DNA from: Patescibacteria group bacterium
Lineage (GTDB): Bacteria > Patescibacteriota > Microgenomatia > UM-FILTER-40-11
Reading direction: 5' to 3'
Assembly: GCA_035530075.1 (NCBI GenBank)
Contig: DATKVM010000005.1
Coordinates: forward strand, 167,006-231,005
Length of the DNA stretch: 64,000 nucleotides
Shown: positions 1 through 64,000 of the stretch, one piece after another
Numbering within the stretch: the first letter of the stretch is position 1
Layout of the letters: each line of letters starts with the position of its first letter
The notes under the pieces: generated by a model
The model's input: only the letters and a program-made list of their open reading frames with translations
The model's database searches: none
What the model was told of the DNA's origin: nothing
Program-made: the position numbers and the translations under genes

Positions 1-2
1 GG

Positions 3-689
3 CTGGCCAAACCGACCCTCTCAACTGTCAGCGGAACCGTTATTAAACTTCTTGTCGGCTCAGGTCGGGAAACTCTCCGCCTCCTCGCTTTAGCCGGTTT
101 TACCATCGTTTTAGCCGCTCGCCGCTGGGCAAAAGATAAAGCCAAATCTGCTTTCCTTTTAGCCTGGTTTTGGACACCTTTAATTCTGACTTACTTTATC
201 TCCCAATTTTTCCAATCTGTCTTTTACGACCGTTACCTTTTGATTACCATTCCCGCCATAACCCTTTTAATTGCCTCCCATCGGCGGAAAGTTTCCTCTC
301 TCCTGCTCCTTGCCGCTATTTTTCTTCTAACCTTTTTGGATTGCCGTTATTTTCTACACCCCGACAAAAGACCGTTTAGAGATTTAGCCGATTTCATTAA
401 GAAGGAAGCTCCCCAACTGACTCTCATTAACTATAACGCCGCCGCTCATCACCTTTGGGAAAGCAAATATTATGGTTTACAGGCACCGATTTATTCTCCC
501 CAACCCCTCCCTTTTTATACGGGAACTGCCTTGATGGAAAAAAATGATGTTACTACTACTCTCCCCGTCCAACCTATTATTGGCATTATTGCCAGCTCCC
601 CAGTTGAGGAAGTTAAACTTAATGGTTATCATATGATAAAGGCCAAACAATTCGGCCAACTTTCTTTGCTATGGATGGAAAAAAATTAA
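3..689 (+). CDS. 3' portion of a GT-C family (ArnT/PMT-like) membrane glycosyltransferase; 5' end outside window
   Basis: Frame 3 is open from the window start and continues into listed ORF 240..689. It has hydrophobic segments followed by a soluble C-terminal domain. It overlaps the start of a full-length paralog at 671. Confidence 0.5.
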   Translation: MAKPTLSTVSGTVIKLLVGSGRETLRLLALAGFTIVLAARRWAKDKAKSAFLLAWFWTPLILTYFISQFFQSVFYDRYLLITIPAITLLIASHRRKVSSLLLLAAIFLLTFLDCRYFLHPDKRPFRDLADFIKKEAPQLTLINYNAAAHHLWESKYYGLQAPIYSPQPLPFYTGTALMEKNDVTTTLPVQPIIGIIASSPVEEVKLNGYHMIKAKQFGQLSLLWMEKN

Positions 690-2161
690 GAACGTTTATT
701 GCCAGCCACTGGCTGTTAATCTTGCTGGGAATGGTTTTTCTCCTTCGGCTGCCCTCTCTTTTTGAGCCTTATTGGTATGGCGATGAGGGAATCTACCTGG
801 TTTTGGGCCAGGCAATCAAGAAAGGGCTTCTTTTGTATCGTGATATTTTTGATAATAAACCGCCCTTGATTTATCTTTTAGCAGCAGTGGCGGGAGGGAC
901 AATCTTTTGGTTTCGTTTTTTCCTTTTGGCTTCTGTTCTGGCCAGCATTTACCTTTTCTTCCAACTCTCCCGGAAACTTTTTCCCAGAGAGAAAAAGGCA
1001 ATTATCGTGGCAACCATCACCTTTGCCTTCTTGACCACTATCCGTAAATTCGAAGGGACAATTGCCAACTCAGAAATTTTCATTCTATTGCCAACAGTAG
1101 CCGGCCTTAATCTTATTTTTCATCTGCTGGAACAACGAGCTAGAAATTACAAAAGTTTTTTTATCGCCGGCCTAATTATGGGCCTGGCTCCTCTTTTAAA
1201 GATCCCGGCAGTTTTTGACTTTGCCGCGATTTTCCTTTTTCTGGCTCTTTTTCGGGCAAAAAACAGGTTTATTAGTTTGGGCAAAAAAGAGGTGCTTTTT
1301 TTGGTGGGCTATCTCCTGCCTCTTGTCTTAACCGGCCTTTTCTTTTTGGCCAGGGGTGCTTTTACCCCATTCTTTACTGCTTGTTTTAAGCAAACCTTTG
1401 GCTACCTTTTCTCCTGGGAAACTGGCTCCCATCTTTTTTCTCTTGCCTCCTTCGTCAAAAGTGACCTTCTGATAAGAAGCGGGCTACTTTTAGCCGGTCT
1501 GGGAATACTTTTCTTAAGAAGAAAGAGGCTTAGTCCACTCCTGATTTTTGTCCCCCTCTGGTTTATCTTCGCTCTCTTTGCCGCCACTCTTCCTGGCCGG
1601 CCTTATCCTCACTATCTTATTCAGGTAATCCCACCCTTTTCTCTCGCTGTTGGTCTTCTTTTTGCCAAAAAGGATTGGCTGAACCGACTTTTGGTCATCA
1701 GTCTTTTCGGACTTTTGGCCCTGAGTATTGTTCGCTACCATTTTTGGTCCTACGCCACCCTTTCCTATTACCAAAACTTCTTTCAATTCGCCTGCCGCCA
1801 AAAAAATAAAACTGCTTATTTTGCCTATTTCGGCCAAAAAACTCCTCAGCTTTATGAATTGGCACAATTTATTAATGAAAGTACTGGGCCGCAGGAAAAA
1901 ATCTTTATTTGGAGCAACGAACCACAACTTTATGCTCTCTCCCGCCGCCTGCCAATTGGGCCTTATACAGTTGCCTATCACATTCAAGACCTCCACCAAC
2001 AAAAAACTATTGCCACCCTTCTTGGTCAGCAAAAACCAAACCTCATCATTGTCAATCACCTTTTGCCTACTTTCACTGAACTGGAATCACTAGTTAACAA
2101 AGAATACCGAATAATAAAGGCAACTGAAGATTTTACGGTTTGGCAAAGGAGAAATCGCTAA
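671..2161 (+). CDS. GT-C family (ArnT/PMT-like, GT39/GT83-type) polyprenyl-phosphate-sugar-dependent glycosyltransferase
   Basis: 496 aa with about 11 hydrophobic helices. An acidic DE motif (YWYGDEGIY) sits in the first extracytoplasmic loop, as in GT-C enzymes, followed by a soluble C-terminal domain. Confidence 0.7.
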   Translation: MDGKKLRTFIASHWLLILLGMVFLLRLPSLFEPYWYGDEGIYLVLGQAIKKGLLLYRDIFDNKPPLIYLLAAVAGGTIFWFRFFLLASVLASIYLFFQLSRKLFPREKKAIIVATITFAFLTTIRKFEGTIANSEIFILLPTVAGLNLIFHLLEQRARNYKSFFIAGLIMGLAPLLKIPAVFDFAAIFLFLALFRAKNRFISLGKKEVLFLVGYLLPLVLTGLFFLARGAFTPFFTACFKQTFGYLFSWETGSHLFSLASFVKSDLLIRSGLLLAGLGILFLRRKRLSPLLIFVPLWFIFALFAATLPGRPYPHYLIQVIPPFSLAVGLLFAKKDWLNRLLVISLFGLLALSIVRYHFWSYATLSYYQNFFQFACRQKNKTAYFAYFGQKTPQLYELAQFINESTGPQEKIFIWSNEPQLYALSRRLPIGPYTVAYHIQDLHQQKTIATLLGQQKPNLIIVNHLLPTFTELESLVNKEYRIIKATEDFTVWQRRNR

Positions 2162-2509
2162 ATGGTTTTCAGCCTCGGTCAAGACAAAATTCTTTCCCGG
2201 TTGTTTGCGGCTAATTTAATTTTGGTGGCTCTTGATTTGCTGACTGTTTTTTTCAAAAGAGGCAGTCTTCCCGAAAAGGTTCCCCTTTTCTACAGCCGGC
2301 CATGGGGCCAAGAACAGCTGGCAGCCAAAGATTTTCTCTTTCTGATTCCTCTTTTTTCCTTCCTAATCCTTCTTCTCAATTACTACCTCGCCTTGATTTT
2401 ACTCAAAAAAAAGGAAAAGTTTTTGGCCATCCTAGGTGGTAGCTTTGCTCTCCTTTTTTCTGTTTTAGGAGCAATTACGCTTTGGAAAATTATTTTTCTT
2501 GTTTCTTAA
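2162..2509 (+). CDS. small hypothetical membrane protein (operon partner of glycan genes)
   Basis: 115 aa with 3 hydrophobic helices. The start abuts the upstream stop and the end overlaps the next gene. Confidence 0.4.
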   Translation: MVFSLGQDKILSRLFAANLILVALDLLTVFFKRGSLPEKVPLFYSRPWGQEQLAAKDFLFLIPLFSFLILLLNYYLALILLKKKEKFLAILGGSFALLFSVLGAITLWKIIFLVS

Positions 2510-3617
2510 AATGGACTGGTCCTTTTTGAATTATGTTCTTCCCCTTCTGCTCGCCGCTTTGGTCAGTTTTTTTTCCACCCCTCTTATTATTTTACTTTTA
2601 AAAAAATGGCGGGTGATTGACGACCCGACCAGACATAAACATCCTAAAGTAACCCATACTTATCCTGTTCCCCGTGGTGGCGGCTTGCCGATTTTTTTAG
2701 GTTTGCTCTCCTCCCTCTTCTTTCTCCCTCTCGACAAGCATCTCCGCGGCATTCTTCTGGGGGCAACTGTAGCTCTTTTAGTCGGCCTCCTGGATGACAA
2801 ATTTGAAGAAAAGATCCATCCCTACATCAGGTGGATCAGTAATTTAGTGGCGGCAGGACTAGTCGTCGCGGCGGGAATTGGCATTGCCTTTATCAACAAT
2901 CCTTTTGGCGGCTTGATCCATCTCGATTCCCCCCAGATTTGCTTTTCCTTTTTAGGAGGAAGCCACTGTATCTGGCTGTTGGCCGACCTTCTGGCTATCC
3001 TCTGGATTGCCTGGACGATGAATTTTATCGGCTGGTCAGGCGGAGTTGAAGGACAATTGCCCGGCATTGTCGTCGTGGCGGCTTTGACTATTGCCGGGCT
3101 AAGTTTGCGGTTTTCGGCTGACATTACTCAATGGCCGGTAATTGTTTTGGCTTTAATCGTGGCCGGCAGTTACTTGGGCTTTCTGCCCTGGAACTTTTAT
3201 CCTCAAAAAATTATGCCCGGCTATGGAGGAAAAACCTTAGCCGGCTTTATGCTGGCAGTTTTATCTATTCTTTCCACCGCCAAAATTGCCACTTTAATGC
3301 TGGTTTTGGCTATTCCCCTAATTGATGCCACTTATTTAGTGGTAAAAAGGCTCGCCTCGGGGAAAGCCCCTTTTTGGGGAAGCAGAGAGCACCTTCATCA
3401 TCGTTTACTTTCAATTGGCTGGGGCAAGCGCCGGATTGCTCTCTTTTATTGGCTCTTGACGGCAATCTTAGGTTTTCTGGCGTTGAATTTGAATAGTCAA
3501 CAAAAGTTTTATACAATGTTTATGTTAATAATCGCGTTTTTAGCGGGAACTTTGTGGTTACATTATCTCTCAACCTCCTTAAGACCGCGCGGCCAAAACA
3601 ATGGCTCAAAAATTTAA
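2499..3617 (+). CDS. polyprenyl-phosphate N-acetylhexosamine-1-phosphate transferase (WecA/MraY family, GT4)
   Basis: 372 aa polytopic protein. It carries the conserved LLDDK/DD motif (VGLLDDKFEE) and the multiple-helix layout of MraY/WecA transferases. Confidence 0.8.
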   Translation: MFLKMDWSFLNYVLPLLLAALVSFFSTPLIILLLKKWRVIDDPTRHKHPKVTHTYPVPRGGGLPIFLGLLSSLFFLPLDKHLRGILLGATVALLVGLLDDKFEEKIHPYIRWISNLVAAGLVVAAGIGIAFINNPFGGLIHLDSPQICFSFLGGSHCIWLLADLLAILWIAWTMNFIGWSGGVEGQLPGIVVVAALTIAGLSLRFSADITQWPVIVLALIVAGSYLGFLPWNFYPQKIMPGYGGKTLAGFMLAVLSILSTAKIATLMLVLAIPLIDATYLVVKRLASGKAPFWGSREHLHHRLLSIGWGKRRIALFYWLLTAILGFLALNLNSQQKFYTMFMLIIAFLAGTLWLHYLSTSLRPRGQNNGSKI

Positions 3618-4489
3618 GCCTGGCGGCGCCTTTGTTTTTTTCCGGTCGGTTATTTCATCGCCCTAGTTTTCTGGTCGTCCTTTGGGCGGTAATTGTCTTT
3701 TCCCTTTTAACCTCTTCTTCTTACTTTATCAATGATATTGTCGACTACTCCCGTGACCGGCTCCACCCTTTTAAAAAATTCCGACCGATTGCTTCGGGCG
3801 AGCTCCCTATTCCCCTGGCCGCCTTTTTCGCCATGATAGGTATTTTTATCAGCTTTTATTTTGCCTTTCAGTTTTCCTTCTTTTTTTTCTTAGTTTGTTT
3901 AACCTACTTTGCCCTTCAGATTGTCTACTCATTTTACTTAAAGCACTTAGTTATTTTGGATGTTTTTTCCATTGCTGCCAGTTTCATCTTGCGCATTTAT
4001 GCCGGCGCCATCGTTCTTAATTACCATATTTCTATTTGGTTTTTGCTTTGCGTTACTTCTCTGGCTCTCTTCTTAGCCGTCGGTAAAAGGCGGGCAGAAT
4101 TAGCTATTTTAAGCAAAGAAAGCGCTCCCGCTCACCGCAAAACTTTAACCCACTATTCCCCCACTCTTTTAGACAATTACCTTGCCACCTTCGCTGCCTC
4201 AACCTGGTTATCCTGGGCTTTCTTTACTTTCTTAGAATCTCCGCCAATTGTTTTCGGCCCTTTACTTTCAACCACTATTTTGCCCCTCACTATTTCCGGC
4301 ACTAACAAATGGCTAATGATTACTATTCCCGTTGTCATCTACGGCCTTATGCGTTATATGAATATTATTTATGGGGGTTCTCGGGCCGAGTCTCCCGAAA
4401 GAGTTCTTCTTTCGGATAAACCACTTTTAGGAGCAGTACTTCTTTGGGGATTTTTAGTCGTCTGGGTAATTTACGGCGTTGGCCGGTAA
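3554..4489 (+). CDS. UbiA-family prenyltransferase (decaprenyl-phosphate phosphoribosyltransferase-like)
   Basis: 311 aa polytopic protein with the Asp-rich NDxxDxxxD motif (NDIVDYSRD) and a RPIASG segment typical of the UbiA superfamily. Confidence 0.75.
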   Translation: MVTLSLNLLKTARPKQWLKNLSLAAPLFFSGRLFHRPSFLVVLWAVIVFSLLTSSSYFINDIVDYSRDRLHPFKKFRPIASGELPIPLAAFFAMIGIFISFYFAFQFSFFFFLVCLTYFALQIVYSFYLKHLVILDVFSIAASFILRIYAGAIVLNYHISIWFLLCVTSLALFLAVGKRRAELAILSKESAPAHRKTLTHYSPTLLDNYLATFAASTWLSWAFFTFLESPPIVFGPLLSTTILPLTISGTNKWLMITIPVVIYGLMRYMNIIYGGSRAESPERVLLSDKPLLGAVLLWGFLVVWVIYGVGR

Positions 4490-4492
4490 ACC

Positions 4493-5362
4493 TTAAAGCT
4501 TACTGGCATATTGCCCCGAAATCCAGCCGGTTTTCTCTTCTTCGTATTCGATCTTATACCAACCGGATTTTTCTTCAAGCAAAGGATACTTTTCGCCCGG
4601 ATTAACTTTGGCTACTTCGGTGGAGGTAGTGCTGGGACCGCTTCTCACTCGTAACCACCCGGTCGGAGTCTCTTTAATTAAGACTTCGCCGGAAGCGGGC
4701 TGGCTCTTGTCTGACGGTGTGGGTGTAATTTGCTTCTTGTCAGCCACCGTTGGTGTCGGGGTTCCAGACAAAGAAGCTACCGGCACCTCGTCCAATTCCT
4801 GAGCCAATTTCGCGTTTACAATTAATTTAAAACCGGTAACGGCCTTCGCCTTAATACTTTTTTCCACGAAACCTTCCTTGGAAATAACAATCTGATGATC
4901 ACCTTCTCCAATTTTCTCCACCGTTAACGGCGTAAAGCCTTTCGCTTCACCGTCCAGATGAACCAAAGCTCCATCTGGATCAGAAATTAAGGAAAAAGAG
5001 GCGGCTTTTTTGTCTTTCAATCGCTCCAGCGTTAATACTTGACCCGAAGAACCGGCTTCACTGGTGGCAAAATCTCTTTCAATTAAAGTTAAAACGCCAT
5101 TGCTCAATTTCACTTTTCCCTCCCAAGAAGCGAGAGGTGCGGTCGCTGATTCGGGGATTAATTTTAAGGAGATTTCTCCCGCTTTGAGGTCACTACTTTG
5201 ATAAGGAGTTTTTCCGGTTAATTTGCCATCAATAAAGACATTAGCAATAGGAGTAGTATTAATCTGCAGGGCGGCCGGCGACTTTTTTAGAGAACAGCCG
5301 GTAAGTAAACCCCCGCAAAGAAGGAAGCTGACAAAGACAAGTATCTTCTTCATCTTAAGCAC
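4493..5362 (-). CDS. lipoprotein with PEGA-like and C-terminal SH3b-like domains
   Basis: Signal peptide with lipobox (LLTGC). PEGA-like beta domains are followed by a C-terminal SH3b-like segment (GWYKIEYEEEKTGWISGQY). Confidence 0.55.
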   Translation of the reverse strand: MLKMKKILVFVSFLLCGGLLTGCSLKKSPAALQINTTPIANVFIDGKLTGKTPYQSSDLKAGEISLKLIPESATAPLASWEGKVKLSNGVLTLIERDFATSEAGSSGQVLTLERLKDKKAASFSLISDPDGALVHLDGEAKGFTPLTVEKIGEGDHQIVISKEGFVEKSIKAKAVTGFKLIVNAKLAQELDEVPVASLSGTPTPTVADKKQITPTPSDKSQPASGEVLIKETPTGWLRVRSGPSTTSTEVAKVNPGEKYPLLEEKSGWYKIEYEEEKTGWISGQYASKL

Positions 5363-5404
5363 TATACCATATGACCGATAGAACTGACAAGGCTATTTTT
5401 GAGT

Positions 5405-6031
5405 TTAATTTTCCTCGCTCGTTTCCCCCTCGGTTCCCTCGGCTCTTTCTTTCAGCAAATGCACTATTCCCGGTATTACTGAGGCCAAAATAATCAGGGC
5501 GACAATCGGCAAAAGATAGCGGTCAACATTGGGAATTAAGCTGCCCAAGAAGAATCCGGCAATGGTCATACCGAAAGCCCATAGAATTCCCCCCAGAACA
5601 TTAAAAAAGAAAAAATGGCGATACTCCATCTTGCCAATACCGGCGGCAATCGGCACAAAGGTTCTCACCGCCGGGATAAAGCGGGCCAAGACTAAAGCTT
5701 TGCCGCCGTGCTTAGCAAAAAACTTTTGGGCCCTTACGAGATTTTTTTTCTGAAAGAAAAAAGACTCTTTTTGCTTAAGCAACCACCCCCCTAATTTCGT
5801 TCCCGTCCAAAAGCCGGCATTGTCCCCACCGATGGCGGCGACAATCAGTAAAGGAATTAAAAGGTGAATATTAAAAAAACCCTGAGAAGCGAGAAAACCG
5901 GCGGTAAAAAGGAGGCTGTCTCCCGGTAAGAAAAAGCCAAAGAAAAGCCCGGATTCGGCAAAAACCATAAAGAAAAGACCGAAGTAGCCAAAGGTTTTAA
6001 TAATTTGAATTAAATCGAGATGTGGCAACAT
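5405..6031 (-). CDS. DedA/SNARE-associated family membrane protein
   Basis: 208 aa. The hydrophobic profile is DedA-like, with a conserved ARFIPxVRTFVPxxAG segment and a GGAGAG RBS before the ATG. Confidence 0.8.
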   Translation of the reverse strand: MLPHLDLIQIIKTFGYFGLFFMVFAESGLFFGFFLPGDSLLFTAGFLASQGFFNIHLLIPLLIVAAIGGDNAGFWTGTKLGGWLLKQKESFFFQKKNLVRAQKFFAKHGGKALVLARFIPAVRTFVPIAAGIGKMEYRHFFFFNVLGGILWAFGMTIAGFFLGSLIPNVDRYLLPIVALIILASVIPGIVHLLKERAEGTEGETSEEN

Positions 6032-6313
6032 CTCTCCATCTTAACCGAAGCTAATCTTAGTTTCAAGAAGGATAATTGACTTTGCTTTCCGAGGCTGAAT
6101 AGGATAAACTATACATATAAACGCTAGTCCATTCGGCAAGAAGTAGAGCGGAATTAGAATAGGTTATAGATTATCTTGGCGGAAAGGTTCGAGCGAAGAT
6201 CTGCCAAGATACCTTGTAAGGAAAAGTTTGCGAAAAACCAGAGGTTTTTCGCATGACAAGACCTGGTAGCCAAGTAGTAAGGCAGCGGTCTGCCCGCCCG
6301 CTTTCGCCAACGC

Positions 6314-6385
6314 GATCGCGTAGCCAAGTAGTAAGGCAAGTGTCTGCAAAACACTTATGCGTGGGTGCAATTCCCACCGCGATCT
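6314..6385 (+). tRNA. tRNA-Cys (anticodon GCA), predicted by manual folding
   Basis: Perfect 7-bp acceptor stem (GATCGCG/CGCGATC) with U8. Perfect 5-bp anticodon stem (AGTGT/ACACT) with loop CUGCAAA (U33, GCA, A37). 5-nt variable loop and 5-bp T-stem (GTGGG/CCCAC) with G53-C61. Discriminator is U73, the CysRS identity element. The D-arm is short (3 bp) and the T-loop is UGCAAUU (G55 instead of U). No CCA is encoded. Confidence 0.65.
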
Positions 6386-6485
6386 CAAGGAAGCTCAAGC
6401 GTTGGCGGGCGGGCAAAACCGCTATTTGAACGAAGTGAAAGCAAGCTATGCTTATGCGCGAGTGCAATTCTCGCCGTGGTCTCCA

Positions 6486-6878
6486 ATGAAATTGAAAATT
6501 AAAAAAGGAAATTTCAATCTGGAAACAGTACCCTTCAAAGGCTGGGTTCTGGGTCATTTCATCGATAAAAGCTCTCCTTTTTATAACGTTGATTTCGAGA
6601 TTAAGTGGGCACGACATCATAAAGGAGAGATCAAAGAAGCAAGATTAGAAACACCCGCCAGAACCTTATCAATCTTGATCTCCGGCAAGCAGATTACCAA
6701 ATTTTTTTCCACCGATGAAGAAGTTGTTCTGGAGAATGAAGGTGATTACCTTTTTTATCAGCCAAATGTCCCCCATGTTAATGAATATCCAAAAGACACT
6801 CTGCTTTTGGTCATCCGTTGGCCCTCTATTCCTATCCAAAAACAAATAATTCTTCTTCCGCCGAAGAGTTATTCTTGA
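6486..6878 (+). CDS. hypothetical protein (beta-rich, cupin-like?)
   Basis: Downstream part of listed ORF 6357..6878. The 5' extension of that ORF merely reads through the non-coding tRNA-derived repeats, so the start was moved to an ATG at 6486. Confidence 0.4.
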   Translation: MKLKIKKGNFNLETVPFKGWVLGHFIDKSSPFYNVDFEIKWARHHKGEIKEARLETPARTLSILISGKQITKFFSTDEEVVLENEGDYLFYQPNVPHVNEYPKDTLLLVIRWPSIPIQKQIILLPPKSYS

Positions 6879-7456
6879 AGGTCGAATTCCTTAATCAGCT
6901 CGTCCCGCAGATAAACGCCGCAAACCCGCAAGACATCAGCCATATTTTTACCTGAAGTAAATGCGTATTTCTTTACTGGCTTTAACAGAGGATCGCTTGC
7001 CATCTCCACGATGGCCATAAACGCGGCCTCCTGCGCTTCATATTTCAGTTTTATATTGTGGCTCGAAACCAGTTTCAAAAACTTTTCTCGGTTTCTCTTA
7101 TAAATCGTCAAAAAACTGCTCTCTAAAAGCAGCTTTTCCCCTTGCTTAGTCAGTTTAATTGGGCTTTTATAATGAAGAAAGCGGTTAGTCGAAGAAGTAG
7201 AGCCAAGGAAAAGATAGCTTTTGAGAAACTTTTCAATCGAGCCGACTTTCCCCCGAATATAGTTAACGTCCTCTTTTAAATCATCAATATCCTTTTCAAT
7301 CTCCCCTACCCGGGCTGCGTTCTTCGCCATTCTGGAAAAACCGCGGAACACCAGAAAGCTTAATCCCGTCAGCCCAGATATCGGCAGCCAAAAATCCTTG
7401 ACAAAGAGTAAGGTAGAGGAAACGGTATAACCGGATGGTGTCGTTACGAGCGGCAT
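6869..7456 (-). CDS. hypothetical membrane-anchored protein with coiled-coil segment
   Basis: 195 aa with an N-terminal hydrophobic helix. There is no recognisable catalytic motif. Confidence 0.4.
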   Translation of the reverse strand: MPLVTTPSGYTVSSTLLFVKDFWLPISGLTGLSFLVFRGFSRMAKNAARVGEIEKDIDDLKEDVNYIRGKVGSIEKFLKSYLFLGSTSSTNRFLHYKSPIKLTKQGEKLLLESSFLTIYKRNREKFLKLVSSHNIKLKYEAQEAAFMAIVEMASDPLLKPVKKYAFTSGKNMADVLRVCGVYLRDELIKEFDLQE

Positions 7457-7586
7457 AAAAACCCAACGCTTCCATTCTTACACAAATGTTTCAAAAAACA
7501 CAAGGGGGTTTTGAGGTCAAAGATTTTCCTTGCCGTTTTTGGTTATTTGGTTATACTGGACTAATCGGGAAAGGGGGTGAGGAAAA

Positions 7587-7961
7587 ATGGCAGGATTTGT
7601 CACTAATATTGAAGAAGCAACCGAAAAAAACGAAAATTACCGCCAGGTTTTGTTTACTGCTCCTCACAGCCAGTTGGTTTTAATGACTTTGCAACCGGGT
7701 GAAGAGATTGGGATGGAGGTCCATCCGAATGTCGACCAATTTTTTCGCTTTGAGGAAGGTGAAGGGAAAGTAATTATCGATGGCGAAGAGCACGAGATTA
7801 AAGATGGCTTTGCCATAGTGGTCCCAGCCGGTAGTCAGCATAATATTATCAACACTTCCACTACCGAAGCCTTAAAGCTTTATACGATTTATTCCCCAGC
7901 CCAGCACCCGGACGGAACAATTCATGGAACTAAAGCGGAAGCGGTGGCTAAGGGAGATTAA
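7587..7961 (+). CDS. cupin-domain protein (cupin_2 type)
   Basis: 124 aa. His-containing cupin motifs (GMEVHPNVDQFF ... GEEHEIKDG ... PAGSQHNI) match the two-motif cupin beta-barrel. GGTGAGG RBS. Confidence 0.75.
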   Translation: MAGFVTNIEEATEKNENYRQVLFTAPHSQLVLMTLQPGEEIGMEVHPNVDQFFRFEEGEGKVIIDGEEHEIKDGFAIVVPAGSQHNIINTSTTEALKLYTIYSPAQHPDGTIHGTKAEAVAKGD

Positions 7962-8200
7962 GGGCGGCGAAAATCAGAACCCTCAAACTCTTTTCCATAA
8001 AGAAGTGTAGTTGTAGAATAACCTGCTTCGTTTAAATATTTCGCTACTAAGAAAGCCGCTTTCTTTAAAGGGATATCAGGCCGGAGAGTAACCACTCCCG
8101 CTGTGCCGATATCTTCCACCATCACATAAACACTCTTTCCCACCAGGTGATCTCCTTCCCAGTGTTCCGTCGGTACCAGAGTTAATCTTTCCCTCGACAT
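7958..8200 (-). CDS. hypothetical small protein
   Basis: Listed ORF 7958..8269 trimmed to the internal ATG at 8200. The upstream part overlaps the preceding gene and the repeated 18-bp intergenic motif. Confidence 0.3.
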   Translation of the reverse strand: MSRERLTLVPTEHWEGDHLVGKSVYVMVEDIGTAGVVTLRPDIPLKKAAFLVAKYLNEAGYSTTTLLYGKEFEGSDFRRP

Positions 8201-8223
8201 AGCTGGATTATACCAAAAGCTCA

Positions 8224-8240
8224 GGCGGCAAAAATTAGGG
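8224..8240 (+). repeat. copy of 18-bp intergenic motif GGCGGCAAAAATTAGGGG
   Basis: Exact 17/18 match. It lies between two minus-strand genes. Confidence 0.6.
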
Positions 8241-9011
8241 TTTTGCCATTTCAGGAAAGCACAAACCAAAATTATTCGTTTTTACAAACTGGTTTTTATA
8301 CATGGGGTGGGGCTCCGATTCTCCCTTGCTTCCGCCGCCTTTATACCAAACCCTATCCTGATTATGCTCATCCACCCAAAGCAAAGCCTTCGAGTTATAC
8401 ATCTCTGGATCTTTAAAAAAGTTGTTTTTTAAAAGGATAAAAAACCAAAAGTAATTAGATGGTTTATCAAAACCCTTTTCGTCTTCAAAGTACCTTATCA
8501 CCTGTTTATGATCTCCAACAACTCCCTCTACATCCTTGACTTTATTTTTCAGGTATTCCACCCGAATTTCTAAAGCATTAAGAGGAATTCCTTCTTTTTC
8601 AAAATGCAGATTATGCATTGGGTCAATTACCAGCCATTTTTGAAACTGGTTTGACCAAATGTCCGTAACGCCGTGGTGCCTTTCCTCTTCCCCCTGTCGG
8701 TGGTTATAATCCACCCCAAGCTTCCGGCAGTACCAGCCCAAAGCCGTCGCGCATTGCAAAAGGGCCAAAGAATAATGAGAGCAATAAAACTCCCCCTCTC
8801 GGGCGTCTCTCAAAATTTCAATTGCATTTTGATAACCTGGTTTAGGATTATTCCCGTGCGGAAGCGTCTGATAAACCCAGTCTTTGAGAAGCAGCTGCTT
8901 CTCAAATTCATTCCTTCCACTCTCCACCACTTTCTCCAGTTGAAATTCATTTCTAAGTTGAAGCGCCAGCGGATGATTAAAATGTTCCCAGACAAACTTT
9001 GGAATATCCAT
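8235..9011 (-). CDS. transglutaminase-like cysteine protease superfamily protein
   Basis: 258 aa. A Cys motif (FYCSHYSLALLQCATALGWYCRKLG) resembles the transglutaminase-like catalytic core, followed by His and Asp candidates (HHGVTD, VIDPMH). Confidence 0.6.
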   Translation of the reverse strand: MDIPKFVWEHFNHPLALQLRNEFQLEKVVESGRNEFEKQLLLKDWVYQTLPHGNNPKPGYQNAIEILRDAREGEFYCSHYSLALLQCATALGWYCRKLGVDYNHRQGEEERHHGVTDIWSNQFQKWLVIDPMHNLHFEKEGIPLNALEIRVEYLKNKVKDVEGVVGDHKQVIRYFEDEKGFDKPSNYFWFFILLKNNFFKDPEMYNSKALLWVDEHNQDRVWYKGGGSKGESEPHPMYKNQFVKTNNFGLCFPEMAKP

Positions 9012-9034
9012 TACCTAATTCTACCAAATCATCC

Positions 9035-9052
9035 GGCGGCAAAAATTAGGGG
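9035..9052 (+). repeat. copy of 18-bp intergenic motif GGCGGCAAAAATTAGGGG
   Basis: Exact copy. It lies 26 bp before ATG 9078, with a TAAAAT -10-like element between. Confidence 0.6.
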
Positions 9053-9077
9053 ATAAAATATCTGATAAAATCAAAGT

Positions 9078-9326
9078 ATGTCCAATTCGGACTACCAGTC
9101 TGTCCTCACCCTCATTTTCCTCGCTTCCGGCACAATCGGCTGTTGGCTATATGCTGTTAAGGGGTTAAAGAGCAAAAAAATTACTGTTGCCTTCAGAAGA
9201 ATGAAAGTAGCCGAGCTTACCGGCAAGAGCGCAATAAAATATAGTCTTATTTGGATTGTTTTTGCCCTCCTACTTACCATCTGTACCGTTAAATATCTCA
9301 CTTTGGTCCTGGCGGGAAAAGGATAA
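9078..9326 (+). CDS. small hypothetical membrane protein (2 TM)
   Basis: 82 aa with two hydrophobic helices. A -10-like TAAAAT lies just upstream. Confidence 0.4.
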   Translation: MSNSDYQSVLTLIFLASGTIGCWLYAVKGLKSKKITVAFRRMKVAELTGKSAIKYSLIWIVFALLLTICTVKYLTLVLAGKG

Positions 9327-9332
9327 AACTCC

Positions 9333-9350
9333 GGCCACAAAAATTAGGGG
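9333..9350 (+). repeat. copy of 18-bp intergenic motif (GGCCACAAAAATTAGGGG variant)
   Basis: 15/18 match. It starts 7 nt after stop 9326 and is followed by TATAAT and ATG 9381. Confidence 0.55.
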
Positions 9351-9380
9351 CACTAAAAATCCTCCTGCTATAATGCAAGT

Positions 9381-9845
9381 ATGGACAAAGAAGAATGGAA
9401 AGATTGGCTTAATGTTAAGCTTTTGCAAAAAGTGGCCATTGTTGACGAAGAAGGCAATATTTTGGTTTTAACCAGAAACCCTAAGAGTCCGGGCTCAAGA
9501 CCGGGCAAACCAGATCTTCCTGGCGGCAGTTTCTCTCCTGAAGATTTAACCAGCGAAGATAACCCCCACCTGGAAGCAGTTAAGAGAGAAATTAAAGAAG
9601 AAACCGGACTAACAGTCCAAAATATCGAAGTTATTCATGCTTCTTCAGGCATTAAACCAACTCAAACGGCCGGAAAAGTTTTGATAATGGCCCTTGGATA
9701 TAAAGCTGGTGTTAAAGGCGTTAAGCCGGAAGTAACTTTAGGCCAGGAACACACCGAATACCAATGGCTTCCCAAAAATGAAGCTCTTAGCCTCGACTTC
9801 GGCAATGATGGCGGCCTTCATAAAGCAATTATCGAAGCAATTTAA
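9381..9845 (+). CDS. NUDIX hydrolase
   Basis: A Nudix box is present (GGSFSPEDLTSEDNPHLEAVKREIKEETGL = GX5EX7REUXEEXGU). TATAAT lies 7 nt before the ATG, suggesting a leaderless-like start. Confidence 0.8.
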   Translation: MDKEEWKDWLNVKLLQKVAIVDEEGNILVLTRNPKSPGSRPGKPDLPGGSFSPEDLTSEDNPHLEAVKREIKEETGLTVQNIEVIHASSGIKPTQTAGKVLIMALGYKAGVKGVKPEVTLGQEHTEYQWLPKNEALSLDFGNDGGLHKAIIEAI

Positions 9846-9851
9846 ATTCTG

Positions 9852-9869
9852 GGCGGCAAAAATTAGGGG
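9852..9869 (+). repeat. copy of 18-bp intergenic motif GGCGGCAAAAATTAGGGG
   Basis: Exact copy 7 nt after the NUDIX stop. Confidence 0.6.
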
Positions 9870-9977
9870 CTTAAATTTTTCCCAAGGCCAAATTCTGGCA
9901 CATTTGATATGGTTTCTAGTCTTGGTTAAGGCCTAAACTATTGTGAAGGATAAGGTGAAAAATGCTACTATAATTAT

Positions 9978-10952
9978 ATGTCCCCTATAGATTATTTAGT
10001 CAGTTTATTATTACTATTACCACGCTGGGTAGCGCTACCCCCAATCTTTATTTTCTTAGCAATTCTTCTACTGAATTTCCCTGATTACTTAACAAGGTTA
10101 GGAATTACCAAAAACCGTCTAACTGTTAAAAAACTGTTTATCATCTTTACTGCTATCATAATTATCTATTTTGTTGGCGCCTTACCAATGTTGCTCAGCT
10201 TCAGAAATACCCAGGAAGACCTTAAAAGCAAGGTTAATGGTCTAAATCAAGATCTTTCTCATTGCAGACTTGGAACTGCCAGCAGCAACCCACCACAAAA
10301 TAATGGAGAACCTCCTCCACAAGAAAACTTACCTCTTTGTCAAGATTGGAATCAATGTACTAATTTCAAGAATGATTTCGGTTTAGATAATAGTTATTAT
10401 GTTCATACAGACGACGATCCTCAAGTATTGATATTGACAAATTCAGGCTCTTGGAAAACACCGCCATTATATTTTGAAAAAGAATGTTCACCCTTTTATT
10501 CATTTAGACTTGATGTTACTCCATTAAACTCTGAGGCTGCAAATATCATCATTGAGAGCAAAGAGATGTTTCAGTTATTTATCGGAGACGGTGATTACCG
10601 AAGCTTGGCATTTCTGAAATGGGATCAAAAAAGCAGCGGGTGGCAAAGGGAGGAGAATTCCAAAATTTTCTTAGGTCGTGACCTTAACCTTCCGGACATG
10701 GAATCCAAAACCCAATTTAGTGTCAGTATTGAAACGAGAAAAAAGGCCGGTAACGCTGAAGTAACCGTTAGTATAACTTACAAACCAGCTGGAGGAAAGA
10801 AAGAAAAAGAAACAGCGACATTTAGGAAAGAAATAGGCCTAGCGGCAGCAGAGCCAGAAAAAATCACAACAAAGGTCGGAATAGGAATGTATCACCCAGA
10901 TGGAAATATCCCTCAAGCAAAATTTTATTTTATGGGGCTTAGAAGTAGGTAA
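9978..10952 (+). CDS. hypothetical membrane-anchored protein
   Basis: 324 aa with two N-terminal hydrophobic helices and a Cys-containing extracytoplasmic domain. The region is AT-rich. Confidence 0.45.
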   Translation: MSPIDYLVSLLLLLPRWVALPPIFIFLAILLLNFPDYLTRLGITKNRLTVKKLFIIFTAIIIIYFVGALPMLLSFRNTQEDLKSKVNGLNQDLSHCRLGTASSNPPQNNGEPPPQENLPLCQDWNQCTNFKNDFGLDNSYYVHTDDDPQVLILTNSGSWKTPPLYFEKECSPFYSFRLDVTPLNSEAANIIIESKEMFQLFIGDGDYRSLAFLKWDQKSSGWQREENSKIFLGRDLNLPDMESKTQFSVSIETRKKAGNAEVTVSITYKPAGGKKEKETATFRKEIGLAAAEPEKITTKVGIGMYHPDGNIPQAKFYFMGLRSR

Positions 10953-10957
10953 CCAAT

Positions 10958-10990
10958 ATGCCCACCGGGCGGTGGGCATTTAATTTCATT
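10958..10990 (+). terminator. rho-independent terminator
   Basis: A 9-bp GC-rich perfect stem (ATGCCCACC/GGTGGGCAT) with a 4-nt loop is followed by TTAATTTCATTT, 6 nt after the stop codon. Confidence 0.55.
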
Positions 10991-11053
10991 TCAGCGGTTT
11001 ATCTCTTTAAACCTAAGCGACTCAACTTAATCCGTCGAAGTCTTGAAATCTGC

Positions 11054-11494
11054 CTAAAGGTTACCTTTTTCTTGAAGAGCGCGCTTTTCTGCCTTACCTC
11101 TGACCTTTTGCGCCTCTTTTTTCTTCATTTCTAACTCTCTCACCAAATTTTCTTTCAATTTTTCCTCAATTTCCGGGCTTTCCGGAATTTCAAAATCCGG
11201 ACTTTCGACCATCTCAATTGCCGCATCAAAGACTTCAGCCGAAGGGCAATATCTGTGACCCATTTCCCCGCTTGGCCTTGTGCCAAAAATTTTCTCCTGA
11301 AATTCCTGAAAGAATTGAAGCCTTCGTTCTCTTATTGTCTTTCCCCGCTCTTCTGGGCTAAACAATTCTTCAAGCCCCGTTGGTTCATTGGAGGCCTTCG
11401 CCAGATACAAAGCATCTTTTCTTTTCCAATCCTTAAGTCTGGTCGTCCATTCACCTAGATTTGATTCGCCTTCAAGATTGTCTACGCTGGTCAT
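11054..11494 (-). CDS. hypothetical protein with charged C-terminal helix
   Basis: 146 aa ORF with a good coding look and no recognisable motif. Confidence 0.4.
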   Translation of the reverse strand: MTSVDNLEGESNLGEWTTRLKDWKRKDALYLAKASNEPTGLEELFSPEERGKTIRERRLQFFQEFQEKIFGTRPSGEMGHRYCPSAEVFDAAIEMVESPDFEIPESPEIEEKLKENLVRELEMKKKEAQKVRGKAEKRALQEKGNL

Positions 11495-11634
11495 TTTAAA
11501 GCCCCTTTAATTTACACTTCAATCTAACAAAACACGACTCCTTCGTCAACCAAAGTGCCCTTCGCCAGAAGGGTACATAATTTCCCCCGTCCAATTTGAT
11601 CAGAGGAGTATAATTACTTTGAGGAGGATAGAAA

Positions 11635-12027
11635 ATGCTGACAGCAGAAATGCGTAGTACAAGGGAGGGCGAATTAAAAAGTCCCGAGCGTCAACGACTC
11701 TTCCATGTATTAACTGATTTTTTAATCGGCCAGTCTCCAGAGATTCCAGAAAATGCCTGTGCCTCAAGTCCTTTTCTTCTCATGGGCGGCTGGCTGCATC
11801 CGGTCGTAAATATGGAGACAGCGGAGAGAGAGGAAGGTCAAGGGGGAGAAATTGTAGGTTTAAGGTGGATAGATAATGAAGCAGTAAAAGCCCATCCCGG
11901 GGAAGATCCTGCTTGGGCAAAGATGGAAAAAGCAATGGCCCACGTTCCTGTCCAAGCCTTCTTTGTAAACTCGTCGAAGGATTTATCCTGCTTGCCCATC
12001 GTAACCCTGGTGAAGATGGGAGCGTAG
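11635..12027 (+). CDS. hypothetical protein
   Basis: 130 aa with GAGGAGG RBS and TATAAT upstream. The 3' end runs into a tandem 23-bp repeat. Confidence 0.35.
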   Translation: MLTAEMRSTREGELKSPERQRLFHVLTDFLIGQSPEIPENACASSPFLLMGGWLHPVVNMETAEREEGQGGEIVGLRWIDNEAVKAHPGEDPAWAKMEKAMAHVPVQAFFVNSSKDLSCLPIVTLVKMGA

Positions 12028-12058
12028 TCGAGGATTTATCCTGAGCGTAGTCGAAGGA

Positions 12059-14749
12059 TTACTTATTGGTGTGAGTACTTGCACCCATTTTGTCCTCCAC
12101 TGCCGCTTGGGCGGCGGCGAGCCGGGCAATGGGGACCCTGAATGGCGAGCAGGAAACATAGGTCAGTCCTACCCGGTGGCAGAATTTGATTGACTCCGGG
12201 TCACCGCCATGCTCACCACAAATTCCCACTTTCAGATTCTTTCTGACCGAGCGGCCTTTTTCGACTGCCATCTTAACGAGCTGCCCGACCCCGTCTTGGT
12301 CCAAAGTCTGGAATGGGTCAGCTTTTAAAAGCTTTTGGTCAAGATAAACTTTTATAAACTTCCCTGAATCATCTCTGGAAAAACCCATACACATCTGGGT
12401 CAAGTCGTTAGTGCCGCAAGAGAAAAATTCGGCTTCTTGGGCAACTTCATCGGCCGTTAAAGCGCCTCTAGGCACCTCAATCATCGTCCCGACATGGTAT
12501 TCCAGCTTGACGCCTTCTTCCTTCATCACCTCATCCGCCACGCGGACAACGACTTCCTTTTGGTGTTTAAGCTCGTTAACATTCCCAACCAAAGGAATCA
12601 TCACTTCCGGAATGACCTCCAGCTTTTCTTCTTTCTTAAGCTCACAAGCGGCCTGGAAAATGGCCCACGCCTGCATTTCGGTAATCTCCGGATAAGTAAT
12701 GCCTAAGCGGCAGCCGCGATGGCCAAGCATCGGGTTAAATTCGTGGAGTTCGGCCGACTTGGCCCAGATTTTCTCGGCGGGCACGCCGATTTTCTTAGAA
12801 AGCTCAACCGCTTCCTCCTCGGTCTTGGGCAAAAATTCATGAAGCGGCGGGTCCAAGGTTCTAATCGTTACCGGGAGTCCCTCCATTTCCTTAAAGAGCC
12901 CCTTAAAGTCCTCTTTTTGGAACTCAAGTAGTTTTTTGAGGGCTTTCCGCCGGTCTTCTTCATTGTCAGCCACAATCATTTCCTGCATAAAAGGCAGCCG
13001 GTCTTTGGCAAAGAACATATGCTCGGTTCGGCAAAGCCCGATGCCTTCGGCCCCGAATTTGCGAGCCACGACCGCGTCTCTTGGAATATCGGCATTGGCC
13101 CGAACCCCGATTCTTCTCGCTTCGTCCGCCCAGCCCATAAACTCGCCAAAGTCCCCGGTCATACTCGGCTCCATGGTCGGGACTTTGCCTAAAATCACCT
13201 CGCCGGTGCTGCCGTTTAGGGTAATAAACTCGCCCTCATGAAACTCTACCCCGCCAACCGAAAACTTCTTAGCTACCTCATCCACCCTGATATCTTCACA
13301 ACCGGCCACGCAGCATTTACCCATACTTCTGGCCACAATCGCCGCATGCGAAGTCATTCCGCCTCGGCCAGTTAAAATCCCTTGAGACATCGCCATTCCC
13401 GCAATATCATCCGGGTTGGTTTCCAAACGAACTAAAATCACTTTGTCCGTGTCTCCTTGAGTGACCGCGTCTTCCGAGGAAAAAACCACCTGGCCGACGG
13501 CCGCTCCCGGGGAGGCAGGCAAACCCTTGGCCAAAACTTCACACTTAGCGGTCGGGTCCAAAATCGGGTGCAAAAGCTGGTTTAAAGATTCCGGCTCGAC
13601 CCGCATTAAAGCCTCATCTTTGGTAATGAGCTTTTCCTTGACCATATCAACGGCAATTTTTACCGCCGCCAAAGCGGTTCTTTTACCGTTCCGGGTCTGA
13701 AGCATATAAAGCTTGCCTTTCTCAATCGTGAACTCAAAATCCTGGACATCCCGGTAATGCTTTTCCAAGCGGGAAGTAATTTCCTTAAGCTGCTTAAAAA
13801 CGGCCGGCATTTCGTGCTCAAGCTCGGTAATCGGCTTTGGCGTGCGCACGCCAGCAACCACATCCTCGCCTTGGGCATTGACCAAATATTCACCATAAAA
13901 AGCTTTTTCTCCAGTGGCTGGATTGCGGGTAAAACCAACGCCGGTAGCACAATCATTGCCTAAATTGCCAAAAACCATTGTCTGAACATTAACCGCTGTC
14001 CCTAAATCATCCGCAATTTTATTAAGCTTGCGGTAAGTAATGGCCCGGGGGTTGTTCCAACTCCTAAAAACCGCATCTTGGGCTAAATCCAGCTGAACTA
14101 AAGGATCTTGAGGAAAAGCCCGGCCGGTCTTTTCTTGAATCAGCTCTTTATACTTCCCCACCAAATCTTTAATGTCGGCCACTTTTAAATCCGTATCCAG
14201 CATGGCTCCAACTTCTTCTTTCTTTTTCCCTAAAATCTCTTCAAAAACCTCCTTGCCCAAACCTAAAACCACATCGCCGAAGGTATAGAGGAAACGGCGG
14301 TAAGAGTCCCAGGCAAACCAGTCATTGCCGGTTCTCTTGGCTAAGCCTTCCACAATTTTGTCATTCAAGCCTAAGTTCAAAACTGTATCCATCATTCCCG
14401 GCATGGAAAATTTAGCGCCGGAACGGACAGAAACTAAAAGTGGGTTTTCGACCTCGCCGAACTGCTTACCATTTACTTTCTCCAGCTTCTTGACCGCCGC
14501 TTCGTATTGTTCCTTAAATCCCTCTGGTAACTTATGCCCCCGGCTATAGAGAAACTTGCAGACCTCGGTGGTAATGGTGAATCCGGGCGGGACAGGAATA
14601 CCGGCGTTAGTCATCTCCGCCAAACCAGCGCCTTTGCCGCCTAAAAGATCCTTCATTTTGCCGTTGCCTTCGGCTTTGCCCTCACCAAAGAAGTAAACAT
14701 ACTTATTCTCTTTATTTGAACCGGAGGTTTTCCTTTTTGAAGTTACCAC
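12059..14749 (-). CDS. ppdK: pyruvate, phosphate dikinase
   Basis: 896 aa. It has the PEP-utilising phospho-His region (GGMTSHAAIVARSMGKCCVAGC), an N-terminal ATP-grasp and a C-terminal PEP/pyruvate-binding domain with RTEHMFF. Confidence 0.95.
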   Translation of the reverse strand: MVTSKRKTSGSNKENKYVYFFGEGKAEGNGKMKDLLGGKGAGLAEMTNAGIPVPPGFTITTEVCKFLYSRGHKLPEGFKEQYEAAVKKLEKVNGKQFGEVENPLLVSVRSGAKFSMPGMMDTVLNLGLNDKIVEGLAKRTGNDWFAWDSYRRFLYTFGDVVLGLGKEVFEEILGKKKEEVGAMLDTDLKVADIKDLVGKYKELIQEKTGRAFPQDPLVQLDLAQDAVFRSWNNPRAITYRKLNKIADDLGTAVNVQTMVFGNLGNDCATGVGFTRNPATGEKAFYGEYLVNAQGEDVVAGVRTPKPITELEHEMPAVFKQLKEITSRLEKHYRDVQDFEFTIEKGKLYMLQTRNGKRTALAAVKIAVDMVKEKLITKDEALMRVEPESLNQLLHPILDPTAKCEVLAKGLPASPGAAVGQVVFSSEDAVTQGDTDKVILVRLETNPDDIAGMAMSQGILTGRGGMTSHAAIVARSMGKCCVAGCEDIRVDEVAKKFSVGGVEFHEGEFITLNGSTGEVILGKVPTMEPSMTGDFGEFMGWADEARRIGVRANADIPRDAVVARKFGAEGIGLCRTEHMFFAKDRLPFMQEMIVADNEEDRRKALKKLLEFQKEDFKGLFKEMEGLPVTIRTLDPPLHEFLPKTEEEAVELSKKIGVPAEKIWAKSAELHEFNPMLGHRGCRLGITYPEITEMQAWAIFQAACELKKEEKLEVIPEVMIPLVGNVNELKHQKEVVVRVADEVMKEEGVKLEYHVGTMIEVPRGALTADEVAQEAEFFSCGTNDLTQMCMGFSRDDSGKFIKVYLDQKLLKADPFQTLDQDGVGQLVKMAVEKGRSVRKNLKVGICGEHGGDPESIKFCHRVGLTYVSCSPFRVPIARLAAAQAAVEDKMGASTHTNK

Positions 14750-14865
14750 AATCTCTCCTTAATTAAGGCTAGCTAACAAGTTTCTCTATTCTACTCTTTG
14801 AGCCTCAAATTGGCAAGAAACGATTACTATGATAGGATAGTTAAAGTACTGCTCAAGATAAGAAG

Positions 14866-16101
14866 ATGGCTGAGATTAAGAGGCTAGTTTTCCCTCCGGG
14901 GTTTTTGTGGGGAACGGCGACGGCTGCCCATCAAGTTGAAGGAAATAATATTCACAGCGATTGGTGGGAATGGGAACAGGCTGGCGGCGGAACTGAACCA
15001 TCAGGCCAGGCCTGTGGCCAATATGAACTTTTCTCCAAAGATTTTAATCTCATTAAAAAGCTTCATAACAACGCCCATCGGCTTTCCTTAGAATGGGCCC
15101 GGCTGGAGCCAAAATGTGGTTGGTTTGATCCTCAAGAAGTCAAACACTACCGAAAAGTGCTTTCTTCCTTAAAAAAGAGGGGGATAAAAACTTTCGTTAC
15201 CCTTCACCACTTTACTAATCCCTCTTGGTTTGCTCAAAAGGGGGGTTTTGTCAAACGAGCCAATCTTCAGTATTTTGAAAAATATGTTAGCTACTGTGCG
15301 AAAAATTTTGGTGATTTAGTGGATGCCTGGATAACGATTAACGAACCAAATATGTATGTCGGAGCCGCTTATCTTCAGGGTCTTTGGCCACCTCAAAAGC
15401 GCAGTCTTTGGCTATCTTTAAAGGTGATGCTCAACTTAGCTCTGGCGCACCGAAGAGCTTACCAGATACTCCATCAAAAATTCACCGACTGCCAAGTGGG
15501 AGCCGCCGTTAGCTATCAGTCAATTCACCCCACGAGGAAAAAGCTAATTAATCGGCTTCTATGCTGGGTGGTAAAATTTTTTTCCAATAACTTCTTTTAT
15601 TTTCTTACCGGCAAAACCCATGATTTTTTAGGTCTTAATTATTATCAAAACGTTAAGATTTCCTGGCGGATTTTTAAACTGTTCTTGAGCTCAAGCGAAG
15701 AGAAAATTGAAGAAGAACAAGACGACTATTTTTCCGGAGAAACCACCGATTTGGGCTGGAACATTTATCCCCGAGGGATTCATGAAGTGGTAGTTGAGGC
15801 TTACCGCAAATACAGAAAGCCAATTTTTATTACCGAAAACGGAGTCGCCGATAGTAAAGATACCCGAAGAAAAGACTTTATCCAAGACCACCTTCGGTGG
15901 CTTTACGAAGCCATCAAGGAAGGAATCGATGTTCGAGGCTACTTTTATTGGACTTTACTGGATAATTTCGAGTGGGCTTTAGGTTTTAAACCAAAGTTTG
16001 GTTTGGCGAAAACCGATTATTCAACTCTTCGGCGGAACTTTCGCCCTAGTGCCCGTTTTTACGCAGAAGTCTGCCAGAACAATGCGATCTTAGACTTATA
16101 G
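14866..16101 (+). CDS. glycoside hydrolase family 1 (beta-glucosidase/6-phospho-beta-glycosidase)
   Basis: GH1 signatures are present. These include N-terminal FLWGTATAAHQVEG, acid/base TINEPN and the nucleophile motif ITENG. Confidence 0.9.
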   Translation: MAEIKRLVFPPGFLWGTATAAHQVEGNNIHSDWWEWEQAGGGTEPSGQACGQYELFSKDFNLIKKLHNNAHRLSLEWARLEPKCGWFDPQEVKHYRKVLSSLKKRGIKTFVTLHHFTNPSWFAQKGGFVKRANLQYFEKYVSYCAKNFGDLVDAWITINEPNMYVGAAYLQGLWPPQKRSLWLSLKVMLNLALAHRRAYQILHQKFTDCQVGAAVSYQSIHPTRKKLINRLLCWVVKFFSNNFFYFLTGKTHDFLGLNYYQNVKISWRIFKLFLSSSEEKIEEEQDDYFSGETTDLGWNIYPRGIHEVVVEAYRKYRKPIFITENGVADSKDTRRKDFIQDHLRWLYEAIKEGIDVRGYFYWTLLDNFEWALGFKPKFGLAKTDYSTLRRNFRPSARFYAEVCQNNAILDL

Positions 16102-16245
16102 ACTATTTTCTTGCTTGCAAAATAAGGTCCAAATCGGGTAAAATCCACCTCGAAGAGGGAAAAATTCCTATCTTTTATGCCATGGAACAAGAAGAACCTC
16201 CTTTGAGTCGGGAAACAATTAAGGTTAAACCTAATCAAAACCAAT

Positions 16246-16596
16246 ATGAAAGAGTTTTTAAACATCTTACTCTATTTTGGCGTTGGCTTTCTGGAGATGT
16301 TTTTGGCCACCCAAAGAACTTACTGGATTTCCAAAGGCCGATCGTCCGCAGCGGCCCTCTTAGTGTTTTTTGAAAACTTCATCGCTCTTTTCGTCATTTA
16401 TCAAATCGCTAACAATCTTTATGGCCACTGGCCGATCTTCGTCGCTTATGCTATCGGCAACTCTCTGGGCACTTTCCTTAATCTTGAGGGAAACAAGGGT
16501 TTTCCGCCTCGTTTGAGGCTATTTAAGGCTAAAAGGGCCACTTCCAAGGCTAAACTAGCCGCGGAAGCCTCTTCGCTTCAGCCAGCCTCAATCTGA
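16246..16596 (+). CDS. hypothetical small membrane protein
   Basis: 116 aa with 3 hydrophobic helices. The C-terminal tail is encoded by GAGGCTA-type repeats and may not be real. Confidence 0.35.
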   Translation: MKEFLNILLYFGVGFLEMFLATQRTYWISKGRSSAAALLVFFENFIALFVIYQIANNLYGHWPIFVAYAIGNSLGTFLNLEGNKGFPPRLRLFKAKRATSKAKLAAEASSLQPASI

Positions 16597-16723
16597 GGCT
16601 AAATCTTGCCTTAACCGTTCGGTTGCCGGTGGAAAAGAAAGGTTTTTCCTTGACTTTTTGCCCTTCTTCGGTTATAATCCCCGAAGTCCTGAGCAAACTG
16701 TTCAGGATTTTTTTGCGGGCTAA

Positions 16724-17398
16724 TTGGCCCGCCCTATGAACCAAAAATTCAATCAGGTTAAAAGGTTTCTCGAACCAAAACTTAATCTTTTAGCCAGCCG
16801 AATTTTCACTTCTGTAGTTAAGCCGTTTAGCCGGTATTCCCGCCAGATTTTTGAATTCCAAAAAATCAAACAGGCTGTCGGCTCCCTAATGGTCGTTTCC
16901 GTCTTAGCGATGGCGGTTTTGCCAACCTCGCTTTCCACGGCCCAAGCCAACATTGAAACTAATCAGGCTCAAATCGAAGTTGATTTGGCCTCGCTGACAA
17001 CTGAACAATCGGTTCACTTGCCCTTGGAAACTTTTAAGTTTAGCCAAGGCTTTAGCTTCTTCCATCCAGGTATTGATTTGGCTGCTCCCAAAGGAACGCC
17101 TACTTACCCGATTATGGAAGGTTATGTTGAAGAAATTGAGTATAGCCACTGGGGTTATGGTAACCATATCTATATTAACCATGGTAACGGCTTTCGATCC
17201 CTCTATGCCCATTTATCTCAAATTGAGGTGAAAAAAGACGAATTCGTTAACCGAGACTCGATTATCGGGTTAGTCGGTTCAAGCGGTTGGTCGTCTGGAC
17301 CCCACCTTCACTTGCAAATTTGGGAAGGGGAAAAATTGATTAACCCCAAAACTTTCCTGGAAAGCTATTTAGGCCAAAAATTAGCCAGTGTTAAGTAA
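16724..17398 (+). CDS. M23 family metallopeptidase (LytM-like)
   Basis: M23 active-site motifs are present (HPGIDLAAPKGTP, YGNHIYINHGNG, GPHLHLQIW). An N-terminal signal/anchor is present. Confidence 0.85.
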   Translation: MARPMNQKFNQVKRFLEPKLNLLASRIFTSVVKPFSRYSRQIFEFQKIKQAVGSLMVVSVLAMAVLPTSLSTAQANIETNQAQIEVDLASLTTEQSVHLPLETFKFSQGFSFFHPGIDLAAPKGTPTYPIMEGYVEEIEYSHWGYGNHIYINHGNGFRSLYAHLSQIEVKKDEFVNRDSIIGLVGSSGWSSGPHLHLQIWEGEKLINPKTFLESYLGQKLASVK

Positions 17399-17404
17399 CC
17401 TAGG

Positions 17405-18526
17405 TTACTTAAGATACTGCCGGAAAAACTCCCAATCCCTTTGTCTTAAAAGATCACCGGTCTCTTTATAACGGTTAAAGTTGTGGTTTTCGCCCCGGTA
17501 AAGATAAAAATCGACACTCAAATCCTGGTCTCTTAGTCTCTCAACTAAGCCTCGAGTCCACTCAGTTTTAACCAGCTCATCCGCTAATCCTTGATGAACG
17601 ATAAAAGGAGCTTTTATTTGAGTGAAATATTCGGCGATAGAGAATTTTTTCGGGTCATTGGTCTTCAAAAATTCCTCGACTTTTTCCTTAACCGGATTAC
17701 CCACTTCCTCTTCTTTTCCCAGATAAACCGTTACGCTTTCCGGAAAACCCAGGGAAACCGGTGACCAAAGGCTCGTCGGGTAAGCCTGGCCGGTAATTTC
17801 CAGAATTGAAAGGGCAATTTGGCCGCCATTGGAATGACCCCATAAGCCGATTCGGCTATTGTCAGCTTGCGGCAGACTATCTATTACCCAAAGGAGATTA
17901 AGAACTTCTACCGGCCGGTAAAAACGAGCCAATAAAATATCTTTATCCTCCCAATCAGACCAGCCATAGCCCAAAAAATCAGGCGCTAAGGTTAAAAACC
18001 CATGCTCAGCCAAAAAATTCGCGCTTCTTTCCGTTCCCAAGCCAATATGATAAGTTTCCTGGTTAGCATAACCACGTAGCAGAATAATTACCGGAAATGG
18101 CCCCTTACCGGTGGGGATATTGGCCATCCCGGATATAGTTTTACCATCGGATTGATAAGTAAAAACATAGGTGTCGAAATTCTGACCTTTTTTAGTTAAA
18201 GAAGTCAGATTTATCTTCCCCAACTGAAATTCCCGAGCCGAAAGCGCTTCAAAAGTATAAGGAGCGTATTTATTTCCCCCCGGTAAAGATTTTTTCAAGG
18301 AAGAGGCCAAGGGGGAAACGATTTCTTCTCCCCTCCCCCAAAGCTGAAAAAGGCCTCCCGCCAAAAGGATAATTCCCCCAACAATTAACCCTCCGGCAAA
18401 CCATTTCCTCATAAACTTCCTAGGGCTAAAAGCCCTTGGTATTAATTCTAAGTTTTCAAGAGTTGGCAGAACTCTCAAACTTGTTTTGCCTTTAGGCTCG
18501 GAAGTTTGAAAGAGATGGGCATTCAC
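17405..18526 (-). CDS. membrane-anchored alpha/beta hydrolase (S9 peptidase/dienelactone hydrolase-like)
   Basis: Nucleophile elbow GHSNGG (GxSxG), a C-terminal Asp/His region and an N-terminal TM anchor. Confidence 0.7.
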   Translation of the reverse strand: MNAHLFQTSEPKGKTSLRVLPTLENLELIPRAFSPRKFMRKWFAGGLIVGGIILLAGGLFQLWGRGEEIVSPLASSLKKSLPGGNKYAPYTFEALSAREFQLGKINLTSLTKKGQNFDTYVFTYQSDGKTISGMANIPTGKGPFPVIILLRGYANQETYHIGLGTERSANFLAEHGFLTLAPDFLGYGWSDWEDKDILLARFYRPVEVLNLLWVIDSLPQADNSRIGLWGHSNGGQIALSILEITGQAYPTSLWSPVSLGFPESVTVYLGKEEEVGNPVKEKVEEFLKTNDPKKFSIAEYFTQIKAPFIVHQGLADELVKTEWTRGLVERLRDQDLSVDFYLYRGENHNFNRYKETGDLLRQRDWEFFRQYLK

Positions 18527-18872
18527 CCCAGGACTAAAAGTCCTAGGTACTCTGCCAACTCTTATAAGAAGATTTTAACAAAAGAAGACTTAGAAGGTTA
18601 ATAGTTCACAGTGCGGCAGCGATTTTCGGGTCTAGGCGTCATCTCTATAGCCCACTTAATTTTTAGCCTTTCCAGCCTTTCCCGCATTTCCTTGTTAATC
18701 CGGTAAGGCTTTTTTCTCTCATCGTCTTCAATGCCAGTGATTTGACTGACCAAAAAGTCCTTTAATCTCTCACAAGAAGGCATCTATTAAAGATTATAGC
18801 AAAAAGAATTGGCCCGATGTCAAGATGTTCATCGGACCGATTCCTTGCTACTTGCTACTTGCTACTGACTAC

Positions 18873-20534
18873 TTAGTACTCTCCCATTCCACCCATCCCG
18901 GCCGGCATACCGGCTCCACCAGCTGGCGGAGTCTTTTCCGGCTTATCGCAAATCAGGCACTCGGTCGTCAAAACCATACCAGCAACAGAAGCACCATTGC
19001 GCAAAGCTTCTTTAACCACTTTGGCCGGGTCAACAATTCCCACTTCAACCAAGTCAACTGGCTGGGCAGTAACTACCGACTGGATTTGCATTACATCAAA
19101 CCCCATTTGGTTTGACTTGGTTTCTCTTATCTTGGCCAAAAGCTCACCCGGATCAAATCCAGAGTTACTAATTAAGGTCTGGAAGGGGACTTCCAAGGCT
19201 TCCTTAACTACTTCATAGCCAATAACTTCATCTTTCGAGACGCCTTTGAGTTTACTCAAGTCCAAAGTACGAGCGATATTAAGTAAAGTGATTTCGCCGC
19301 CAGGGACTATGCCGCTCTCCATGGCCGCCTTAGTTGCTTCCACCGCATCTTTGACCCGCTCCAGTTTCTCTTTCATTTCCACTTCGGTGGCTGCCCCAAC
19401 ATTAATTTGCACCACTCCGCCGGAAAGCTTGGCCAGTCTCTCCTGAAGTTTTTCTTTATCAAAATCGCTGGTCGTGGTCTTAATTTCACTGCGGATTTGA
19501 TCAATCCGGGCCATAATCTTTTTAGGATCACCCTTACCACCGATAACTCGACAGTTGTCTTTGTCAACCCAAACTTTATCCGCCTGGCCGCAGTCTTCAG
19601 CCGTCACCGAATCAAGTTTCCGGCCGGTATCTTCGGAAATCACTGTCCCGCCGGTGAGGATAGCAATATCCTCAAGTATCGCTTTTCTGCGGTCACCAAA
19701 ACCTGGAGCTTTTACCGCTACCATGTTGAAGGTTCCGCGCAGCTTGTTAACGACCAAAGTGGCCAAAGCTTCACCCTCGACCTCATCGGCAATAACGACA
19801 AAGTTTTTGGTGACTTTGACAAGGTTTTCCAAGAAAGGCAGAATATCGGAAACGGCGGAAATTTTTTTGTCGGTAATTAGAATGTAAGGAGCTTCCACCT
19901 CCGCTTCCATCCGCTCAGGAATGGTAACAAAGTAAGCTGAGGCATAGCCCTTATCAAATTCCATTCCTTCTTTAAATTCCTTTTCCAACTCCAAGCCCTT
20001 TCCTTCCTCAACAGTGACTACCCCGTCTTTGCCGACTTTTTCCAAAGCCTCGGCAATCATCTCCCCAATTTGGGAATCACCGGCAGAAATAGTGGCTACT
20101 TGAGCAATCTCGGTCTTACCTTTAATTGACTTGGCTCTTTTGTCAATTTCTGCCAAAACTTCGGCCACTGCCCGATCAATGCCTCTTTTAACTTGCATCG
20201 CATTGGCACCGGCAGTAATGTTCTTCATTCCCCTGGCAGTAATGGCATAAGCAAGAATGGTCGAAGTAGTAGTTCCGTCTCCAGCCGTATCATTGGTCTT
20301 TGAAGCCGCTTCCTTAATCAAAGAAGCTCCCATATTCTCAAATGGGTCCTCAAGCTCAACCTCCTTGGCGACTGTCACTCCATCGTGAACAACACTCGGC
20401 GACCCCCACTTTTTGTCAATCGCCACGTTGCGGCCTTTCGGGCCCAAAGTGGTTGCCACCGCCTCGTTAACCTGTTTCATGCCATTAAGCAAAGCGGTTC
20501 TCGCTTCTTCTTTATATTTTAAAACCTTGGCCAT
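18873..20534 (-). CDS. groEL: chaperonin GroEL (Cpn60)
   Basis: 553 aa with canonical GroEL sequence throughout and a GGM-repeat C-terminus. Confidence 0.97.
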
Positions 20535-20593
20535 TTTTTTCTCCTTTACCCGCCTTAATTTTTGTCAAAAAGTATGGCGGGTTTCAACTCTAA

Positions 20594-20899
20594 TTAGGCC
20601 TCTACTGCCATAATATCTTCAAATTTAATAAACATGAGCTCTTTCTCGCCAACTTTATATTCATTGCCGCCCCATTTTTTGTAAATCACGGTATCTCCTA
20701 ATCTACAAGGCGCTTTTCTGGCGCACTTTGAGTCACCGCAGTCACAAGGCTCGGCTGGGCCAACAGCGAGAACTTTGCCTTTCTGGGGTTTTTCATCATG
20801 GGATTCGGGAAGAACAATTCCGGAAGAAGTCTGTTTAACTGCCTCTTCTGGCTCAATTAAGACATAGCCGGCAGTAGGTTTAAGATTTATTTTTGCCAT
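20594..20899 (-). CDS. groES: co-chaperonin GroES (Cpn10) with Cys-rich roof insertion
   Basis: GroES fold motifs are present (PTAGYVLIEPEE, GKVLAVG, LMFIKFEDIMAVEA). The roof hairpin is replaced by CDCGDSKCARKAPC. Confidence 0.9.
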   Translation of the reverse strand: MAKINLKPTAGYVLIEPEEAVKQTSSGIVLPESHDEKPQKGKVLAVGPAEPCDCGDSKCARKAPCRLGDTVIYKKWGGNEYKVGEKELMFIKFEDIMAVEA

Positions 20900-20978
20900 A
20901 GGTTTTAGAAATAGTAATTATTAACTTACTAACACTAGGAATTGTCACTTGAAGAATACGATTGCTATTATATATGGC

Positions 20979-21881
20979 CTATTGTAAAATTGTCAAGTCC
21001 TTCAACTTCTCTTCGTATTGTCGCCGAATTTTCGGTTCTAAATCAAGCGGGTGGAAAAAGGCTTGGTGGAGAGAGACTTTTTCGGAGGTCATTTTTGGTT
21101 TCATATATTGGTGTTGCAATGCAAAAGCAACTTTATTTAAAACAGCAATGAAACAGTCGAACAATGAAACAATTGCCTTTACAGGCTGACTATTGCTATA
21201 TTGCTTCATTGCTTCATTGTTGAGAGCATTGGGGAGATAATCTTTTACCCACTGATTCCCCCACAGAAATTTCTCATGAACACGATCTTTATTCAAAAGT
21301 GGTTTCATTTGGCAAACCTCATGAGCTAAAAAAAGATTATGTGGGGAAATCTCCAAATGATTCTCTTCAAGAAAAAGATTAAAACAGATTTTGTTTGTGA
21401 CCTTTGTCTCTCCCGGCTTCCTGCGGGCTATTTTCATCAGTGGCGAAAGCATTACAATCAATAATCGCACCAGCCACAGACATCCCGCAGAAGTAATTAC
21501 TAAAAGGTCGATATCGTCCTCTCTTTTGCAATTATTCATGGCCAAAGCACCGGTAACTCCAATCAACCGAATCCCAGGAATTCTTTCTAACTTTGCCGCT
21601 GTTTTTTGGGCAATCACCCACTTCTCTCTCGCCCACTTTTCTCTCTTTTTCCTCAGCTCAACAATTTTTTCTCTCCCCCTTAAAAAAAACCATTCCCCGT
21701 CCGTGTCAATCTGCTTTAAATCCGCGATAATCCTTAACAAGGCCTTTTGGGTAGTTTTAATCCCAACTTCATTGCCGCCGATCAAAAACTTCCTCAACTC
21801 TTCGAGGGTTAAGGGATAATCAAAAACATCAGCATAAATTAGCGCTTGGAGAACTCCCCCTGAATCTCTAAGGCTTTGCAT
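20979..21881 (-). CDS. predicted nucleotidyltransferase (Pol-beta superfamily) domain protein
   Basis: 300 aa with a minimal NTase motif hG[GS]x9-13DxD (GVTGALAMNNCKREDDIDLLVI). Confidence 0.45.
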   Translation of the reverse strand: MQSLRDSGGVLQALIYADVFDYPLTLEELRKFLIGGNEVGIKTTQKALLRIIADLKQIDTDGEWFFLRGREKIVELRKKREKWAREKWVIAQKTAAKLERIPGIRLIGVTGALAMNNCKREDDIDLLVITSAGCLWLVRLLIVMLSPLMKIARRKPGETKVTNKICFNLFLEENHLEISPHNLFLAHEVCQMKPLLNKDRVHEKFLWGNQWVKDYLPNALNNEAMKQYSNSQPVKAIVSLFDCFIAVLNKVAFALQHQYMKPKMTSEKVSLHQAFFHPLDLEPKIRRQYEEKLKDLTILQ

Positions 21882-21889
21882 CTTTGCAT

Positions 21890-23383
21890 CTACTTGGCCA
21901 CCCCGTATTGTCTCAAGACTTGGGTAATCCCCTGACTAGCAGTGGTCAGAGCAGCCAGTGGATCTCCGCCCAGATTAACAACATTAACCGCATCTTCATA
22001 ATATTTAATTAACTGGTCGTTTAGGCCATTATCGCCGGTTCGAGAAGCCAAATACCAACCTTGAGCATAAGGCGCTTGCTCTATAAAAGCCCCGACGAAG
22101 GGCTGCCCCTTCAAGCTATTGGCCAAATCGACTCGGGAATAAGGTTCGCCAAAAAGCCTCAGGGCACTTTGAGTCTGATAGAGTTTTTGCATTACCTCGT
22201 TGGAGGAAAGGTACTTCAAGAATTCCCAAGCCTCAGCTTGATGTTTGGAATTTTTGGAAACCACTTCGACCCAGAAACTTGCCCAAGCCACATTTTTACC
22301 TTCTAATTGAGGCACCGGGACAATTTTGAAATTAAGATTGGAGTTTAGCTGCTTAATCTCAAAAACTTCCCAAGATGGGCCGAGATACATCGCCACACTA
22401 CCGGTAGCAAAGGCGTAAGTTGAGGTAGGCATAAGCTCATCCCAAACCGCTCCCGTATTCATTCCTTCATCTTCACAGGCCTGGCTGCTGGCAAAAAGAG
22501 TGTAAAAAGTGAGAGCGTCTCGCCCCAAACAAACCTCTCCCCCCTCCAAACCCGAACTACTTTCTTGACTACAAAAAGCGGGGTTGGCCAAATTGGCGTC
22601 ATTTTGGAGCATCATTAGACCTAAAATATCCGACCAATGTTCCACATTTTTCGTCGTTCCCAAAGCGACGCCGGCAGTTCGAATCTTTCCCTGATTGTCT
22701 TTAACCGTTAGCTCGCAAGCCACTTTTTTGAGCTCTCCCCATGTGCGCGGTGGCGTCTTCCCGGCCGCCCGAAAAAGGTCCTCATTATAAAAAAGGGCCA
22801 AACCGTCGAACTCTAAAGGGATAGCCATATATTGACCCTGGAAACGCAGCATCTCTTGAGCTGAGGGATAAAAAGTCTGCTCAAAAGCAGCCGCATCGTA
22901 AACATTCGCCGGTAGCGGTGATAAAAAACTGCCAAGCATGGGAATCCAAGTCTGGTGAATTCGAAAAATATCCGGGCCCTCATTCCGACCTAACGCTGCT
23001 TGCAGTCTCTCTCGATAGGTTTTTAAATTCTCTTGAGAGTAATTAATTTTTATTTTGGGGTGAGTTTTTTCAAAGTCTGCAATAACTTGCTGAAAAACTG
23101 AAGGAGGCTCAAAAAGTCCCCAATAAGTCAGAACCACCTTGGTTTGAGTTGCATTTCTCCTTAAAAAAATGGTAAAAATTGACAAAACCAATCCCAAGAT
23201 CAAAATTGCCGCTAAGCCCAAAAGAATTTTTTTGGTTCTTGAATTCCTGGTTGGCGCAGGGGAAAATGAGGGCGGGTTACTCGCCAAAGGCGGCGCCGAA
23301 GCGCTGACCGACGCTGGCGTTCCCGGAGAAACGGGTGGCAGAGTGGTTGCAAGAGGAGTTGTCGGCAATGAACTTATCTCCAT
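21890..23383 (-). CDS. ABC transporter extracellular solute-binding protein (family 1, sugar-type), membrane-anchored
   Basis: 497 aa. An N-terminal Pro/Ser-rich segment and TM helix precede a periplasmic-binding-protein-like domain (sugar SBP-like). Confidence 0.75.
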   Translation of the reverse strand: MEISSLPTTPLATTLPPVSPGTPASVSASAPPLASNPPSFSPAPTRNSRTKKILLGLAAILILGLVLSIFTIFLRRNATQTKVVLTYWGLFEPPSVFQQVIADFEKTHPKIKINYSQENLKTYRERLQAALGRNEGPDIFRIHQTWIPMLGSFLSPLPANVYDAAAFEQTFYPSAQEMLRFQGQYMAIPLEFDGLALFYNEDLFRAAGKTPPRTWGELKKVACELTVKDNQGKIRTAGVALGTTKNVEHWSDILGLMMLQNDANLANPAFCSQESSSGLEGGEVCLGRDALTFYTLFASSQACEDEGMNTGAVWDELMPTSTYAFATGSVAMYLGPSWEVFEIKQLNSNLNFKIVPVPQLEGKNVAWASFWVEVVSKNSKHQAEAWEFLKYLSSNEVMQKLYQTQSALRLFGEPYSRVDLANSLKGQPFVGAFIEQAPYAQGWYLASRTGDNGLNDQLIKYYEDAVNVVNLGGDPLAALTTASQGITQVLRQYGVAK

Positions 23384-25185
23384 GGCGAGCGATTAAAAAA
23401 GTCGCTAAAAACATAATAAAAAAAATTCCGAAGGAAAACAAGGAAAAACGGCTAAATTGGCTCGGTTTTGTTCTCGTTATACTGCTGGGAACCCCCTTGG
23501 CCATTTTGTCCGCCTATCTTTTAGCCTTTAAGAACCGAGCTTACCCCCGCGTGACGATTTGCCAAACCCCCCTTTTAGGTAAAAGTCAAAATGAAGTTTT
23601 TCTTTTCTTAACCAGCATCATTGAAACTCAAGCTCAACCAGAAATCATTCTTACTTCCCAAAAACAGAATCGCTCTTTGAATTTATCCTCTCTGCAATAC
23701 CAACCGACAATAACCACTCAAAAAATCATCCGGGCCGGCCGAGGCAAATTTCCCTTAGAATACTTAAAACAGCTGATTCTGGTTACTTATCAAGGCAAAG
23801 ACTTTGTCTTTGATTTCCAAATTGATGAGAAGAAGCTTGAGGCCCAAATTAGTGATATCGCCGCCGAGCTTTACTTACCAGCCGTTGAACCATCAATCAA
23901 AATTAATCAAGATGCCCAGAAAAAAAAGACCGTATCCGTAGAGAAAGGAGAAAATGGTCAAGAGGTTAATTCAAAAAAGCTAAAAGAAAGTCTTTTCCAA
24001 ACCCTCGCTTGCCCTCAGTCAAAGGCTAATCTCTCTATTCCTTTAACTATCATTACTCCCGCTATTTCTCCAGAAATGGCAGCCGCCACCGAAAAAAGGG
24101 CCGAACTTTTCCTGAATAAACAAATCGGGCTTAAATTAGATGACCAAAGTTGGACTACCAAAGATGAAGAGATAATAAGTTTCCTTTCCTTTGCCGGTGG
24201 TTTTGACCGCACCAGAATCACCGAATTCGCCCAAAATTTGGCCAAAACGGTAAACCGCCCGGCTGAAGACGCTGCTTTTCATTTTGAAAACAATCGGGTA
24301 ACGCTTTTCCGTCCTTCTCGAGAGGGGATTGCCCTAGAAGAAGACCGCTTTGGCAATGAATTTGAGGAAGCTTTATCTTCACTCGAAGAGGGCGAGGAAA
24401 AAGAGGAAATAATCATTCCTGTTAATAAAACCCCGGCTAAAATTTCGACCGGGGATGTCAATTCCCTGGGAATTAAAGAACTCCTGGGGCGCGGCAGCTC
24501 ATTTTTTTACGGCTCTATCAGCGAAAGAGTTCATAACCTCAATCTAGCCAGCTTGAAAATAAATGGCACTTTAATCGGCCCCGGTGAAGAGTTTTCTTTT
24601 AACCGTACTTTAGGCGATGTTTCCGCTGACACCGGTTTTAAACAAGCTTACATTATTAAAGACGGGCGCACGGTTTTAGGCGACGGCGGAGGCGTTTGCC
24701 AAGTCTCCACTACTCTTTTCCGAGCGACTTTCAACGCTGGTTTACCGATTACCGAAAGACATGCCCACGCTTATCGAGTTCACTATTATGAAGATGATTT
24801 AGGCCCCGGTTTTGATGCGACCGTTTTCGACCCTACTGCCGACTTGAAATTTAAAAATAATACTCCCGCCCATATATTAATTCAAAGATCAATTAACCTT
24901 AAAACTAAGCAATTGGCCTTTGAAATTTATGGCACTAGCGACGGTCGAAAAGTGGAGATTTCCAAAGCAAAAGTTTGGGACAAAGTGCCCCCCCCACCCG
25001 ATCTTTACCAAGACGACCCGACTTTGCCAGCGGGAGCGATTAAACAGATTGACTGGAAGGCTTGGGGAGCCAAAGCCTCTTTTGACTATAAAGTTACTCG
25101 TGGGGGCGAAGTACTAGAAAAGAAAACTTTCTATTCTTATTACAAACCCTGGCAAGCAGTGTATTTAAGAGGAACAGGACAATAA
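23335..25185 (+). CDS. VanW family protein
   Basis: 616 aa with an N-terminal TM. The VanW core is GGGVCQVSTTLFRATFNAGLPITERHAHAYRVHYY. Confidence 0.8.
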   Translation: MAEWLQEELSAMNLSPWRAIKKVAKNIIKKIPKENKEKRLNWLGFVLVILLGTPLAILSAYLLAFKNRAYPRVTICQTPLLGKSQNEVFLFLTSIIETQAQPEIILTSQKQNRSLNLSSLQYQPTITTQKIIRAGRGKFPLEYLKQLILVTYQGKDFVFDFQIDEKKLEAQISDIAAELYLPAVEPSIKINQDAQKKKTVSVEKGENGQEVNSKKLKESLFQTLACPQSKANLSIPLTIITPAISPEMAAATEKRAELFLNKQIGLKLDDQSWTTKDEEIISFLSFAGGFDRTRITEFAQNLAKTVNRPAEDAAFHFENNRVTLFRPSREGIALEEDRFGNEFEEALSSLEEGEEKEEIIIPVNKTPAKISTGDVNSLGIKELLGRGSSFFYGSISERVHNLNLASLKINGTLIGPGEEFSFNRTLGDVSADTGFKQAYIIKDGRTVLGDGGGVCQVSTTLFRATFNAGLPITERHAHAYRVHYYEDDLGPGFDATVFDPTADLKFKNNTPAHILIQRSINLKTKQLAFEIYGTSDGRKVEISKAKVWDKVPPPPDLYQDDPTLPAGAIKQIDWKAWGAKASFDYKVTRGGEVLEKKTFYSYYKPWQAVYLRGTGQ

Positions 25186-26790
25186 CTACTTAATCACGTT
25201 TAGGGCTTCCTCCCGTTTCTCACGCAAGAATTGACGCCATCCTTCAATAATTTCCAGCAAGGTCTTAAACGGCGCTTCTAGAATAATATCAAATATAAAA
25301 ACAAAGATGTTTACTTCTTTTAGGCCGGTGGAGATCGCCCGACCCACCTTAACAAAAGGCAGCATAAAAAAATCCAAAGTGGTGGAGACAAAATTGGCAC
25401 CTTCTTCTCCTACCACTAATTCTTTGAAAGAGGAGCGGATGCGGAAAGCAAAAAAAGCAATTGAGGAGAGAAAGAAAAAGAAAATTCCTAGCGAAACCAA
25501 AGAGAAGTTAAGCCTACTCAAGACAAAAACCGTCAAACCAAAGGTCAGCAAAAAAGCCAGGCCGTAAAAGAAACGGAAAAGAAAAGTTAAGAAAGGAGAT
25601 TTTTGACTGGAAAAATCAATCTTTAGCGGTGTAAGCCCGCTTTCGCCAAAAGTCATCACTAAAATGTCTTCCACAATTCTTCGCGTATTTTCTTTAGTCG
25701 GCATCTCCACCGTTAACGCCATAAAAAGCATCAGCGAAGGCGGGAAAAAGAGGTTAATTAAAATCGGCAAAAAGTTAACGTGACTGGCGACATAAAGCTC
25801 ATAAGGAATTTCAATTGCCAAAGCAAAAACCATCTTGGTAACAAAAATATAAACAAAAGAGTTGGCGGCACTGCGCCTTAAGGTCGAGAGGGCTCGCCGG
25901 TATCGTCCCGCCGCGGCAGTTTCTGCCGCTTTCGCTAATTTATCAGACGAAGAAAAAGTTTCCTCCACTTCCACAAAACCTTGATTGATTAAATCTCTTA
26001 AAATCTCAAATGGGGCAATTTGCTTTTTTAAAAGCCGCATTAGCGGTTCTCCTTGGCTCTCGCTTAAAAGCTTTCTAAGGGTGGAGTCCGCCTCAGTAAA
26101 GTTTTTGGCCGTTAAGATAATTTCTTTTTCCGTTGCCTCACTCCAAAAAGGAAAATACAGCCGCCATAGGTGAAAATATATCGTTCGGTCCTCATCTTTC
26201 GATAGCGCTCTCATTAAGGCAATCAGCAACCGGGTTCTTTTTTCTTCATCACTACCACCGCTAGGCCAAATCACCCTTTTTTCAATCTTTTTCAAGGCAA
26301 AATTGATGAGTAAATCCTCATTTGAAGGAACGAAAATCTCCTCAGTTTCCCGCCCGGCTAAAGAAAGCAAAAAATCCCAAAGGCTTTCCCCGTTTTCCAG
26401 CCTCCTCTGACCAAGGTGTCGATAAAGCAAGAAATACTTATCCAAGATTCTTTTGGCAATTGTTACTTTCTCCTCACTCAAAAACCCGTTGCTTAAATAG
26501 CGAGCCATCAAAAGCTCTCCCACTAATTCTTCAATTAATTTTTGGGGGTTCGTTTCCGTCTTAGTCCTTCTTACAAGAATCCGAGTAATTGCTCGCCGTA
26601 AGAGCAAATGCTCCTCCTGATAATCAACGAAGTTCCTGGCTTTTTCATAAATGAAAGCAAAAAGGCCAACGGCGGAGGAAAGGCTAATTTTAGGCTTTTG
26701 TCCGTCCGCCTGCTTTTCCTTATCTCTTTCCGCCAAAAAATAAATTAGATGTTGGGCATCTTGGGAAAGCATCGTAGGTGATTTTAGCAT
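25186..26790 (-). CDS. hypothetical integral membrane protein (large cytoplasmic N-domain, C-terminal multi-TM)
   Basis: Listed ORF 25186..27024 trimmed to the ATG at 26790. The 5' extension would overlap valS by 195 nt. The C-terminal third has 5 to 6 hydrophobic helices. Confidence 0.5.
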   Translation of the reverse strand: MLKSPTMLSQDAQHLIYFLAERDKEKQADGQKPKISLSSAVGLFAFIYEKARNFVDYQEEHLLLRRAITRILVRRTKTETNPQKLIEELVGELLMARYLSNGFLSEEKVTIAKRILDKYFLLYRHLGQRRLENGESLWDFLLSLAGRETEEIFVPSNEDLLINFALKKIEKRVIWPSGGSDEEKRTRLLIALMRALSKDEDRTIYFHLWRLYFPFWSEATEKEIILTAKNFTEADSTLRKLLSESQGEPLMRLLKKQIAPFEILRDLINQGFVEVEETFSSSDKLAKAAETAAAGRYRRALSTLRRSAANSFVYIFVTKMVFALAIEIPYELYVASHVNFLPILINLFFPPSLMLFMALTVEMPTKENTRRIVEDILVMTFGESGLTPLKIDFSSQKSPFLTFLFRFFYGLAFLLTFGLTVFVLSRLNFSLVSLGIFFFFLSSIAFFAFRIRSSFKELVVGEEGANFVSTTLDFFMLPFVKVGRAISTGLKEVNIFVFIFDIILEAPFKTLLEIIEGWRQFLREKREEALNVIK

Positions 26791-26829
26791 AACTCGCGGC
26801 TGAAGGTAAAAAGTGATAAAATAAGGCCT

Positions 26830-29100
26830 ATGGAACCCGTCTACCAGCCGCAAAAACATGAAGAAAAAATCTATTCCCTCTGGGAAAAGGGTAGTTGCTT
26901 TACGCCCAAAATTGATCAAAACAAAAAGCCCTTTACCATCCTTCTCCCCCTTCCCAATGCTAATGATCCTATTCATATGGGCCACGCTCTTTTTGTCATC
27001 CAGGATATTTTGGTGCGCTACCACCGGATGCTTGGTGACCCCACTTTATGGTTGCCAGGAGCAGACCACGCCGGCATCGAAACTCAATTCGTTTTTGAAA
27101 GAGAATTGGCCAAAAAAGGCAAAAGCCGCTTCGATTATGACCGCCAGACACTTTTCCAGCTAATTTGGGATTTTGTGGAAGAGAACCGAAAAATCAATAA
27201 AAATCAACTTAAAAAGCTTGGTTTTTCTCTGGACTGGAGCCGTTATCACTATAGTCTGGAGCCGGAAATTGTTAAACAAGTTCTATCCACTTTCAAAAAG
27301 CTTTTCCATGATAACTTGATTTATCGTGGCCAAAGAATTGTCAATTACTGCATTAACTGTGGCACCGCTTTCTCTGAACTCGAAGTTGACCATGTTGAAA
27401 AAGATGAGTCCCTCTACTATCTCGACTATGGCCCAATTCAAGTTGCCACTACCCGACCGGAAACTATTTTTGCCGATGTCGCCGTCGCCGTTAACCCCAA
27501 AGACAAGCGATATAAAAATCTTATCCGGAAGAAAGCTGTTGTCCCCCTGGTAGAAAGAGAAGTCCCCATCATTGCTGACCAAGCAGTGGAGCCATATTTT
27601 GGCACCGGGGCGCTAAAAATTACTCCCGGCCACGACATCACTGATTTTGAAATTGGGGAGCGGCATGGTTTACCCGCTCTTTCTTGCATTGATTTTGGTG
27701 GCAAAATGATTAATTGCACCCCGGAAATCACCGGCCTTTATCCTAAAGCAGCCAAAGAAAAAACCATTGAAGAGCTTAAAAAAGCAGGAAAATTAATCAA
27801 AGTTGAACCGCTTAAGCACACTATTGGTATTTGCTATCGTTGCCAAAATATAATTGAGCCTCTGCTTTCACCCCAGTGGTTTGTTAAAATTGCTCCTCTG
27901 GCCAAGCCAGCAATTGAAGCAGCCAAATCCGGCCAGACCAAATTCTTCCCACCTAGATTTAAAAAACTTTACCTCGACTGGCTTCTTAACATTCGCGACT
28001 GGAATATCAGCCGACAAATCGTTTGGGGCCCAAGAATTCCGGCTTGGTATTGCCTGGATTGTAATCCCAAGATAAAACTAAACTTTCTTAATAAAAACCA
28101 AAATCTGACTAGGGATACTTATCAGGAATTGAAAGACAAATATACTTTTGAAGAGATTAAAGAGGGTTTACAAAATTTAATGGCTCCGGTAGAAGCCACT
28201 TTCAGCATTGAAGAAAAAGAAACTTGCGAAAAATGTGGGGGCACTCACCTACTCCAAGAAACCGATACCTTTGATACCTGGTTTTTATCCGGCCAGTGGC
28301 CGTTGACTACTTTGGGTTTTAAGGTGGAGCATCCGGAAAAAAGCGCTGAAGACTTTAAATACTTCTACCCTACCAGTGTTTTGGATACTCTTTGGGATAT
28401 CTTGTTTTTTTGGGTCGGCCGGATGATGATGTTCGGAATCTATTTGGCGGGTGAGGTTCCTTTTAAATGGGTGCACCTCCACGCGCAAGTAGTTGATAAG
28501 AGGGGCCAGAAAATGAGTAAATCTAAAGGCAATGTGGTTGACCCACTAATTATGTCAGAAGAATATGGAGCTGATGCTCTGAAAATGTCCTTGGTTTTTG
28601 GTGTTGCTCCTGCTTCAAACATTGTCGTTTCCGAAGAAAAAATTAAGGCAATGCGCAATTTTGCCAACAAAGTTTGGAACATCGGCCGCTTTATCTTGAG
28701 CAATCTTGAGGCAAAAGAATACCCAAAATTTGCAGACTTACCGGAATATTCAGATGGCTTAGCCGGTCTAAAGTCAGAAGATAAAGCTATTATCAAAGAC
28801 TTCAATGTCACCGTTAAGAGCGTAACCAAATTAATTGAAAAATATCATTTTGGCTTAGCTTCAGAGGCAATTTATGAATTTTTATGGCACCGCTTTGCCG
28901 ATCAATACCTTGAGTATGCCAAAACAAGAATCAAGGAAAACGATAAAGTGGTTTTCTCTGTCCTGCGTTATGTTTTCTTAAACAGCCTAAAACTTTTGCA
29001 TCCTTTTATGCCGTTTGTCACCGAAACGCTGTGGCAGGAATTTCCCCGGAAAGACGACTTGCCCCTCATTGTTACTCCCTGGCCAAAAGTCCAAAAATAA
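26830..29100 (+). CDS. valS: valine--tRNA ligase (short form lacking C-terminal coiled coil)
   Basis: Class I HIGH motif (PIHMGHAL), KMSKS, the ValRS-type GADHAGIETQ segment and a CP1 editing domain. 756 aa. Confidence 0.88.
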   Translation: MEPVYQPQKHEEKIYSLWEKGSCFTPKIDQNKKPFTILLPLPNANDPIHMGHALFVIQDILVRYHRMLGDPTLWLPGADHAGIETQFVFERELAKKGKSRFDYDRQTLFQLIWDFVEENRKINKNQLKKLGFSLDWSRYHYSLEPEIVKQVLSTFKKLFHDNLIYRGQRIVNYCINCGTAFSELEVDHVEKDESLYYLDYGPIQVATTRPETIFADVAVAVNPKDKRYKNLIRKKAVVPLVEREVPIIADQAVEPYFGTGALKITPGHDITDFEIGERHGLPALSCIDFGGKMINCTPEITGLYPKAAKEKTIEELKKAGKLIKVEPLKHTIGICYRCQNIIEPLLSPQWFVKIAPLAKPAIEAAKSGQTKFFPPRFKKLYLDWLLNIRDWNISRQIVWGPRIPAWYCLDCNPKIKLNFLNKNQNLTRDTYQELKDKYTFEEIKEGLQNLMAPVEATFSIEEKETCEKCGGTHLLQETDTFDTWFLSGQWPLTTLGFKVEHPEKSAEDFKYFYPTSVLDTLWDILFFWVGRMMMFGIYLAGEVPFKWVHLHAQVVDKRGQKMSKSKGNVVDPLIMSEEYGADALKMSLVFGVAPASNIVVSEEKIKAMRNFANKVWNIGRFILSNLEAKEYPKFADLPEYSDGLAGLKSEDKAIIKDFNVTVKSVTKLIEKYHFGLASEAIYEFLWHRFADQYLEYAKTRIKENDKVVFSVLRYVFLNSLKLLHPFMPFVTETLWQEFPRKDDLPLIVTPWPKVQK

Positions 29101-29114
29101 TCTAGAATGGCCTT

Positions 29115-29531
29115 ATGGCCAGAAACTCTAAGGTGGGAAAGAGCCAGCACAAAGTCCATCCCTTCTTTCCAAGCTACTTTTGGAAATATTGGTCCACTCT
29201 TGATAAGAAACTAAAAGAAACATCCCCCAGTATTGTTTTTGCTCTTCTCTTTTTCATCATTGCCTGCCTGGCATTGCGAGCCGAGAATCTAAAGACTAAC
29301 CGTCGAGTCTTAGGCCTGCAAGCCGAAATCCAAACCCAGAGGCAGGAAATTGCCAACTGGGAAAAAATTGTCGCCGAAAAACCTGACTTCCGCGACGGCT
29401 GGCTTAAGTTGGCTGCCGCTTATGCCGAAGCTGGCAACCGAGAAAAAGCTCAGGAGGCTCTCAACCACGCCAAAAATCTGGATCCCAATAACCAAAAGAT
29501 TTCTCTCCTGGAAGAACTTTTAAGAAAGTAG
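29115..29531 (+). CDS. membrane-anchored TPR-like protein
   Basis: 138 aa with one TM helix followed by a helical TPR-like repeat (AAAYAEAGNREKAQEALNHAKNLDP). Confidence 0.45.
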   Translation: MARNSKVGKSQHKVHPFFPSYFWKYWSTLDKKLKETSPSIVFALLFFIIACLALRAENLKTNRRVLGLQAEIQTQRQEIANWEKIVAEKPDFRDGWLKLAAAYAEAGNREKAQEALNHAKNLDPNNQKISLLEELLRK

Positions 29532-29534
29532 GCG

Positions 29535-30230
29535 TTACTCTTTTTCTTCTTCTTTTTTCTCTTCCGCTGGCGCCTCTTCCGCTTCGGCTGGAGCCTCAGC
29601 TTCAGCTGGAACTTTAGCCTCTTCTTCGACCACCTCTTCTGCTGGCGGAACCACAACTTTTTCTTCTTTCGCCAAAGGTTCAATCTTAGCTAAAACTAAG
29701 TTCTCCTCTGCGTGAATCTCGACTTTGCTTTTATCGTAAGAAAGGTCTTTGACTGTAAACTCATCTCCGACATTAGCCAGCCTCGTCACATCAACCACAA
29801 AATGTTCTGGTAAATCCATTGGCAACGCTTCCGCTTCTACTTCAGCAACGGTTTGAATTAAAATTCCCAGCTTCTGCTCCACCGCCGGTGATTCACCCAT
29901 CATCTCTACCGGAATCATCGCGGTTATCTTTTCTGTCAGGATAATTTGGCGCAAATCGGCGTGAAGCGGCTCTTCCGTTAAAGGGTCACTTTGGATATTC
30001 TGAATTAAAATGGGTCTCTCTTCTTTGTCATCGGCAATTAACAGTTTTACAATTCCGGTTTCACCTGCTTCTTCAAATACTTTCGCAAATTCGTCCTTTT
30101 TTAGGGTTACCGCGATCGAAGAAGTATTCTTACCAAAGACATTGGCCGGCACTAGGCCCTCTTTCCTTAAATTTTTGACTTTTCGGCCAGTGACCGTTCT
30201 TTTTTGAGCGTTTAATTTAATCTCTGCCAT
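29535..30230 (-). CDS. rplY: 50S ribosomal protein L25 (general stress protein Ctc form) with acidic low-complexity tail
   Basis: The N-terminus MAEIKLNAQKRTVTGRKVKNLRKEGLVPANVFG is canonical L25. The C-terminal tail is E/A/K-rich. Confidence 0.9.
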   Translation of the reverse strand: MAEIKLNAQKRTVTGRKVKNLRKEGLVPANVFGKNTSSIAVTLKKDEFAKVFEEAGETGIVKLLIADDKEERPILIQNIQSDPLTEEPLHADLRQIILTEKITAMIPVEMMGESPAVEQKLGILIQTVAEVEAEALPMDLPEHFVVDVTRLANVGDEFTVKDLSYDKSKVEIHAEENLVLAKIEPLAKEEKVVVPPAEEVVEEEAKVPAEAEAPAEAEEAPAEEKKEEEKE

Positions 30231-30306
30231 TCTCTTCCTCTAATAAATTAACAAAGCAACTTTTGAATTTTAACAAAAATTCAAGCTTAATGCAAACCAA
30301 AAGTAG

Positions 30307-33306
30307 TCAGTGAGCCAAGTCCAGTTGAAAAATGAGGTCCTTAATCAGCTTATCACTAGTCAAAAGCTGCTGTTGGCCAACTATCGCCGAAGGAATCACC
30401 CTCACCGGAACAAAGTTCTCTGGATAAGCAAAATTAAGAGTGTAGTCCGAAGGATGAGCTCCTGGCTGTTTTTGAACTAAAAGAAGATAAGCGTTAAGCC
30501 TCTGAGAGAAATCCATTCTTTGAGCTAGTTCATATTTAATCTCGATTGCCCTTTTGGTCTGAATTGGCACCTCAAAGAAGAAACCGAAAAGCGCTTTATT
30601 ATGGTCTTCCGAAATATCAAAATATCGCCATTCGAAAGGCAACCAGAGAGAGGAGTTTTTAGGGTCGGTAATCAGAATTGAAGTGACTTTAGCCCCTTGG
30701 GGTAGATAGAGCCTCAAGTAGGTTTTATAAGTCCCGGCCGGCCAATCTTCAGATTGGCTTTGGTTTTCATAAGCAATCGTTAATTTCTCTTCAACTCGAC
30801 CATCGCGACTAAGGTTAATTCGATGGTCAATTTTTCTTTGTAAAAAGTAATTGGCCTTGTTCACTCCGACATTAGTTTCATTGAGAAAAAGGTAATCCGG
30901 GAAAGCCGCCACTAACCCTGCCTTTGGTTGGTATTCGCGAATGTTCCCGCTCCAATTCAGGCTTCCCACCACTTTCTGCACCGCCGCATCGTTAAAATAA
31001 AAAAGAATTTCTTTTTGCTCCAACGAGGAAAAAAGAGCTCCTCCCACCTCCATTAGCTCTCCCTCTTCAGCGTTTTTAATTCTTTCGAAAAGAGACTGAA
31101 AAAGACTGCCCAAAAAATCCTTCTTTTGAGTGGAGCCAGGGAAACTGCCCAATTCTGAATAATATTCGGCTTTCTGGAAGAGATTGTCCTGATTAACCTT
31201 TTCCTGATAATCCAGGACCTCGACTTCACCCAAGGCCGCCAGTATCTTCCGGGCTGTCTCCAAAGTGACCGCCATCACTCCGTCAGTCGTTACCTGAAGC
31301 TCTTTATCTAAAAACCACTGGGCCCGCTGAGCCGAAACAGCAAAATCCGGATCCCAATTGGAATCCCGCAAAAACCAATTCGCTTCCCCCAAGTACTCCT
31401 TGAGTTTTGCCGGGGGTTCAACATGGCCTTTCAGTTGACCATCGGCCTGATAAACATCAAAAACCTCAAAACCGACTAACTTACCATTTTCCAAATTGAC
31501 AATCGCATAAGAGCCGATAAAACCCCCCGTCGGCCGCAGCTCAGCGTTGTTCTGAAAAAGAATTAAATATGTTTTTCTGCCCGAAAAACCTAAGATCTCA
31601 GGAAAAAGGGCCAATAAAGATTGGCCTTTAATTAAAATTTCCCGGCTTTCCGGCAAATAGTTCTTCAACTTTTCATACTGAGTAGTTTGTTTTAAATATT
31701 TGAAGCCCGGCTCCACTGCTGCCAAAGAAGATTGAGCCAAAGAAGCTTGTTCGTAGGCAGAAGCTAAGTTCGCTTTAATTGATCCTAATATTTCCGGCTG
31801 ATTCACCTCCCCTCCTTCAAAAAAATTATCCGTCCAGGCAAAAAGGTCTTGACTGGCCAACAAGGCAAATTGAAGCGTTTCATTAAGATTTTGGCTAAAT
31901 TGGAAAACGGCCACCACCACCGCCACTTGTTTATCAAACCCCACTAAGGCATAAAAAGGACTGGTAGTTAAAAGCAGTCGCTGAGAAAAATTTAGAAACT
32001 TCTCGCCGGAATGGCTTTTTTTAAGGGCCAAAGAAAAACCCCCGCGGTCAACCGCTTGACGCGCTCCTTCCAATTCCTTCATTCCCCAAAGACCAAGGGT
32101 GCCAGCCAAGAATAAAGGTAAAATAAAGAAACTAAAAGAAAGAAAAAGAAAGATACCTAAGCCCCAGAACAGTTTCCTGGGGGTCGAAACCGCTAGACGA
32201 TCGGCCTCTGTTTTCTTTTCTCGCCTAGAGGGAAGTTTTTCTTGAACCAAAAATTCTGGCAAAGTTGGTTTTTTCTCTTTTTCGTTTTCTCTTGGCTCTG
32301 GAGGGAGGGGTGGCTCCAATAAGGGTTCCGGAGTAAAGCTCGGCGGCTTCGAAAGTTCCTCAGGAAGGACAAGCTCTTTCTTGGGTAAAATTGTTTTCGT
32401 TTGGGAAAGCGAAACGGTTGGCGGGGCCGGCGGAGGAAAAGTTTTCTGAAACCAATCAACGGTCTTAACCAGCCCCTCCTCCCAATTCTCATTAACCAAC
32501 AATTCCTCCAAGCCCCACTCTTTACCCTTCCTCCTTTTCCTCTCAGCTGGCAAAAAGTCTACCGTCATTCCGGGCCAGAACTGTTTCAGAGAATTGATAA
32601 AATCGGCTAAATTAGTTTGTCTTCCCTCCAAAAAGTAGGCCTGCCCTTTAGTTTGGGGAGAAAAGGCCAAACTGATAATCTCTCCCACCAGGGCTTCTGC
32701 TGACAAAGGAAAAATTGGTTCCTCCGCCGGCCAAGGAATTTTCGCCGGGTATCCGCTAACCCCGGCTCGAAAAAGCTCACCCAATAACCCTAATTTAATT
32801 CCTGGACCATAAAGACAGTCAAAAACCGCCAACCGCGCATTTAGTCCCCTCTCGCCCACTAAACCCTGATATTTTTCAATGGCCATTGAATCGACAGCAC
32901 AACAAACTAAAATTTTACACGCGTTTTCTTGAGTTAAGCGAAAAAGATCTCTTTCTTTAATTAAAGCTCCCCTAAAAACACTTTCTGCAAGTTTTGGGAG
33001 AGGAAGATTAACGCCAAACGGCGCCGGCAAATAAAAAAGATAATCAATTTTTTTTAGGGAATCAATTTCCGAAAAAGAATTAAGATATTGAAATTCTTTT
33101 CTCGATGAGAGATAAGAAAAAGAATTCCGACTTTCTTTGCCAAAATAATTTAGAGAACAGTTAGCGCCCAAAAGCTTTTCAACCAGTATCGCTGAGTACT
33201 CACCGGTCTCATCGATAACTAAAACATTAGCGTAATTACTAAATTCTGTTCTTAGGTTATAAGAGGAACTAGACATTAAGGAAATTCTAAACGATTTTAA
33301 AAACAA
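30307..33306 (-). CDS. large bitopic envelope protein: cytoplasmic N-domain, Pro-rich linker, TM, large extracytoplasmic domain
   Basis: 999 aa. Residues around 300 to 350 are Pro-rich (PPPAPPTVS...PPLPPEP). A single strong TM helix follows (LFWGLGIFLFLSFSFFILPLFLAGTLGLW), then about 600 aa of extracytoplasmic domain. It sits beside the Wzx/Wzy-like genes. Confidence 0.55.
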   Translation of the reverse strand: MFLKSFRISLMSSSSYNLRTEFSNYANVLVIDETGEYSAILVEKLLGANCSLNYFGKESRNSFSYLSSRKEFQYLNSFSEIDSLKKIDYLFYLPAPFGVNLPLPKLAESVFRGALIKERDLFRLTQENACKILVCCAVDSMAIEKYQGLVGERGLNARLAVFDCLYGPGIKLGLLGELFRAGVSGYPAKIPWPAEEPIFPLSAEALVGEIISLAFSPQTKGQAYFLEGRQTNLADFINSLKQFWPGMTVDFLPAERKRRKGKEWGLEELLVNENWEEGLVKTVDWFQKTFPPPAPPTVSLSQTKTILPKKELVLPEELSKPPSFTPEPLLEPPLPPEPRENEKEKKPTLPEFLVQEKLPSRREKKTEADRLAVSTPRKLFWGLGIFLFLSFSFFILPLFLAGTLGLWGMKELEGARQAVDRGGFSLALKKSHSGEKFLNFSQRLLLTTSPFYALVGFDKQVAVVVAVFQFSQNLNETLQFALLASQDLFAWTDNFFEGGEVNQPEILGSIKANLASAYEQASLAQSSLAAVEPGFKYLKQTTQYEKLKNYLPESREILIKGQSLLALFPEILGFSGRKTYLILFQNNAELRPTGGFIGSYAIVNLENGKLVGFEVFDVYQADGQLKGHVEPPAKLKEYLGEANWFLRDSNWDPDFAVSAQRAQWFLDKELQVTTDGVMAVTLETARKILAALGEVEVLDYQEKVNQDNLFQKAEYYSELGSFPGSTQKKDFLGSLFQSLFERIKNAEEGELMEVGGALFSSLEQKEILFYFNDAAVQKVVGSLNWSGNIREYQPKAGLVAAFPDYLFLNETNVGVNKANYFLQRKIDHRINLSRDGRVEEKLTIAYENQSQSEDWPAGTYKTYLRLYLPQGAKVTSILITDPKNSSLWLPFEWRYFDISEDHNKALFGFFFEVPIQTKRAIEIKYELAQRMDFSQRLNAYLLLVQKQPGAHPSDYTLNFAYPENFVPVRVIPSAIVGQQQLLTSDKLIKDLIFQLDLAH

Positions 33307-33347
33307 AAAAAACCCGTTATGACAAATTCTGAACGTGAAAAACTACT

Positions 33348-33785
33348 TCAATGAGCTGAACCATCAAGCGAAGAGTTAACTAAATTATCAGCAATTTTAT
33401 TATCATTGCGTGAAATGTAATGATAGGAAATATTTCCGCCAACAAGTTGTTCTAACTCCCTAATTTTTACTATCAATTCCCGCAAATGCGGTTCCTTTAT
33501 TTTAAACCAACCGTTTAATTGACTCACCACTAAGTTCGAATCCAAAAAAAATTTTGCTTCCTGAATTTCATCCCTGAGATTATTCCTCACCCACTCCAAC
33601 GCGGTAATTACCGCTTGGTATTCTGCTACATTATTGGTTGCTCGCCCAATTCCTTTTCCAAATCTAACGATTTCCTTTCCTTTTTCGTCAGCAATAAAAA
33701 CCCCAACTGCGGCTGGTCCCGGATTACCACGGGCTCCTCCGTCAGTTTTGATTATTAAATATTTTTTCATTAGTCCTACCGTCAA
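33348..33785 (-). CDS. rnhA: ribonuclease HI-like (RNase H fold)
   Basis: Start motif DGGARGNPGPAAVG and TNNVAEYQA (catalytic Glu region) of type-1 RNase H domains. 145 aa. Confidence 0.75.
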   Translation of the reverse strand: MTVGLMKKYLIIKTDGGARGNPGPAAVGVFIADEKGKEIVRFGKGIGRATNNVAEYQAVITALEWVRNNLRDEIQEAKFFLDSNLVVSQLNGWFKIKEPHLRELIVKIRELEQLVGGNISYHYISRNDNKIADNLVNSSLDGSAH

Positions 33786-35092
33786 AGTTCCTGAAAATAT
33801 TTTTGTTTCTTTAAAGATAGCGATTTAAGATTATCCGCTAAGGCCGAAAAAGAATATCTTAGACCCAATCGTCGACTCAAAAATCTCTGAGTCAATAGGA
33901 AAATGGAAAGCTCGGTTAAAACCGTTACTCCAGCCGCGGCGAAAAAGGAATACCGCGGGATCAAAAGCCAGTTTAAACCTAAATTAATCACCAGCGCCAC
34001 TAAAGAAAAAGAAAACAGTTCTTTCTGTTTACCTGTGGCAATCATTATATATCCCGTAAGGTGGTTAAGATAGGCAAAAACTGTCGCCAGGAGTAAAATC
34101 CGCAGGGCTAAAACTGAGGGGGCAAAATCGCTCCCCGCAATTATCCTAACTACTGGGGGCGCCAAAGGCAAACCAACCAGAAGGATAGCCAGTCCGCTTA
34201 GCAAAAGAACCGTAAAGGTTTTTTCAAAAGTTCTCTTCAAAATTGATGTCCCCTCCTCCAAGGAAGAGAGAAAAGGAAAAAGGCTGTTCATTAAAAAGGC
34301 CGCTCCCAGAATTAAATTACCATGAATTTTGTAAGCCAAACCATAATAACCCACAGCCGCGCTGTCAACGTAGGTTTTAATCATAAAAGAGTCAATCCCT
34401 CGGTCATAAACGGAATAAAGCAAAAGGTAAAGACCTAACGGTAAAGCTTCCCTCACTAGACGATCAGCTATTGGTCGCGAAAGCGTCGGTCGGAAAGAAA
34501 TAAAGTGGCGAGAAAATAACCAGCCCAAACAGCCGGACAAGAAGGCTCCGCCTAACCAAAACGCCATTAACCAATTTAAAGAGACCGCTTTGCCTGCCCA
34601 AAAAAGGCCACCAAGGGCTAAAAGGAAAACCCCCGCCGCCAGAATTTCTAGGAACGAAACTAAGTCCAGCCGAAATGATGATTGGAGCACTCCTTGCGCG
34701 GTTGTCCGCAGAACTAAAAAGAAAAGGACAAATGAAGCTAAAAAAGCGGGTTCACGCAAGTTCCTAAACTGCGGCAAAAAGAAAATCGCCAGATTCAAAA
34801 CCAGAAAAAGACAAAAAGAAGTAAAAAGGCGCAAGCTTAAAACATTGCCGAAAATTACTGAAGCCTCTCCTCTCTTTTTGGCTGTCTCTCTCACGGCAAT
34901 CGTGGTTATGCCTAAGTCAGACAGACCAACAAAAATCAAGACAAAAGCGGTGATAAAAACATAATCACCATAACCCGAAGCACCAACAAGACGAGTTAAG
35001 ACGGCGGTAGTTAAGAGAGACACTCCAACCACCACTCCCCGACCGAAAATCTGACTAAAGGTATTGAAGAATACTCGGGAACCAACTTTCAT
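33782..35092 (-). CDS. polysaccharide/O-antigen flippase (Wzx, MOP superfamily)
   Basis: 436 aa with about 12 TM helices. The N-terminal GRGVVVGVSLLTTAVLTRLVGASGYGDY is typical of Wzx/RfbX flippases. Confidence 0.8.
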   Translation of the reverse strand: MKVGSRVFFNTFSQIFGRGVVVGVSLLTTAVLTRLVGASGYGDYVFITAFVLIFVGLSDLGITTIAVRETAKKRGEASVIFGNVLSLRLFTSFCLFLVLNLAIFFLPQFRNLREPAFLASFVLFFLVLRTTAQGVLQSSFRLDLVSFLEILAAGVFLLALGGLFWAGKAVSLNWLMAFWLGGAFLSGCLGWLFSRHFISFRPTLSRPIADRLVREALPLGLYLLLYSVYDRGIDSFMIKTYVDSAAVGYYGLAYKIHGNLILGAAFLMNSLFPFLSSLEEGTSILKRTFEKTFTVLLLSGLAILLVGLPLAPPVVRIIAGSDFAPSVLALRILLLATVFAYLNHLTGYIMIATGKQKELFSFSLVALVINLGLNWLLIPRYSFFAAAGVTVLTELSIFLLTQRFLSRRLGLRYSFSALADNLKSLSLKKQKYFQEL

Positions 35093-35128
35093 TGCCTAAT
35101 TCTATCACTTTCAATGAGGAAGGCGCAG

Positions 35129-36373
35129 TTAAGGATTTTTACCGGCGACTCCCCAACTTAAACCCAGGACTACCGCAAAAAATAGCTGGTTTTGAATTAA
35201 AGTTAGCCAGTAGTGATCAAAAAGACCCGTCAAGAGAATCGCTCCCAAAGCTAAAAGGATTGCCCAGGTAGAGGCGTCTTTGGTTTTTTTCAAGAGAGAG
35301 AAAAGGCCGCCAAAAACCCAATAACCAAAAAGGGCTAAACCAAAGAACCCTCCTTCGGCGGTCACTAAAAGAAAAATGTTGTGCACCGGCTGAAGCCAGT
35401 AAAGCCATTGCCATACCGGCCGATTTTGAGAAAGACTAATAACAAAACGACCGGCGCCAAAGCCAATTAAAGGATTTTCCCTCATTTCTTGTAAAGAGAA
35501 TTCCGCCAACTCACGACGGATTAGAAAAGAAGAAGAGTCGATCGTTGTCCGGCTAAAAAAATAAGTCAACAAAGGCAGAGAGAATATTGAGGCTAAAAAG
35601 GGGAAACGCCGGAGAGATGTTTTTCTAAGAAACCCCAGTTTCAGCTGATTTAAGAGGAAAAGAAGACCTAAGATAAGAGCCGCTAACCAAGCCGCCCGAG
35701 AAAAGGTCAGTAAAAGCAAAATAAATCCCAAACTTATGGCTAATCGGTCGAAAAGACTCAATTTCCTCTTCCCGAAAATCAAAATCAGGGCAACTAAAGT
35801 AAATCCTGCTAAGCTGTTTGGATGAGAAAAAGTCCCATAGGGACGCAAAAGAACTTTTCCTAACCATGAACCGCGAGCAATTCCTGGAGTAAAAATCGTG
35901 AAGGAGCGCTCCCCTAAAAACCAAAATAGGCCGCCTTGGGAAGATTGAGAAATAGCTTGTCTCAAGCTCAAAAAAAATTCAAAAACTAAAGTTAGGGGTA
36001 AAATCCGACCCAGAAGAGAAAAAACTTGGCCCGCGTTTTGAGAGACAAACCAACCAAGAAAAACCAGTTCGGTTATTCTCAGCCAAGAAAAAAAAGAGAC
36101 TTGAGGGTTAGGGGAAAACCCGATATTCAAGGAGGAAATTAAAACGTATAATCCCGCCAAGATTAAATGCTTTTTTTCACTAAAAAATTTTTTCCGGTTC
36201 CTTTTCACTGAGAAAAGAAAAAGAAGCAAGAGACATAAATCTTGGAGGTAGAGGGTGGGGGAGAGGTAGTCAACCTTAAGGCCAAAGAGATACGCTTCCG
36301 AAGGCCAAAAATGACGCCCAAACTGGCTTGGCAAAAGAAGTAAGAGGATGGCTAAAATTATCCCCTCAATCAC
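35129..36373 (-). CDS. O-antigen ligase/polymerase-like (Wzy_C domain) membrane protein
   Basis: 414 aa polytopic protein. It has a Wzy_C-like periplasmic loop with conserved Arg/His, and HNIFLLVTAEGGFFGLALF near the C-terminus. Confidence 0.7.
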   Translation of the reverse strand: MIEGIILAILLLLLPSQFGRHFWPSEAYLFGLKVDYLSPTLYLQDLCLLLLFLFSVKRNRKKFFSEKKHLILAGLYVLISSLNIGFSPNPQVSFFSWLRITELVFLGWFVSQNAGQVFSLLGRILPLTLVFEFFLSLRQAISQSSQGGLFWFLGERSFTIFTPGIARGSWLGKVLLRPYGTFSHPNSLAGFTLVALILIFGKRKLSLFDRLAISLGFILLLLTFSRAAWLAALILGLLFLLNQLKLGFLRKTSLRRFPFLASIFSLPLLTYFFSRTTIDSSSFLIRRELAEFSLQEMRENPLIGFGAGRFVISLSQNRPVWQWLYWLQPVHNIFLLVTAEGGFFGLALFGYWVFGGLFSLLKKTKDASTWAILLALGAILLTGLFDHYWLTLIQNQLFFAVVLGLSWGVAGKNP

Positions 36374-36379
36374 CTGGTT

Positions 36380-36847
36380 TTATTGAGCTGCCCGCGGCTT
36401 AATCGTTAAGACCCTTTGCCGACCTTCACCCTCAGATTCACTGATAACTTCCGGATGGTCCGCTAAGGCCAAGTGAATAATTCTTCTTTCCGCGGCGGTT
36501 AAATTAGGAATCGATTGAGCTTCGCCAGAAAATTTCACCTTCATCGCCAAGTTCTGAGCTAGCCGGCGCAATTGTTCCTCCCTTTTTTGGCGGTAATCGC
36601 CAACATTAACGCTCACTTTAACCCACTCTCCCAAAACCTTATGAGCAACAAAAGAAAGTATCAGCTGTAAGGCTTGGAGAGTTTCGCCATGGAAACCGAT
36701 AAGAAAAGCTGCTTCCGGCGATTCAATCTGCAGAGCAATTACTCCCGTCGCCTCATCAAAACTGGCGGCCACTGTCGCCGTCACCCCTAAGCTGGTTAAA
36801 AGAGCAGTGGCTTCGCACTCAATTTCTTTTAAATGTTCTTTATTCAT
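36380..36847 (-). CDS. jag: Jag/SpoIIIJ-associated protein (KH + R3H RNA-binding domains)
   Basis: R3H motif (LTAAERRIIHLALADHPEVISESEGEGRQRVLTIKP) preceded by a KH-like fold. Located in the conserved position after yidC. Confidence 0.85.
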   Translation of the reverse strand: MNKEHLKEIECEATALLTSLGVTATVAASFDEATGVIALQIESPEAAFLIGFHGETLQALQLILSFVAHKVLGEWVKVSVNVGDYRQKREEQLRRLAQNLAMKVKFSGEAQSIPNLTAAERRIIHLALADHPEVISESEGEGRQRVLTIKPRAAQ

Positions 36848-37634
36848 GAGAGGTCTCCGTGATCATCTTACCTTTATTAACATAACGATTAACCAACCAT
36901 TGCTGAAGGAGGGTAAAAAGAGAAAAGATCAACCAGTAGAGCATTACTCCTGACGGCATGGTATAGGCCAAAATTAGAGTCATTAAGGGGAAAAAATAGA
37001 GCATCTGTTTCTGCATCATCGTCGAAATATCATCGCTTTGGGTTTCAGTGGCCTTGGCCCCTTTTTCTTGAACCTTAACGACAGGCATCATCATTTTCGA
37101 GGAGAGAAATTGAAAAACTGTGGCTAAAATCGCCAGTATCCCAGGGAGAGCCACAAAGCCGGGAATTTGGATTAGGTCGGGACGGCTCAAATCAAAAAAC
37201 AAGAACTGAAAATTAAAGGTAGAGTTGGGGGGCAATTGAGCAAAAGAATAAAGACTCCGGTTAAGAGTTTCCGCCGCGCTAGCGCCCGCCCTCATAACTT
37301 GATTGAAAACTTGAAACATGGAAATTAAAATGGCGAAGTTCAAAATTTGCGGCAGACAGCCAGCGGTCGGATTAATGCCGTGCTTCTTATAAAGTTCCAT
37401 CTGGGCCTGCATTAGTTTTTGTTTATTCTTTCCGAACTTCGTTTTTATTTTTTCCATTTCTGGACCCAACTCCTGTATCTTTTGGGCGGATTTCATTTGG
37501 GGATTGGTGAGGGGAATTAGGAGGAGACGAACTAAAGCCGTTAAGGCAATCGTCGCCAAGCCCAAATTAGAAAAAAAGATTTTGTAAAAAAGGATTAAGA
37601 CATTTAAAATTGGTTGCGCCAGAATTTGAAACAT
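36840..37634 (-). CDS. yidC: membrane protein insertase YidC (short Gram-positive/Oxa1-like form)
   Basis: 264 aa with 5 TM helices. YidC/Oxa1 core motifs are present, and the gene sits in the rnpA-yidD-yidC-jag cluster. Confidence 0.9.
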   Translation of the reverse strand: MFQILAQPILNVLILFYKIFFSNLGLATIALTALVRLLLIPLTNPQMKSAQKIQELGPEMEKIKTKFGKNKQKLMQAQMELYKKHGINPTAGCLPQILNFAILISMFQVFNQVMRAGASAAETLNRSLYSFAQLPPNSTFNFQFLFFDLSRPDLIQIPGFVALPGILAILATVFQFLSSKMMMPVVKVQEKGAKATETQSDDISTMMQKQMLYFFPLMTLILAYTMPSGVMLYWLIFSLFTLLQQWLVNRYVNKGKMITETSHE

Positions 37635-37681
37635 ACTTTTAAATTACTTTAGAAGGACAAAAAACAAATTTTGGTTAAATT

Positions 37682-37918
37682 TTATCTTAGAGGGTCCTTA
37701 CCGCCTTTGCTCCAAGGGTGACACCTGACAATCCTTCTCACTCCTTTCCAGCCACCGCTCATTATACCATATTTTTCGATCGCCTGACGGGCATACTCGG
37801 AACAAGAGGGCTGAAAACGACAAGCCTTATCGGTTAAAAAAAGCATTTTAAGAAGACCGGCGTCAAAAGAAAGATATTTTTGATAGAACCGAATTAAGCA
37901 AAGGACTAATTGCTTCAT
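37682..37918 (-). CDS. yidD: membrane protein insertion efficiency factor YidD
   Basis: 78 aa with the Cys motif CRFQPSCSEYARQAIEKYG and the HPWSKGGKDP ending, characteristic of YidD. Confidence 0.85.
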   Translation of the reverse strand: MKQLVLCLIRFYQKYLSFDAGLLKMLFLTDKACRFQPSCSEYARQAIEKYGIMSGGWKGVRRIVRCHPWSKGGKDPLR

Positions 37919-38238
37919 TTAATTTTTCTTTCAAATTCCTCCATTTCTTTAATAAAATCTTCCCGGGTTCCGGCAAGGCTACTTTTCTTAGCTAAGAAAA
38001 GAAACTTGCCCTCTTTGCCCCCAAATTCCTCTTTGACCACCGCCATAAGCAATCGCTTCACCCGGTTTCTCTCAACTGCTTTTTTGGAAATCTTATTCGA
38101 GATAATTAAGCCAAATTTTTGCTCGTTAGGGTAGGGTTGAAAAACCAAACCAAAAAAGCGTCCTTGGAGAATGTGCGACCGGCTTTCTTTTATTTTCGTA
38201 ATTTCTTTTCTCGTTAGGCGATGTTTTCGAGGAAGCAT
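37915..38238 (-). CDS. rnpA: ribonuclease P protein component
   Basis: 107 aa basic protein. It starts MLPRKHRL and has the NRVKRLL (RNR-like) motif. It overlaps yidD by 4 nt. Confidence 0.85.
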   Translation of the reverse strand: MLPRKHRLTRKEITKIKESRSHILQGRFFGLVFQPYPNEQKFGLIISNKISKKAVERNRVKRLLMAVVKEEFGGKEGKFLFLAKKSSLAGTREDFIKEMEEFERKIK

Positions 38239-38266
38239 CTAGCTCACTTACTTATCACGCTCAATC

Positions 38267-38410
38267 TTAACCGGAAACGGTGACTTTCTTTCTCCCTTTT
38301 ACTCTCCGGCGTTTAATAACCTTCCGGCCGTTATGAGTCGCCATCCGACTCCTGAATCCATGCTTTCTTAGTCTTTTGGTTTTTTTAGGTTGATAGGTTC
38401 GTTTGGGCAT
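38267..38410 (-). CDS. rpmH: 50S ribosomal protein L34
   Basis: Manual translation gives [47 protein letters not shown], canonical L34. It was not in the ORF track (47 aa). Confidence 0.85.
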
Positions 38411-38556
38411 ATTTTCTCCTATTGTCCGAAATTATATTTAAAAACACTGTAGTTTCTGTCGTAATTATAGCTTAAATAACCAAAAGTGCAAAGTTAAAAA
38501 TTCAAAGTGACAATTCAAAATCAAAAGAAGGCTTGAAATTCTAACTTATATTCTCC

Positions 38557-38585
38557 TTGACAAATTGTGGATAACTTCTTATGAT
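38557..38585 (+). promoter_or_regulatory. dnaA promoter (TTGACA-17bp-TATGAT) with perfect DnaA box TGTGGATAA in the spacer
   Basis: TTGACA at 38557-38562 and TATGAT at 38580-38585. The consensus DnaA box at 38567-38575 is the classic dnaA autoregulation layout. Confidence 0.5.
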
Positions 38586-38638
38586 GAATTTACTTTCGCT
38601 GTCTCCTGCCCAAAGTTATCAGTAAGGAAGACTGGTCT

Positions 38639-39991
38639 ATGAACAATAATTTCCTTTGGAAAAGCATTCAAGAAGAACTAAAAATTTCCGTTTCAAAAGC
38701 AATTTTTCAAACTCTTTTTCAAGGCACTCAATTGGTTTCTTTGGAGAACAATATCGCCACCATTGGTTGTCCCTCCGGTTATATCCAAAATTTAATCGAA
38801 AGCCGCTACTACAGTCTTTTAAAAGATGTCCTGGACCGGCAGACCAAAAATAACAACAGCCTTGTTTTTGTAATTAAGCCCCTCGCTTCTTCGCCCCTAG
38901 ACAGCGGTCCTCTCTTCAGTCAAAGCGCTACTTCCGAATCTGTCGTTCCTCGCATCGACCATCGTTTACGGTCAGATTTTACCTTTGAAAACTTCGCTGT
39001 TTCTTCTTCTAATCAACTTCCGTTTGCGGCCGCGACGGCCGTAGCCAGAAATCCTGGCAGCGCTTACAATCCGCTCTTCTTGTGGGGTGGGGTAGGAGTT
39101 GGCAAAACTCACTTAATGCAAGCGATTGGTCATGAAATTCTTAAAAAGAACCCGTCGGCCAAAGTCCTTTACTGTTTGGGCGAAGAATTTACCAACGAAA
39201 TTATTAATGCTATTCGAAACAAAACCACCGACCAGTTCAAAAAGAAATATCGAAGCACTAAAGTTTTACTCTTAGATGATGTTCAGTTTATCGCTGGCAA
39301 ACTTACCGTTCAAGAAGAATTTTTTCATACTTTTAATGCCGTTCAAAGAGAAGGCGGCCAAATTGTTCTAACCAGTGACCGCCCACCGGAAGAAATTGCT
39401 AAGTTAGAGGAACGGCTTAAGTCTCGCTTTGAGGCCGGTTTAATTGTCGATATTCCGACGCCCGATTTTGAACTAAGAACGGCCATTCTTCTCATCAAGG
39501 CTCGACAACGCAAACTGGAACTGGCGATGGACATCGCTCAGCTGATCGCTGCCAATATTGAGTCTAACCGCAAAATGGAGGGCTTTTTGACCCGATTAGT
39601 CACGGAGGCAGAAACGAGAGGTGTCTCCCTTTCGGTTGAGCTGGTAAACTCACTTTTGGGCAAAACCCTGGCAGAGAAGGAACTGGGGGAGAAAAATATC
39701 AAGCCTAAAGAAGTAATTGAAGCGGTGGCCAACTATTACCACCTCAAAGCCGCTCAATTAAAAAGTCAAAGCCGAGTAAAAGAAATTGCCTTTCCGCGTC
39801 AGGTTTTAATGTACCTTTTACGAGCGGAATTGAACTTGCCTTTAATGGAAGTTGGCAAGTTGCTGGGTGGTCGTGACCACACCACCATTATGTATGGTGT
39901 GGATAAGATTACCAACTTACTTCGGGAAAAGGAGGATTTACGAGTGGATATTTCTGGGATAAAACAGCGCCTTTCCCTACACCTCACCTAG
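38639..39991 (+). CDS. dnaA: chromosomal replication initiator DnaA
   Basis: 450 aa. AAA+ Walker A (GGVGVGKTHL), a sensor region and a C-terminal DnaA-box-binding domain (LPLMEVGKLLGGRDHTTIMYG). Confidence 0.97.
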   Translation: MNNNFLWKSIQEELKISVSKAIFQTLFQGTQLVSLENNIATIGCPSGYIQNLIESRYYSLLKDVLDRQTKNNNSLVFVIKPLASSPLDSGPLFSQSATSESVVPRIDHRLRSDFTFENFAVSSSNQLPFAAATAVARNPGSAYNPLFLWGGVGVGKTHLMQAIGHEILKKNPSAKVLYCLGEEFTNEIINAIRNKTTDQFKKKYRSTKVLLLDDVQFIAGKLTVQEEFFHTFNAVQREGGQIVLTSDRPPEEIAKLEERLKSRFEAGLIVDIPTPDFELRTAILLIKARQRKLELAMDIAQLIAANIESNRKMEGFLTRLVTEAETRGVSLSVELVNSLLGKTLAEKELGEKNIKPKEVIEAVANYYHLKAAQLKSQSRVKEIAFPRQVLMYLLRAELNLPLMEVGKLLGGRDHTTIMYGVDKITNLLREKEDLRVDISGIKQRLSLHLT

Positions 39992-39994
39992 GTT

Positions 39995-40184
39995 TTACAC
40001 TTATCAACAAAGATGGGGAAAGTTATCAACAAACTTGCTCACAATAAGTTAGGCATGTTGTAAACAGAAAGATAACCCGAAAATCGAAGCAAGCCTAGAA
40101 AAATATCAACTTTTACACAACGCCTACTACTACTACTACTATTTAAATAGATATTTAGTTAAAATTGATAAACAAAGGAGAGAA
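39995..40184 (+). promoter_or_regulatory. candidate oriC segment (dnaA-dnaN intergenic DnaA-box cluster)
   Basis: Two TTATCAACA boxes (40001-40009, 40023-40031) plus AGATAACCC and ATATCAACT variants, an AT-rich stretch and a (TAC)5 tract at 40126-40142. Confidence 0.45.
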
Positions 40185-41300
40185 ATGAAAATTCAAATTC
40201 TTCAGGAAAACCTTAACCGGGGTCTTAATATCGCTTCGCGATCTATTTCTTCTAAAGCTCAACTTCCCATTTTGGCAAATCTGCTTTTGAAAACCGATAA
40301 AAACCGACTCCAAATTTCCGCCACTAATTTAGAAATGGGAATTGCTCTTTGGTTAGGAACAAAAGTCGAAAAAGAAGGAGAGATTACGGTTCCGGCGAAA
40401 ATCTTAACGGAAATAGCGGCTTCCTTGCCACCGGGGAAAATAGATTTAACCGCGGAAGGCAATCTCTTAAAAATTGTCACTGAAGGTTATGAGGCAACCC
40501 TTAACGGGATCCCGGCTGGCGAGTTTCCCAAACTCCCCAGCTATAACGGGGAGGCACTTTTCTCTCTTCCAACCGAAAAATTCTTGGAAGCGATTAATCA
40601 GGTTGCTTTTGCGGCCGCTTCCGATGAAGGGCGGCCGGTCTTAACCGGAGTTTTGTTTAAACTGCAAGGGAAAAGACTCTCTTTGGCGGCGACTGACGGA
40701 TACCGGCTTTCTTTAAAAACCTTGGAACTAGAAAACCCCACCAAAGAGGACGTTTCTTTGCTCTTGCCCGCCAAAACCTTAATGGAGGTGGGACGGATTA
40801 TTGCCGATGAAAAATCTCCCACGGTTAAAATGGGATTCACTCGAGAGCAAAATCAAGTGGTCTTTGTCTTTTCCGATTTGGAACTTTTCTCGAGGGTAAT
40901 CGAAGGAGAATTCCCTGATTATGAAAAAATCATCCCCCAAAATCTTACCAGCAAGCTGGTTTTAGATCGGGAAGAATTTAGCCGAGCCATTAAAGTGGTG
41001 GCTATTTTTGCCCGGGATTCAGCCAATATTGTCCGATTAAAAATCAACAAGGACTCTTTAGAGATGAGCGCTAATTCACCCCAAGTAGGGGAGAATAAAA
41101 ACTCTCTTTCGGCTAAGCTTGAAGGAGAAGAAGGGGAAATTGCCTTTAACTTCCGCTTTTTACAAGGATTTTTAGGGGCAGTAACCACGGAAGAGATTTC
41201 TCTGGAAACGAATGGTTCTTTAAACCCCGGGGTTTTTAAGGCAGTGGGGGATGACTCTTTTCTTCACATTATTATGCCGGTCAGGCTACAGACAGAGTAA
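40185..41300 (+). CDS. dnaN: DNA polymerase III beta sliding clamp
   Basis: 371 aa with a three-domain clamp layout and typical N-terminus MKIQILQENLNRGLNIASRSIS. AAAGGAG RBS. Confidence 0.95.
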   Translation: MKIQILQENLNRGLNIASRSISSKAQLPILANLLLKTDKNRLQISATNLEMGIALWLGTKVEKEGEITVPAKILTEIAASLPPGKIDLTAEGNLLKIVTEGYEATLNGIPAGEFPKLPSYNGEALFSLPTEKFLEAINQVAFAAASDEGRPVLTGVLFKLQGKRLSLAATDGYRLSLKTLELENPTKEDVSLLLPAKTLMEVGRIIADEKSPTVKMGFTREQNQVVFVFSDLELFSRVIEGEFPDYEKIIPQNLTSKLVLDREEFSRAIKVVAIFARDSANIVRLKINKDSLEMSANSPQVGENKNSLSAKLEGEEGEIAFNFRFLQGFLGAVTTEEISLETNGSLNPGVFKAVGDDSFLHIIMPVRLQTE

Positions 41301-41302
41301 GG

Positions 41303-41944
41303 TTACTTTTTCAGCTTCCAAATAATCTGGTGGGTTGCGGGATCAACTCCCTTGGAGCGAATCCAGTCTAAGACTTCCGCCCGAATTTCGGGAGTATCTT
41401 TAGTTAAGGAAATATAAAGAGTTAAAGGCCTAGTATAACCAATCCAATAATTCTCCGTTTTGTAAGGAACATAATCAAAAAGCGGCATGGCTTCGTAGGT
41501 TTTTCGGCTTAAGTCCCAGTAGTATTTTTCTACTTCTTCTTTGCTTGGAGTTTTACCCCCTGGCGGTGGTCCTAAGAGGTCAGGGACGGTTTTAAAGGAG
41601 AAGGTAAAATAAAAACTAGGGTCTTGGCTGTTTTTAACCTCGATTTTATATTGCGTGTCTGCCGCTAGTTCTTTTTTAGGAATTACTTCCAGAGTTTCTT
41701 TATCGTTTTTTACAGAAAACTCAAAGCTTGGAAAGGGGATAATCTGCCAGCCTTCAGTAGAAATTGGACGGTCAAAAGTTAATTTCAGGGTTTGTTTGGG
41801 ATAAACATTTTGTTGATTATCGGCCGGGTCGGTTCTAATTATTTTTGGAGTTAGTGGCGGAGGGAGTAATAGTTTTAGGCCAAGCAAAACCCCCACGATT
41901 CCTGCAAGAATAATAATCAATTTAGTTTTTTGACCGACTTTCAT
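41303..41944 (-). CDS. membrane-anchored protein with bacterial Ig-like domain
   Basis: 213 aa with an N-terminal TM. A beta-rich segment begins PADNQQNVYPKQTLKLTFDRPI, resembling Big/SbsA-type Ig-like domains. Confidence 0.4.
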   Translation of the reverse strand: MKVGQKTKLIIILAGIVGVLLGLKLLLPPPLTPKIIRTDPADNQQNVYPKQTLKLTFDRPISTEGWQIIPFPSFEFSVKNDKETLEVIPKKELAADTQYKIEVKNSQDPSFYFTFSFKTVPDLLGPPPGGKTPSKEEVEKYYWDLSRKTYEAMPLFDYVPYKTENYWIGYTRPLTLYISLTKDTPEIRAEVLDWIRSKGVDPATHQIIWKLKK

Positions 41945-41968
41945 CTTAGTTAGAATTATAAACCACTT

Positions 41969-44422
41969 TTACTGACAATTACCGCCAGAGCAAAAACGCA
42001 GGTAAACCGATGGTCCGCCGGGCATCCCTGCCGGCGGCCTTTCGATTAACCCGACTCCGCCTTGAAGATCAAAGTTGGCTTCGGCAACCAAGAGTTTCAG
42101 AATTGTGGGGTGGTCTTCCGGTGGTCCAAGAACGGTGCTGATTACGATGCCAATATGTCCCGGTATTCCCCGCCAAACCGCAATATCACCTAGATTCGGC
42201 TCGGCAACCTTTTTATAGAATGAAGGATAGTCGTCGGCATAAAGGCCGGCATGGTCGAAACCACGGTTAATATTTTGGCCAATAGCTTCCGTGATCGCAA
42301 TGACAAATTGAAGACACTGCAGCGGGCATTCTTCCGGCTGACATACTGGGGGACAGCCGGGGGCAGAGTCGTAGCAATGGTAATACTGGAGGACTTCTTT
42401 CAGCCCCATTAAAGCGTCTCCACCGGCCAGGGAAACATTATTAAGACAATTGCTAATTGACGATCGGCTATCCCAATTAATTCGATTTTGATCAAAATTG
42501 CAGGGTGGATGAGTCAATAAGCAAATAACTTCTTCGGCCAAATGGCGGGGAGCTTGACACTCTGGTGGTTTGGCCACTGGCAATCCAGGGGCAGAAGGGG
42601 GACCGCCGCCTCCTCGGCCCAAAAGAGCGCTGTCTTTAACTTGATTATTAGTAAAGAAGGTCAGAAAAGCAATTAGAGCAATCGGGCCAATGGCGACCCA
42701 TTTGACCCAGCCAAATTCGTCTTTTGCTGGTTCCCATTGGCCGGTTATTCCTCCCAGGATTAAATTACCTAAGCCGAAGCCTGAGGTAATAAAGCCACCA
42801 ACCTTTTTTAATCTGGAAAAGACTTTTTTAGTTAGCCACTCTCCCGCTGCTGCCAATGCAGTCGCAATTAAACCACCACCTGGGATAGCAATGTTGAGTA
42901 GCGATGCCAAGCCAATTTTGGTTAGAAAACCCGCGATTCCTTTAGCCGCCACTTGTCTAGCCCCGGTTTTGGCCGTTGCCCAAAGCGCCTCCAGACTTTT
43001 TTGGCTGGCTCTTCTTAACCAAAGCTTAACCGCTTGCCCGGCACCAGTCTTAAAAAACCAATTTTTTACTCCCTGAACAATTTTGCCTAGGGGAGCGGTC
43101 GGCCTGAAAGTAGTAAAGATTTGTCTTACACGATTAATTTGCCAGAAAGTCGGTTCTTGGGAAAAATATTGAGTTTGAAACTGGCGCAATTCGTTAGCCA
43201 ATTGGAATAATTGTTGGCTGGTAAGGGATTGGGGATCGCCGGTAAGCCTTTGTTGGATTTGTCCTAGTTTCTCTAGTTCTTCTGCAGGAACGCCACTGGT
43301 TGTCAAGCAATAGAAAAGAGCTTTTTTCGGCTGGTCATTTAAGTCAGGATGTTTTGTTTGCCAGTGATTGCCCCAAGGATTGCCGGAAATTTCATAAAGT
43401 CCCACAAAAGGAACAAGTTTTTCATTAACAACCATTACTAGCGGAGAAAAAAGAGAGGCTTCGCCAGAAAGTGAACTGGCAGGCACAGATTTTTCTGCTT
43501 CTTTAGCTAACCGAAGAGCACGAGGATAGATTTTCTCTAAAGGAATTCCTTTAAATTCTTCTTTTGCCTGCAAAGCAGCGGTTTTTGCCACTCTTTCCCA
43601 GCCCAAATCTTTGGCCAGGGGCGCGAGAGAAACCAAGTTAGCCTCCAGGGTTTCTTTTAAGCGAAGTGCTTGTTCTTGTCTTAATGGCTGACTAAGGGAT
43701 TGAAGGCGCTCGGTTAAAGAGACTCTCTGATTGGCAGGCTGGTTTAATTGCTCGGCGAGCAAACTGAAGGTTTCTAAGGAAAGCGGCAGTTCTTTGGCTC
43801 CTTCCAGGGCGGTAGCTGGTAGAGTTTGTTGCCCAAGCAGTCCTTCCCACTCCTTTTGAAGAATGGCTTCTTTTTCAATCTGAGAAAGATTAGGGTTTGC
43901 CGCTGTTTTTCGAATAGAATTGGAAAAATCGCTGTCCGGCGGGAGATTTTCAATAATAGTTTGCCATTCAGGAGGGGGTTGGGCTTCAGGTTGGATTGAA
44001 GTCTCTTTGAGGGCTTTCAAGAGTTTTCTTCGGTTGTTCAAATCCTTTGCTAACTTACTTACCTCTTGGGCTAGCCCTTCCTGCTTGGCTGCCTCTTCAG
44101 CTTCTTTCTCTTTTTTCCGGCTTAATTCATCTCCTAGTTCAGCTAAGTTAACCGGAACGCTCCCGCCACCAGTTAGTTCTTCCTGTTTGAAAAGCCATTC
44201 CAGCCGCTCAAAAACTTCCTCAAAGGCTAAACTCTCATATTCTTCCAGGCTAATGAGCGTTAAGTTCAAAGCGTAAACTCGCAGAACTTGGTCAATTTGA
44301 TCAAAATCGGTTTCTTTCCCCTGCCGGTTCTTCAAGTCCAGAAACGAGCGTGCTTGACTGAGGAGTGAGGGGAGGTCAGCTAAGTAATTAAGGGTTTGGT
44401 TTTGGTTGAGCTGGTTGACCAT
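41969..44422 (-). CDS. T4SS-associated polytopic protein with C-terminal CHAP/NlpC-P60-type peptidoglycan hydrolase domain (PrgK/TraG-like)
   Basis: 817 aa. A helical N-half is followed by Gly-rich TM helices. The C-terminal domain has a Cys then His arrangement (CLQFV...GDIAVWRGIPGHIGIV) as in CHAP amidases. It is translationally coupled to the VirB4 gene (35-nt overlap). Confidence 0.55.
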   Translation of the reverse strand: MVNQLNQNQTLNYLADLPSLLSQARSFLDLKNRQGKETDFDQIDQVLRVYALNLTLISLEEYESLAFEEVFERLEWLFKQEELTGGGSVPVNLAELGDELSRKKEKEAEEAAKQEGLAQEVSKLAKDLNNRRKLLKALKETSIQPEAQPPPEWQTIIENLPPDSDFSNSIRKTAANPNLSQIEKEAILQKEWEGLLGQQTLPATALEGAKELPLSLETFSLLAEQLNQPANQRVSLTERLQSLSQPLRQEQALRLKETLEANLVSLAPLAKDLGWERVAKTAALQAKEEFKGIPLEKIYPRALRLAKEAEKSVPASSLSGEASLFSPLVMVVNEKLVPFVGLYEISGNPWGNHWQTKHPDLNDQPKKALFYCLTTSGVPAEELEKLGQIQQRLTGDPQSLTSQQLFQLANELRQFQTQYFSQEPTFWQINRVRQIFTTFRPTAPLGKIVQGVKNWFFKTGAGQAVKLWLRRASQKSLEALWATAKTGARQVAAKGIAGFLTKIGLASLLNIAIPGGGLIATALAAAGEWLTKKVFSRLKKVGGFITSGFGLGNLILGGITGQWEPAKDEFGWVKWVAIGPIALIAFLTFFTNNQVKDSALLGRGGGGPPSAPGLPVAKPPECQAPRHLAEEVICLLTHPPCNFDQNRINWDSRSSISNCLNNVSLAGGDALMGLKEVLQYYHCYDSAPGCPPVCQPEECPLQCLQFVIAITEAIGQNINRGFDHAGLYADDYPSFYKKVAEPNLGDIAVWRGIPGHIGIVISTVLGPPEDHPTILKLLVAEANFDLQGGVGLIERPPAGMPGGPSVYLRFCSGGNCQ

Positions 44423-46370
44423 TCTCCATAATTATCTCACTTTTAAATCGAGGCGGTAAAGATGAAGTCGGGTTTTGGGCCACCGGCGGCGGGGGAGATG
44501 GGGGTGGAGAAGGAATTGGCGGAGGGGTAGGCGGGGGAGTAACGGGTGCGGTTGGTTGGGCTCTCTGTGCCAAAATTTCCTGAGGCTTGGAAGTGACCAG
44601 CTGGTGTTCTTGGGGAGAGGCCATCGCCCGCATGGCCACATGATTGCTGCCGGCGAAAAAGAGACCTTCGCCGACATCGCAAGCCAGAAGAAACTGTTTT
44701 TCTCCCTCGGAAAGATAAAAAACTTGACCAATCTTATCAATTGCCGCCGAATGCTGCTTCATTAAAATCTGAATGGAAGAGTTGGTGACAATCGCTTTGC
44801 CTAAGTCATTTTTTAAAAAGTCTTCTACATCTTGAGTGATGGTGGTTACTCCCAGGTAGTATTTTCGGGCTCTTTTGGCGATTGAATTTAAGAAGTTGGC
44901 CGAATCAGGCGTTTGCATCATAAACCAGGCCTCATCAACGACTAAGATTCTTTTTTTCAATTCCTTGCGTACCTTGGTCCAAATAAAGTCCAGAACAATA
45001 AACATGGCAATGGGGCGCAGAGTGCTTTCTATATCCCGGAGAGAAAAGACAGTAAAGGGATTGCGAATGTCAACGTTAGAATACTGGTCAAAAATCCCGA
45101 CAAATGACCCTTTCACAAATTTCTCAATTCGGTCCGCCAGCAAGCGGGATTGCGAGTCCTCCATGCCGATTAAAACTTTGTAAAGGTCTTCCATTAAAGG
45201 CGGTTCTTTCGTCTGGCTTCCTGGGTCTTGAGTAATTCCTTTCATCTGGTAAGTCATAATTAAAGCGCGGTCCAAAATTGCTTCTTCCGTGGCGTTTAGT
45301 TCGCCCATAATTACTTTGAAAAGAGAATGGAGAGAAAGGATTTTATTGTTAAGTTCGTTTTCTCCCTCTTCCCGGACCTGAGAAAGGTCAAAAGGATTAA
45401 CCTTGGCTTGAGAATTGAAACCAAAGCTAATATATTCGCCGCCGACCGCCTGACAGAGAGTTTCATACTCGTTTTCTGGGTCGATGACAATAATTTCAGC
45501 ATCAAACATTAGCGAGCGCAGAATTTCCAGCTTTACCAAATAGCTTTTGCCCGCTCCCGCTTTAGCAAAAACGACACTATTATAATTCTCCAAAGTGAAC
45601 CGATCGAAAATAATCAGGGAACCATTGTGTTCATTAATCCCGTATAAAATTCCCTCGTTAGCGGTTAACTCCGAAGAAGTAAAAGGAAAAGTTGTGGCCA
45701 GTGAGGTGGTGTCCATATTGCGGGTGATATTTAGGTAATCCAAACAAAGCGGTAGAGTGGTCTTAAAACCTTCTTCCATTTGGAGAGTGGCGTGTTTGGG
45801 AATAATCATCAGAGAGGCTAAAGTAGATTCCACTCCGCGGGAAATTTCGTTTAATTCTTCGATGCCTTCTGCTTGAATAGTCACGTAAAGCCCAAATTGG
45901 AAAAATCGCTCGGCTCCCTTAACTAACTGTTCCTGCATCACTCGGGCGTCTTCTAGTTTGGCTTGAGTGGCGGGGTCGGCCACTCGACCCCTTTCCATAT
46001 CGGTGGCAATTTCTGCCTCCATTTCGGCAATTTTTCTTCTCAAATCATCCAAAACCGTTTTGCTTTCGACGGGATAGACAAAGAGGGCAATATCGAGCGA
46101 ATGATCATAATTGACCAGAGGGGAAAGCCAGTTGGCACTAACATAACGAGGATAACCGGCGACAAAAAGAGTGCGGACGAAATGATTGTTAATTTTTAGA
46201 TGGTCAAAGTCCACTTCAATCGCCGAAGGCGCAATCGTATCTTGAGCCGTTGAGGTAGTTGGGGGCTGACTGGGACCGCTGGTCACGATTGGCGGTTTAA
46301 GATTGGGGATTTTCCCCTTTAGTTGCTTTAATTTATCGAGATTGATATTTTTTAATAAATCAGTTTTCAT
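44388..46370 (-). CDS. VirB4/TraE/PrgJ-family type IV secretion ATPase
   Basis: 660 aa with Walker A (AKAGAGKSY) and Walker B (RILVVDEAWFMM). The domain order matches VirB4/CagE-TrbE, and the C-terminal tail is Pro-rich. Confidence 0.85.
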   Translation of the reverse strand: MKTDLLKNINLDKLKQLKGKIPNLKPPIVTSGPSQPPTTSTAQDTIAPSAIEVDFDHLKINNHFVRTLFVAGYPRYVSANWLSPLVNYDHSLDIALFVYPVESKTVLDDLRRKIAEMEAEIATDMERGRVADPATQAKLEDARVMQEQLVKGAERFFQFGLYVTIQAEGIEELNEISRGVESTLASLMIIPKHATLQMEEGFKTTLPLCLDYLNITRNMDTTSLATTFPFTSSELTANEGILYGINEHNGSLIIFDRFTLENYNSVVFAKAGAGKSYLVKLEILRSLMFDAEIIVIDPENEYETLCQAVGGEYISFGFNSQAKVNPFDLSQVREEGENELNNKILSLHSLFKVIMGELNATEEAILDRALIMTYQMKGITQDPGSQTKEPPLMEDLYKVLIGMEDSQSRLLADRIEKFVKGSFVGIFDQYSNVDIRNPFTVFSLRDIESTLRPIAMFIVLDFIWTKVRKELKKRILVVDEAWFMMQTPDSANFLNSIAKRARKYYLGVTTITQDVEDFLKNDLGKAIVTNSSIQILMKQHSAAIDKIGQVFYLSEGEKQFLLACDVGEGLFFAGSNHVAMRAMASPQEHQLVTSKPQEILAQRAQPTAPVTPPPTPPPIPSPPPSPPPPVAQNPTSSLPPRFKSEIIMENGQPAQPKPNP

Positions 46371-46371
46371 C

Positions 46372-47025
46372 TTAAGCCTTCTTTTGGGCCTCTCTTTCAG
46401 CCGCGATCATTTCCGCATTATAAATGCCATAATAAAGCTTTATTAGCTCTTTGCTGATTAACTGTTTGGCGACTAAGCCCAGCCGGGCAGAGAGCTTAAT
46501 TAAATGGTCTCTTTTGGGGGTCAAAGCGGTCTTGGCTTTGGTAATGATATAGGTTTTAGCGTAGGGAAGCGAGGTAGTTTTCTTAAAAATTGAGGTGAGG
46601 GTTGGTGCTATTCCTAGCTCTAAAGAGGAAAAGGGGATAACGACATAAAATTTTTTGTCCAGAACATTGTTTTTTTTCACCATCTCGGCTACAAATTTAC
46701 GGTAGGAATTAATTAGGCCGGCCAAAAGGGGAGAGCTGCTCTTTTTCGCTTCTTGTTTTTCTAAAAGGTCCAAGTAGGAAGAGATATCTTTCCTTTCCGA
46801 GCGGAGTAAAATTTGAATTGAAAAAGTGAGTGAGTTCAAAAGAGCTCCATAGGCATAAATAATGGCTTCCTGTTCTCGCTCGGAGAGCAAGTCGAAATTT
46901 AGAGAAGAAACCGATAGAACCATCGCACACGAGCCGTCTTTGAGGATAACTAAATCGTCCTGAATATCCTCTATTGGCAGATGTTCTTGAGTGCTGGCAC
47001 GGATGGGAATTTGGGCAGGGTCCAT
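46372..47025 (-). CDS. hypothetical T4SS-locus protein (soluble)
   Basis: 217 aa with no TM. Its stop lies 1 nt before the VirB4 start, indicating operon coupling. Confidence 0.4.
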   Translation of the reverse strand: MDPAQIPIRASTQEHLPIEDIQDDLVILKDGSCAMVLSVSSLNFDLLSEREQEAIIYAYGALLNSLTFSIQILLRSERKDISSYLDLLEKQEAKKSSSPLLAGLINSYRKFVAEMVKKNNVLDKKFYVVIPFSSLELGIAPTLTSIFKKTTSLPYAKTYIITKAKTALTPKRDHLIKLSARLGLVAKQLISKELIKLYYGIYNAEMIAAEREAQKKA

Positions 47026-47102
47026 ATGTTTTTAGAACTTGAGAGAGGGAGAGCAGGAGAGTAGAAGTTTTTATACTCTTCTACTCTTACACTCTTCTAC
47101 TC

Positions 47103-47894
47103 TTACTTGCTGATAACTTCAATTGGCGAGATAATTTCGCCTTTCAATTCCACTTTGATTATATCAAAGCGGTAGCCTTCTCTTTCCGTTTCTATTTCGT
47201 AAAGACCGCTGGGAAGGGGAGTCGCGCTTCTAAATTGGCCCAATTTATTGGTTCTAAAAGCGCGCACCGGATTCCCGGCGACATCGCGAATTTCAAGAAT
47301 GGCTGACTCGATAATTTTTCCCTGCTGGTCATGGGCGAAACCGGAAAGTAGATTGGGCATCGAAGGGGTAGCCGGAATAGCCATATTCGTAAATTTAGCC
47401 GCGACTGCCGGCGCGAGGGGTGGTTTGGGGATACTTGGCGCCTGAAAGATAGTGGCTGGTCGAGGAGGACTGACCAGTGGTGGGGGAGGAGTGGATCTAG
47501 TGATTGCCGGGGAAGGTGGAGCGGTGGGAGCACTGAGCGGCTTAACCAACGGCAGGGGGGAAACGGGAGAAGTAGTTTTTTTGGTGGAAATCAAATCTTC
47601 TCCTTCTCCTCGCTTTTTCCAAGTATATTGAGTGGGGGAGTAAATTCTTTTAAAGAAGGCAATAATCCAGACATCAATTGGCCGCCCCTCAAACGGCACA
47701 AAAGCGGCGGCTGCCCCGACCCCGCCAAAAAGAAGAATTAAAAACCACTTAATGAAACTGGGGGGATTAATGGCGTAAACAATTAGGGCGAGGACTATCC
47801 CGGCGGCCAATTTGCCGAATTGCCTTAAGGTCATATCGCCGACGAGGCGAAATTCATAACTGGTGATTGGTTGGGGTACTGGGTGTTGTTCCAT
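47103..47894 (-). CDS. membrane protein: N-terminal 2-TM hairpin (VirB3/PrgI-like?), Pro-rich linker, C-terminal carboxypeptidase-regulatory-like beta domain
   Basis: 263 aa with two adjacent hydrophobic helices near the N-terminus. A long P/S/T/A-rich linker leads to the C-terminal QGKIIESAILEIRDVAGNPV...GLYEIETEREGY beta-sandwich motif. Confidence 0.4.
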   Translation of the reverse strand: MEQHPVPQPITSYEFRLVGDMTLRQFGKLAAGIVLALIVYAINPPSFIKWFLILLFGGVGAAAAFVPFEGRPIDVWIIAFFKRIYSPTQYTWKKRGEGEDLISTKKTTSPVSPLPLVKPLSAPTAPPSPAITRSTPPPPLVSPPRPATIFQAPSIPKPPLAPAVAAKFTNMAIPATPSMPNLLSGFAHDQQGKIIESAILEIRDVAGNPVRAFRTNKLGQFRSATPLPSGLYEIETEREGYRFDIIKVELKGEIISPIEVISK

Positions 47895-47991
47895 CGATAT
47901 TTAAATCTTACTTTTTCCGGCAACCGCTTTCAACGGTAACAAAGTGGGTCAGAAACTACTTAAAGACAGTTAAATTTGCTACCATTAGATT

Positions 47992-48519
47992 ATGCTAGAA
48001 CTTTTTGGCTTAGGGGCCTTGCTGTTGGCCGCCATTTTCTGGGGTCCTTACGTGATGAAGACTGCCAAGAAAGGCGCTCCCTTTGTTCCTTTAGAGCCGG
48101 AAGTAGTCGAGGAGGTAATGAAATTAGCCAAAGTCGGCGAGGATGATGTTTTTTATGATTTGGGCTCTGGTGACGGTCGATTAGTAATTGCCGCGGCTTT
48201 AAGAGGGGCCAAGGAAGCTTACGGAGTAGAAATTGACCCCTTACGCGTTTTTTACTCCCGACTTTGGCTAAAAATTATGCGCTGTCGAAACGCTAAGATT
48301 TTCAAACAAGATATTTTTAAAACCGATTTGTCAGGGGCGACGGTGATTACCCTTTACTTGCTTCAGGAAACCAACGACAAACTAACAGAGAAGTTAAAAA
48401 AAGAATTGCCCAAAGGAGCGCGAGTAGTTTCCATTGCCTTTTCTCTTCCTGGCTGGGAGCCGGTTAAAGTCAGCCCCATTGGTCCAATTTATGGACCGGT
48501 ATATCTATATATTGTTTAA
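47992..48519 (+). CDS. small class I SAM-dependent methyltransferase
   Basis: 175 aa. SAM motif I is VFYDLGSGDGRLVIAAA and the acidic motif II is YGVEID. Confidence 0.6.
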   Translation: MLELFGLGALLLAAIFWGPYVMKTAKKGAPFVPLEPEVVEEVMKLAKVGEDDVFYDLGSGDGRLVIAAALRGAKEAYGVEIDPLRVFYSRLWLKIMRCRNAKIFKQDIFKTDLSGATVITLYLLQETNDKLTEKLKKELPKGARVVSIAFSLPGWEPVKVSPIGPIYGPVYLYIV

Positions 48520-48592
48520 TAGTTCCATTAAATTGCAAATCTTACCTTTTGCTCTTGAACGGAGAGAGGCTTTAAAGTAAAATAGGGTTGAA

Positions 48593-50644
48593 ATGAAAGA
48601 AAAAGGACCCAACGGTTCAGAGTTTCAAGCTCAACCAGCTTCAGACGAAACAGAGAAAGAGAAGACCGAAAGACTGGAAGAGGAACGGAAGCAGGCGCAA
48701 GCTGCGCAGGAAGAGAAGAGGCGGCAACAGCAACCAGAAAAGAAAAGAGGAGAGAGGAGAAGAGAGGAAAGGCCTACAGGGCAAGAACGAGCCGCAAAAA
48801 AACCAGAGGATCAAAGGGCAGCCGAGAGGGCCGCTCAGCTTCCGCAGAGCGAGTCGGTAGCAAGGGAGACTCCGGGCCGCACTTTTGAAGAACGCCAGGC
48901 TGATTATCGAGCAAAGAGAGAAGACTTAGAAGCAAGGATAAAACTGCTAGATGACCAGATTGATGACTTAAAAGCCCAATCTCCTGGGGCGAATGAAGCC
49001 GAGATTGCCAAAACAGAGGCTGAAAAGGCCAGCGTAAACAGGGAATGGAAAGAAACTATTGAGAGGATGGGGAGAGAGCAGGACGAGAGGATCAGAGAAC
49101 TATCCTCTTTTTCCGCGCCAGAGAGAGCAAGGTATGGAGTTCCTGAGGTGGCTTTTGACCCTAACAAACTTGAGGAACAAATGGCTTGGTTCCAAAGAAC
49201 CATTGCCCGAATAGAATCACAAAAACTGCCTTTCACCGAAGCGTGGCAGGATACCTCAGCCCTTAAATGGTTTATTTCTTCCATTGACCTCATAAAATAT
49301 CCGGAACATCTAGGCACTCTACGCACTTTCCAGCAAATATATGAAAATCGCCGGATGCTGCATGATTTTATGTATGTCTATGAGAAGGCAGGGGGAACAG
49401 ACGATATCATCGGCATTGCTCATTATGCTAATTTAGAGAACTTGGAACAATTGATTAAGGGAGATGTTTGGGTGGAGACAGAGGGAGGGATGGTAGCTAG
49501 AGATCCGGTTAAGGCGATGCTTTGGTTCCAAGGGAGAGCAGATAAAGTATTAGAAGAAAGAAAAAAGGTGGCTGAAGCGGCAGCAAAGATGGAAGGAGCC
49601 AGTGGAAGCAAAAAAAAGGAATATAAAACAGAAAAAGATGAAGCAGAAGAAAGAGAAAGGAGCATAATTAGTGAAATGCAGGTTAGGGCAAGGGGAGAGG
49701 TGGTTGAAATAGATAAAGACGCAAAGAAAATTGTTAAGCCCGACGATAAAGAAGGAGCATATTATCGCTTGGGCGGAAGGCTTTTCTCTGCTTTTGGGTT
49801 TGCCGCCCAATACAACATCACCCTTAACGGCTCAGGAGATTTTTTGGTTGGTCGCTTGTTGAATATGAAAGGCCATTTGCTTGACGACAATTGGGCTGGC
49901 CGGGAAAAGCTTTGGAAGTATTTTAGGCAAGAATCTTTTGCCCGTCCCCTTTTTAGTGATAAGCATTTAGGTGATGGCTTTGAAACAAGCGAAAGCGAAG
50001 TTGGTCTGGAAACAACCGAAGAAATTATAGACGAAAAGAAGGGCATTTCCGCCCGAATAACCAGAATAGTCGATGATGACAAACATGGCAAATTTAAAAA
50101 TTTAAGTTTCCGAGCCCATAACGTTGATGGCTCAGCCTACGCTTCCCGTTGGTGCGATCAGAATGTTAAGGCTGACAAGTGGCGGTCCTATGTCCTCTCC
50201 GGAGCAGGATATAGTCAGAGTCCGGATATGCAGACATTTATGGAAATGTCAAAATACTTAGAGCATATTAAAGGTGGTAAAAGGAGAAACAAATTTACAG
50301 AGGGGGTAATGAAAGGATTGATTGAGTTTTATAAAAAGGAAGGGCTGGTGTTTAAAAAAAGCGATGCGCAAAGACTCTTTGGCGATAAAGAGGCATATTG
50401 GAAAAGTGCGCAGGTTGAAGCCGCTCTTAATACCGCAACTCCAGGAATGTTAAGCGCCGAGGGCAGAGAAAAGCTCCTTAAAGAATATGTTGGGGCAAAC
50501 GAATTTACCAGGGGAGTGCGGCATCTTCGTGATAGTCTTGGGAGAAGACCACTCCTTTTCTTCTTAGGTTTCCTTTGGGACGCCCTTTGGGGAGCCTTAG
50601 GTGAAGCAGCCGAACTAAAAGCGGATAAGAAAAAAAGAAGATAA
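48593..50644 (+). CDS. hypothetical protein with highly charged low-complexity N-terminal region
   Basis: 683 aa. The first 100 aa or so are E/K/R/Q-rich, followed by a globular region with no recognised motifs. No TM is present. Confidence 0.45.
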   Translation: MKEKGPNGSEFQAQPASDETEKEKTERLEEERKQAQAAQEEKRRQQQPEKKRGERRREERPTGQERAAKKPEDQRAAERAAQLPQSESVARETPGRTFEERQADYRAKREDLEARIKLLDDQIDDLKAQSPGANEAEIAKTEAEKASVNREWKETIERMGREQDERIRELSSFSAPERARYGVPEVAFDPNKLEEQMAWFQRTIARIESQKLPFTEAWQDTSALKWFISSIDLIKYPEHLGTLRTFQQIYENRRMLHDFMYVYEKAGGTDDIIGIAHYANLENLEQLIKGDVWVETEGGMVARDPVKAMLWFQGRADKVLEERKKVAEAAAKMEGASGSKKKEYKTEKDEAEERERSIISEMQVRARGEVVEIDKDAKKIVKPDDKEGAYYRLGGRLFSAFGFAAQYNITLNGSGDFLVGRLLNMKGHLLDDNWAGREKLWKYFRQESFARPLFSDKHLGDGFETSESEVGLETTEEIIDEKKGISARITRIVDDDKHGKFKNLSFRAHNVDGSAYASRWCDQNVKADKWRSYVLSGAGYSQSPDMQTFMEMSKYLEHIKGGKRRNKFTEGVMKGLIEFYKKEGLVFKKSDAQRLFGDKEAYWKSAQVEAALNTATPGMLSAEGREKLLKEYVGANEFTRGVRHLRDSLGRRPLLFFLGFLWDALWGALGEAAELKADKKKRR

Positions 50645-50660
50645 GGTAATAATTTTTTTA

Positions 50661-52073
50661 TCAGAGTCGTCCAATTGCTTTTTGCCACCAACTTAGTGGA
50701 GTTCTTATGCCAGGAGGCTTCAGGCCACGGGCTGTTTGAATATCAAACATTCTGTTTCCCTCTTCTATTTTCCTTATTGCCCCAATCTGAGGACCGAGAG
50801 TTCGATCAACTCCGCCCGAAATGGTTCCTTGGGCCCAACCGACCGTTTGGCCAATGGCGGTTCCAAAAGTTCCAAACCCAGCGGCCTTAAAGGCTTCGAG
50901 GACTACGTTGGGAATACTTCCGACCGCCATAAGCAAACCCAACCCTAGAATTGCTGTTAAAGCTCCTCCTCCTACTCCTAAGACTGGAGGAGTCCATGTT
51001 GGCCCTTTTCCCACCTCAATAATTACACTGGCTAGGAGCAAGAAAAGCGCCACGGCTGGAAAGACTAAAACATTGGCCAGGAGGTTTAGAAACCAGGCGC
51101 CAAATCCTCCTTTACTGCCCGGGACGGCTCCAAGAAGTATTTGGATTGGACCAATAATGACGGAGACAATAATGGAGATATAAGATTTGAGAAGGTTAAA
51201 AAATAGCTTAAGGACTAAGTAAAGAGCGATAATGAGGAAAATTAAGGTGAAAATAACGCCCCCAATTCCAGCTAGAATCCCCACCAAAATATTAGGGTTT
51301 AATCCTGCAAAAAAGGTCTTCACTACAACTCCCTCCCACACCGCCTTAATGCCGCCCCCCAACACTAAACCATAAGCTTCACCGAAACCGAGACTAACAA
51401 ATTTACGTTGTTCGGCGGCAATCTCGGCCATACTTCCCAAAAGACCACTTTGCCCGATAATTAAAACACCCACATAGATAAGAACATAGATTAAATCAAT
51501 CAGTAAGCCAGCAATGGCATAAGAGAAAGTAACTAAGATTAGGGCAATAACTAGTTTTGGAATGGAGTTTTGAATTGTTACTGCTGTTTTAGGGTCAATT
51601 TTTACCCGAAACATGATGGCCAAACCAGTAAAGAGAAAGATTAAAACAAAGAAAAGATAAGCCAAATTGCGTGAGGCTCGCCAAAGAGGGAGTAGGCTAC
51701 TTAAGCCTCTAAAGCCGATGCCGCCTTGGGCGTAAGCTGGTTTAACCAAGCCAAAGTTCCTTCCGAGATAGGCAAAATATTCGATTGAAGAAGCGGGAGG
51801 ATTAGTATACATTGAAACAATCAAATTGCCAACCGCCGTTAAGGCACCCCCCTCACTTTTGTTAGTATTTTCTGAAGGGGCAATTGATTTAATAACAGAG
51901 ATAGCGAGGTCTTTATAAGTTTCATTAGTGTGGCTTTCTAGGTTTAGATCCGGAAGAGTAAGAGCTTTTTCGTAATCGTCAAGATTAGTGCTTCCTTTGT
52001 AGGCTAGGGTGGACGTAGCATTTATAAATAGAAAAACAAAAGATAATGGAATTATAACCTTGAAGAATTTCAT
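50661..52073 (-). CDS. VirB6/TrbL-like polytopic membrane protein
   Basis: 470 aa. A signal peptide and extracytoplasmic N-domain precede at least 5 TM helices with Gly-rich loops. It sits in the T4SS-like locus. Confidence 0.5.
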   Translation of the reverse strand: MKFFKVIIPLSFVFLFINATSTLAYKGSTNLDDYEKALTLPDLNLESHTNETYKDLAISVIKSIAPSENTNKSEGGALTAVGNLIVSMYTNPPASSIEYFAYLGRNFGLVKPAYAQGGIGFRGLSSLLPLWRASRNLAYLFFVLIFLFTGLAIMFRVKIDPKTAVTIQNSIPKLVIALILVTFSYAIAGLLIDLIYVLIYVGVLIIGQSGLLGSMAEIAAEQRKFVSLGFGEAYGLVLGGGIKAVWEGVVVKTFFAGLNPNILVGILAGIGGVIFTLIFLIIALYLVLKLFFNLLKSYISIIVSVIIGPIQILLGAVPGSKGGFGAWFLNLLANVLVFPAVALFLLLASVIIEVGKGPTWTPPVLGVGGGALTAILGLGLLMAVGSIPNVVLEAFKAAGFGTFGTAIGQTVGWAQGTISGGVDRTLGPQIGAIRKIEEGNRMFDIQTARGLKPPGIRTPLSWWQKAIGRL

Positions 52074-52114
52074 TCTCTTTTAGCTTAAATTTTTTTTCAA
52101 TCCTTGTCAATCAG

Positions 52115-54115
52115 TTAGAAACTGCAAGTTGGGCATAAAGGGTCAAAACTTTGAATGTCAATTCCTTGCGGCCTTAAAGCGCAACGTTCCAGACAATATC
52201 GCTTTCTGGCCGCTTCCTGCTGGTAATTCAATGCCGATGAACCGACGCCTACTTGATATCCTTCGACTTTAAACTCCGCTTCTCCGGCTAAGGGTTCATC
52301 CTTATTGCTCGGCTTTATCGCTTCCGGAATAGCGTGATTAAGGTAAGTTGACTGCTCATTAAAAGTTTCCCCGCCGGGCAGTTTCCCTCGGCTTTTATTA
52401 ATTAAAGCCACTTTCGTTTGGGTTACGGTTACCCACTGCCAAATGTTGTCAATTAGTTTCAAAATCGGCTCCAAGACTTTAGTAATGAAGCTGGCGGGAG
52501 TAGAAAAATTGGACTGAAGAGTCGCTAATTGATTAACGGGATTATCCTCGGCCGGGTTTCCCGATTGGCAGGTGATTTCCCACCCCGGCGGCTCAGGCAC
52601 ATTGGCGGCCACTTTAATCGCCATCTTTGGTGGGGGCTCGCAAGCATTAAAAAGCCCGCAAGCAATTTTGGTTGACCCTAGAAGCCGGGTCCACCAGGAG
52701 GGGAGAGTCACTCCTGTTTCCGGAATTTTGCTTGGCTTGCTTGCTGGCCCAAGATCTTCTTTGTCCACCACATAGTGTTTTAGTTTAGTTTTAAGCGGGG
52801 TTGAATCCAGGTTTAGGTTTTGCCGTAAGGCTTGAGGTAAGAGTCGATTAAGACCTAGATAAAGGTTTTGCTCCATTACGGAAAAATTAGGCACCGCCTC
52901 TTTCTGCAGCGTTAAAGAACCTTCTGCCGACTGGCCGCTGCCAGCCGCCAATACCCGTTGTTGTTGGCCAGGGGGCAGAGTTGCCGGAGTGTATTGGGAG
53001 GTTTCGCTGCCTTTATTAAGGCTAAAGTCAGTGCAAATTAAGTTATCTTTCACCGCTAAAATCATTGGCTCGTCTCCCGAGCCACACTCGTTACATTCGC
53101 TGGAGCTGGTAACATAGTAAGCGTGTTGCTTCCCCGGGCAGCGGTTTAATGTTGGGGTGGTAGCAGAGGGGGTAATCCTTTGAGTGTCGCCGCCGCCGCG
53201 GTGACTCTTTAAGAAACTGGCGGTTTTGGCGGAGCCGAAAATGCTCCAGCTCCCGGGGCGATGGGGGTCATAGGAAAAAACGGCAAACATCTTAAAACTT
53301 GAATCTCCTGCCCATTTTGGCCAAACCTTTTCCAGCATTTGGCCAATTTCTTCGTCACGGTAACAGGGGGGAGTACAGGTGCCCGCCACCCCGGTTTCTA
53401 AAGCGTAATAAGGGCTGGGAATACCAATTTCATCATATCGGCAATTATTCATCGGCGGAATTGCCGAGCAGGGACCATTAACAAACTGGTCATATTCATT
53501 AATGGAGGAACCAGCAAAAAGCCCATAGAACCCCGCTTTCCCGCCAGGGTTAGTGAAAAAAGAGCCGTTGATGAATGACGGGTTTAATTTGTCTACCATA
53601 GGAGACAGGAGGATTACTTTTGATCCCAGAATTCCTGCTTCTTGAAACAAATTTTTGAGGAACTGAGAATATTGATAGACCCTGTTTCCCTCCGTCTCCC
53701 CTCCGCCTTCATTTTGGTGGTTTGGTTCGTTCCAGGGCATAAAGTAAACTTTGTTGGGAAAGGGGATACCTTGTAAGGTAGCTGTCCAAGCGCGAGCCTG
53801 ATTTTCGTCGGGAGTTTTTTCGGGATAATGACCGCGAATGACGAGATTAATGTTTTGATATTTGGGGTCGCTGACAATTTTGGCAATCTTGTCGCCATCG
53901 CCAGGACAAGCCATAACTACTACCCAGCCGCCTGGACCGACTAATCCGGCTGCCTGGTCAAATTCTTGCCAGTGGTCGCCAATATTGACTCCGACTTTAT
54001 TTTGGGCTCTTGCCGAACCAGCGGTTAGGAAGAGCAAAGCTGGGAAAATCAGGAGAAAGACCAGTTTTTTCATTGCGCCCTCCGGGTTGCCATCATAGTG
54101 GTCCGGGAATTTCAA
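52115..54115 (-). CDS. secreted putative glycoside hydrolase (GH5-like NEP motif) with Cys-rich C-terminal region
   Basis: 666 aa with a signal peptide. PWNEPNHQ resembles the GH5/clan GH-A acid/base strand. Many Cys lie in the C-terminal half. Confidence 0.4.
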   Translation of the reverse strand: MKFPDHYDGNPEGAMKKLVFLLIFPALLFLTAGSARAQNKVGVNIGDHWQEFDQAAGLVGPGGWVVVMACPGDGDKIAKIVSDPKYQNINLVIRGHYPEKTPDENQARAWTATLQGIPFPNKVYFMPWNEPNHQNEGGGETEGNRVYQYSQFLKNLFQEAGILGSKVILLSPMVDKLNPSFINGSFFTNPGGKAGFYGLFAGSSINEYDQFVNGPCSAIPPMNNCRYDEIGIPSPYYALETGVAGTCTPPCYRDEEIGQMLEKVWPKWAGDSSFKMFAVFSYDPHRPGSWSIFGSAKTASFLKSHRGGGDTQRITPSATTPTLNRCPGKQHAYYVTSSSECNECGSGDEPMILAVKDNLICTDFSLNKGSETSQYTPATLPPGQQQRVLAAGSGQSAEGSLTLQKEAVPNFSVMEQNLYLGLNRLLPQALRQNLNLDSTPLKTKLKHYVVDKEDLGPASKPSKIPETGVTLPSWWTRLLGSTKIACGLFNACEPPPKMAIKVAANVPEPPGWEITCQSGNPAEDNPVNQLATLQSNFSTPASFITKVLEPILKLIDNIWQWVTVTQTKVALINKSRGKLPGGETFNEQSTYLNHAIPEAIKPSNKDEPLAGEAEFKVEGYQVGVGSSALNYQQEAARKRYCLERCALRPQGIDIQSFDPLCPTCSF

Positions 54116-54548
54116 ATTTGGTTACATCTACTCCGGTAATAGTTTGAATCAGTTTTAAGATAAACCAAATTCCCAAGAAAACCACTAGCCCGCCAATCGC
54201 GTAAGTAAGAGTTGAGCGAGCTTTTTGCATCGCTTTGGCGTCTCCGCCTGCCGTTAAAAGTTGAAATGAGCCGACAATGAGCATCACAAACATTGCTAAG
54301 CCAGCAATTGGCGTTAAAATGCGGACAATATTGATAAAAAGGCATTCAAATCCCTGGATGGTCGCCACGTCTTCTGTCCCCGGAATTTGGCCAAGGCAGT
54401 TTTTAGAAATATCCCCCCAAGGTTGGGGAAAAGATTCTTGAGCGAGCACCGGTGGGGATAAGAAGTGAGAAGCAAAAAGCGAGACAGTGCTTATTAGCAC
54501 AAAACAGCCAGACAACAAGCCAACAAGATAACTGCTAATCTTCTTCAC
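54093..54548 (-). CDS. VirB2/TrbC-like pilin paralog 1
   Basis: Signal peptide, then helix, a TAGGDAK loop, a second helix and a short tail. This architecture is shared with 7 paralogs. Confidence 0.6.
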   Translation of the reverse strand: MKKISSYLVGLLSGCFVLISTVSLFASHFLSPPVLAQESFPQPWGDISKNCLGQIPGTEDVATIQGFECLFINIVRILTPIAGLAMFVMLIVGSFQLLTAGGDAKAMQKARSTLTYAIGGLVVFLGIWFILKLIQTITGVDVTKFEIPGPL

Positions 54549-54646
54549 ATTTTTAGTCTAACATAACTATCTTGAGAGTAAAAGAAGTTGTCAAACTCAA
54601 AAGCGCCAACTTTCGCTGGCGCTTCCATTTTTCTTCCTTAACTTGC

Positions 54647-55081
54647 CTATTTGACCGTAAAGGTAGGGATTTGCAAATTAAGAATATTGACGCCGAAAAG
54701 CGCTTGGATTAAAGCGATAATGGCCCAAGCGGCAAAAACAATCGCCAAACCGATTAAAGCATTAGTAATTCTTTTGCGGGCAGTTTCCGTCCCGGCCTTA
54801 TCGCCACCGGAGGTAATCCATTGGATTCCCCCGATAACTAAGACAAAGAAAAAGATAATGGCGGCCGCAATCAAGACCAACCTAATTGCTCCCTGAAGAA
54901 TACTCACCAGGGTAATATTAAGCAGTCCCTCAAACCCCGAACCCTCACCCGGTTCGATTTGAATTTCCGACGGCAGCGGCGCTACGGTCGTTCCCGCTAA
55001 AGCCACGGAAGGGTTAATTAAAAAGACACCAACCGCTAGCGAAATACTCGCTAAAACCTTTCTAACTTTACTCATATTCAC
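54647..55081 (-). CDS. VirB2/TrbC-like pilin paralog 2
   Basis: Shares the architecture, with conserved WITSGGDKAG...ITNALIGLAI. Confidence 0.6.
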   Translation of the reverse strand: MNMSKVRKVLASISLAVGVFLINPSVALAGTTVAPLPSEIQIEPGEGSGFEGLLNITLVSILQGAIRLVLIAAAIIFFFVLVIGGIQWITSGGDKAGTETARKRITNALIGLAIVFAAWAIIALIQALFGVNILNLQIPTFTVK

Positions 55082-55094
55082 CCCCTTTCGGTAA

Positions 55095-55475
55095 CTAAAA
55101 AGACGGTAGTTTTAATCGAGTGAGTTTAATGTCAAAGAAAAACTCGATTGCTCCTATTATAGCAAAGATTGAAAGGAGAATGGCAAGGCCGATTAAAGCG
55201 TTGGTAATAGTTTTTTGGGCCGATTCCATTCCCGCCTTGTCGCCTCCGGCGGTAATCCATTTAATCGCGCCGATTAAGAAAATAAAAACAAAAACAACCG
55301 CTCCGCTAATTAGAAAGAGGTTGATAGCCAAAGTCAGTCCTTTTTGAAGGAAAGCCAGGCCGGAAAGTTGGCTGATTGGAGTAGGCAATATCGGATTGTG
55401 AATGTCCGGCATCGGCGTGACTGCCGCCAGAAGCTTTTGGCCAAGAAGAGTAGTGTTCAAAACTAAAGATATCAT
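55095..55475 (-). CDS. VirB2/TrbC-like pilin paralog 3
   Basis: Conserved WITAGGDKAG...ITNALIGLAI and a two-helix hairpin. Confidence 0.6.
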   Translation of the reverse strand: MISLVLNTTLLGQKLLAAVTPMPDIHNPILPTPISQLSGLAFLQKGLTLAINLFLISGAVVFVFIFLIGAIKWITAGGDKAGMESAQKTITNALIGLAILLSIFAIIGAIEFFFDIKLTRLKLPSF

Positions 55476-55882
55476 TTAGGGGCTAAATCTTTAATAAATT
55501 TGGCCACCGAGAGAATATTGGGAATGCCGATTAAACTGCCGATAAGGTCAATAAGGAAGGTAGCCGATAAGACCAAAATTAAGCCAATTATGCCGGTCGT
55601 AATTTGTTTTTGGGCATTTTGCAGTTTGGTTTTGTCGCCGCCGGAAGCCAGCCAGCCGATGGCGCCAGTGAATAGAACAAAGGTAAACCAAATAACGGCA
55701 ATAATCGTCATTACCCCGATAATGTTCGAAAGAATATTGACAAAAGTGCTAATCGCCGTAATTTCGTTAGTTAGAGGCCAGCTCTCCCCTCCCAAGATGC
55801 CAATTCCCTCCAGGGGCCCTAACTGAACTCCGGAAGGGGTCGGCCCGGCGGCTAAAACTGATTTAGTCAAATTAAGGTCCAT
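55472..55882 (-). CDS. VirB2/TrbC-like pilin paralog 4
   Basis: Conserved WLASGGDKTK...ITTGIIGLIL. Its start overlaps the neighbouring gene. Confidence 0.6.
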   Translation of the reverse strand: MDLNLTKSVLAAGPTPSGVQLGPLEGIGILGGESWPLTNEITAISTFVNILSNIIGVMTIIAVIWFTFVLFTGAIGWLASGGDKTKLQNAQKQITTGIIGLILVLSATFLIDLIGSLIGIPNILSVAKFIKDLAPK

Positions 55883-56399
55883 AAATTGTTGGCACTAAAA
55901 TCGCCCTGGCATCGCCAAAGATTAACCAGCCAAAAATGGCGGCCAGGACGAAGGAGCCGGCGACAAAAAGAAGTCCGAGCAAAGATTGCCAAATTCTTGC
56001 CCAGGCTTGCTCAACTTTTTTGGCGTCGCCCCCGGCTCCCATAAAACTGTAGCCGGCAATAATAATATTAAAAAAGGCAAAGAGCCCAGCCGCACCAATG
56101 AGTAATTTAAGCAAAACGTTCATAAATTTAACTAGGCCAGTTTGGAAATCACCATATTCGGAAACCCCCTGGGGAGCAGCGATAGAACCAAAAAAGCTTG
56201 CTGGGGCGGGCGTTCGACATTGGGGACAGTTTTCAGGTAAAGAACATCGCGTGTCATTACAGGGGATACCTCCTATATTGGCGGGTTTACCGCACAAATA
56301 GGGACAAGTGTCTGCCAAAACCGTTGACGCTGAGCAAAAAAGAAAGAAGACTAAAAAAATTAAGATGGGCGTTATTGCCTTCGCAAATTTATTTTTCAT
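55872..56399 (-). CDS. VirB2/TrbC-like pilin paralog 5 with Cys-rich N-terminal module
   Basis: A signal peptide and an 8-Cys segment (CPYLCGK...CNDTRCSLPENCPQC) precede a C-terminal GAGGDAKK two-helix pilin module. Confidence 0.55.
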   Translation of the reverse strand: MKNKFAKAITPILIFLVFFLFCSASTVLADTCPYLCGKPANIGGIPCNDTRCSLPENCPQCRTPAPASFFGSIAAPQGVSEYGDFQTGLVKFMNVLLKLLIGAAGLFAFFNIIIAGYSFMGAGGDAKKVEQAWARIWQSLLGLLFVAGSFVLAAIFGWLIFGDARAILVPTIYGP

Positions 56400-56740
56400 T
56401 ACAGTTTAGGGTTTAGGATGTCAATTCCCGTGATAAATCCAATAATTTGGATAATCCAGTAACTGGCAAAAATAATTAAAAAGCCGATTACTGCGGCTGT
56501 GGCCGCTTTTTGTCCTTGGCCCGCTTTTTTTGGATCACCTCCGCCTGCTCCCAGAATAATTGATATGCCACCGAAAAGCAATAAAACCAGCAAGAATAAA
56601 CCGGCCACCATATAGACGTTGCGGAGAATAATGGAAATTAAAGCTCCGGGAGACTGAAACTGGGGAGCATCTTTAATTGCTTCGCCAGGCTTAAGAAACC
56701 ATTCTTTGCCAATGTTAACTTCCGCCAAAAGATTTTTCAT
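56399..56740 (-). CDS. VirB2/TrbC-like pilin paralog 6 (shortest, possibly the major subunit)
   Basis: 113 aa with GAGGGDPKKAG between two hydrophobic helices. It is the first gene of the tandem array. Confidence 0.6.
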   Translation of the reverse strand: MKNLLAEVNIGKEWFLKPGEAIKDAPQFQSPGALISIILRNVYMVAGLFLLVLLLFGGISIILGAGGGDPKKAGQGQKAATAAVIGFLIIFASYWIIQIIGFITGIDILNPKL

Positions 56741-56814
56741 AATTAGATTTAGCTATTTTTCATTTAACAACATCTGTCGGCAGGTTTGCAAGTAAATGCT
56801 ACAATTAGCTCAAG

Positions 56815-57879
56815 ATGCCGCAAGATTTCCAACAAGTTTTAGCTGAAAAAAGAGAAATTGTTTGGCAGGAAATCCAAAAATACTTAAAAACCCCTCGGTT
56901 TCCAGGAAAAATAGCTATTCCCCCCAAATATCAAAAGGAAATGGATTTTCATTGGCAGATAGTGCGAACTTATCCAGAAAGATTAGGAAAGTACTTGCGG
57001 CCAACACTGGTCTTGTTAACCGCGGAAGCGATGGGGGTGCCAGAGGAGAAAGCCATCAGAACTGCGGCGGCAATGCAAACTTCAGAGGATTGGATTTTGA
57101 TTCATGATGATTTTGAGGATGGTTCACTAGCCAGGCGGGGAGATGCGACGCTTCATCGACTTTATGGAGAAGAACTGGCGGTTAATGCTGGTGATGGCTT
57201 GCATATAGTAATGTGGAAGATGCTTTGGGATAACCGGAGGGTTCTAGGAGAGAAAAAAGCAGAGGAAGTGACGGAGGAATTTTATCAAATGTTAACGCGA
57301 ACGATCTTTGGCCAGGCAGTAGAGATTAAATGGACAAAAGACAATCGGCAAGACTTGACAGATGAGGACATTTTCTTAATCTTGGATGGTAAAACTTCTT
57401 ATTACACCATTGCCGGACCAATGCGCTTGGGGGCAATTCTTGGGGGAGCCACCGCAAAACAGTTAGAAGCGCTTTGGGAATTTGGTCAACTTCTTGGCCG
57501 CTGTTTTCAAATTACAGACGACCTTCTGGACTTAACCTCCGACTTTCGCGGTCTTAAAAAGCAGATAGGTAATGATATTTATGAAGGGAAGAGGACAATT
57601 ATGCTCATGCATTTATTCCGAAAAGCTAAAGGAAAAGATAAAGAGAAGCTAAGCCGGATTATGCGGAAGGGCCGTGAGGAAAAGACAGAGACAGAGACAG
57701 AGTGGATAATAAACCAAATGAAAGAGTGTGGCAGTTTAGATTATGGCCGAAGGATTGCCCAGGATTTAGCGACTAAAGCCTTAGAGGCCTTTGAGACAAA
57801 ACTTGATTTTTTGAGAAAACAACCCGCTCGAGATCAATTGAAAGCAGGAATAGATTTTATCCTCAAAAGAGATTTTTAG
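56815..57879 (+). CDS. polyprenyl diphosphate synthase (trans-IPPS, GGPP/FPP synthase-like)
   Basis: First DDxxD (IHDDFEDG) and second DDxxD (ITDDLLD) motifs with correct spacing. Confidence 0.85.
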   Translation: MPQDFQQVLAEKREIVWQEIQKYLKTPRFPGKIAIPPKYQKEMDFHWQIVRTYPERLGKYLRPTLVLLTAEAMGVPEEKAIRTAAAMQTSEDWILIHDDFEDGSLARRGDATLHRLYGEELAVNAGDGLHIVMWKMLWDNRRVLGEKKAEEVTEEFYQMLTRTIFGQAVEIKWTKDNRQDLTDEDIFLILDGKTSYYTIAGPMRLGAILGGATAKQLEALWEFGQLLGRCFQITDDLLDLTSDFRGLKKQIGNDIYEGKRTIMLMHLFRKAKGKDKEKLSRIMRKGREEKTETETEWIINQMKECGSLDYGRRIAQDLATKALEAFETKLDFLRKQPARDQLKAGIDFILKRDF

Positions 57880-57884
57880 AAGAG

Positions 57885-58682
57885 ATGGCTCAACAGGATT
57901 TAGTTTTGATCAAACTTGGCGGAAGTTTAATAACAGACAAAACGAAACCACTTGCTGCCAGGGAAGAGGTAATTAGAAGGTTGGGTGAAGAGATTAAAAG
58001 TGGGATGGAAAAATTTTCTGGAAAGATAGTTATTGGTCATGGAAGTGGCTCTTTTGGTCATACAGTGGCGGCTAAATATCAAACACAAGATGGAATAATA
58101 AATAAAAGAAGCATCGAGGGTTTAACCTTAGTCGCGGACGCTGCAATCCGGATAAACAGAATTGTCGTTAAGAATTTTTTGAGAATTGGTTTGCCCGTTT
58201 TTTCTCTTTCCCCAGCAAGTTTTCTAACTGCTGAGGATCAAAAACCCCACAAAGTTTTTCTTGATCCGATTTTTGAGCTTCTTCACAGAGGGCTAATTCC
58301 AATAATTTATGGAGATGTAATTTTAGATGCTAAAAGTGGTTGTTGTATATTTTCGTCTGAAAAGACTCTAAACATTCTGGCCTCCAATCTGGTGAAAGAA
58401 TTTAAGATCTTAAAGGTTATTCACTGTGGAGATACTGACGGGGTTTATAACTCAGAAGGAAAGACAATTCCAATGATTACGGAAGGTTCATTTAGGACGT
58501 TTCAAAAGGCAATTGGAGGCTCTAGGGCCACTGATGTGACTGGGGGAATGTTTCATAAAGTGAAGGAATCACTAGAAGTCGCTCGCCTAGGAGTTTGCTC
58601 TCTCGTTATTAACGGTAAAAAACCAGGAAATCTTAAAAGTGCGATACTAGGGAAGAAAACAGAGGGGACTTTAATAAAGTAA
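57885..58682 (+). CDS. isopentenyl phosphate kinase (amino-acid-kinase family)
   Basis: N-terminal LIKLGGSLITDK and GHGSGSFGH motifs characteristic of IPK/AAK-fold kinases. 265 aa. Confidence 0.7.
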   Translation: MAQQDLVLIKLGGSLITDKTKPLAAREEVIRRLGEEIKSGMEKFSGKIVIGHGSGSFGHTVAAKYQTQDGIINKRSIEGLTLVADAAIRINRIVVKNFLRIGLPVFSLSPASFLTAEDQKPHKVFLDPIFELLHRGLIPIIYGDVILDAKSGCCIFSSEKTLNILASNLVKEFKILKVIHCGDTDGVYNSEGKTIPMITEGSFRTFQKAIGGSRATDVTGGMFHKVKESLEVARLGVCSLVINGKKPGNLKSAILGKKTEGTLIK

Positions 58683-58703
58683 TAACTAGATACCAACGAA
58701 CAT

Positions 58704-59237
58704 ATGGCCAAACAACAACTTATTTTAGTTGATGAAGATGATAAATTTTTGGGTCGGTATGCAATAAAGGCCGATTGTCACACAGGTGAAGGCTTGCATC
58801 ACCGAGCGTTTACTCTTTTAATTATTAATAACCAGAAAGAAGTCCTGCTCCAGGATAGGAAGCACCAACTTTGGGATCATTTTTGGGACTTAACTAACAG
58901 TCACCCCCTTCATTTAGAGAATGGTTCAGACGAAACCACCCCACAGGCGGCCAGCCGTTGTCTTAGAAGAGAATGGGGGATAGATTTTCCAGTTAAAAAA
59001 CTCTTTACTTTTAATTATTTCAGTCAATACGAAGGGAATTTCTGCGAAAACGAATGTTGCTATTTTTTAGTGGGGAAATATCAGGGAGAAGTTCACCCTA
59101 ATCCGGAAGTGGCTTATGGATACAAGTGGATGCCCCTCGACCAACTTTTAGAAGACATAAATATCCATCCGGAAATTTATACCCCTTGGTTGATGAGAGC
59201 TTTAAAGGAGGTCAAGAAGAGAAATCTGAATGTTTAA
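58704..59237 (+). CDS. idi: isopentenyl-diphosphate delta-isomerase type 1 (Nudix-fold IDI)
   Basis: IDI-1 active-site pattern TNSHP (Cys/His region) and the CENEC Glu/Cys motif. 177 aa. Confidence 0.7.
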   Translation: MAKQQLILVDEDDKFLGRYAIKADCHTGEGLHHRAFTLLIINNQKEVLLQDRKHQLWDHFWDLTNSHPLHLENGSDETTPQAASRCLRREWGIDFPVKKLFTFNYFSQYEGNFCENECCYFLVGKYQGEVHPNPEVAYGYKWMPLDQLLEDINIHPEIYTPWLMRALKEVKKRNLNV

Positions 59238-59745
59238 GGATAAATTTCTGTCTGAAATCTCTTCGCCATTCGAGGCCCGACTAAAAGCTTTTATCCGACA
59301 AAAAGTGGACAACGAAAACGATGCTGAAGATATTTTCCAGGAAACCTTAGTTGCTGCCTCTCAAAGCTTGCCTACTTTTAAAGGCAAGTCTTCTTTTTTT
59401 ACTTGGCTTTGCGGCATTGCCAATCATGAAATTGCTGACTTTTATCGAAAAAAGAAAATTAAGACTTTTTTGTTCTCACGCTTTCCTTTTTTAGAAACTT
59501 TAGTTTCTGAGGCTTTAGGGCCGGAAGAAGAATTATTAAAGCAGGAGCTGAGAAAGGAGGTGAAACAAGTTTTAAGCCGCATAAGCGAAGGATATTCTTT
59601 GGTTTTGCGACTAAAGTATTACCAAGGCTTAAGTATGGCAGAAATTGCCGAGAAATTGGGAATGACAGTTAAAGCCGTGGAATCCAAGCTGTCGCGGGCG
59701 AGAGAGGCTTTCCGCGTTCAATGGAACGCTCAATATAAAAAATGA
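59230..59745 (+). CDS. ECF-type RNA polymerase sigma factor
   Basis: Sigma region 2 (DAEDIFQETLVAA ... FFTWLCGIANHEIADFYRKK) and region 4 HTH (LSMAEIAEKLGMTVKAVESKLSRAREAF). Confidence 0.85.
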   Translation: MFKDKFLSEISSPFEARLKAFIRQKVDNENDAEDIFQETLVAASQSLPTFKGKSSFFTWLCGIANHEIADFYRKKKIKTFLFSRFPFLETLVSEALGPEEELLKQELRKEVKQVLSRISEGYSLVLRLKYYQGLSMAEIAEKLGMTVKAVESKLSRAREAFRVQWNAQYKK

Positions 59746-60113
59746 AAATGAAAATAGAAAAAATACATATAAAAATTAAAAAAGTTATGAGATTTGGGGT
59801 TTTGGTGGGAATAAAAGAGAGTTACTTACTGGTAAAGAATGCCTATGGGTTATATAGCCATCCGTTCTTGACGACTAAAAGAATTATGGAGGAAAAAGAT
59901 TTATCCCAAGGCCTTTTGCTTTTCGGCTTACCAATTTATCTTTGGTTGGCTTGGGTTTTGATTTTATTAGTCTCCCGAATCTTCATTTTTAAAGAGCTTC
60001 GTTTTGGCTTTCTAGCCAAAACCTCATTTTTACTTTCCTCTTTCTCGCTCTCCATCCTTTCTCTCTTTTTGGGCTATTGGCTATTTATGGTTTGTCGAAA
60101 GAAGGCGAAGTGA
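59742..60113 (+). CDS. putative membrane anti-sigma factor (co-transcribed with ECF sigma)
   Basis: 123 aa with a 4-nt overlap with the sigma gene and 2 to 3 hydrophobic helices. There is no conserved motif, so the call rests on position only. Confidence 0.3.
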   Translation: MKMKIEKIHIKIKKVMRFGVLVGIKESYLLVKNAYGLYSHPFLTTKRIMEEKDLSQGLLLFGLPIYLWLAWVLILLVSRIFIFKELRFGFLAKTSFLLSSFSLSILSLFLGYWLFMVCRKKAK

Positions 60114-60415
60114 GTTCAGAAAGAGGACATGGACTATCTTGGGGGTGGCGCGAAATGCGGCAGTTTGGAGTTAGTAAGGGGGTTTGTGGCGAGGAGCAGC
60201 GGGTGGTTTTCCAGAACCCGGGAGAGAGGATTCTTGGTCTTTTGCGCGGGAAATTATATATGTGGCATCAACCGATATTCGATGAGGAGGGAAAGCTGAT
60301 TGGCCATCATCTCGGGTGGTCTCTATTATCAGAAGAATACGATCAGCAGTTTCGAGAAGCCAGAAGAGACAAACTTGTTCCCCGTGAGGCTTAGTGTTAG
60401 AATTCGTTCACACAA

Positions 60416-61120
60416 ATGGTTAAATTAGACAAAAAAAATATCCCCCAACACGTTGCCATTATTATGGACGGCAACCGGCGGTGGGCAAAAGCGCGGGGGC
60501 TCTCTGTTAATGAAGGCCATGAGGAGGGAGCTAAAAACTTGGACCGGGTTGTTAGACGAGCAGAGGAGCTAGGGATTAGGTATCTAACCTTTTATACCCT
60601 CTCAACTGAAAATTGGCGCAAACGGACCAAACAAGAGGTCAAAGGAATTTTTGATTTGCTCTTAAGGATGGTTAAGGAGAAAAAAGAGCAGTATGAAAAA
60701 GAAGGGGTCAAGCTTTTTGTTTTGGGTAACTTCCAAGCTTTTCCCCGCAAAGTTGCCCGAGCAATTGCCGAAATGCTCAAAATTGTCCTCAAGCACGAAA
60801 GAATTAAAGTCAATCTCGCCTTAAATTATGGTGGTCGGGACGAGATTATTAAAGCGATTCAAGAAATTATTAAAGAGGGAGTTCCTCCCGAAAAAGTCAA
60901 TGAGGAGCTGGTAGCCAAACACCTCTATACTAATGGCCAACCGGATCCAGACTTAATTATCCGCACTGGGGGTGAAGTTCGGCTCTCTAACTTCCTTCTT
61001 TGGCAAATGTCCTACTCCGAGCTTTATTTTACTGATATTTTATGGCCGGACTTTGGACCTCGCGAGCTTGAGCGAGCGATATTTGAATATCAAAGAAGGC
61101 AAAGGCGATTTGGGAAGTAG
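60416..61120 (+). CDS. uppS: undecaprenyl diphosphate synthase (cis-prenyltransferase)
   Basis: HVAIIMDGNRRWA, RTGGEVRLSNFLLWQ and the canonical UppS length (234 aa). Confidence 0.95.
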   Translation: MVKLDKKNIPQHVAIIMDGNRRWAKARGLSVNEGHEEGAKNLDRVVRRAEELGIRYLTFYTLSTENWRKRTKQEVKGIFDLLLRMVKEKKEQYEKEGVKLFVLGNFQAFPRKVARAIAEMLKIVLKHERIKVNLALNYGGRDEIIKAIQEIIKEGVPPEKVNEELVAKHLYTNGQPDPDLIIRTGGEVRLSNFLLWQMSYSELYFTDILWPDFGPRELERAIFEYQRRQRRFGK

Positions 61121-61233
61121 TCCTTGAATGTCCAATTCCTGATGACCAATGTCCATTCAAGCCTAAATTTTCAAATTTTAGCGACCCTCTTTAGAGGTTT
61201 GCGTTTTTTTGACAATTGAGCTAAAAATTAAAT

Positions 61234-61566
61234 TTAATTCTTTTGCTTCTGCCAAAGACTGCGTGCTTTGATTTTTAGTTCTGGAACTGCCATTGCAATT
61301 ATTCTTAGCCAATACTTTGTCTCCTTGGCCTCTTTTTTGCACAGGCTAATTTTATGTTTGAAGTCCATTTTCGATTCGGCGTTATCAGCCTCACAATAGT
61401 TGGCTCCTATGCTAGTGGCCGCTCGGACTAATTGGCTAATAAGGGAGATGGTTATTGGGGATTGAGGAACTTTCTTAGAAAATTCAATTATTGCTTCACC
61501 AAAGTTCGCTGTTCTTTCTTCTAAGTCATAATTTTTGTTTTGACCAATTGGGTTTTGATTGGTCAT
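61234..61566 (-). CDS. four-helix-bundle protein (23S rRNA IVS-encoded protein family)
   Basis: 110 aa. Core SIGANYCEA ... KHKISLCKKEAKETKYWL is typical of the four-helix-bundle family. Confidence 0.7.
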   Translation of the reverse strand: MTNQNPIGQNKNYDLEERTANFGEAIIEFSKKVPQSPITISLISQLVRAATSIGANYCEADNAESKMDFKHKISLCKKEAKETKYWLRIIAMAVPELKIKARSLWQKQKN

Positions 61567-61590
61567 TAGGGTTTAGAACTTGGTCATTTT

Positions 61591-62277
61591 CTAAAATATC
61601 TGTATTCCTAAGATAACTTCCAGTATTTGGACTAACCAGTAGGAAATAAAAAGCAATAAAAATCCTGCTAAGGCACTGGTGATTTTTCCTTTAGCCGAGG
61701 CTAATCCTTTTTCATCGTTAGCAGCAATCATCATTTGAAAGCCGCCGGCAATTAAATAGAACAAAAGGAGTAAGCCGGCAATAACAAAAAGATAAGGCAA
61801 AAGGCCAAAAATGATTGCTCCTACATCAGAAGAGAGGCCCGGCAGGAATTGCTCTTTGAGTCCGGTTTCTTTCCCAAATTGTTTACCAAGCTGACCAAAA
61901 TCAATTCCCGAGTTACCACTTTCTTCTGAGAAAGTAGCCGTGCTTTTAGTAGGAACAGGTGTGGAAGTGGAAATAGAAGTTGGCGATGTTCCCCCTCGGC
62001 AATAACCGTTCATGCAGGTCTGGCCACTAACACAAGAGGGGTTTGGGTTGGGACAACAAGGATAGGGATATTGGCCACAAAGCGATCCTTGTTTACAGTA
62101 TCCATTCTGGCAATACCATTCAGGAAAACCGCAACAGGGGAGACTCACATCACAAGAGTTAGTGTTTTCGTAACAACTTACGGCTTTAACATGAGGAACG
62201 TGGAGAACGAATGGGAATGTTAAAATAAAGGAGGCTATAGTCACAAGCGGTAAGGATTTAGATTTTATTTTGATCAT
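61591..62277 (-). CDS. VirB2/TrbC-like pilin paralog 7 fused to Cys-rich N-terminal domain
   Basis: A signal peptide and about 70 aa with 16 Cys (CYENTNSCDVSLPCCGFPEWYCQNGYCKQG...) precede a Ser/Thr linker. The C-terminal two-helix module has AANDEKG. Confidence 0.55.
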   Translation of the reverse strand: MIKIKSKSLPLVTIASFILTFPFVLHVPHVKAVSCYENTNSCDVSLPCCGFPEWYCQNGYCKQGSLCGQYPYPCCPNPNPSCVSGQTCMNGYCRGGTSPTSISTSTPVPTKSTATFSEESGNSGIDFGQLGKQFGKETGLKEQFLPGLSSDVGAIIFGLLPYLFVIAGLLLLFYLIAGGFQMMIAANDEKGLASAKGKITSALAGFLLLFISYWLVQILEVILGIQIF

Positions 62278-62279
62278 TA

Positions 62280-63464
62280 CTATTTTCTAAACCCAGGAAT
62301 TTGTAAAATATCCACTCCGATTAATTTTAGCAGAAATAGGGAGAGAATAATCAGCAAAAGTCCGCTAATAGCGCTGGTAATCAGCTCGCCTCCGGCTTTG
62401 ACTTTCTCAGGGTTGCCGCCGGAGACAGTGATTTGAATGGCGCCTAAGGCCATTAAAAGGAAAGCAATCCCCGAAGCGATAAAAGTAACTTTTCCTAAAA
62501 GCCAACCGACAAATCTGTCAACACTGTCGACCGGGATACACCCAATAGCTGTTGTTACTCCCGTTCCCCCATCACAGGTGACGTCTATTATGGGAATATT
62601 TTGTATATACAGGCCTGTTCCCAGCGTGCAGTTAATTTTGTCTACAGTTATCTTTGATTGAAAGAACCCATAATTCTTGCAGCATGTTTTTGTCAGATCA
62701 GTACCCAAAGGACAATCAAAGAAACTACTCGTAAAACCTTCAGGGCAACAATATGGACCTGTAATAGTACTTCCGCAAGGAATTTTAGAGATGGTTTCTT
62801 TTAGTTGAAAAAGTCCATAATTTTTGCAGCAAAATCTAGAGGTATCTGTGCCCGTAGGACAGTCCAAACTGCGATCGCTATAGCCATCAGGACAACAAAA
62901 GGACGGCTGCCGTGAGGCCTCGCTTCCACAAGGAACTCTATCAGCGGTTTCTTTATAGCCAAAAGACCCGCTATTTCTGCAGCATTTTTTGGTTATATCT
63001 GTGCCTGAGGGACAATCCCAACAATTTTCAGAAAAACCGGCGGGACAGCAAAGGGGTTCGTTATCAATTGTGCCACAAGGAATTCTGTCTTTAGTTTCTT
63101 TCTCGCAAAAAAATCCATGATTCTTACAGCATTGTTTTGATAAGTCTGTAAAGGACGGGCAATCCATGGCATTTTCGGTAAAACTTGGAGGGCAACAAAG
63201 TAGTTCGGTTGTCTGCCCTCTAATAGATGAAGGTAGCCTTAAAGACAAAAGCAAGAAAAACAAACAGAGCAACGATAGTCTTTTGATCATGAAAGCCGTC
63301 TCCTTCTTAAAATCATAACATAACTGTTTGCAAATGGTAAAATTAAAAGTAATGCTCAAACTTAAGCTTCGTTGGTTGAAATTCACGGTTTTAATCTTTA
63401 CTTTCCTTTTTTTGGGTTTTTCCAGCTTCGGAACAATTAGTGTTCGGGCTGAGTGCCCGGCCAC
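62280..63464 (-). CDS. VirB2/TrbC-like pilin paralog 8 fused to four Cys-rich repeats
   Basis: Four roughly 45-aa repeats (CCPxGF(T/S)xxxxDCPxGTDx(T/S)KxCCKNxGxFxxKETxDxIPCG) precede a C-terminal VSGGNPEKVKAG two-helix pilin module. 1-nt spacing to paralog 7. Confidence 0.55.
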   Translation of the reverse strand: MAGHSARTLIVPKLEKPKKRKVKIKTVNFNQRSLSLSITFNFTICKQLCYDFKKETAFMIKRLSLLCLFFLLLSLRLPSSIRGQTTELLCCPPSFTENAMDCPSFTDLSKQCCKNHGFFCEKETKDRIPCGTIDNEPLCCPAGFSENCWDCPSGTDITKKCCRNSGSFGYKETADRVPCGSEASRQPSFCCPDGYSDRSLDCPTGTDTSRFCCKNYGLFQLKETISKIPCGSTITGPYCCPEGFTSSFFDCPLGTDLTKTCCKNYGFFQSKITVDKINCTLGTGLYIQNIPIIDVTCDGGTGVTTAIGCIPVDSVDRFVGWLLGKVTFIASGIAFLLMALGAIQITVSGGNPEKVKAGGELITSAISGLLLIILSLFLLKLIGVDILQIPGFRK

Positions 63465-64000
63465 TGATTATCAGTGCCAGATTGATGAATTGCAAAGAGA
63501 ATACGAGGCTCGGAAAGATGCTCACGAAAAAAATAAAGCAGAATTGGCTAACTACCGTAAACAACTGGCCTCCATTCAAAAAAGATTGGCCGACCTTGAT
63601 AGCCAACTGAAGAAAACTGAAGCGGAAATTCTGACTCGGGAAATAGATTTGGGGGTTCAGGAGGAGTTACTTTCGGCCCGGATCCGGGAGATGTACAAAA
63701 GAAATCGGGAATTTACCTTACTGACCCTTCTTCTTTCTTCTAAATCCTTGACCGATTTTTCTCAGGGCCTGGCTCTCCGGGGAATAACCGCCAAACAGGA
63801 TTGGCAAATAATCACGGCGACTTCGGAGAGAATTCTGTCTCTCAAAAATGACAAGGAAACATTAAAAAAGAATCAGGCTTCAGCCGCGGCTCTGAAAAGC
63901 CAAGTAGATAAACAAGTTGATTTCCTGGCTGGCGAAGTCGAGAAGACCGAAAGTTTTTTTGCTCGAATTAAGGCCCGGCAAGCGGAGCTTTCGGCTCTCA
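63352..64000 (+). CDS. partial CDS: secreted coiled-coil protein (N-terminus; EnvC/M23-activator-like?), continues beyond window
   Basis: ATG at 63352. A signal peptide (MLKLKLRWLKFTVLIFTFLFLGFSSFG) is followed by a long heptad-like coiled coil. No stop occurs before the window end. Confidence 0.4.
   Translation, partial: MLKLKLRWLKFTVLIFTFLFLGFSSFGTISVRAECPATDYQCQIDELQREYEARKDAHEKNKAELANYRKQLASIQKRLADLDSQLKKTEAEILTREIDLGVQEELLSARIREMYKRNREFTLLTLLLSSKSLTDFSQGLALRGITAKQDWQIITATSERILSLKNDKETLKKNQASAAALKSQVDKQVDFLAGEVEKTESFFARIKARQAELSAL

Follow-up and report, generated by a model that had tools for sequence, protein, structure and literature searches.

Eight probable type IV secretion pilin-like paralogs encoded beside dnaA/dnaN in a Microgenomatia genome

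The eight paralogs described here are probably VirB2-like T4SS_pilin (PF18895) subunits of a chromosomal, oriC-proximal, monoderm-type type IV secretion system (T4SS) of a Microgenomatia (Patescibacteria/CPR) bacterium, represented here by a MAG. All are encoded within the window, by which we mean the entire 64-kb stretch of DNA that was analysed. A first-pass annotation had read the same genes as an unusual expansion of VirB2/TrbC-like pilins; its observation as a whole is partly confirmed and its interpretation partly supported.

Layout of the paralogs and their shared module

As had been described, six consecutive ORFs occupy positions 54093-56740 of the minus strand, on which all features given below also lie, and two more are found at 61591-63464. 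In the order 56740 to 54093, the six encode proteins of 113, 175, 136, 126, 144, and 151 aa (W1 to W6, the six-gene array); the two upstream paralogs, Wu1 and Wu2, are ORFs of 394 and 228 aa. Alignment of the eight proteins revealed a common C-terminal module of ~85 aa, in which two hydrophobic segments of ~23-28 residues each enclose a polar loop of 17-19 residues. This loop contains two to four K/R residues and the motif T/S/A-G-G-D-K/A ... A-Q/R ... I-T ... I-G-L, in agreement with the conserved GGD loop noted earlier. An HMM of the module, run against the whole window, matched exactly these eight ORFs (E 4e-24 to 3e-34), and no ninth copy was found there.

Spacings of -1, -11, -4, and +13 nt between the first five genes fit the single operon that had been proposed, and a gap of 98 nt separates W5 from W6. 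Overlaps of 1 to 4 nt had been noted; those of 1 and 4 nt are present, and the third measures 11 nt. A signal peptide had likewise been ascribed to every array protein. It is present in the 175-, 144-, and 151-aa proteins, and no N-terminal hydrophobic segment was found in those of 113, 136, and 126 aa; orthologues of the 113- and 136-aa proteins also lack a signal peptide.

W1 (56399-56740; module HMM E 2e-29), the first gene, has positional orthologues in L001, L003, and L005. In W2 (55872-56399; module HMM E 7e-30), a signal peptide, with its hydrophobic segment at residues 3-33, is followed by a Cys-rich stretch and then by a module 74-86% identical to those of its orthologues. W3 (55472-55882) and W4 (55095-55475) carry the module behind N termini that lack a signal peptide, in the case of W4 in this genome; W4 orthologues in L001 and L003 possess both a signal peptide and a Cys-rich insert. 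W4 is the least conserved position (orthologues 48-60% identical) and the closest paralog of W5, with a module identity of 53%. W5 itself (54647-55081) has a signal peptide that ends in ALA, followed by G, ahead of its module; the public annotation, to which the exact public protein P0001 corresponds, starts at the ATG at 55075 and gives 142 aa. The last gene, W6 (54093-54548), combines a signal peptide with the module.

Both upstream proteins bear extended ectodomains. Wu2 (61591-62277; module HMM E 7e-27) consists of a signal peptide, a Cys-rich and Thr/Ser/Pro-rich ectodomain, and the C-terminal module. Wu1 (62280-63293; module HMM E 4e-24) has four Cys-rich repeats of ~50 aa between signal peptide and module. 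Its ORF reaches 63464, but the true start is probably the internal ATG at 63293, since this yields a signal peptide (MIKRLSLLCLFF...) like that with which its orthologues (131-252 aa) begin. The N-terminal ectodomain differs widely in length among orthologues (Wu1, 131-394 aa; Wu2, 112-268 aa).

Family assignment, gene neighbourhood, and proposed assembly

PF18895 was the top Pfam match of all eight paralogs and the top family in 77/77 homologues, with scores under the Pfam gathering threshold in five of the eight. W3 (E 4.6e-8, 33.5 bits), W6 (E 7e-8, 32.9 bits), and W5 (29.8 bits) exceeded it; W1 (E 8.3e-5, 23.0 bits against a gathering score of 26.6 bits), W4 (E 1.2e-4), Wu2 (E 6.7e-4), Wu1 (E 7.7e-4), and W2 (E 8e-4) did not. 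NF045849 gave weak matches in 75 of the 77 homologues and in five window paralogs (W2, E 1.5e-5; Wu2, E 1.8e-5) that covered nearly the entire 80-residue model, all of them below the 40-bit cut-off (window best, 24.5 bits). Weak matches were also obtained with TrbC PF04956 (18/77 homologues; best 2e-4, below threshold) and TIGR03758 (13/77). The similarity to these other conjugative pilin-like families is weak but consistent.

The VirB2/TrbC-like label stands only in part: PF18895 and the neighbouring genes identify T4SS pilin-like proteins, and PF04956 stays below threshold in the eight paralogs and the 77 homologues, outside the canonical TrbC/VirB2 Pfam family. Alignment by hhalign gave a probability of 2.4% against genuine VirB2/TrbC and of 0.6% against PrgF, which itself has no PF18895 match. 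No pilin was found in a profile search of PDB sequences, and profile and fold searches found no link to solved pilins. Neither sequence profiles nor fold searches can demonstrate homology to canonical VirB2, the case for which is made by topology and gene context. The paralogs contain no G/FTLIE prepilin motif, and the earlier view that they are pilin-like T4SS subunits, not type IV (PilA) pilins, is supported. For W5, AF2 confidently predicts a helical hairpin (residues 58-90 and 95-129; pLDDT 81.8).

The locus adjoins dnaA/dnaN, near which T4SSs have also been reported for Patescibacteria (PMC12102498). Directly downstream of W6 lies the gene of a conserved secreted protein (52115-54073). 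Its length is 652 aa if translation starts at the ATG at 54073, which has a GGAGGG ribosome-binding site in front of it, and 666 aa with the TTG start of the ORF list. The protein has no match in Pfam, NCBIfam, or PDB, and syntenic genes of 650-980 aa occur in relatives. Farther along are genes for a polytopic membrane protein of 470 aa with a VirB6-like fold (50661-52073), a candidate pilus assembly platform; a PrgI/VirB3-like protein (47103-47894; PF12666 PrgI E 2.2e-7, 31.8 bits versus a 27-bit cut-off); and a VirB4-like T4SS ATPase (44388-46370; PF19044 TraG P-loop E 3.3e-29, AAA_10 E 2.1e-13). Synteny of the paralogs with the VirB4, PrgI, and VirB6-like genes is kept across many genomes. 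Neither a relaxase nor a coupling protein turned up in the scan of window ORFs.

We propose that each protein would enter the cytoplasmic membrane as a hairpin of two helices, with both termini outward and the GGD-K/R loop in the cytoplasm. That loop had been taken to be external; the two hydrophobic helices are as predicted, but the positive-inside rule and the analogy with solved VirB2/TraA pili make it more likely that the K/R-bearing loop faces the cytoplasm as long as the protein sits in the membrane, and the lumen once it is part of a filament. Because three of the six array proteins have no signal peptide, their N-out insertion would need another route. The subunits would then be extracted and stacked, perhaps heteromerically, on the VirB6-like platform, powered by the VirB4 ATPase anchored by PrgI/VirB3. 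The product would be a tube or short pilus extending to the host cell, its lumen lined by the charged loops and its outside carrying the variable N-terminal extensions, including the Cys-rich domains of Wu1, Wu2, and W2. VirB2-like pilins have been proposed to build a pilus in monoderm T4SSs (PMC12857230; PrgF_B2 preprint), and the pilin series of Southlakia epibionticum is essential (PMC10633639).

It is possible, but in our view unlikely, that these are T4SS parts that form no extracellular pilus, that is, pieces of a membrane-embedded channel, a very short wall conduit, or exported 'effectors'. Monoderm T4SSs were long assumed to be pilus-free, and the homologous TM7x array was first annotated as effectors, its members being named 'six putative effector genes' or a 'Sec-secreted array'. 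Half of the array proteins lack a signal peptide, the solved pilins show no sequence or fold link to the paralogs, and no filament of such proteins has been observed in any Patescibacterium, the solved CPR filaments being type IV pili and Ig-like Pam pili. However, proteins with two long hydrophobic helices are unlikely to be soluble secreted effectors, eight conserved subunits are many for a purely membrane-embedded role, and the big Cys-rich ectodomains of Wu1 and Wu2 suggest surface display. Furthermore, pCF10 encodes a protein of this same topology, PrgF_B2, that is reportedly essential and has been modelled as a pilus on VirB6.

Positional orthology, selection, and the fifth gene

Eight copies were present in 35 of 46 complete loci of related genomes, and the order Wu1-Wu2-W1..W6 (2+6) was identical in 30/46 full loci, each from a different species. 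Related Microgenomatia genomes normally carry eight copies in 2+6 order, and the idea of an unusual expansion is not supported; the 441 published arrays, mostly from Microgenomatia and Saccharimonadia, hold 2-11 pilin genes (Quiñonero-Coronel 2025, PMC12102498). Arrays of this type have been described before (Wang 2023 Cell; Quiñonero-Coronel 2025), and the present locus is one more instance.

The best match of each window gene was its positional counterpart in L001, L003, and L005, with module identities of 48-87% between orthologues versus 22-53% between paralogs. Values of dN/dS were 0.07-0.14 across the paralogs, behind which stands a dS of ~1-1.4, near saturation, and indicated purifying selection on each. 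The paralogs are eight ancient, positionally fixed one-to-one orthogroups, neither redundant nor variation cassettes, and such fixed orthogroups under purifying selection point to specialised subunits. The strict positional orthology of the 2+6 set, the purifying selection on each copy, and the hairpin specifically after the fifth gene (below) are points that we did not find in Quiñonero-Coronel et al. 2025.

These results bear directly on the reading of the divergent pilins as a diversification device, be it for antigenic or phase variation or for adapting to host strains that differ; the first-pass annotation raised phase/antigenic diversification, and PMC12102498 speculates in the same direction. 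The low module identity among paralogs resembles the reported 25% mean of published arrays, the ectodomains of orthologues vary greatly (Wu1 and Wu2 in length, W4 with or without its Cys-rich insert), and the VirB2 paralogs of Bartonella and Anaplasma offer precedents. Nevertheless, we regard such a diversification device as improbable in view of the one-to-one positional orthology and of the selection on every copy. No long repeats that could mediate gene conversion, and no inverted repeats flanking an invertible switch, are present at the array, where a 119-nt stretch of 73% DNA identity is common to W4 and W5 alone. In addition, the genes are translationally coupled and thus would be co-expressed, not alternately expressed.

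The other reading offered earlier, major and minor subunits, is compatible with the evidence and is favoured here. For the major subunit, W5 is the strongest candidate: no other paralog is as conserved, its signal peptide is canonical, none of the other five array genes has a good ribosome-binding site, and a terminator-like hairpin follows it alone. Its module identity to orthologues (87/87/78%) is the highest of the paralogs and its dN/dS (0.068) the lowest, and a Shine-Dalgarno sequence, AAAGGGG, lies upstream. Directly 3' of W5, RNAfold predicted a terminator-like GC-rich hairpin (54599-54626) with a stem of 10-12 bp and a GAAA loop, followed by TTTTGAGTTT; a pattern scan also found it, at 54601-54624. 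Equivalent hairpins with a T-tract were predicted by RNAfold in L001, L003, and L005. Strong hairpins followed 26/87 W5-type genes, that is, in only ~30% of species, versus 0-2 per 50-77 at every other position. Upstream of W6, a promoter-like site, TTGACA-17-GATAGT (54566-54594), was the best match in a scan of 50-64 kb, a match to consensus alone (10/12).

Relation to known systems

A reading in which the paralogs are small membrane proteins of an unrelated kind (holins, bacteriocin immunity proteins, or transporter subunits) and have two TM helices by chance is very hard to credit: a helical hairpin is a generic fold, scattered sub-threshold matches (e.g., MASE10 and DUF2165) occur, and homologues bear the label 'TRAP-type C4-dicarboxylate transport system permease small subunit' in one source, but PHROGs (holin) gave no match and PADLOC just two marginal ones (E 0.003, 151-aa protein; E 0.005, 126-aa protein), and the uniform PF18895 ranking, the conserved T4SS synteny, and the essentiality of the array along with the T4SS in S. 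epibionticum all speak against it.

Canonical VirB2/TrbC/TraA proteins of diderm T4SSs are likewise small, with two hydrophobic helices and a short charged loop, are encoded with VirB3, VirB4, and VirB6 equivalents, and share a long cleavable signal peptide with some copies here. They differ in showing no significant sequence or profile similarity to the paralogs, whose host is a monoderm, and in being encoded by one gene instead of eight, several of which lack a signal peptide and some of which have large Cys-rich N-terminal ectodomains. Moreover, the window yielded no recognisable VirB5-like gene, and no plasmid homologue was found. Closer in cell type are PrgF_B2 of Enterococcus pCF10 (bioRxiv 10.64898/2025.12.18.695078) and Gram-positive VirB2-like proteins, which belong to monoderm T4SSs and have a two-TM hairpin with a charged loop; the PrgF_B2 gene lies near a VirB6-like gene, as here. 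The eight genes here are chromosomal, whereas PrgF (75 aa) is the product of one gene of a conjugative plasmid that also encodes a relaxase and T4CP. Among named families, the second-best match is most consistently Mbov_0395/MMCAP2_0565 (NF045849, Mycoplasma ICE pilin-like conjugal transfer protein), whose scores here are sub-cut-off and which is not an equivalog; Mollicute ICEs fall into MPF_FATA, a monoderm T4SS class, and the VirB4 of Patescibacteria is related to that same class. Bartonella and Anaplasma also have several divergent virB2-like genes per T4SS locus, believed to provide antigenic variation or a broad host range, unlike the fixed orthogroups under purifying selection found here.

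The published Patescibacteria T4SS arrays of VirB2-like genes (the six-pilin series of Ca. Southlakia epibionticum ML1; Quiñonero-Coronel et al. 2025) share with the present locus PF18895, the tandem arrangement, a low paralog identity, the VirB4, PrgI/VirB3, and VirB6-like neighbours, and the position near dnaA. The copy number falls within their range, and the lineage, Microgenomatia, is one said to be rich in arrays; nothing essential differs between them and the locus described here.

Eight copies of a common C-terminal module

Six consecutive genes on the minus strand, numbered in the order of transcription, occupy positions 54093-56740: W1 (113 aa, 56399-56740), W2 (175 aa, 55872-56399), W3 (136 aa, 55472-55882), W4 (126 aa, 55095-55475), W5 (144 aa, 54647-55081), and W6 (151 aa, 54093-54548). 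Their successive junctions measure −1, −11, −4, +13, and +98 nt. Two further paralogs lie on the same strand, Wu2 (228 aa, 61591-62277) and Wu1 (394 aa as an ORF, 62280-63464). A C-terminal module of ~85 residues could be aligned across all eight proteins, and when the six-frame translation of the whole window was searched with the module HMM, exactly eight ORFs were retrieved (E values of 4e-24 to 3e-34) and no ninth copy was found. Since these eight ORFs alone were retrieved, the repetition of the module is real and restricted to two places. By hydropathy, each module contains two hydrophobic stretches of 23 to 28 residues, and the loop between them, 17 to 19 residues long with 2 to 4 K/R and 1 or 2 D/E, carries the motif (T/S/A)GGD(K/A)...A(Q/R)..IT..(L/I)IGL. 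The AF2 model of W5 is a hairpin (H58-90 and H95-129) with pLDDT >90. The ORF list, the alignment, and the HMM thus bear out the run of six genes with a common module described in the first-pass annotation, and the GGD loop between two hydrophobic segments that it had recognized is present in the modules.

A signal peptide had also been ascribed to every gene. Hydropathy analysis revealed an N-terminal signal-like hydrophobic segment in W2, W5, W6, Wu1, and Wu2, but not in W1, W3, and W4; the orthologues of W1 and W3 likewise lack one. The predicted signal peptide of W5 is canonical and ends with ALA↓G. For Wu1, the sequence indicates that the true start is most likely the internal ATG at 63293 rather than the listed GTG, since this start would give a signal peptide like that of the orthologues. 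W1, W3, and W4, together with their orthologues at three related loci (L001, L003, and L005), possess a short, conserved-looking N-terminal M-x-x-(L)LA(A/E/V) stretch. This looks like the final part of a signal peptide, minus the hydrophobic core, and might represent a remnant or a short leader or have arisen by chance.

The ectodomain of Wu1 comprises four tandem Cys-rich repeats of ~50 aa (CCPxGFxxxxxDCPxGTDxxKxCCKNxGxFxxKETxxxIPCG), for which no Pfam match was obtained, and Tandem Repeats Finder did not find a DNA-level repeat in the gene. Wu1 orthologues range from 131 to 394 aa, their ectodomains varying greatly in length. The Wu2 ectodomain has a Cys- and Thr/Pro-rich region.

Family assignment and the T4SS neighborhood

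PF18895 (T4SS_pilin) was the best Pfam family for all eight paralogs. W3 (33.5 bits), W6 (32.9 bits), and W5 (29.8 bits) exceeded its gathering score of 26.6 bits; for W1, W2, W4, Wu1, and Wu2 it was the top match, yet below that score (19.9 to 23.0 bits, E values of 8e-5 to 8e-4). The family was matched by 77/77 aligned homologues (best, 7e-11), and public homologues carry it as a precomputed assignment. For W5, 1,908 relatives were found in the database, the best of them an identical protein from a public "Patescibacteria group bacterium" MAG; nearly all of the matches listed have PF18895 and originate from Microgenomates-type MAGs. Sub-threshold matches to other conjugative pilin-like families were systematic. 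The Mycoplasma-ICE family NF045849 was matched by 75 of the 77 homologues (best E value, 7.4e-7), the best window score, 24.5 bits for W2, not reaching the 40-bit equivalog cutoff, and TIGR03758 was matched by 13. In the PADLOC defense library, the only matches were two marginal ones, to W6 (151 aa, E = 0.003) and W4 (126 aa, E = 0.005). The class III signal motif G↓F(T/S)L(I/L)E is absent from all eight sequences, and the hydrophobic helices form a C-terminal pair, unlike the single N-terminal helix of PilA with its globular domain. A family match, a two-helix topology with a charged loop, and a T4SS neighborhood were all found, and the first-pass view that these are T4SS-type rather than type IV (PilA) pilins is supported by PF18895 as the best family and by the T4SS neighbors.

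Membership in the TrbC/VirB2 family did not hold up: among the paralogs W5 alone matched PF04956, with an E value of 0.39, and 18 of the 77 homologues did so at sub-threshold scores (best E value, 2e-4; all below the 27.9-bit cutoff). Comparison of A2, the family alignment, with eight annotated plasmid VirB2/TrbC proteins by hhalign yielded a probability of 2.4%, and a family-profile search of PDB sequences recovered no pilin, its sole match being a chance one to a taste-receptor fusion. A Foldseek search of PDB with the W5 model gave nothing with E < 1, and tblastn with W5 found no match in 72,556 plasmids. The resemblance to VirB2 is one of topology and context, not of demonstrable homology. 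Since neither the PDB profile search nor hhalign gave demonstrable homology, the genes belong under PF18895, not PF04956, and they may be regarded, by analogy, as VirB2-like in function.

The array is surrounded by the genes of a monoderm-type T4SS, the synteny of which is kept in relatives. On the minus strand are located a VirB4-like ATPase (44388-46370; TraG P-loop, 3e-29), a PrgI/VirB3-like protein identified by Pfam (47103-47894), and, two places downstream of the array, a 470-aa polytopic protein with a VirB6-like fold (50661-52073). Adjoining the array downstream is the gene of a conserved secreted protein (52115-54115, minus strand; 666 aa as an ORF), the likely start of which is the ATG at 54073, preceded by the ribosome-binding site GGAGGG. 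Toward its N terminus the protein has a "MPWNEPNHQNEGG" stretch that appears reminiscent of the GH5 NEP motif. In relatives the protein is ~650 to 980 aa long, and its gene always separates the pilin array from the VirB6-like gene. Searches of Pfam, NCBIfam, and PDB sequences gave no match for it, and it could be the tip/adhesin or wall-hydrolase equivalent of the T4SS.

The end of the VirB4 gene is overlapped by the gene for an 817-aa protein (41969-44422, minus strand), which is followed by that for a 213-aa protein with a Big_5 Ig-like domain (41303-41944, minus strand). The 817-aa protein had no Pfam or PDB match, phmmer against PDB giving it chance matches alone (E ≥ 0.47) and leaving the 470-aa and 666-aa neighbors unmatched; its Cys/His-containing C terminus might be a wall hydrolase analogous to VirB1/PrgK. 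In the middle of the cluster, a highly charged 683-aa protein without a Pfam match is encoded on the plus strand (48593-50644). Its N terminus is rich in Lys, Glu, and Arg, and related genomes have an opposite-strand gene for 678 to 897 aa there. The dnaA and dnaN genes are located 1 to 5 kb beyond the T4SS cluster. Each of the other large window ORFs scanned is a housekeeping gene or lacks a family match, and neither a relaxase nor a coupling protein was seen among them.

Between the two pilin loci lies an isoprenoid block (56815-61120, plus strand), which contains genes for a polyprenyl synthase, an amino-acid-kinase-fold protein (probably isopentenyl phosphate kinase), an IDI-like protein, and UppS, along with an ECF-type sigma factor and a small membrane protein. 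In every relative examined, the block occupies this place on the opposite strand, and two of these relatives also have mevalonate-pathway kinases inside it. Directly downstream of Wu2 is a gene for a 110-aa protein of the "23S rRNA-intervening sequence protein" family (61234-61566, minus strand; PF05635, E = 1.6e-15), a position that is empty in the four related loci examined. Rfam yielded nothing in the region.

Positional orthologues and a candidate major pilin

Three related genomes, with W5 orthologues of 54 to 70% identity, have the same layout as the window: two pilin-like genes by uppS, the opposite-strand isoprenoid/sigma-factor block, six small genes, a large secreted protein, and a VirB6-like gene. 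Each window paralog scored best against its positional counterpart in every one of the compared genomes. Scanning one genome per species yielded 387 relatives, and copies were counted at the 46 loci with complete flanks, where module-bearing ORFs were classed by orthogroup HMMs. Eight copies were present at 35 of these loci, the exact arrangement Wu1-Wu2-W1-W2-W3-W4-W5-W6 at 30, and the W1-to-W6 order at 36. What had been taken for an unusual expansion is thus standard in the lineage. Module identity is 48 to 87% between orthologues versus 22 to 53% (mean, 33.5%) between paralogs, and DNA-level similarity is confined to W4/W5 (119 nt at 73%). For all six genes, dN/dS against the closest relative (L087) is 0.07 to 0.14, at a dS of ~1 to 1.4, near saturation. 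A repeat search found neither recombination repeats nor switch-flanking inverted repeats in the array. From the orthology, identity, selection, and repeat results, we infer that the duplications are old, that the copies are individually maintained, and that eight is the normal number for the lineage, which supports non-redundant subunits and counts against phase or antigenic variation. At the level of sequence comparison, these data argue for paralogs that are fixed, specialized subunits.

Many related contigs (L010 to L084) are titled "uncultured Gammaproteobacteria bacterium," "Clostridia bacterium," or "Alphaproteobacteria bacterium"; such titles on Patescibacteria-type loci look like mislabeled bins.

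Among the six array genes, W5 has the most conserved module (87, 87, and 78% to its orthologues), the lowest dN/dS (0.068), and the sole clear Shine-Dalgarno sequence (AAAGGGG). Directly past its stop codon, at 54599-54626, is a GC-rich hairpin with a T-tract, and ahead of W6 lies a promoter-like TTGACA-17-GATAGT (54594-54566), the best consensus match in the region. Hairpins of differing sequence occur at the equivalent place at L001, L003, and L005. When all fetched loci were counted, 26 of 87 W5-type genes were followed by a strong hairpin with a T-tract versus 0 to 2 of 50 to 77 genes at each other position, and the hairpin is missing in ~70% of species. The hairpin may serve as a terminator or attenuator. 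Since such an element after the most conserved, best-translated gene is expected of a major structural subunit, we reasoned that W5 is likely the major pilin.

Possible assembly and comparison with known systems

Taking the family, topology features, T4SS context, orthology, selection, and hairpin enrichment as shown, a mechanism can be drawn by analogy with VirB2/TraA pili, as summarized in the PrgF_B2 preprint (bioRxiv 10.64898/2025.12.18.695078). The hairpins would span the membrane, both termini lying outside and the K/R-bearing loop on the cytoplasmic side, and the VirB4 motor would extract them onto the VirB6-like platform. In the resulting tube, the loop would line the lumen and the N-terminal extensions would point outward, such that Wu1 would display its four Cys-rich repeats and Wu2 its Cys- and Thr/Pro-rich region. 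By the same analogy, the "external loop" of the first-pass annotation is probably inverted, the loop being cytoplasmic or lumen facing. W1, W3, and W4 would require signal-peptide-independent translocation of short, weakly charged N-tails. We tentatively suggest, as a doubtful but possible arrangement, that the eight paralogs co-assemble as one heteromeric T4SS tube, with W5 as the shaft, Wu1, Wu2, and W2 as tip/adhesin, and W1, W3, and W4 as base/initiator, forming a nutrient/effector conduit to the host cell. If true, a monoderm would be building a conjugative-type pilus from several kinds of subunit. Patescibacteria, which account for a large part of bacterial diversity, live attached to host cells.

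The proteins could instead have a purely membrane-embedded or "effector" role and form no pilus, a reading we consider improbable; it accords with the facts that a filament of these proteins has not been seen and that the CPR filaments solved to date belong to the type IV or the Ig-like Pam pili. Antigenic or host-range diversification of the paralogs, the former proposed along with phase variation at first pass, is disfavored by the strict positional orthology, the 2+6 order, the purifying selection (dN/dS of 0.07 to 0.14), and the lack of recombination or inversion repeats. An unrelated small-membrane-protein family, for instance of the holin type, is effectively excluded, since none of the eight paralogs matched PHROGs (phage families, including holins) at E ≤ 0.01, PF18895 is the top family in 77/77 homologues, and the T4SS synteny is kept.

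The proposed heteromeric tube would differ from VirB2/TraA pili, which are homopolymeric. Canonical pilins of that type are made as propilins with a cleavable N-terminal signal peptide and build hollow helical filaments, the lumen of which is lined by the loop and often contains bound phospholipid. PrgF of pCF10 has recently been proposed as a Gram-positive VirB2 (bioRxiv 10.64898/2025.12.18.695078), and PrgF_B2 has its topology in common with the array proteins, a likeness of analogy only. Homology to PrgF was rejected, hhalign of A2 giving a probability of 0.6% (E = 0.1) and PrgF not carrying PF18895. Identity with the Pam pilus (2026 "Pam pilus" preprint) was ruled out, as Pam consists of Ig-like donor-strand pilins.

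The array is a real feature and an instance of a published kind, not a new kind of system. A pilin series was reported earlier in Southlakia epibionticum (Wang et al. 2023; PMC10633639). In a survey of 3,035 Patescibacteria genomes that used PF18895 and related profiles, Quiñonero-Coronel et al. (2025; PMC12102498) obtained 441 arrays of 2 to 11 pilin genes in 383 assemblies, with a mean identity of 25% and T4SS clusters near dnaA. A 2025 FEMS review (PMC12857230) describes six divergent VirB2-like pilins and a possible pilus in a monoderm, and the Patescibacteria T4SS, including the pilin series, is the only T4SS reported to be essential for its carrier (PMC10633639; PMC12857230). Thus, the first reading of this DNA rediscovered a known feature. 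To these published arrays our comparison adds that the paralogs are fixed and individually conserved, which weighs against the published antigenic-variation reading, and that one of them, W5, is a likely major pilin, providing concrete hypotheses for structural and genetic work on individual pilin genes.

What the first reader, a model, noticed from the sequence alone, without database searches (positions are those of the whole stretch)
61591..63464. Pilin-module fusions carrying Cys-rich N-terminal repeat domains (candidate tip adhesins)
Two adjacent genes, and also paralog 5 at 55872..56399, place a Cys-dense extracellular domain N-terminal to the conserved two-helix pilin module. The 394-aa protein has four tandem roughly 45-aa repeats with a fixed 8-Cys pattern (CCPxGF...DCPxGTD..KxCCKN.G.F..KET.D.IPCG). 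The 228-aa protein has a different 16-Cys knot-like segment followed by an S/T-rich linker. Fusing a variable disulfide-rich head to a pilin anchor fits a minor-pilin or tip-adhesin role. Such fusions could also be diversified binding modules presented on a T4SS-like pilus. The repeat family does not look like a commonly described domain.
Basis: partly seen in the sequence, partly recalled or inferred. Interest (0 to 1): 0.75.

Follow-up and report, generated by a model that had tools for sequence, protein, structure and literature searches.

The report
Secretion-system pilins carrying swappable disulfide-rich heads
Two neighbouring genes of an ultra-small (Patescibacteria) bacterium join a conserved secretion-system pilin anchor to fast-changing, disulfide-rich outer domains, one built from a previously undescribed 47-residue repeat, which makes them candidates for the parts that recognise the host cell.

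Summary
The first gene is most likely 336 aa (ATG at 63290), not 394. Its four repeats have 6 Cys each, not 8. The 228-aa protein has 12 Cys, not 16.

Both proteins have the same build: signal peptide, Cys-rich head, then a two-helix PF18895 (VirB2-like) pilin module. They are genes 1 and 2 of the type IV secretion pilin array typical of Microgenomatia. Here an isoprenoid gene block separates them from the other six pilins.

The "CCPxGY…DCPxGTD…CC…C" repeat matches no Pfam, NCBIfam or PDB entry. An exhaustive search of 1.84 billion proteins found 20 carriers. Of these, 18 are pilin fusions with 1–4 copies.

In 80 related genomes the same anchor is 45–71% identical. Its heads run from 0 to about 380 aa, and 54 heads fall into 44 unrelated groups. 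Against a close relative, the DNA aligns in the flanks and anchors but not in the heads. Mature proteins carry an even Cys count in 64 of 69 cases, which fits disulfide bonding.

Best reading: surface-displayed, exchangeable binding heads. Binding and pilus incorporation are inferred, not shown. This is a new variant of the known Patescibacteria pilin arrays.

The parts
62280..63290 (-). Gene 1: head-bearing pilin, 336 aa (stop codon 62280-62282).
   Evidence: SD AAGGAG 8 nt before ATG 63290. Identical to P0001, 336 aa. Called as 336 aa on 13 contigs.
63312..63341 (-). Promoter-like site (TTTACC, 18 nt, TATGAT preceded by TG) upstream of gene 1
   Evidence: Consensus scan only. It lies inside the longer 394-aa ORF, which argues against that start.
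63213..63290 (-). Signal peptide of gene 1 (aa 1-26, MIKRLSLLCLFFLLLSLRLPSSIRG)
   Evidence: Read directly from the sequence (n-region, hydrophobic core, small residues at -3/-1). AF2 helix 3-17, then a low-pLDDT segment 19-27.
63057..63203 (-). Cys repeat 1 (aa 30-78)
   Evidence: Repeat HMM envelope; alignments A1 and A3.
62910..63056 (-). Cys repeat 2 (aa 79-127)
62757..62903 (-). Cys repeat 3 (aa 130-178)
62613..62756 (-). Cys repeat 4 (aa 179-226)
62523..62582 (-). Neck: Cys-bridged hairpin ..VTC..TAIGCIP.. (aa 237-256), conserved in the family just before helix 1
   Evidence: C239 and G250 are invariant and C251 is present in most members of A4. AF2 strands 244-247 and 250-253.
62283..62522 (-). 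Two-helix pilin module of gene 1 (aa 257-336; helices 257-289 and 294-328; loop SGGNPEK)
   Evidence: PF18895 at 20.2 bits (GA 26.6) for this protein, but 18 of 19 family members hit it, best E 7e-12. AF2. hhalign against the p228 family gives 97.5%.
61591..62277 (-). Gene 2: head-bearing pilin, 228 aa, starting 2 nt after the stop of gene 1
   Evidence: Called as 228 aa on independent contigs. NCBI's 185-aa call (P0004) drops the signal peptide.
61990..62181 (-). Head of gene 2 (aa 33-96): two 6-Cys mini-modules, C-x6-C-x5-CC-x6-C-x4-C and C-x6-CC-x6-C-x5-C-x4-C
   Evidence: Orthologs carry 2-4 such modules, with 12, 18 or 24 Cys.
61906..61989 (-). S/T/P-rich linker of gene 2 (aa 97-124)
   Evidence: Read directly from the sequence.
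61594..61905 (-). Conserved pre-helix segment plus two-helix pilin module of gene 2 (aa 125-228)
   Evidence: 75-81% identical to orthologs. The DNA alignment with L006 begins exactly at 61906. PF18895 at 20.1 bits and NF045849 at 24.4 bits, both sub-threshold.
55872..56399 (-). Third head-bearing pilin (175 aa): signal peptide, short 6-Cys head, pilin module
   Evidence: Orthologs in L003 and L006 keep a near-identical module and a diverged 6-Cys head.
54093..56740 (-). Main array of six PF18895 pilin paralogs (113, 175, 136, 126, 144 and 151 aa)
   Evidence: The order is conserved across genomes.
44388..47894 (-). T4SS core genes: VirB4-like ATPase (44388-46370), TrsD-like (46372-47025), PrgI/VirB3-like (47103-47894)
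   Evidence: Pfam TraG P-loop, AAA_10 and PrgI. NCBIfam TrsD, sub-threshold.
50661..52073 (-). Polytopic 470-aa membrane protein, a candidate VirB6-like channel subunit
   Evidence: Inferred from position and hydrophobicity only. No Pfam or NCBIfam hit.
61234..61566 (-). 23S_rRNA_IVP four-helix-bundle gene, third gene of the apparent operon. Whether it belongs to the system is uncertain.
   Evidence: PF05635, E 1.6e-15. It recurs next to such pilins in L001, L004, L005 and L035, but in only 2 of the 80 genome loci.

Best explanation
These are genes 1 and 2 of the VirB2-like (PF18895) pilin array of a Microgenomatia-type Patescibacteria type IV secretion system.

Build of each protein: a Sec signal peptide, an extracytoplasmic disulfide-bonded head, a neck or S/T/P linker, and a two-helix pilin module.

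Proposed mechanism:
1. The protein is exported by Sec and the signal peptide is cut off.
2. The module sits in the membrane with both ends outside and the short polar loop inside.
3. The head folds oxidatively outside the cell.
4. The T4SS (VirB4-like ATPase, PrgI, TrsD, VirB6-like protein) takes up the module into its pilus or surface structure. In solved VirB2-type pili the termini lie on the outer face (established knowledge), so the N-terminal head would be exposed there.
5. The head binds a ligand on the host cell. Heads are exchanged or remodelled between lineages (domain swaps, changes in repeat number, loss), which retargets a conserved machine.

Shown here: the domain anatomy, the T4SS context, the conserved array position, head hypervariability on a conserved anchor, and even Cys counts.
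Inferred: pilus incorporation, position in the structure (tip or shaft), and any binding function.
For: Anatomy:
- Signal peptides, Cys heads and PF18895 modules.
- AF2 model with pLDDT 81.5: four small beta-hairpin domains at pLDDT 85-90, plus a helical hairpin at 257-289 and 294-328.
- The two modules are homologous (hhalign 97.5%, E 5e-12).

Context:
- VirB4-like, TrsD-like and PrgI genes and a six-pilin array lie beside dnaA/dnaN. This matches the published Patescibacteria T4SS, whose pilin array is essential in S. epibionticum (PMC12102498, PMC10633639, PMC12857230).

Position in the array:
- In 70 of 80 species-level genomes the p336-type gene is directly followed by a p228-type gene, then by the other paralogs in fixed order.

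Hypervariable heads:
- Relatives with uppS 84-94% identical keep the modules at 70-81%, but their heads are unrelated, and one p228-type protein has no head.
- The DNA aligns in the flanks and modules but not in the heads.
- Across the 80 genomes heads span 0 to about 380 aa and 0-23 Cys. The 54 heads of at least 40 aa form 44 BLAST-unrelated groups.

Modularity:
- The Cys repeat occurs in 1-4 copies.
- P0100 combines p228-type knot modules with the Cys repeat on one anchor.
- The p228 knot modules vary from 2 to 4 copies.

Disulfides:
- 64 of 69 mature proteins have an even Cys count (p = 4e-14).
- The window proteins have 28, 12 and 6 mature Cys.

No PrgB-type adhesin was detected in Patescibacteria T4SS loci by the published survey, which leaves that role open.
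Against: - No head matches a known binding domain. Ten large heads had no Pfam hit, and the Cys repeat had no fold match.
- No Patescibacteria T4SS pilus has been visualised in the papers I could read.
- Structural similarity of the module to solved conjugative pilins is not significant. The best hit is 8dfu at E 2.6, TM 0.58.
- p336 and p228 themselves score below the PF18895 gathering threshold.
- A head of about 22 kDa on every subunit might be hard to fit into a helical shaft, so any incorporation could be limited to a tip or to low stoichiometry.
- About one third of p336-type pilins and three quarters of p228-type pilins carry no head, so the head is dispensable for the basic machine.
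- No disulfide oxidoreductase was seen in the ORFs I screened in the window.
Confidence: 0.55

Rival explanations
1. Membrane-anchored surface proteins rather than pilus subunits. The two-helix module serves only as a membrane anchor or as a fixed part of the T4SS channel. The heads act at the bacterium's own surface, for example in envelope organisation, receptor function or docking of other secreted proteins.
For: - No pilus is demonstrated.
- The module is simply two hydrophobic helices.
- Each paralog is strongly conserved and holds a fixed array position, which suits fixed stoichiometric parts.
- The Cys repeat also occurs in two large secreted proteins with weak dockerin-like ends.
Against: - The family is homologous to PF18895 pilins.
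- Reviews regard the Patescibacteria arrays as potential pilus subunits.
- Extreme head turnover is more typical of parts that meet a foreign surface than of housekeeping envelope parts.
Confidence: 0.25
2. The heads are cargo rather than adhesins. They would be small disulfide-rich toxins, inhibitors or effectors (knottin-like) carried on, or released from, the pilin anchor and delivered to the host cell by the T4SS.
For: - The first p228 module has the C-C-CC-C-C framework typical of inhibitor cystine knots.
- A positional ortholog head gives a weak hit to Toxin_21, a spider knottin (E 0.004, sub-threshold).
- A variable domain on a conserved delivery part resembles polymorphic toxin logic.
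- Most Patescibacteria T4SS loci lack a relaxase, and protein export has been suggested for them.
Against: - There is no significant match to any toxin family.
- No cleavage motif and no conserved adjacent immunity-like gene is seen. The IVP gene is present in only 2 of 80 loci.
- Many heads are 200-380-aa beta-rich domains, unlike small toxins.
- The variable part is N-terminal and stays tethered to a membrane anchor.
Confidence: 0.1
3. The heads are long pro-regions. Like the unusually long leader peptides of TraA and TrbC prepilins, the N-terminal segment is removed during maturation and has no role in the finished structure.
For: VirB2-family prepilins are known to have long leaders of 36-51 aa that are cleaved (established knowledge). 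The heads are dispensable in many orthologs.
Against: - Each head has its own canonical signal peptide.
- The heads fold into confident domains (pLDDT 85-90).
- They keep conserved Cys frameworks and even Cys counts.
- The same repeat is used in non-pilin secreted proteins.
A disposable leader would not need any of these properties.
Confidence: 0.05
4. The heads are targets of a diversity-generating retroelement or of phase variation. This idea was prompted by the adjacent bAvd-related 23S_rRNA_IVP gene.
For: A PF05635 gene lies directly downstream. The same family, with a weak bAvd hit, flanks the Cys-repeat pilin in L001.
Against: - There is no template/variable repeat pair anywhere in the 64-kb window. 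The only direct repeats are two pilin paralogs and a 53-nt pair elsewhere.
- No reverse transcriptase appeared among the ORFs I scanned.
- P0001 is identical on 13 contigs from at least 6 samples, and its 90% cluster holds one sequence.
- The variable part is N-terminal, whereas DGR targets vary at the C-terminus.
Confidence: 0.02

Closest known systems
VirB2-like pilin arrays of the Patescibacteria T4SS (PF18895; Quinonero-Coronel et al. 2025, PMC12102498; Wang et al. 2023, PMC10633639)
   Same: - Same Pfam family.
- Same neighbours (VirB4, TrsD, PrgI/VirB3, VirB6-like).
- Same location next to dnaA.
- Arrays of 2-11 sequence-divergent pilins, abundant in Microgenomatia, with no PrgB-type adhesin found.
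   Different: Those papers, as far as I could read them, treat the pilins as small divergent paralogs. They do not describe N-terminal head domains, conserved paralog order, or head swapping. Here genes 1, 2 and 4 of the array carry disulfide-rich heads.
Bartonella Trw T4SS (amplified trwL/VirB2 and trwJ/VirB5 variants) and Anaplasma VirB2 paralogs
   Same: Multiple variant pilus-surface components are thought to widen or set host-cell binding. This is cited as the analogy in PMC12102498.
   Different: In those systems variation comes from sequence divergence of whole small paralogs in diderm pathogens. Here a conserved anchor carries unrelated fused domains in a monoderm episymbiont lineage.
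Type IV pilus and T2SS minor pilins with extra domains (for example CofB, TcpB, GspK)
   Same: Same design principle: a pilin-type anchor plus an added globular domain, encoded in a fixed-order minor-pilin operon and placed at the tip to start assembly or to bind.
   Different: These are not homologous. The type IV pilin fold has an N-terminal helix and a C-terminal head, and assembly is by PilB/PilC. CofB appeared only as an insignificant Foldseek hit (E 6.8).
VirB2-type conjugative pili with solved structures (F/pED208 TraA, T-pilus VirB2, archaeal CedA1 of Aeropyrum pernix, PDB 8dfu)
   Same: A helix-loop-helix subunit preceded by a leader. 8dfu is the best relevant structural match to the module (TM 0.58 on the target, 71 columns, 22% identity).
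   Different: The match is not significant (E 2.6). There is no PF04956 hit. None of these pilins carries a folded N-terminal domain.
Small disulfide-rich modules (inhibitor cystine knots, granulin, EGF-like, hevein-type)
   Same: Size of 30-50 aa, six Cys, beta-hairpin-rich, tandem arrays. The first p228 module has the C-C-CC-C-C spacing of cystine knots.
   Different: There is no sequence or fold match to any of them. The CC..C..CC..C framework with CCPxGY and DCPxGTD motifs is distinct. Disulfide connectivity is unknown.
Mycoplasma ICE 'Mbov_0395 family pilin-like conjugal transfer protein' (NF045849)
   Same: Weak profile similarity to the p228 and p175 modules (24 bits). It is also a monoderm T4SS with a small two-helix protein.
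   Different: The score is below the 40-bit cut-off, and that family has no heads.

Membership tests
PF18895 T4SS_pilin (Patescibacteria VirB2-like pilin) | Match to the Pfam HMM at or above the gathering score (26.6 bits) | tested here: inconclusive
   p336 scores 19.9-20.2 bits and p228 20.1 bits, both below threshold. However, 18 of 19 Cys-repeat pilins hit at E <= 0.001 (best 7e-12). Three paralogs in the window pass the threshold (33.5, 32.9, 29.8 bits). Most p228 homologs carry a precomputed PF18895 hit.
PF18895 T4SS_pilin (Patescibacteria VirB2-like pilin) | Profile-level homology to accepted members | tested here: met
   hhalign of the p336-type module profile (A5) against the p228 family (A2) gives probability 97.5%, E 5.2e-12, over 74 columns.
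PF18895 T4SS_pilin (Patescibacteria VirB2-like pilin) | Signal or leader peptide followed by two hydrophobic helices joined by a short polar loop | tested here: met
   AF2 helices 257-289 and 294-328 with loop SGGNPEK. The signal peptides are read from the sequence.
PF18895 T4SS_pilin (Patescibacteria VirB2-like pilin) | Encoded in a pilin array beside VirB4, PrgI and VirB6-like genes | tested here: met
   Genes 1 and 2 are contiguous with the array in many genomes, and split from it by uppS here.
PF18895 T4SS_pilin (Patescibacteria VirB2-like pilin) | Polymerises into an extracellular pilus | not testable with these tools
   Needs microscopy or biochemistry. It is not established for any member in the papers I read.
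TrbC/VirB2 conjugative pilins (PF04956) | Sequence match to the family profile | tested here: not met
   No PF04956 hit at E <= 0.1 for any of the eight pilins.
TrbC/VirB2 conjugative pilins (PF04956) | Fold match to solved conjugative pilins | tested here: inconclusive
   Foldseek gives 8dfu (A. pernix conjugation pilus) at E 2.6, probability 0.77, TM 0.58 on the target. The profile search of PDB sequences found nothing relevant.
Known small disulfide-rich domains (EGF-like, anaphylatoxin, granulin, knottin/ICK, hevein) | Sequence-profile match | tested here: not met
   Pfam at E <= 10 gave only noise: Antimicrobial_6 at E 3.1 and RUBY_RBDX at 0.88. PDB phmmer gave none or noise. NCBIfam gave none.
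Known small disulfide-rich domains (EGF-like, anaphylatoxin, granulin, knottin/ICK, hevein) | Fold match of a single repeat | tested here: not met
Known small disulfide-rich domains (EGF-like, anaphylatoxin, granulin, knottin/ICK, hevein) | Characteristic disulfide connectivity (for example 1-4, 2-5, 3-6 for cystine knots) | not testable with these tools
Only the spacing C-x6-C-x5-CC-x6-C-x4-C in the first p228 module fits the ICK pattern.
T4SS adhesins VirB5/CagL and Gram-positive PrgB | Homology to the adhesin families | tested here: not met
   No such Pfam hits in the heads. The published survey also found no PrgB in Patescibacteria.
DGR variable proteins | Template/variable repeat pair and a nearby reverse transcriptase | tested here: not met
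   No such repeat in the window. No RT among the scanned ORFs. The protein is invariant across 13 contigs.

The most novel reading that the evidence does not exclude
The eight-gene pilin array of Microgenomatia builds a hetero-oligomeric pilus or tip complex. Its first subunit (p336-type), and sometimes the second and fourth, carries an exchangeable receptor-binding head that sets which host cell the episymbiont can attach to.

Heads would behave as cassettes that move by recombination among pilin anchors and other secreted proteins. Three observations point that way:
- the Cys repeat and the knot modules occur together on one anchor;
- the Cys repeat occurs on two different anchor types (p336-type in most carriers, p228-like in P0107 and P0108);
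- the Cys repeat also occurs in dockerin-like secreted proteins.

This would be a bacterial counterpart of phage receptor-binding-protein exchange, built on a T4SS.
Probability: 0.3. Interest if true: 0.8.

Novelty: new variant of a known kind. Interest (0 to 1): 0.66.

Why it matters
How ultra-small Patescibacteria recognise and attach to their host cells is largely unknown. Their T4SS and its pilin array are essential in the one genetically tractable species, yet the function of that system is open.

This finding gives a concrete and testable candidate for the specificity determinant. One array position holds a conserved anchor, and its outer domain differs in almost every species. That lets host range be approached in three ways:
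- comparative genomics, relating head type to habitat or host;
- expressing isolated heads and testing binding;
- swapping heads in tractable relatives.

It also adds a new, very rare disulfide-rich repeat domain and several other uncharacterised extracellular domains to the catalogue. Finally, it corrects two gene models: the 394-aa ORF should be 336 aa, and NCBI's 185-aa call should be 228 aa.

Tried and rejected
I replaced it with the module alignment A5.
- A DGR or phase-variation explanation, prompted by the neighbouring IVP/bAvd-like gene, was rejected. There is no template/variable repeat and no RT, and the protein is invariant across samples.
- Metal-cluster or free-thiol Cys was considered and rejected, on the signal peptides and the even-Cys bias of 64 to 5.
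- Recent tandem duplication or an assembly artefact was rejected. There is no DNA tandem repeat, and the units are only 56-67% identical at DNA level.
- The search for a nearby disulfide oxidoreductase found nothing. Twenty large ORFs in 1-29100 were scanned with Pfam, and a [WFY]CxxC motif scan hit only LeuRS zinc motifs. ORFs in 29500-36400 and the small ORFs were not scanned with Pfam.
- Pfam on ten large heads from other genomes gave nothing.
- The idea that the gene after the Cys-repeat pilin in L001 and L002 is a p228 ortholog was tested and rejected. Those neighbours match the window's 136-, 144- and 151-aa paralogs instead.
- The 2026 preprint on Pam pili in CPR bacteria describes a different system (Ig-like, donor-strand exchange) and is not relevant.
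Full report
**What is in the sequence**

The region holds two minus-strand genes separated by 2 nt. The stop TAG is at 62280-62282 and the next ATG at 62277.

The upstream ORF can be read as 394 aa from GTG 63464. Four lines of evidence favour ATG 63290, giving 336 aa:
- an AAGGAG lies 8 nt upstream of that ATG;
- a promoter-like TTTACC-18-TATGAT with a preceding TG lies at 63341-63312, inside the longer ORF;
- the 336-aa product starts with a signal peptide;
- it is identical to database protein P0001, which is called as 336 aa on 13 contigs from at least six metagenomes.

After the signal peptide come four tandem units of about 49 aa, at aa 30-78, 79-127, 130-178 and 179-226. Their consensus is xLCCPxGYxxxxxxCPxGTDxxxxCCKRxGFxxYxxxxKIxC.

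Each unit has six Cys, not eight. Repeats 1 and 2 carry one extra Cys each. The mature protein has 28 Cys.

The units are 45-55% identical as protein and 56-67% as DNA. Tandem Repeats Finder sees nothing. The array is therefore old and not an artefact.

A short Cys-bridged neck (..VTC..TAIGCIP..) leads into two long helices.

The 228-aa protein has a signal peptide ending HVKA, then 12 Cys (not 16). These form two six-Cys mini-modules, C-x6-C-x5-CC-x6-C-x4-C and C-x6-CC-x6-C-x5-C-x4-C. An S/T/P linker and a two-helix module follow.

The 175-aa paralog at 55872-56399 has a short six-Cys head.

**The anchor and its context**

All eight small proteins hit PF18895 T4SS_pilin. Three pass the gathering score. 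p336 and p228 are sub-threshold at about 20 bits against 26.6.

Family-level evidence settles the homology:
- 18 of 19 Cys-repeat pilins hit PF18895, best E 7e-12;
- most p228 homologs carry the domain;
- the two module families align by hhalign at 97.5% probability.

AlphaFold2 on a 19-sequence alignment gives pLDDT 81.5. It predicts four small beta-hairpin domains at pLDDT 85-90 and a helical hairpin at 257-289 and 294-328.

The best relevant structural match of the hairpin is the Aeropyrum pernix conjugation pilus subunit, 8dfu. It is not significant (E 2.6, TM 0.58).

The window also encodes a VirB4-like ATPase, a TrsD-like protein, a PrgI/VirB3-like protein and a polytopic candidate VirB6. 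A six-pilin array lies next to dnaA and dnaN.

This is the Patescibacteria T4SS described by Quinonero-Coronel et al. 2025, with pilin arrays of 2-11 genes that are frequent in Microgenomatia. Tn-seq showed the system to be essential in S. epibionticum. Those texts do not mention head domains on the pilins.

**The Cys repeat is a new and very rare domain**

- Pfam at E <= 10, NCBIfam and PDB sequence searches give nothing.
- A word-indexed search of 5.8 billion proteins found only the protein itself and two relatives.
- An exhaustive HMM search of 1.84 billion cluster representatives found 20 proteins.

Eighteen of those 20 are N-terminal fusions to a pilin module, with one, two or four copies of the repeat. 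Most carry the p336-type module, and two (P0107, P0108) carry a p228-like one.

The other two are large secreted Cys-rich proteins of 1326 and 617 aa. They carry three copies and one clear copy, and have weak dockerin-like C-termini.

One protein, P0100, carries p228-type knot modules and two Cys repeats on the same anchor.

**Heads are swapped on conserved anchors**

Three related contigs (L003, L004, L006) share the window's synteny: SpoIID-like gene, pilin 1, pilin 2, optional IVP gene, uppS, isoprenoid genes, then the rest of the array.

| Feature compared with the window | Result |
|---|---|
| uppS identity | 84-94% |
| Pilin module identity | 70-81% |
| Pilin-1 heads | A different 16-Cys domain, another 16-Cys domain, and a beta-rich domain of about 270 aa |
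| Pilin-2 heads | Different Cys domains, or no head at all (111 aa) |

At DNA level against L004, the flanks align at 76% and 86% and the pilin-1 module at 71%. The two head-coding stretches do not align at all.

A scan of GTDB species representatives with the module profile found 115 relatives. The best 80 are all Microgenomatia-type MAGs: Shapiro-, Woese-, Gottesman-, Blackburn- and Beckwithbacteria. Among these 80:
- the head is 0 to about 380 aa long, with 0-23 Cys;
- 54 heads of at least 40 aa fall into 44 BLAST-unrelated groups;
- none contains the Cys repeat;
- ten large heads have no Pfam match.

In 70 of the 80 genomes the p336-type gene is followed directly by a p228-type gene. Where the contig continues, the remaining paralogs follow in the same order. 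In about 45 genomes uppS follows gene 2, as in the window.

In the p228 family, 72 of 95 hits have no head. The rest carry 2-4 knot modules, beta-rich domains or a CarboxypepD_reg domain.

The short head of the 175-aa paralog also diverges while its module is nearly invariant.

**Disulfides**

Mature proteins with any Cys have an even count in 64 of 69 p336-type proteins (binomial p = 4e-14). The figures are 17 of 20 in the Cys-repeat family and 17 of 20 in head-bearing p228 relatives.

Together with the signal peptides, this indicates fully disulfide-bonded extracellular domains rather than metal sites.

No thioredoxin-type oxidoreductase was found in the ORFs I screened. This search covered only part of the window and says nothing about the rest of the genome.

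**Interpretation**

Shown here:
- secreted, disulfide-rich, modular heads on a conserved VirB2-like anchor;
- a fixed position at the start of a T4SS pilin array;
- extreme turnover between species by replacement, change in copy number and loss.

Inferred:
- The anchor adopts the both-ends-out topology of VirB2-type pilins and is taken up by the T4SS.
- The head is then exposed on the outside. In solved VirB2-type pili the termini lie on the outer surface (established knowledge).
- The head binds a host-surface ligand.

I put this reading at about 0.55.

Rival readings:
- A membrane-only anchor without a pilus: about 0.25.
- Knottin-like cargo or toxin heads: about 0.1. This rests only on Cys spacing and one sub-threshold Toxin_21 hit.
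- Cleaved pro-regions: about 0.05.
- A DGR target: rejected. There is no template repeat and no RT, and the protein is invariant across samples.

**Novelty and score**

The pilin arrays are known. The following are not described in the literature I could search:
- head-bearing members of the arrays;
- the conserved array position of those members;
- cassette-like head exchange;
- the 47-aa CC..C..CC..C repeat.

I rate the finding as a new variant of a known kind, with interest 0.66. It offers a concrete candidate for host-recognition determinants in an essential but functionally unexplained machine. No binding or localisation evidence exists yet.

Noticed in passing
window 52115-54115 (-): A 666-aa secreted, Cys-containing protein lies directly downstream of the pilin array and upstream of the VirB6-like gene. 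It has no Pfam or NCBIfam hit. A counterpart of about 650 aa occupies the same position in L003.
   Followed up: partly
window 41969-44422 (-): An 817-aa ORF lies next to the VirB4-like gene and has no Pfam or NCBIfam match. It has coiled-coil-like N-terminal content, membrane segments and a Cys-rich C-terminal part. It may be the cell-wall-hydrolase (VirB1-like) slot of the system.
   Followed up: no
window 61234-61566 (-); also L001 3865-4236 and 5652-6008, L004 8781-9170, L035: A 23S_rRNA_IVP (PF05635, bAvd-related four-helix bundle) gene sits immediately after the pilin pair. The same family recurs beside head-bearing pilins in a few other loci, but in only 2 of the 80 genome loci. No DGR components were found, and its role is unknown.
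   Followed up: partly
window 61591-62277 (-): The NCBI record calls this gene as 185 aa (P0004). That call removes the signal peptide and the first three Cys. Independent gene calls and full-length homologs support 228 aa.
   Followed up: yes
window 56815-61120 (+): A block of isoprenoid and cell-wall lipid-carrier genes lies between pilin genes 1-2 and the other six. It holds polyprenyl synthase, isopentenyl phosphate kinase-like, NUDIX/IDI-like, an ECF sigma factor and uppS. In many other Microgenomatia the eight pilins are contiguous. In about 45 of the 80 genomes uppS follows gene 2, as here.
   Followed up: partly
window 47103-47894 (-) and protein P0037: The CarboxypepD_reg-like domain (PF13620) appears at the C-terminus of the PrgI/VirB3-like protein. 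It also appears as the N-terminal head of a p228-type pilin in another metagenome. Extracellular modules therefore seem to be shared between different T4SS parts.
   Followed up: no
L008-L087 (record titles): Many GTDB species-representative MAGs that carry this Microgenomatia-type pilin locus are titled 'uncultured Gammaproteobacteria bacterium' or 'Pseudomonadales' (TPA assemblies). These are probably mislabelled record titles.
   Followed up: no
window 9035-9087 and 9852-9904 (+): A 53-nt direct repeat, 72% identical, begins GGCGGCAAAAATTAGGGG in both copies. One copy lies just past the low-coordinate end of the minus-strand ORF 8235-9011 and the other just after the plus-strand ORF 9381-9845. 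It may be a shared regulatory or terminator element.
   Followed up: no
window 54740-54858 and 55179-55297 (-): Two adjacent pilin paralogs (144 aa and 126 aa) share a 119-nt stretch at 73% DNA identity. This is the only trace of recent paralogy within the array.
   Followed up: no
proteins P0101 (1326 aa) and P0112 (617 aa): These are large secreted proteins made of many different small Cys-rich modules, including the Cys repeat. They have weak dockerin-like C-termini (E about 0.01) and no pilin module. This hints at a wider Patescibacteria repertoire of shuffled disulfide-rich surface modules.
   Followed up: partly
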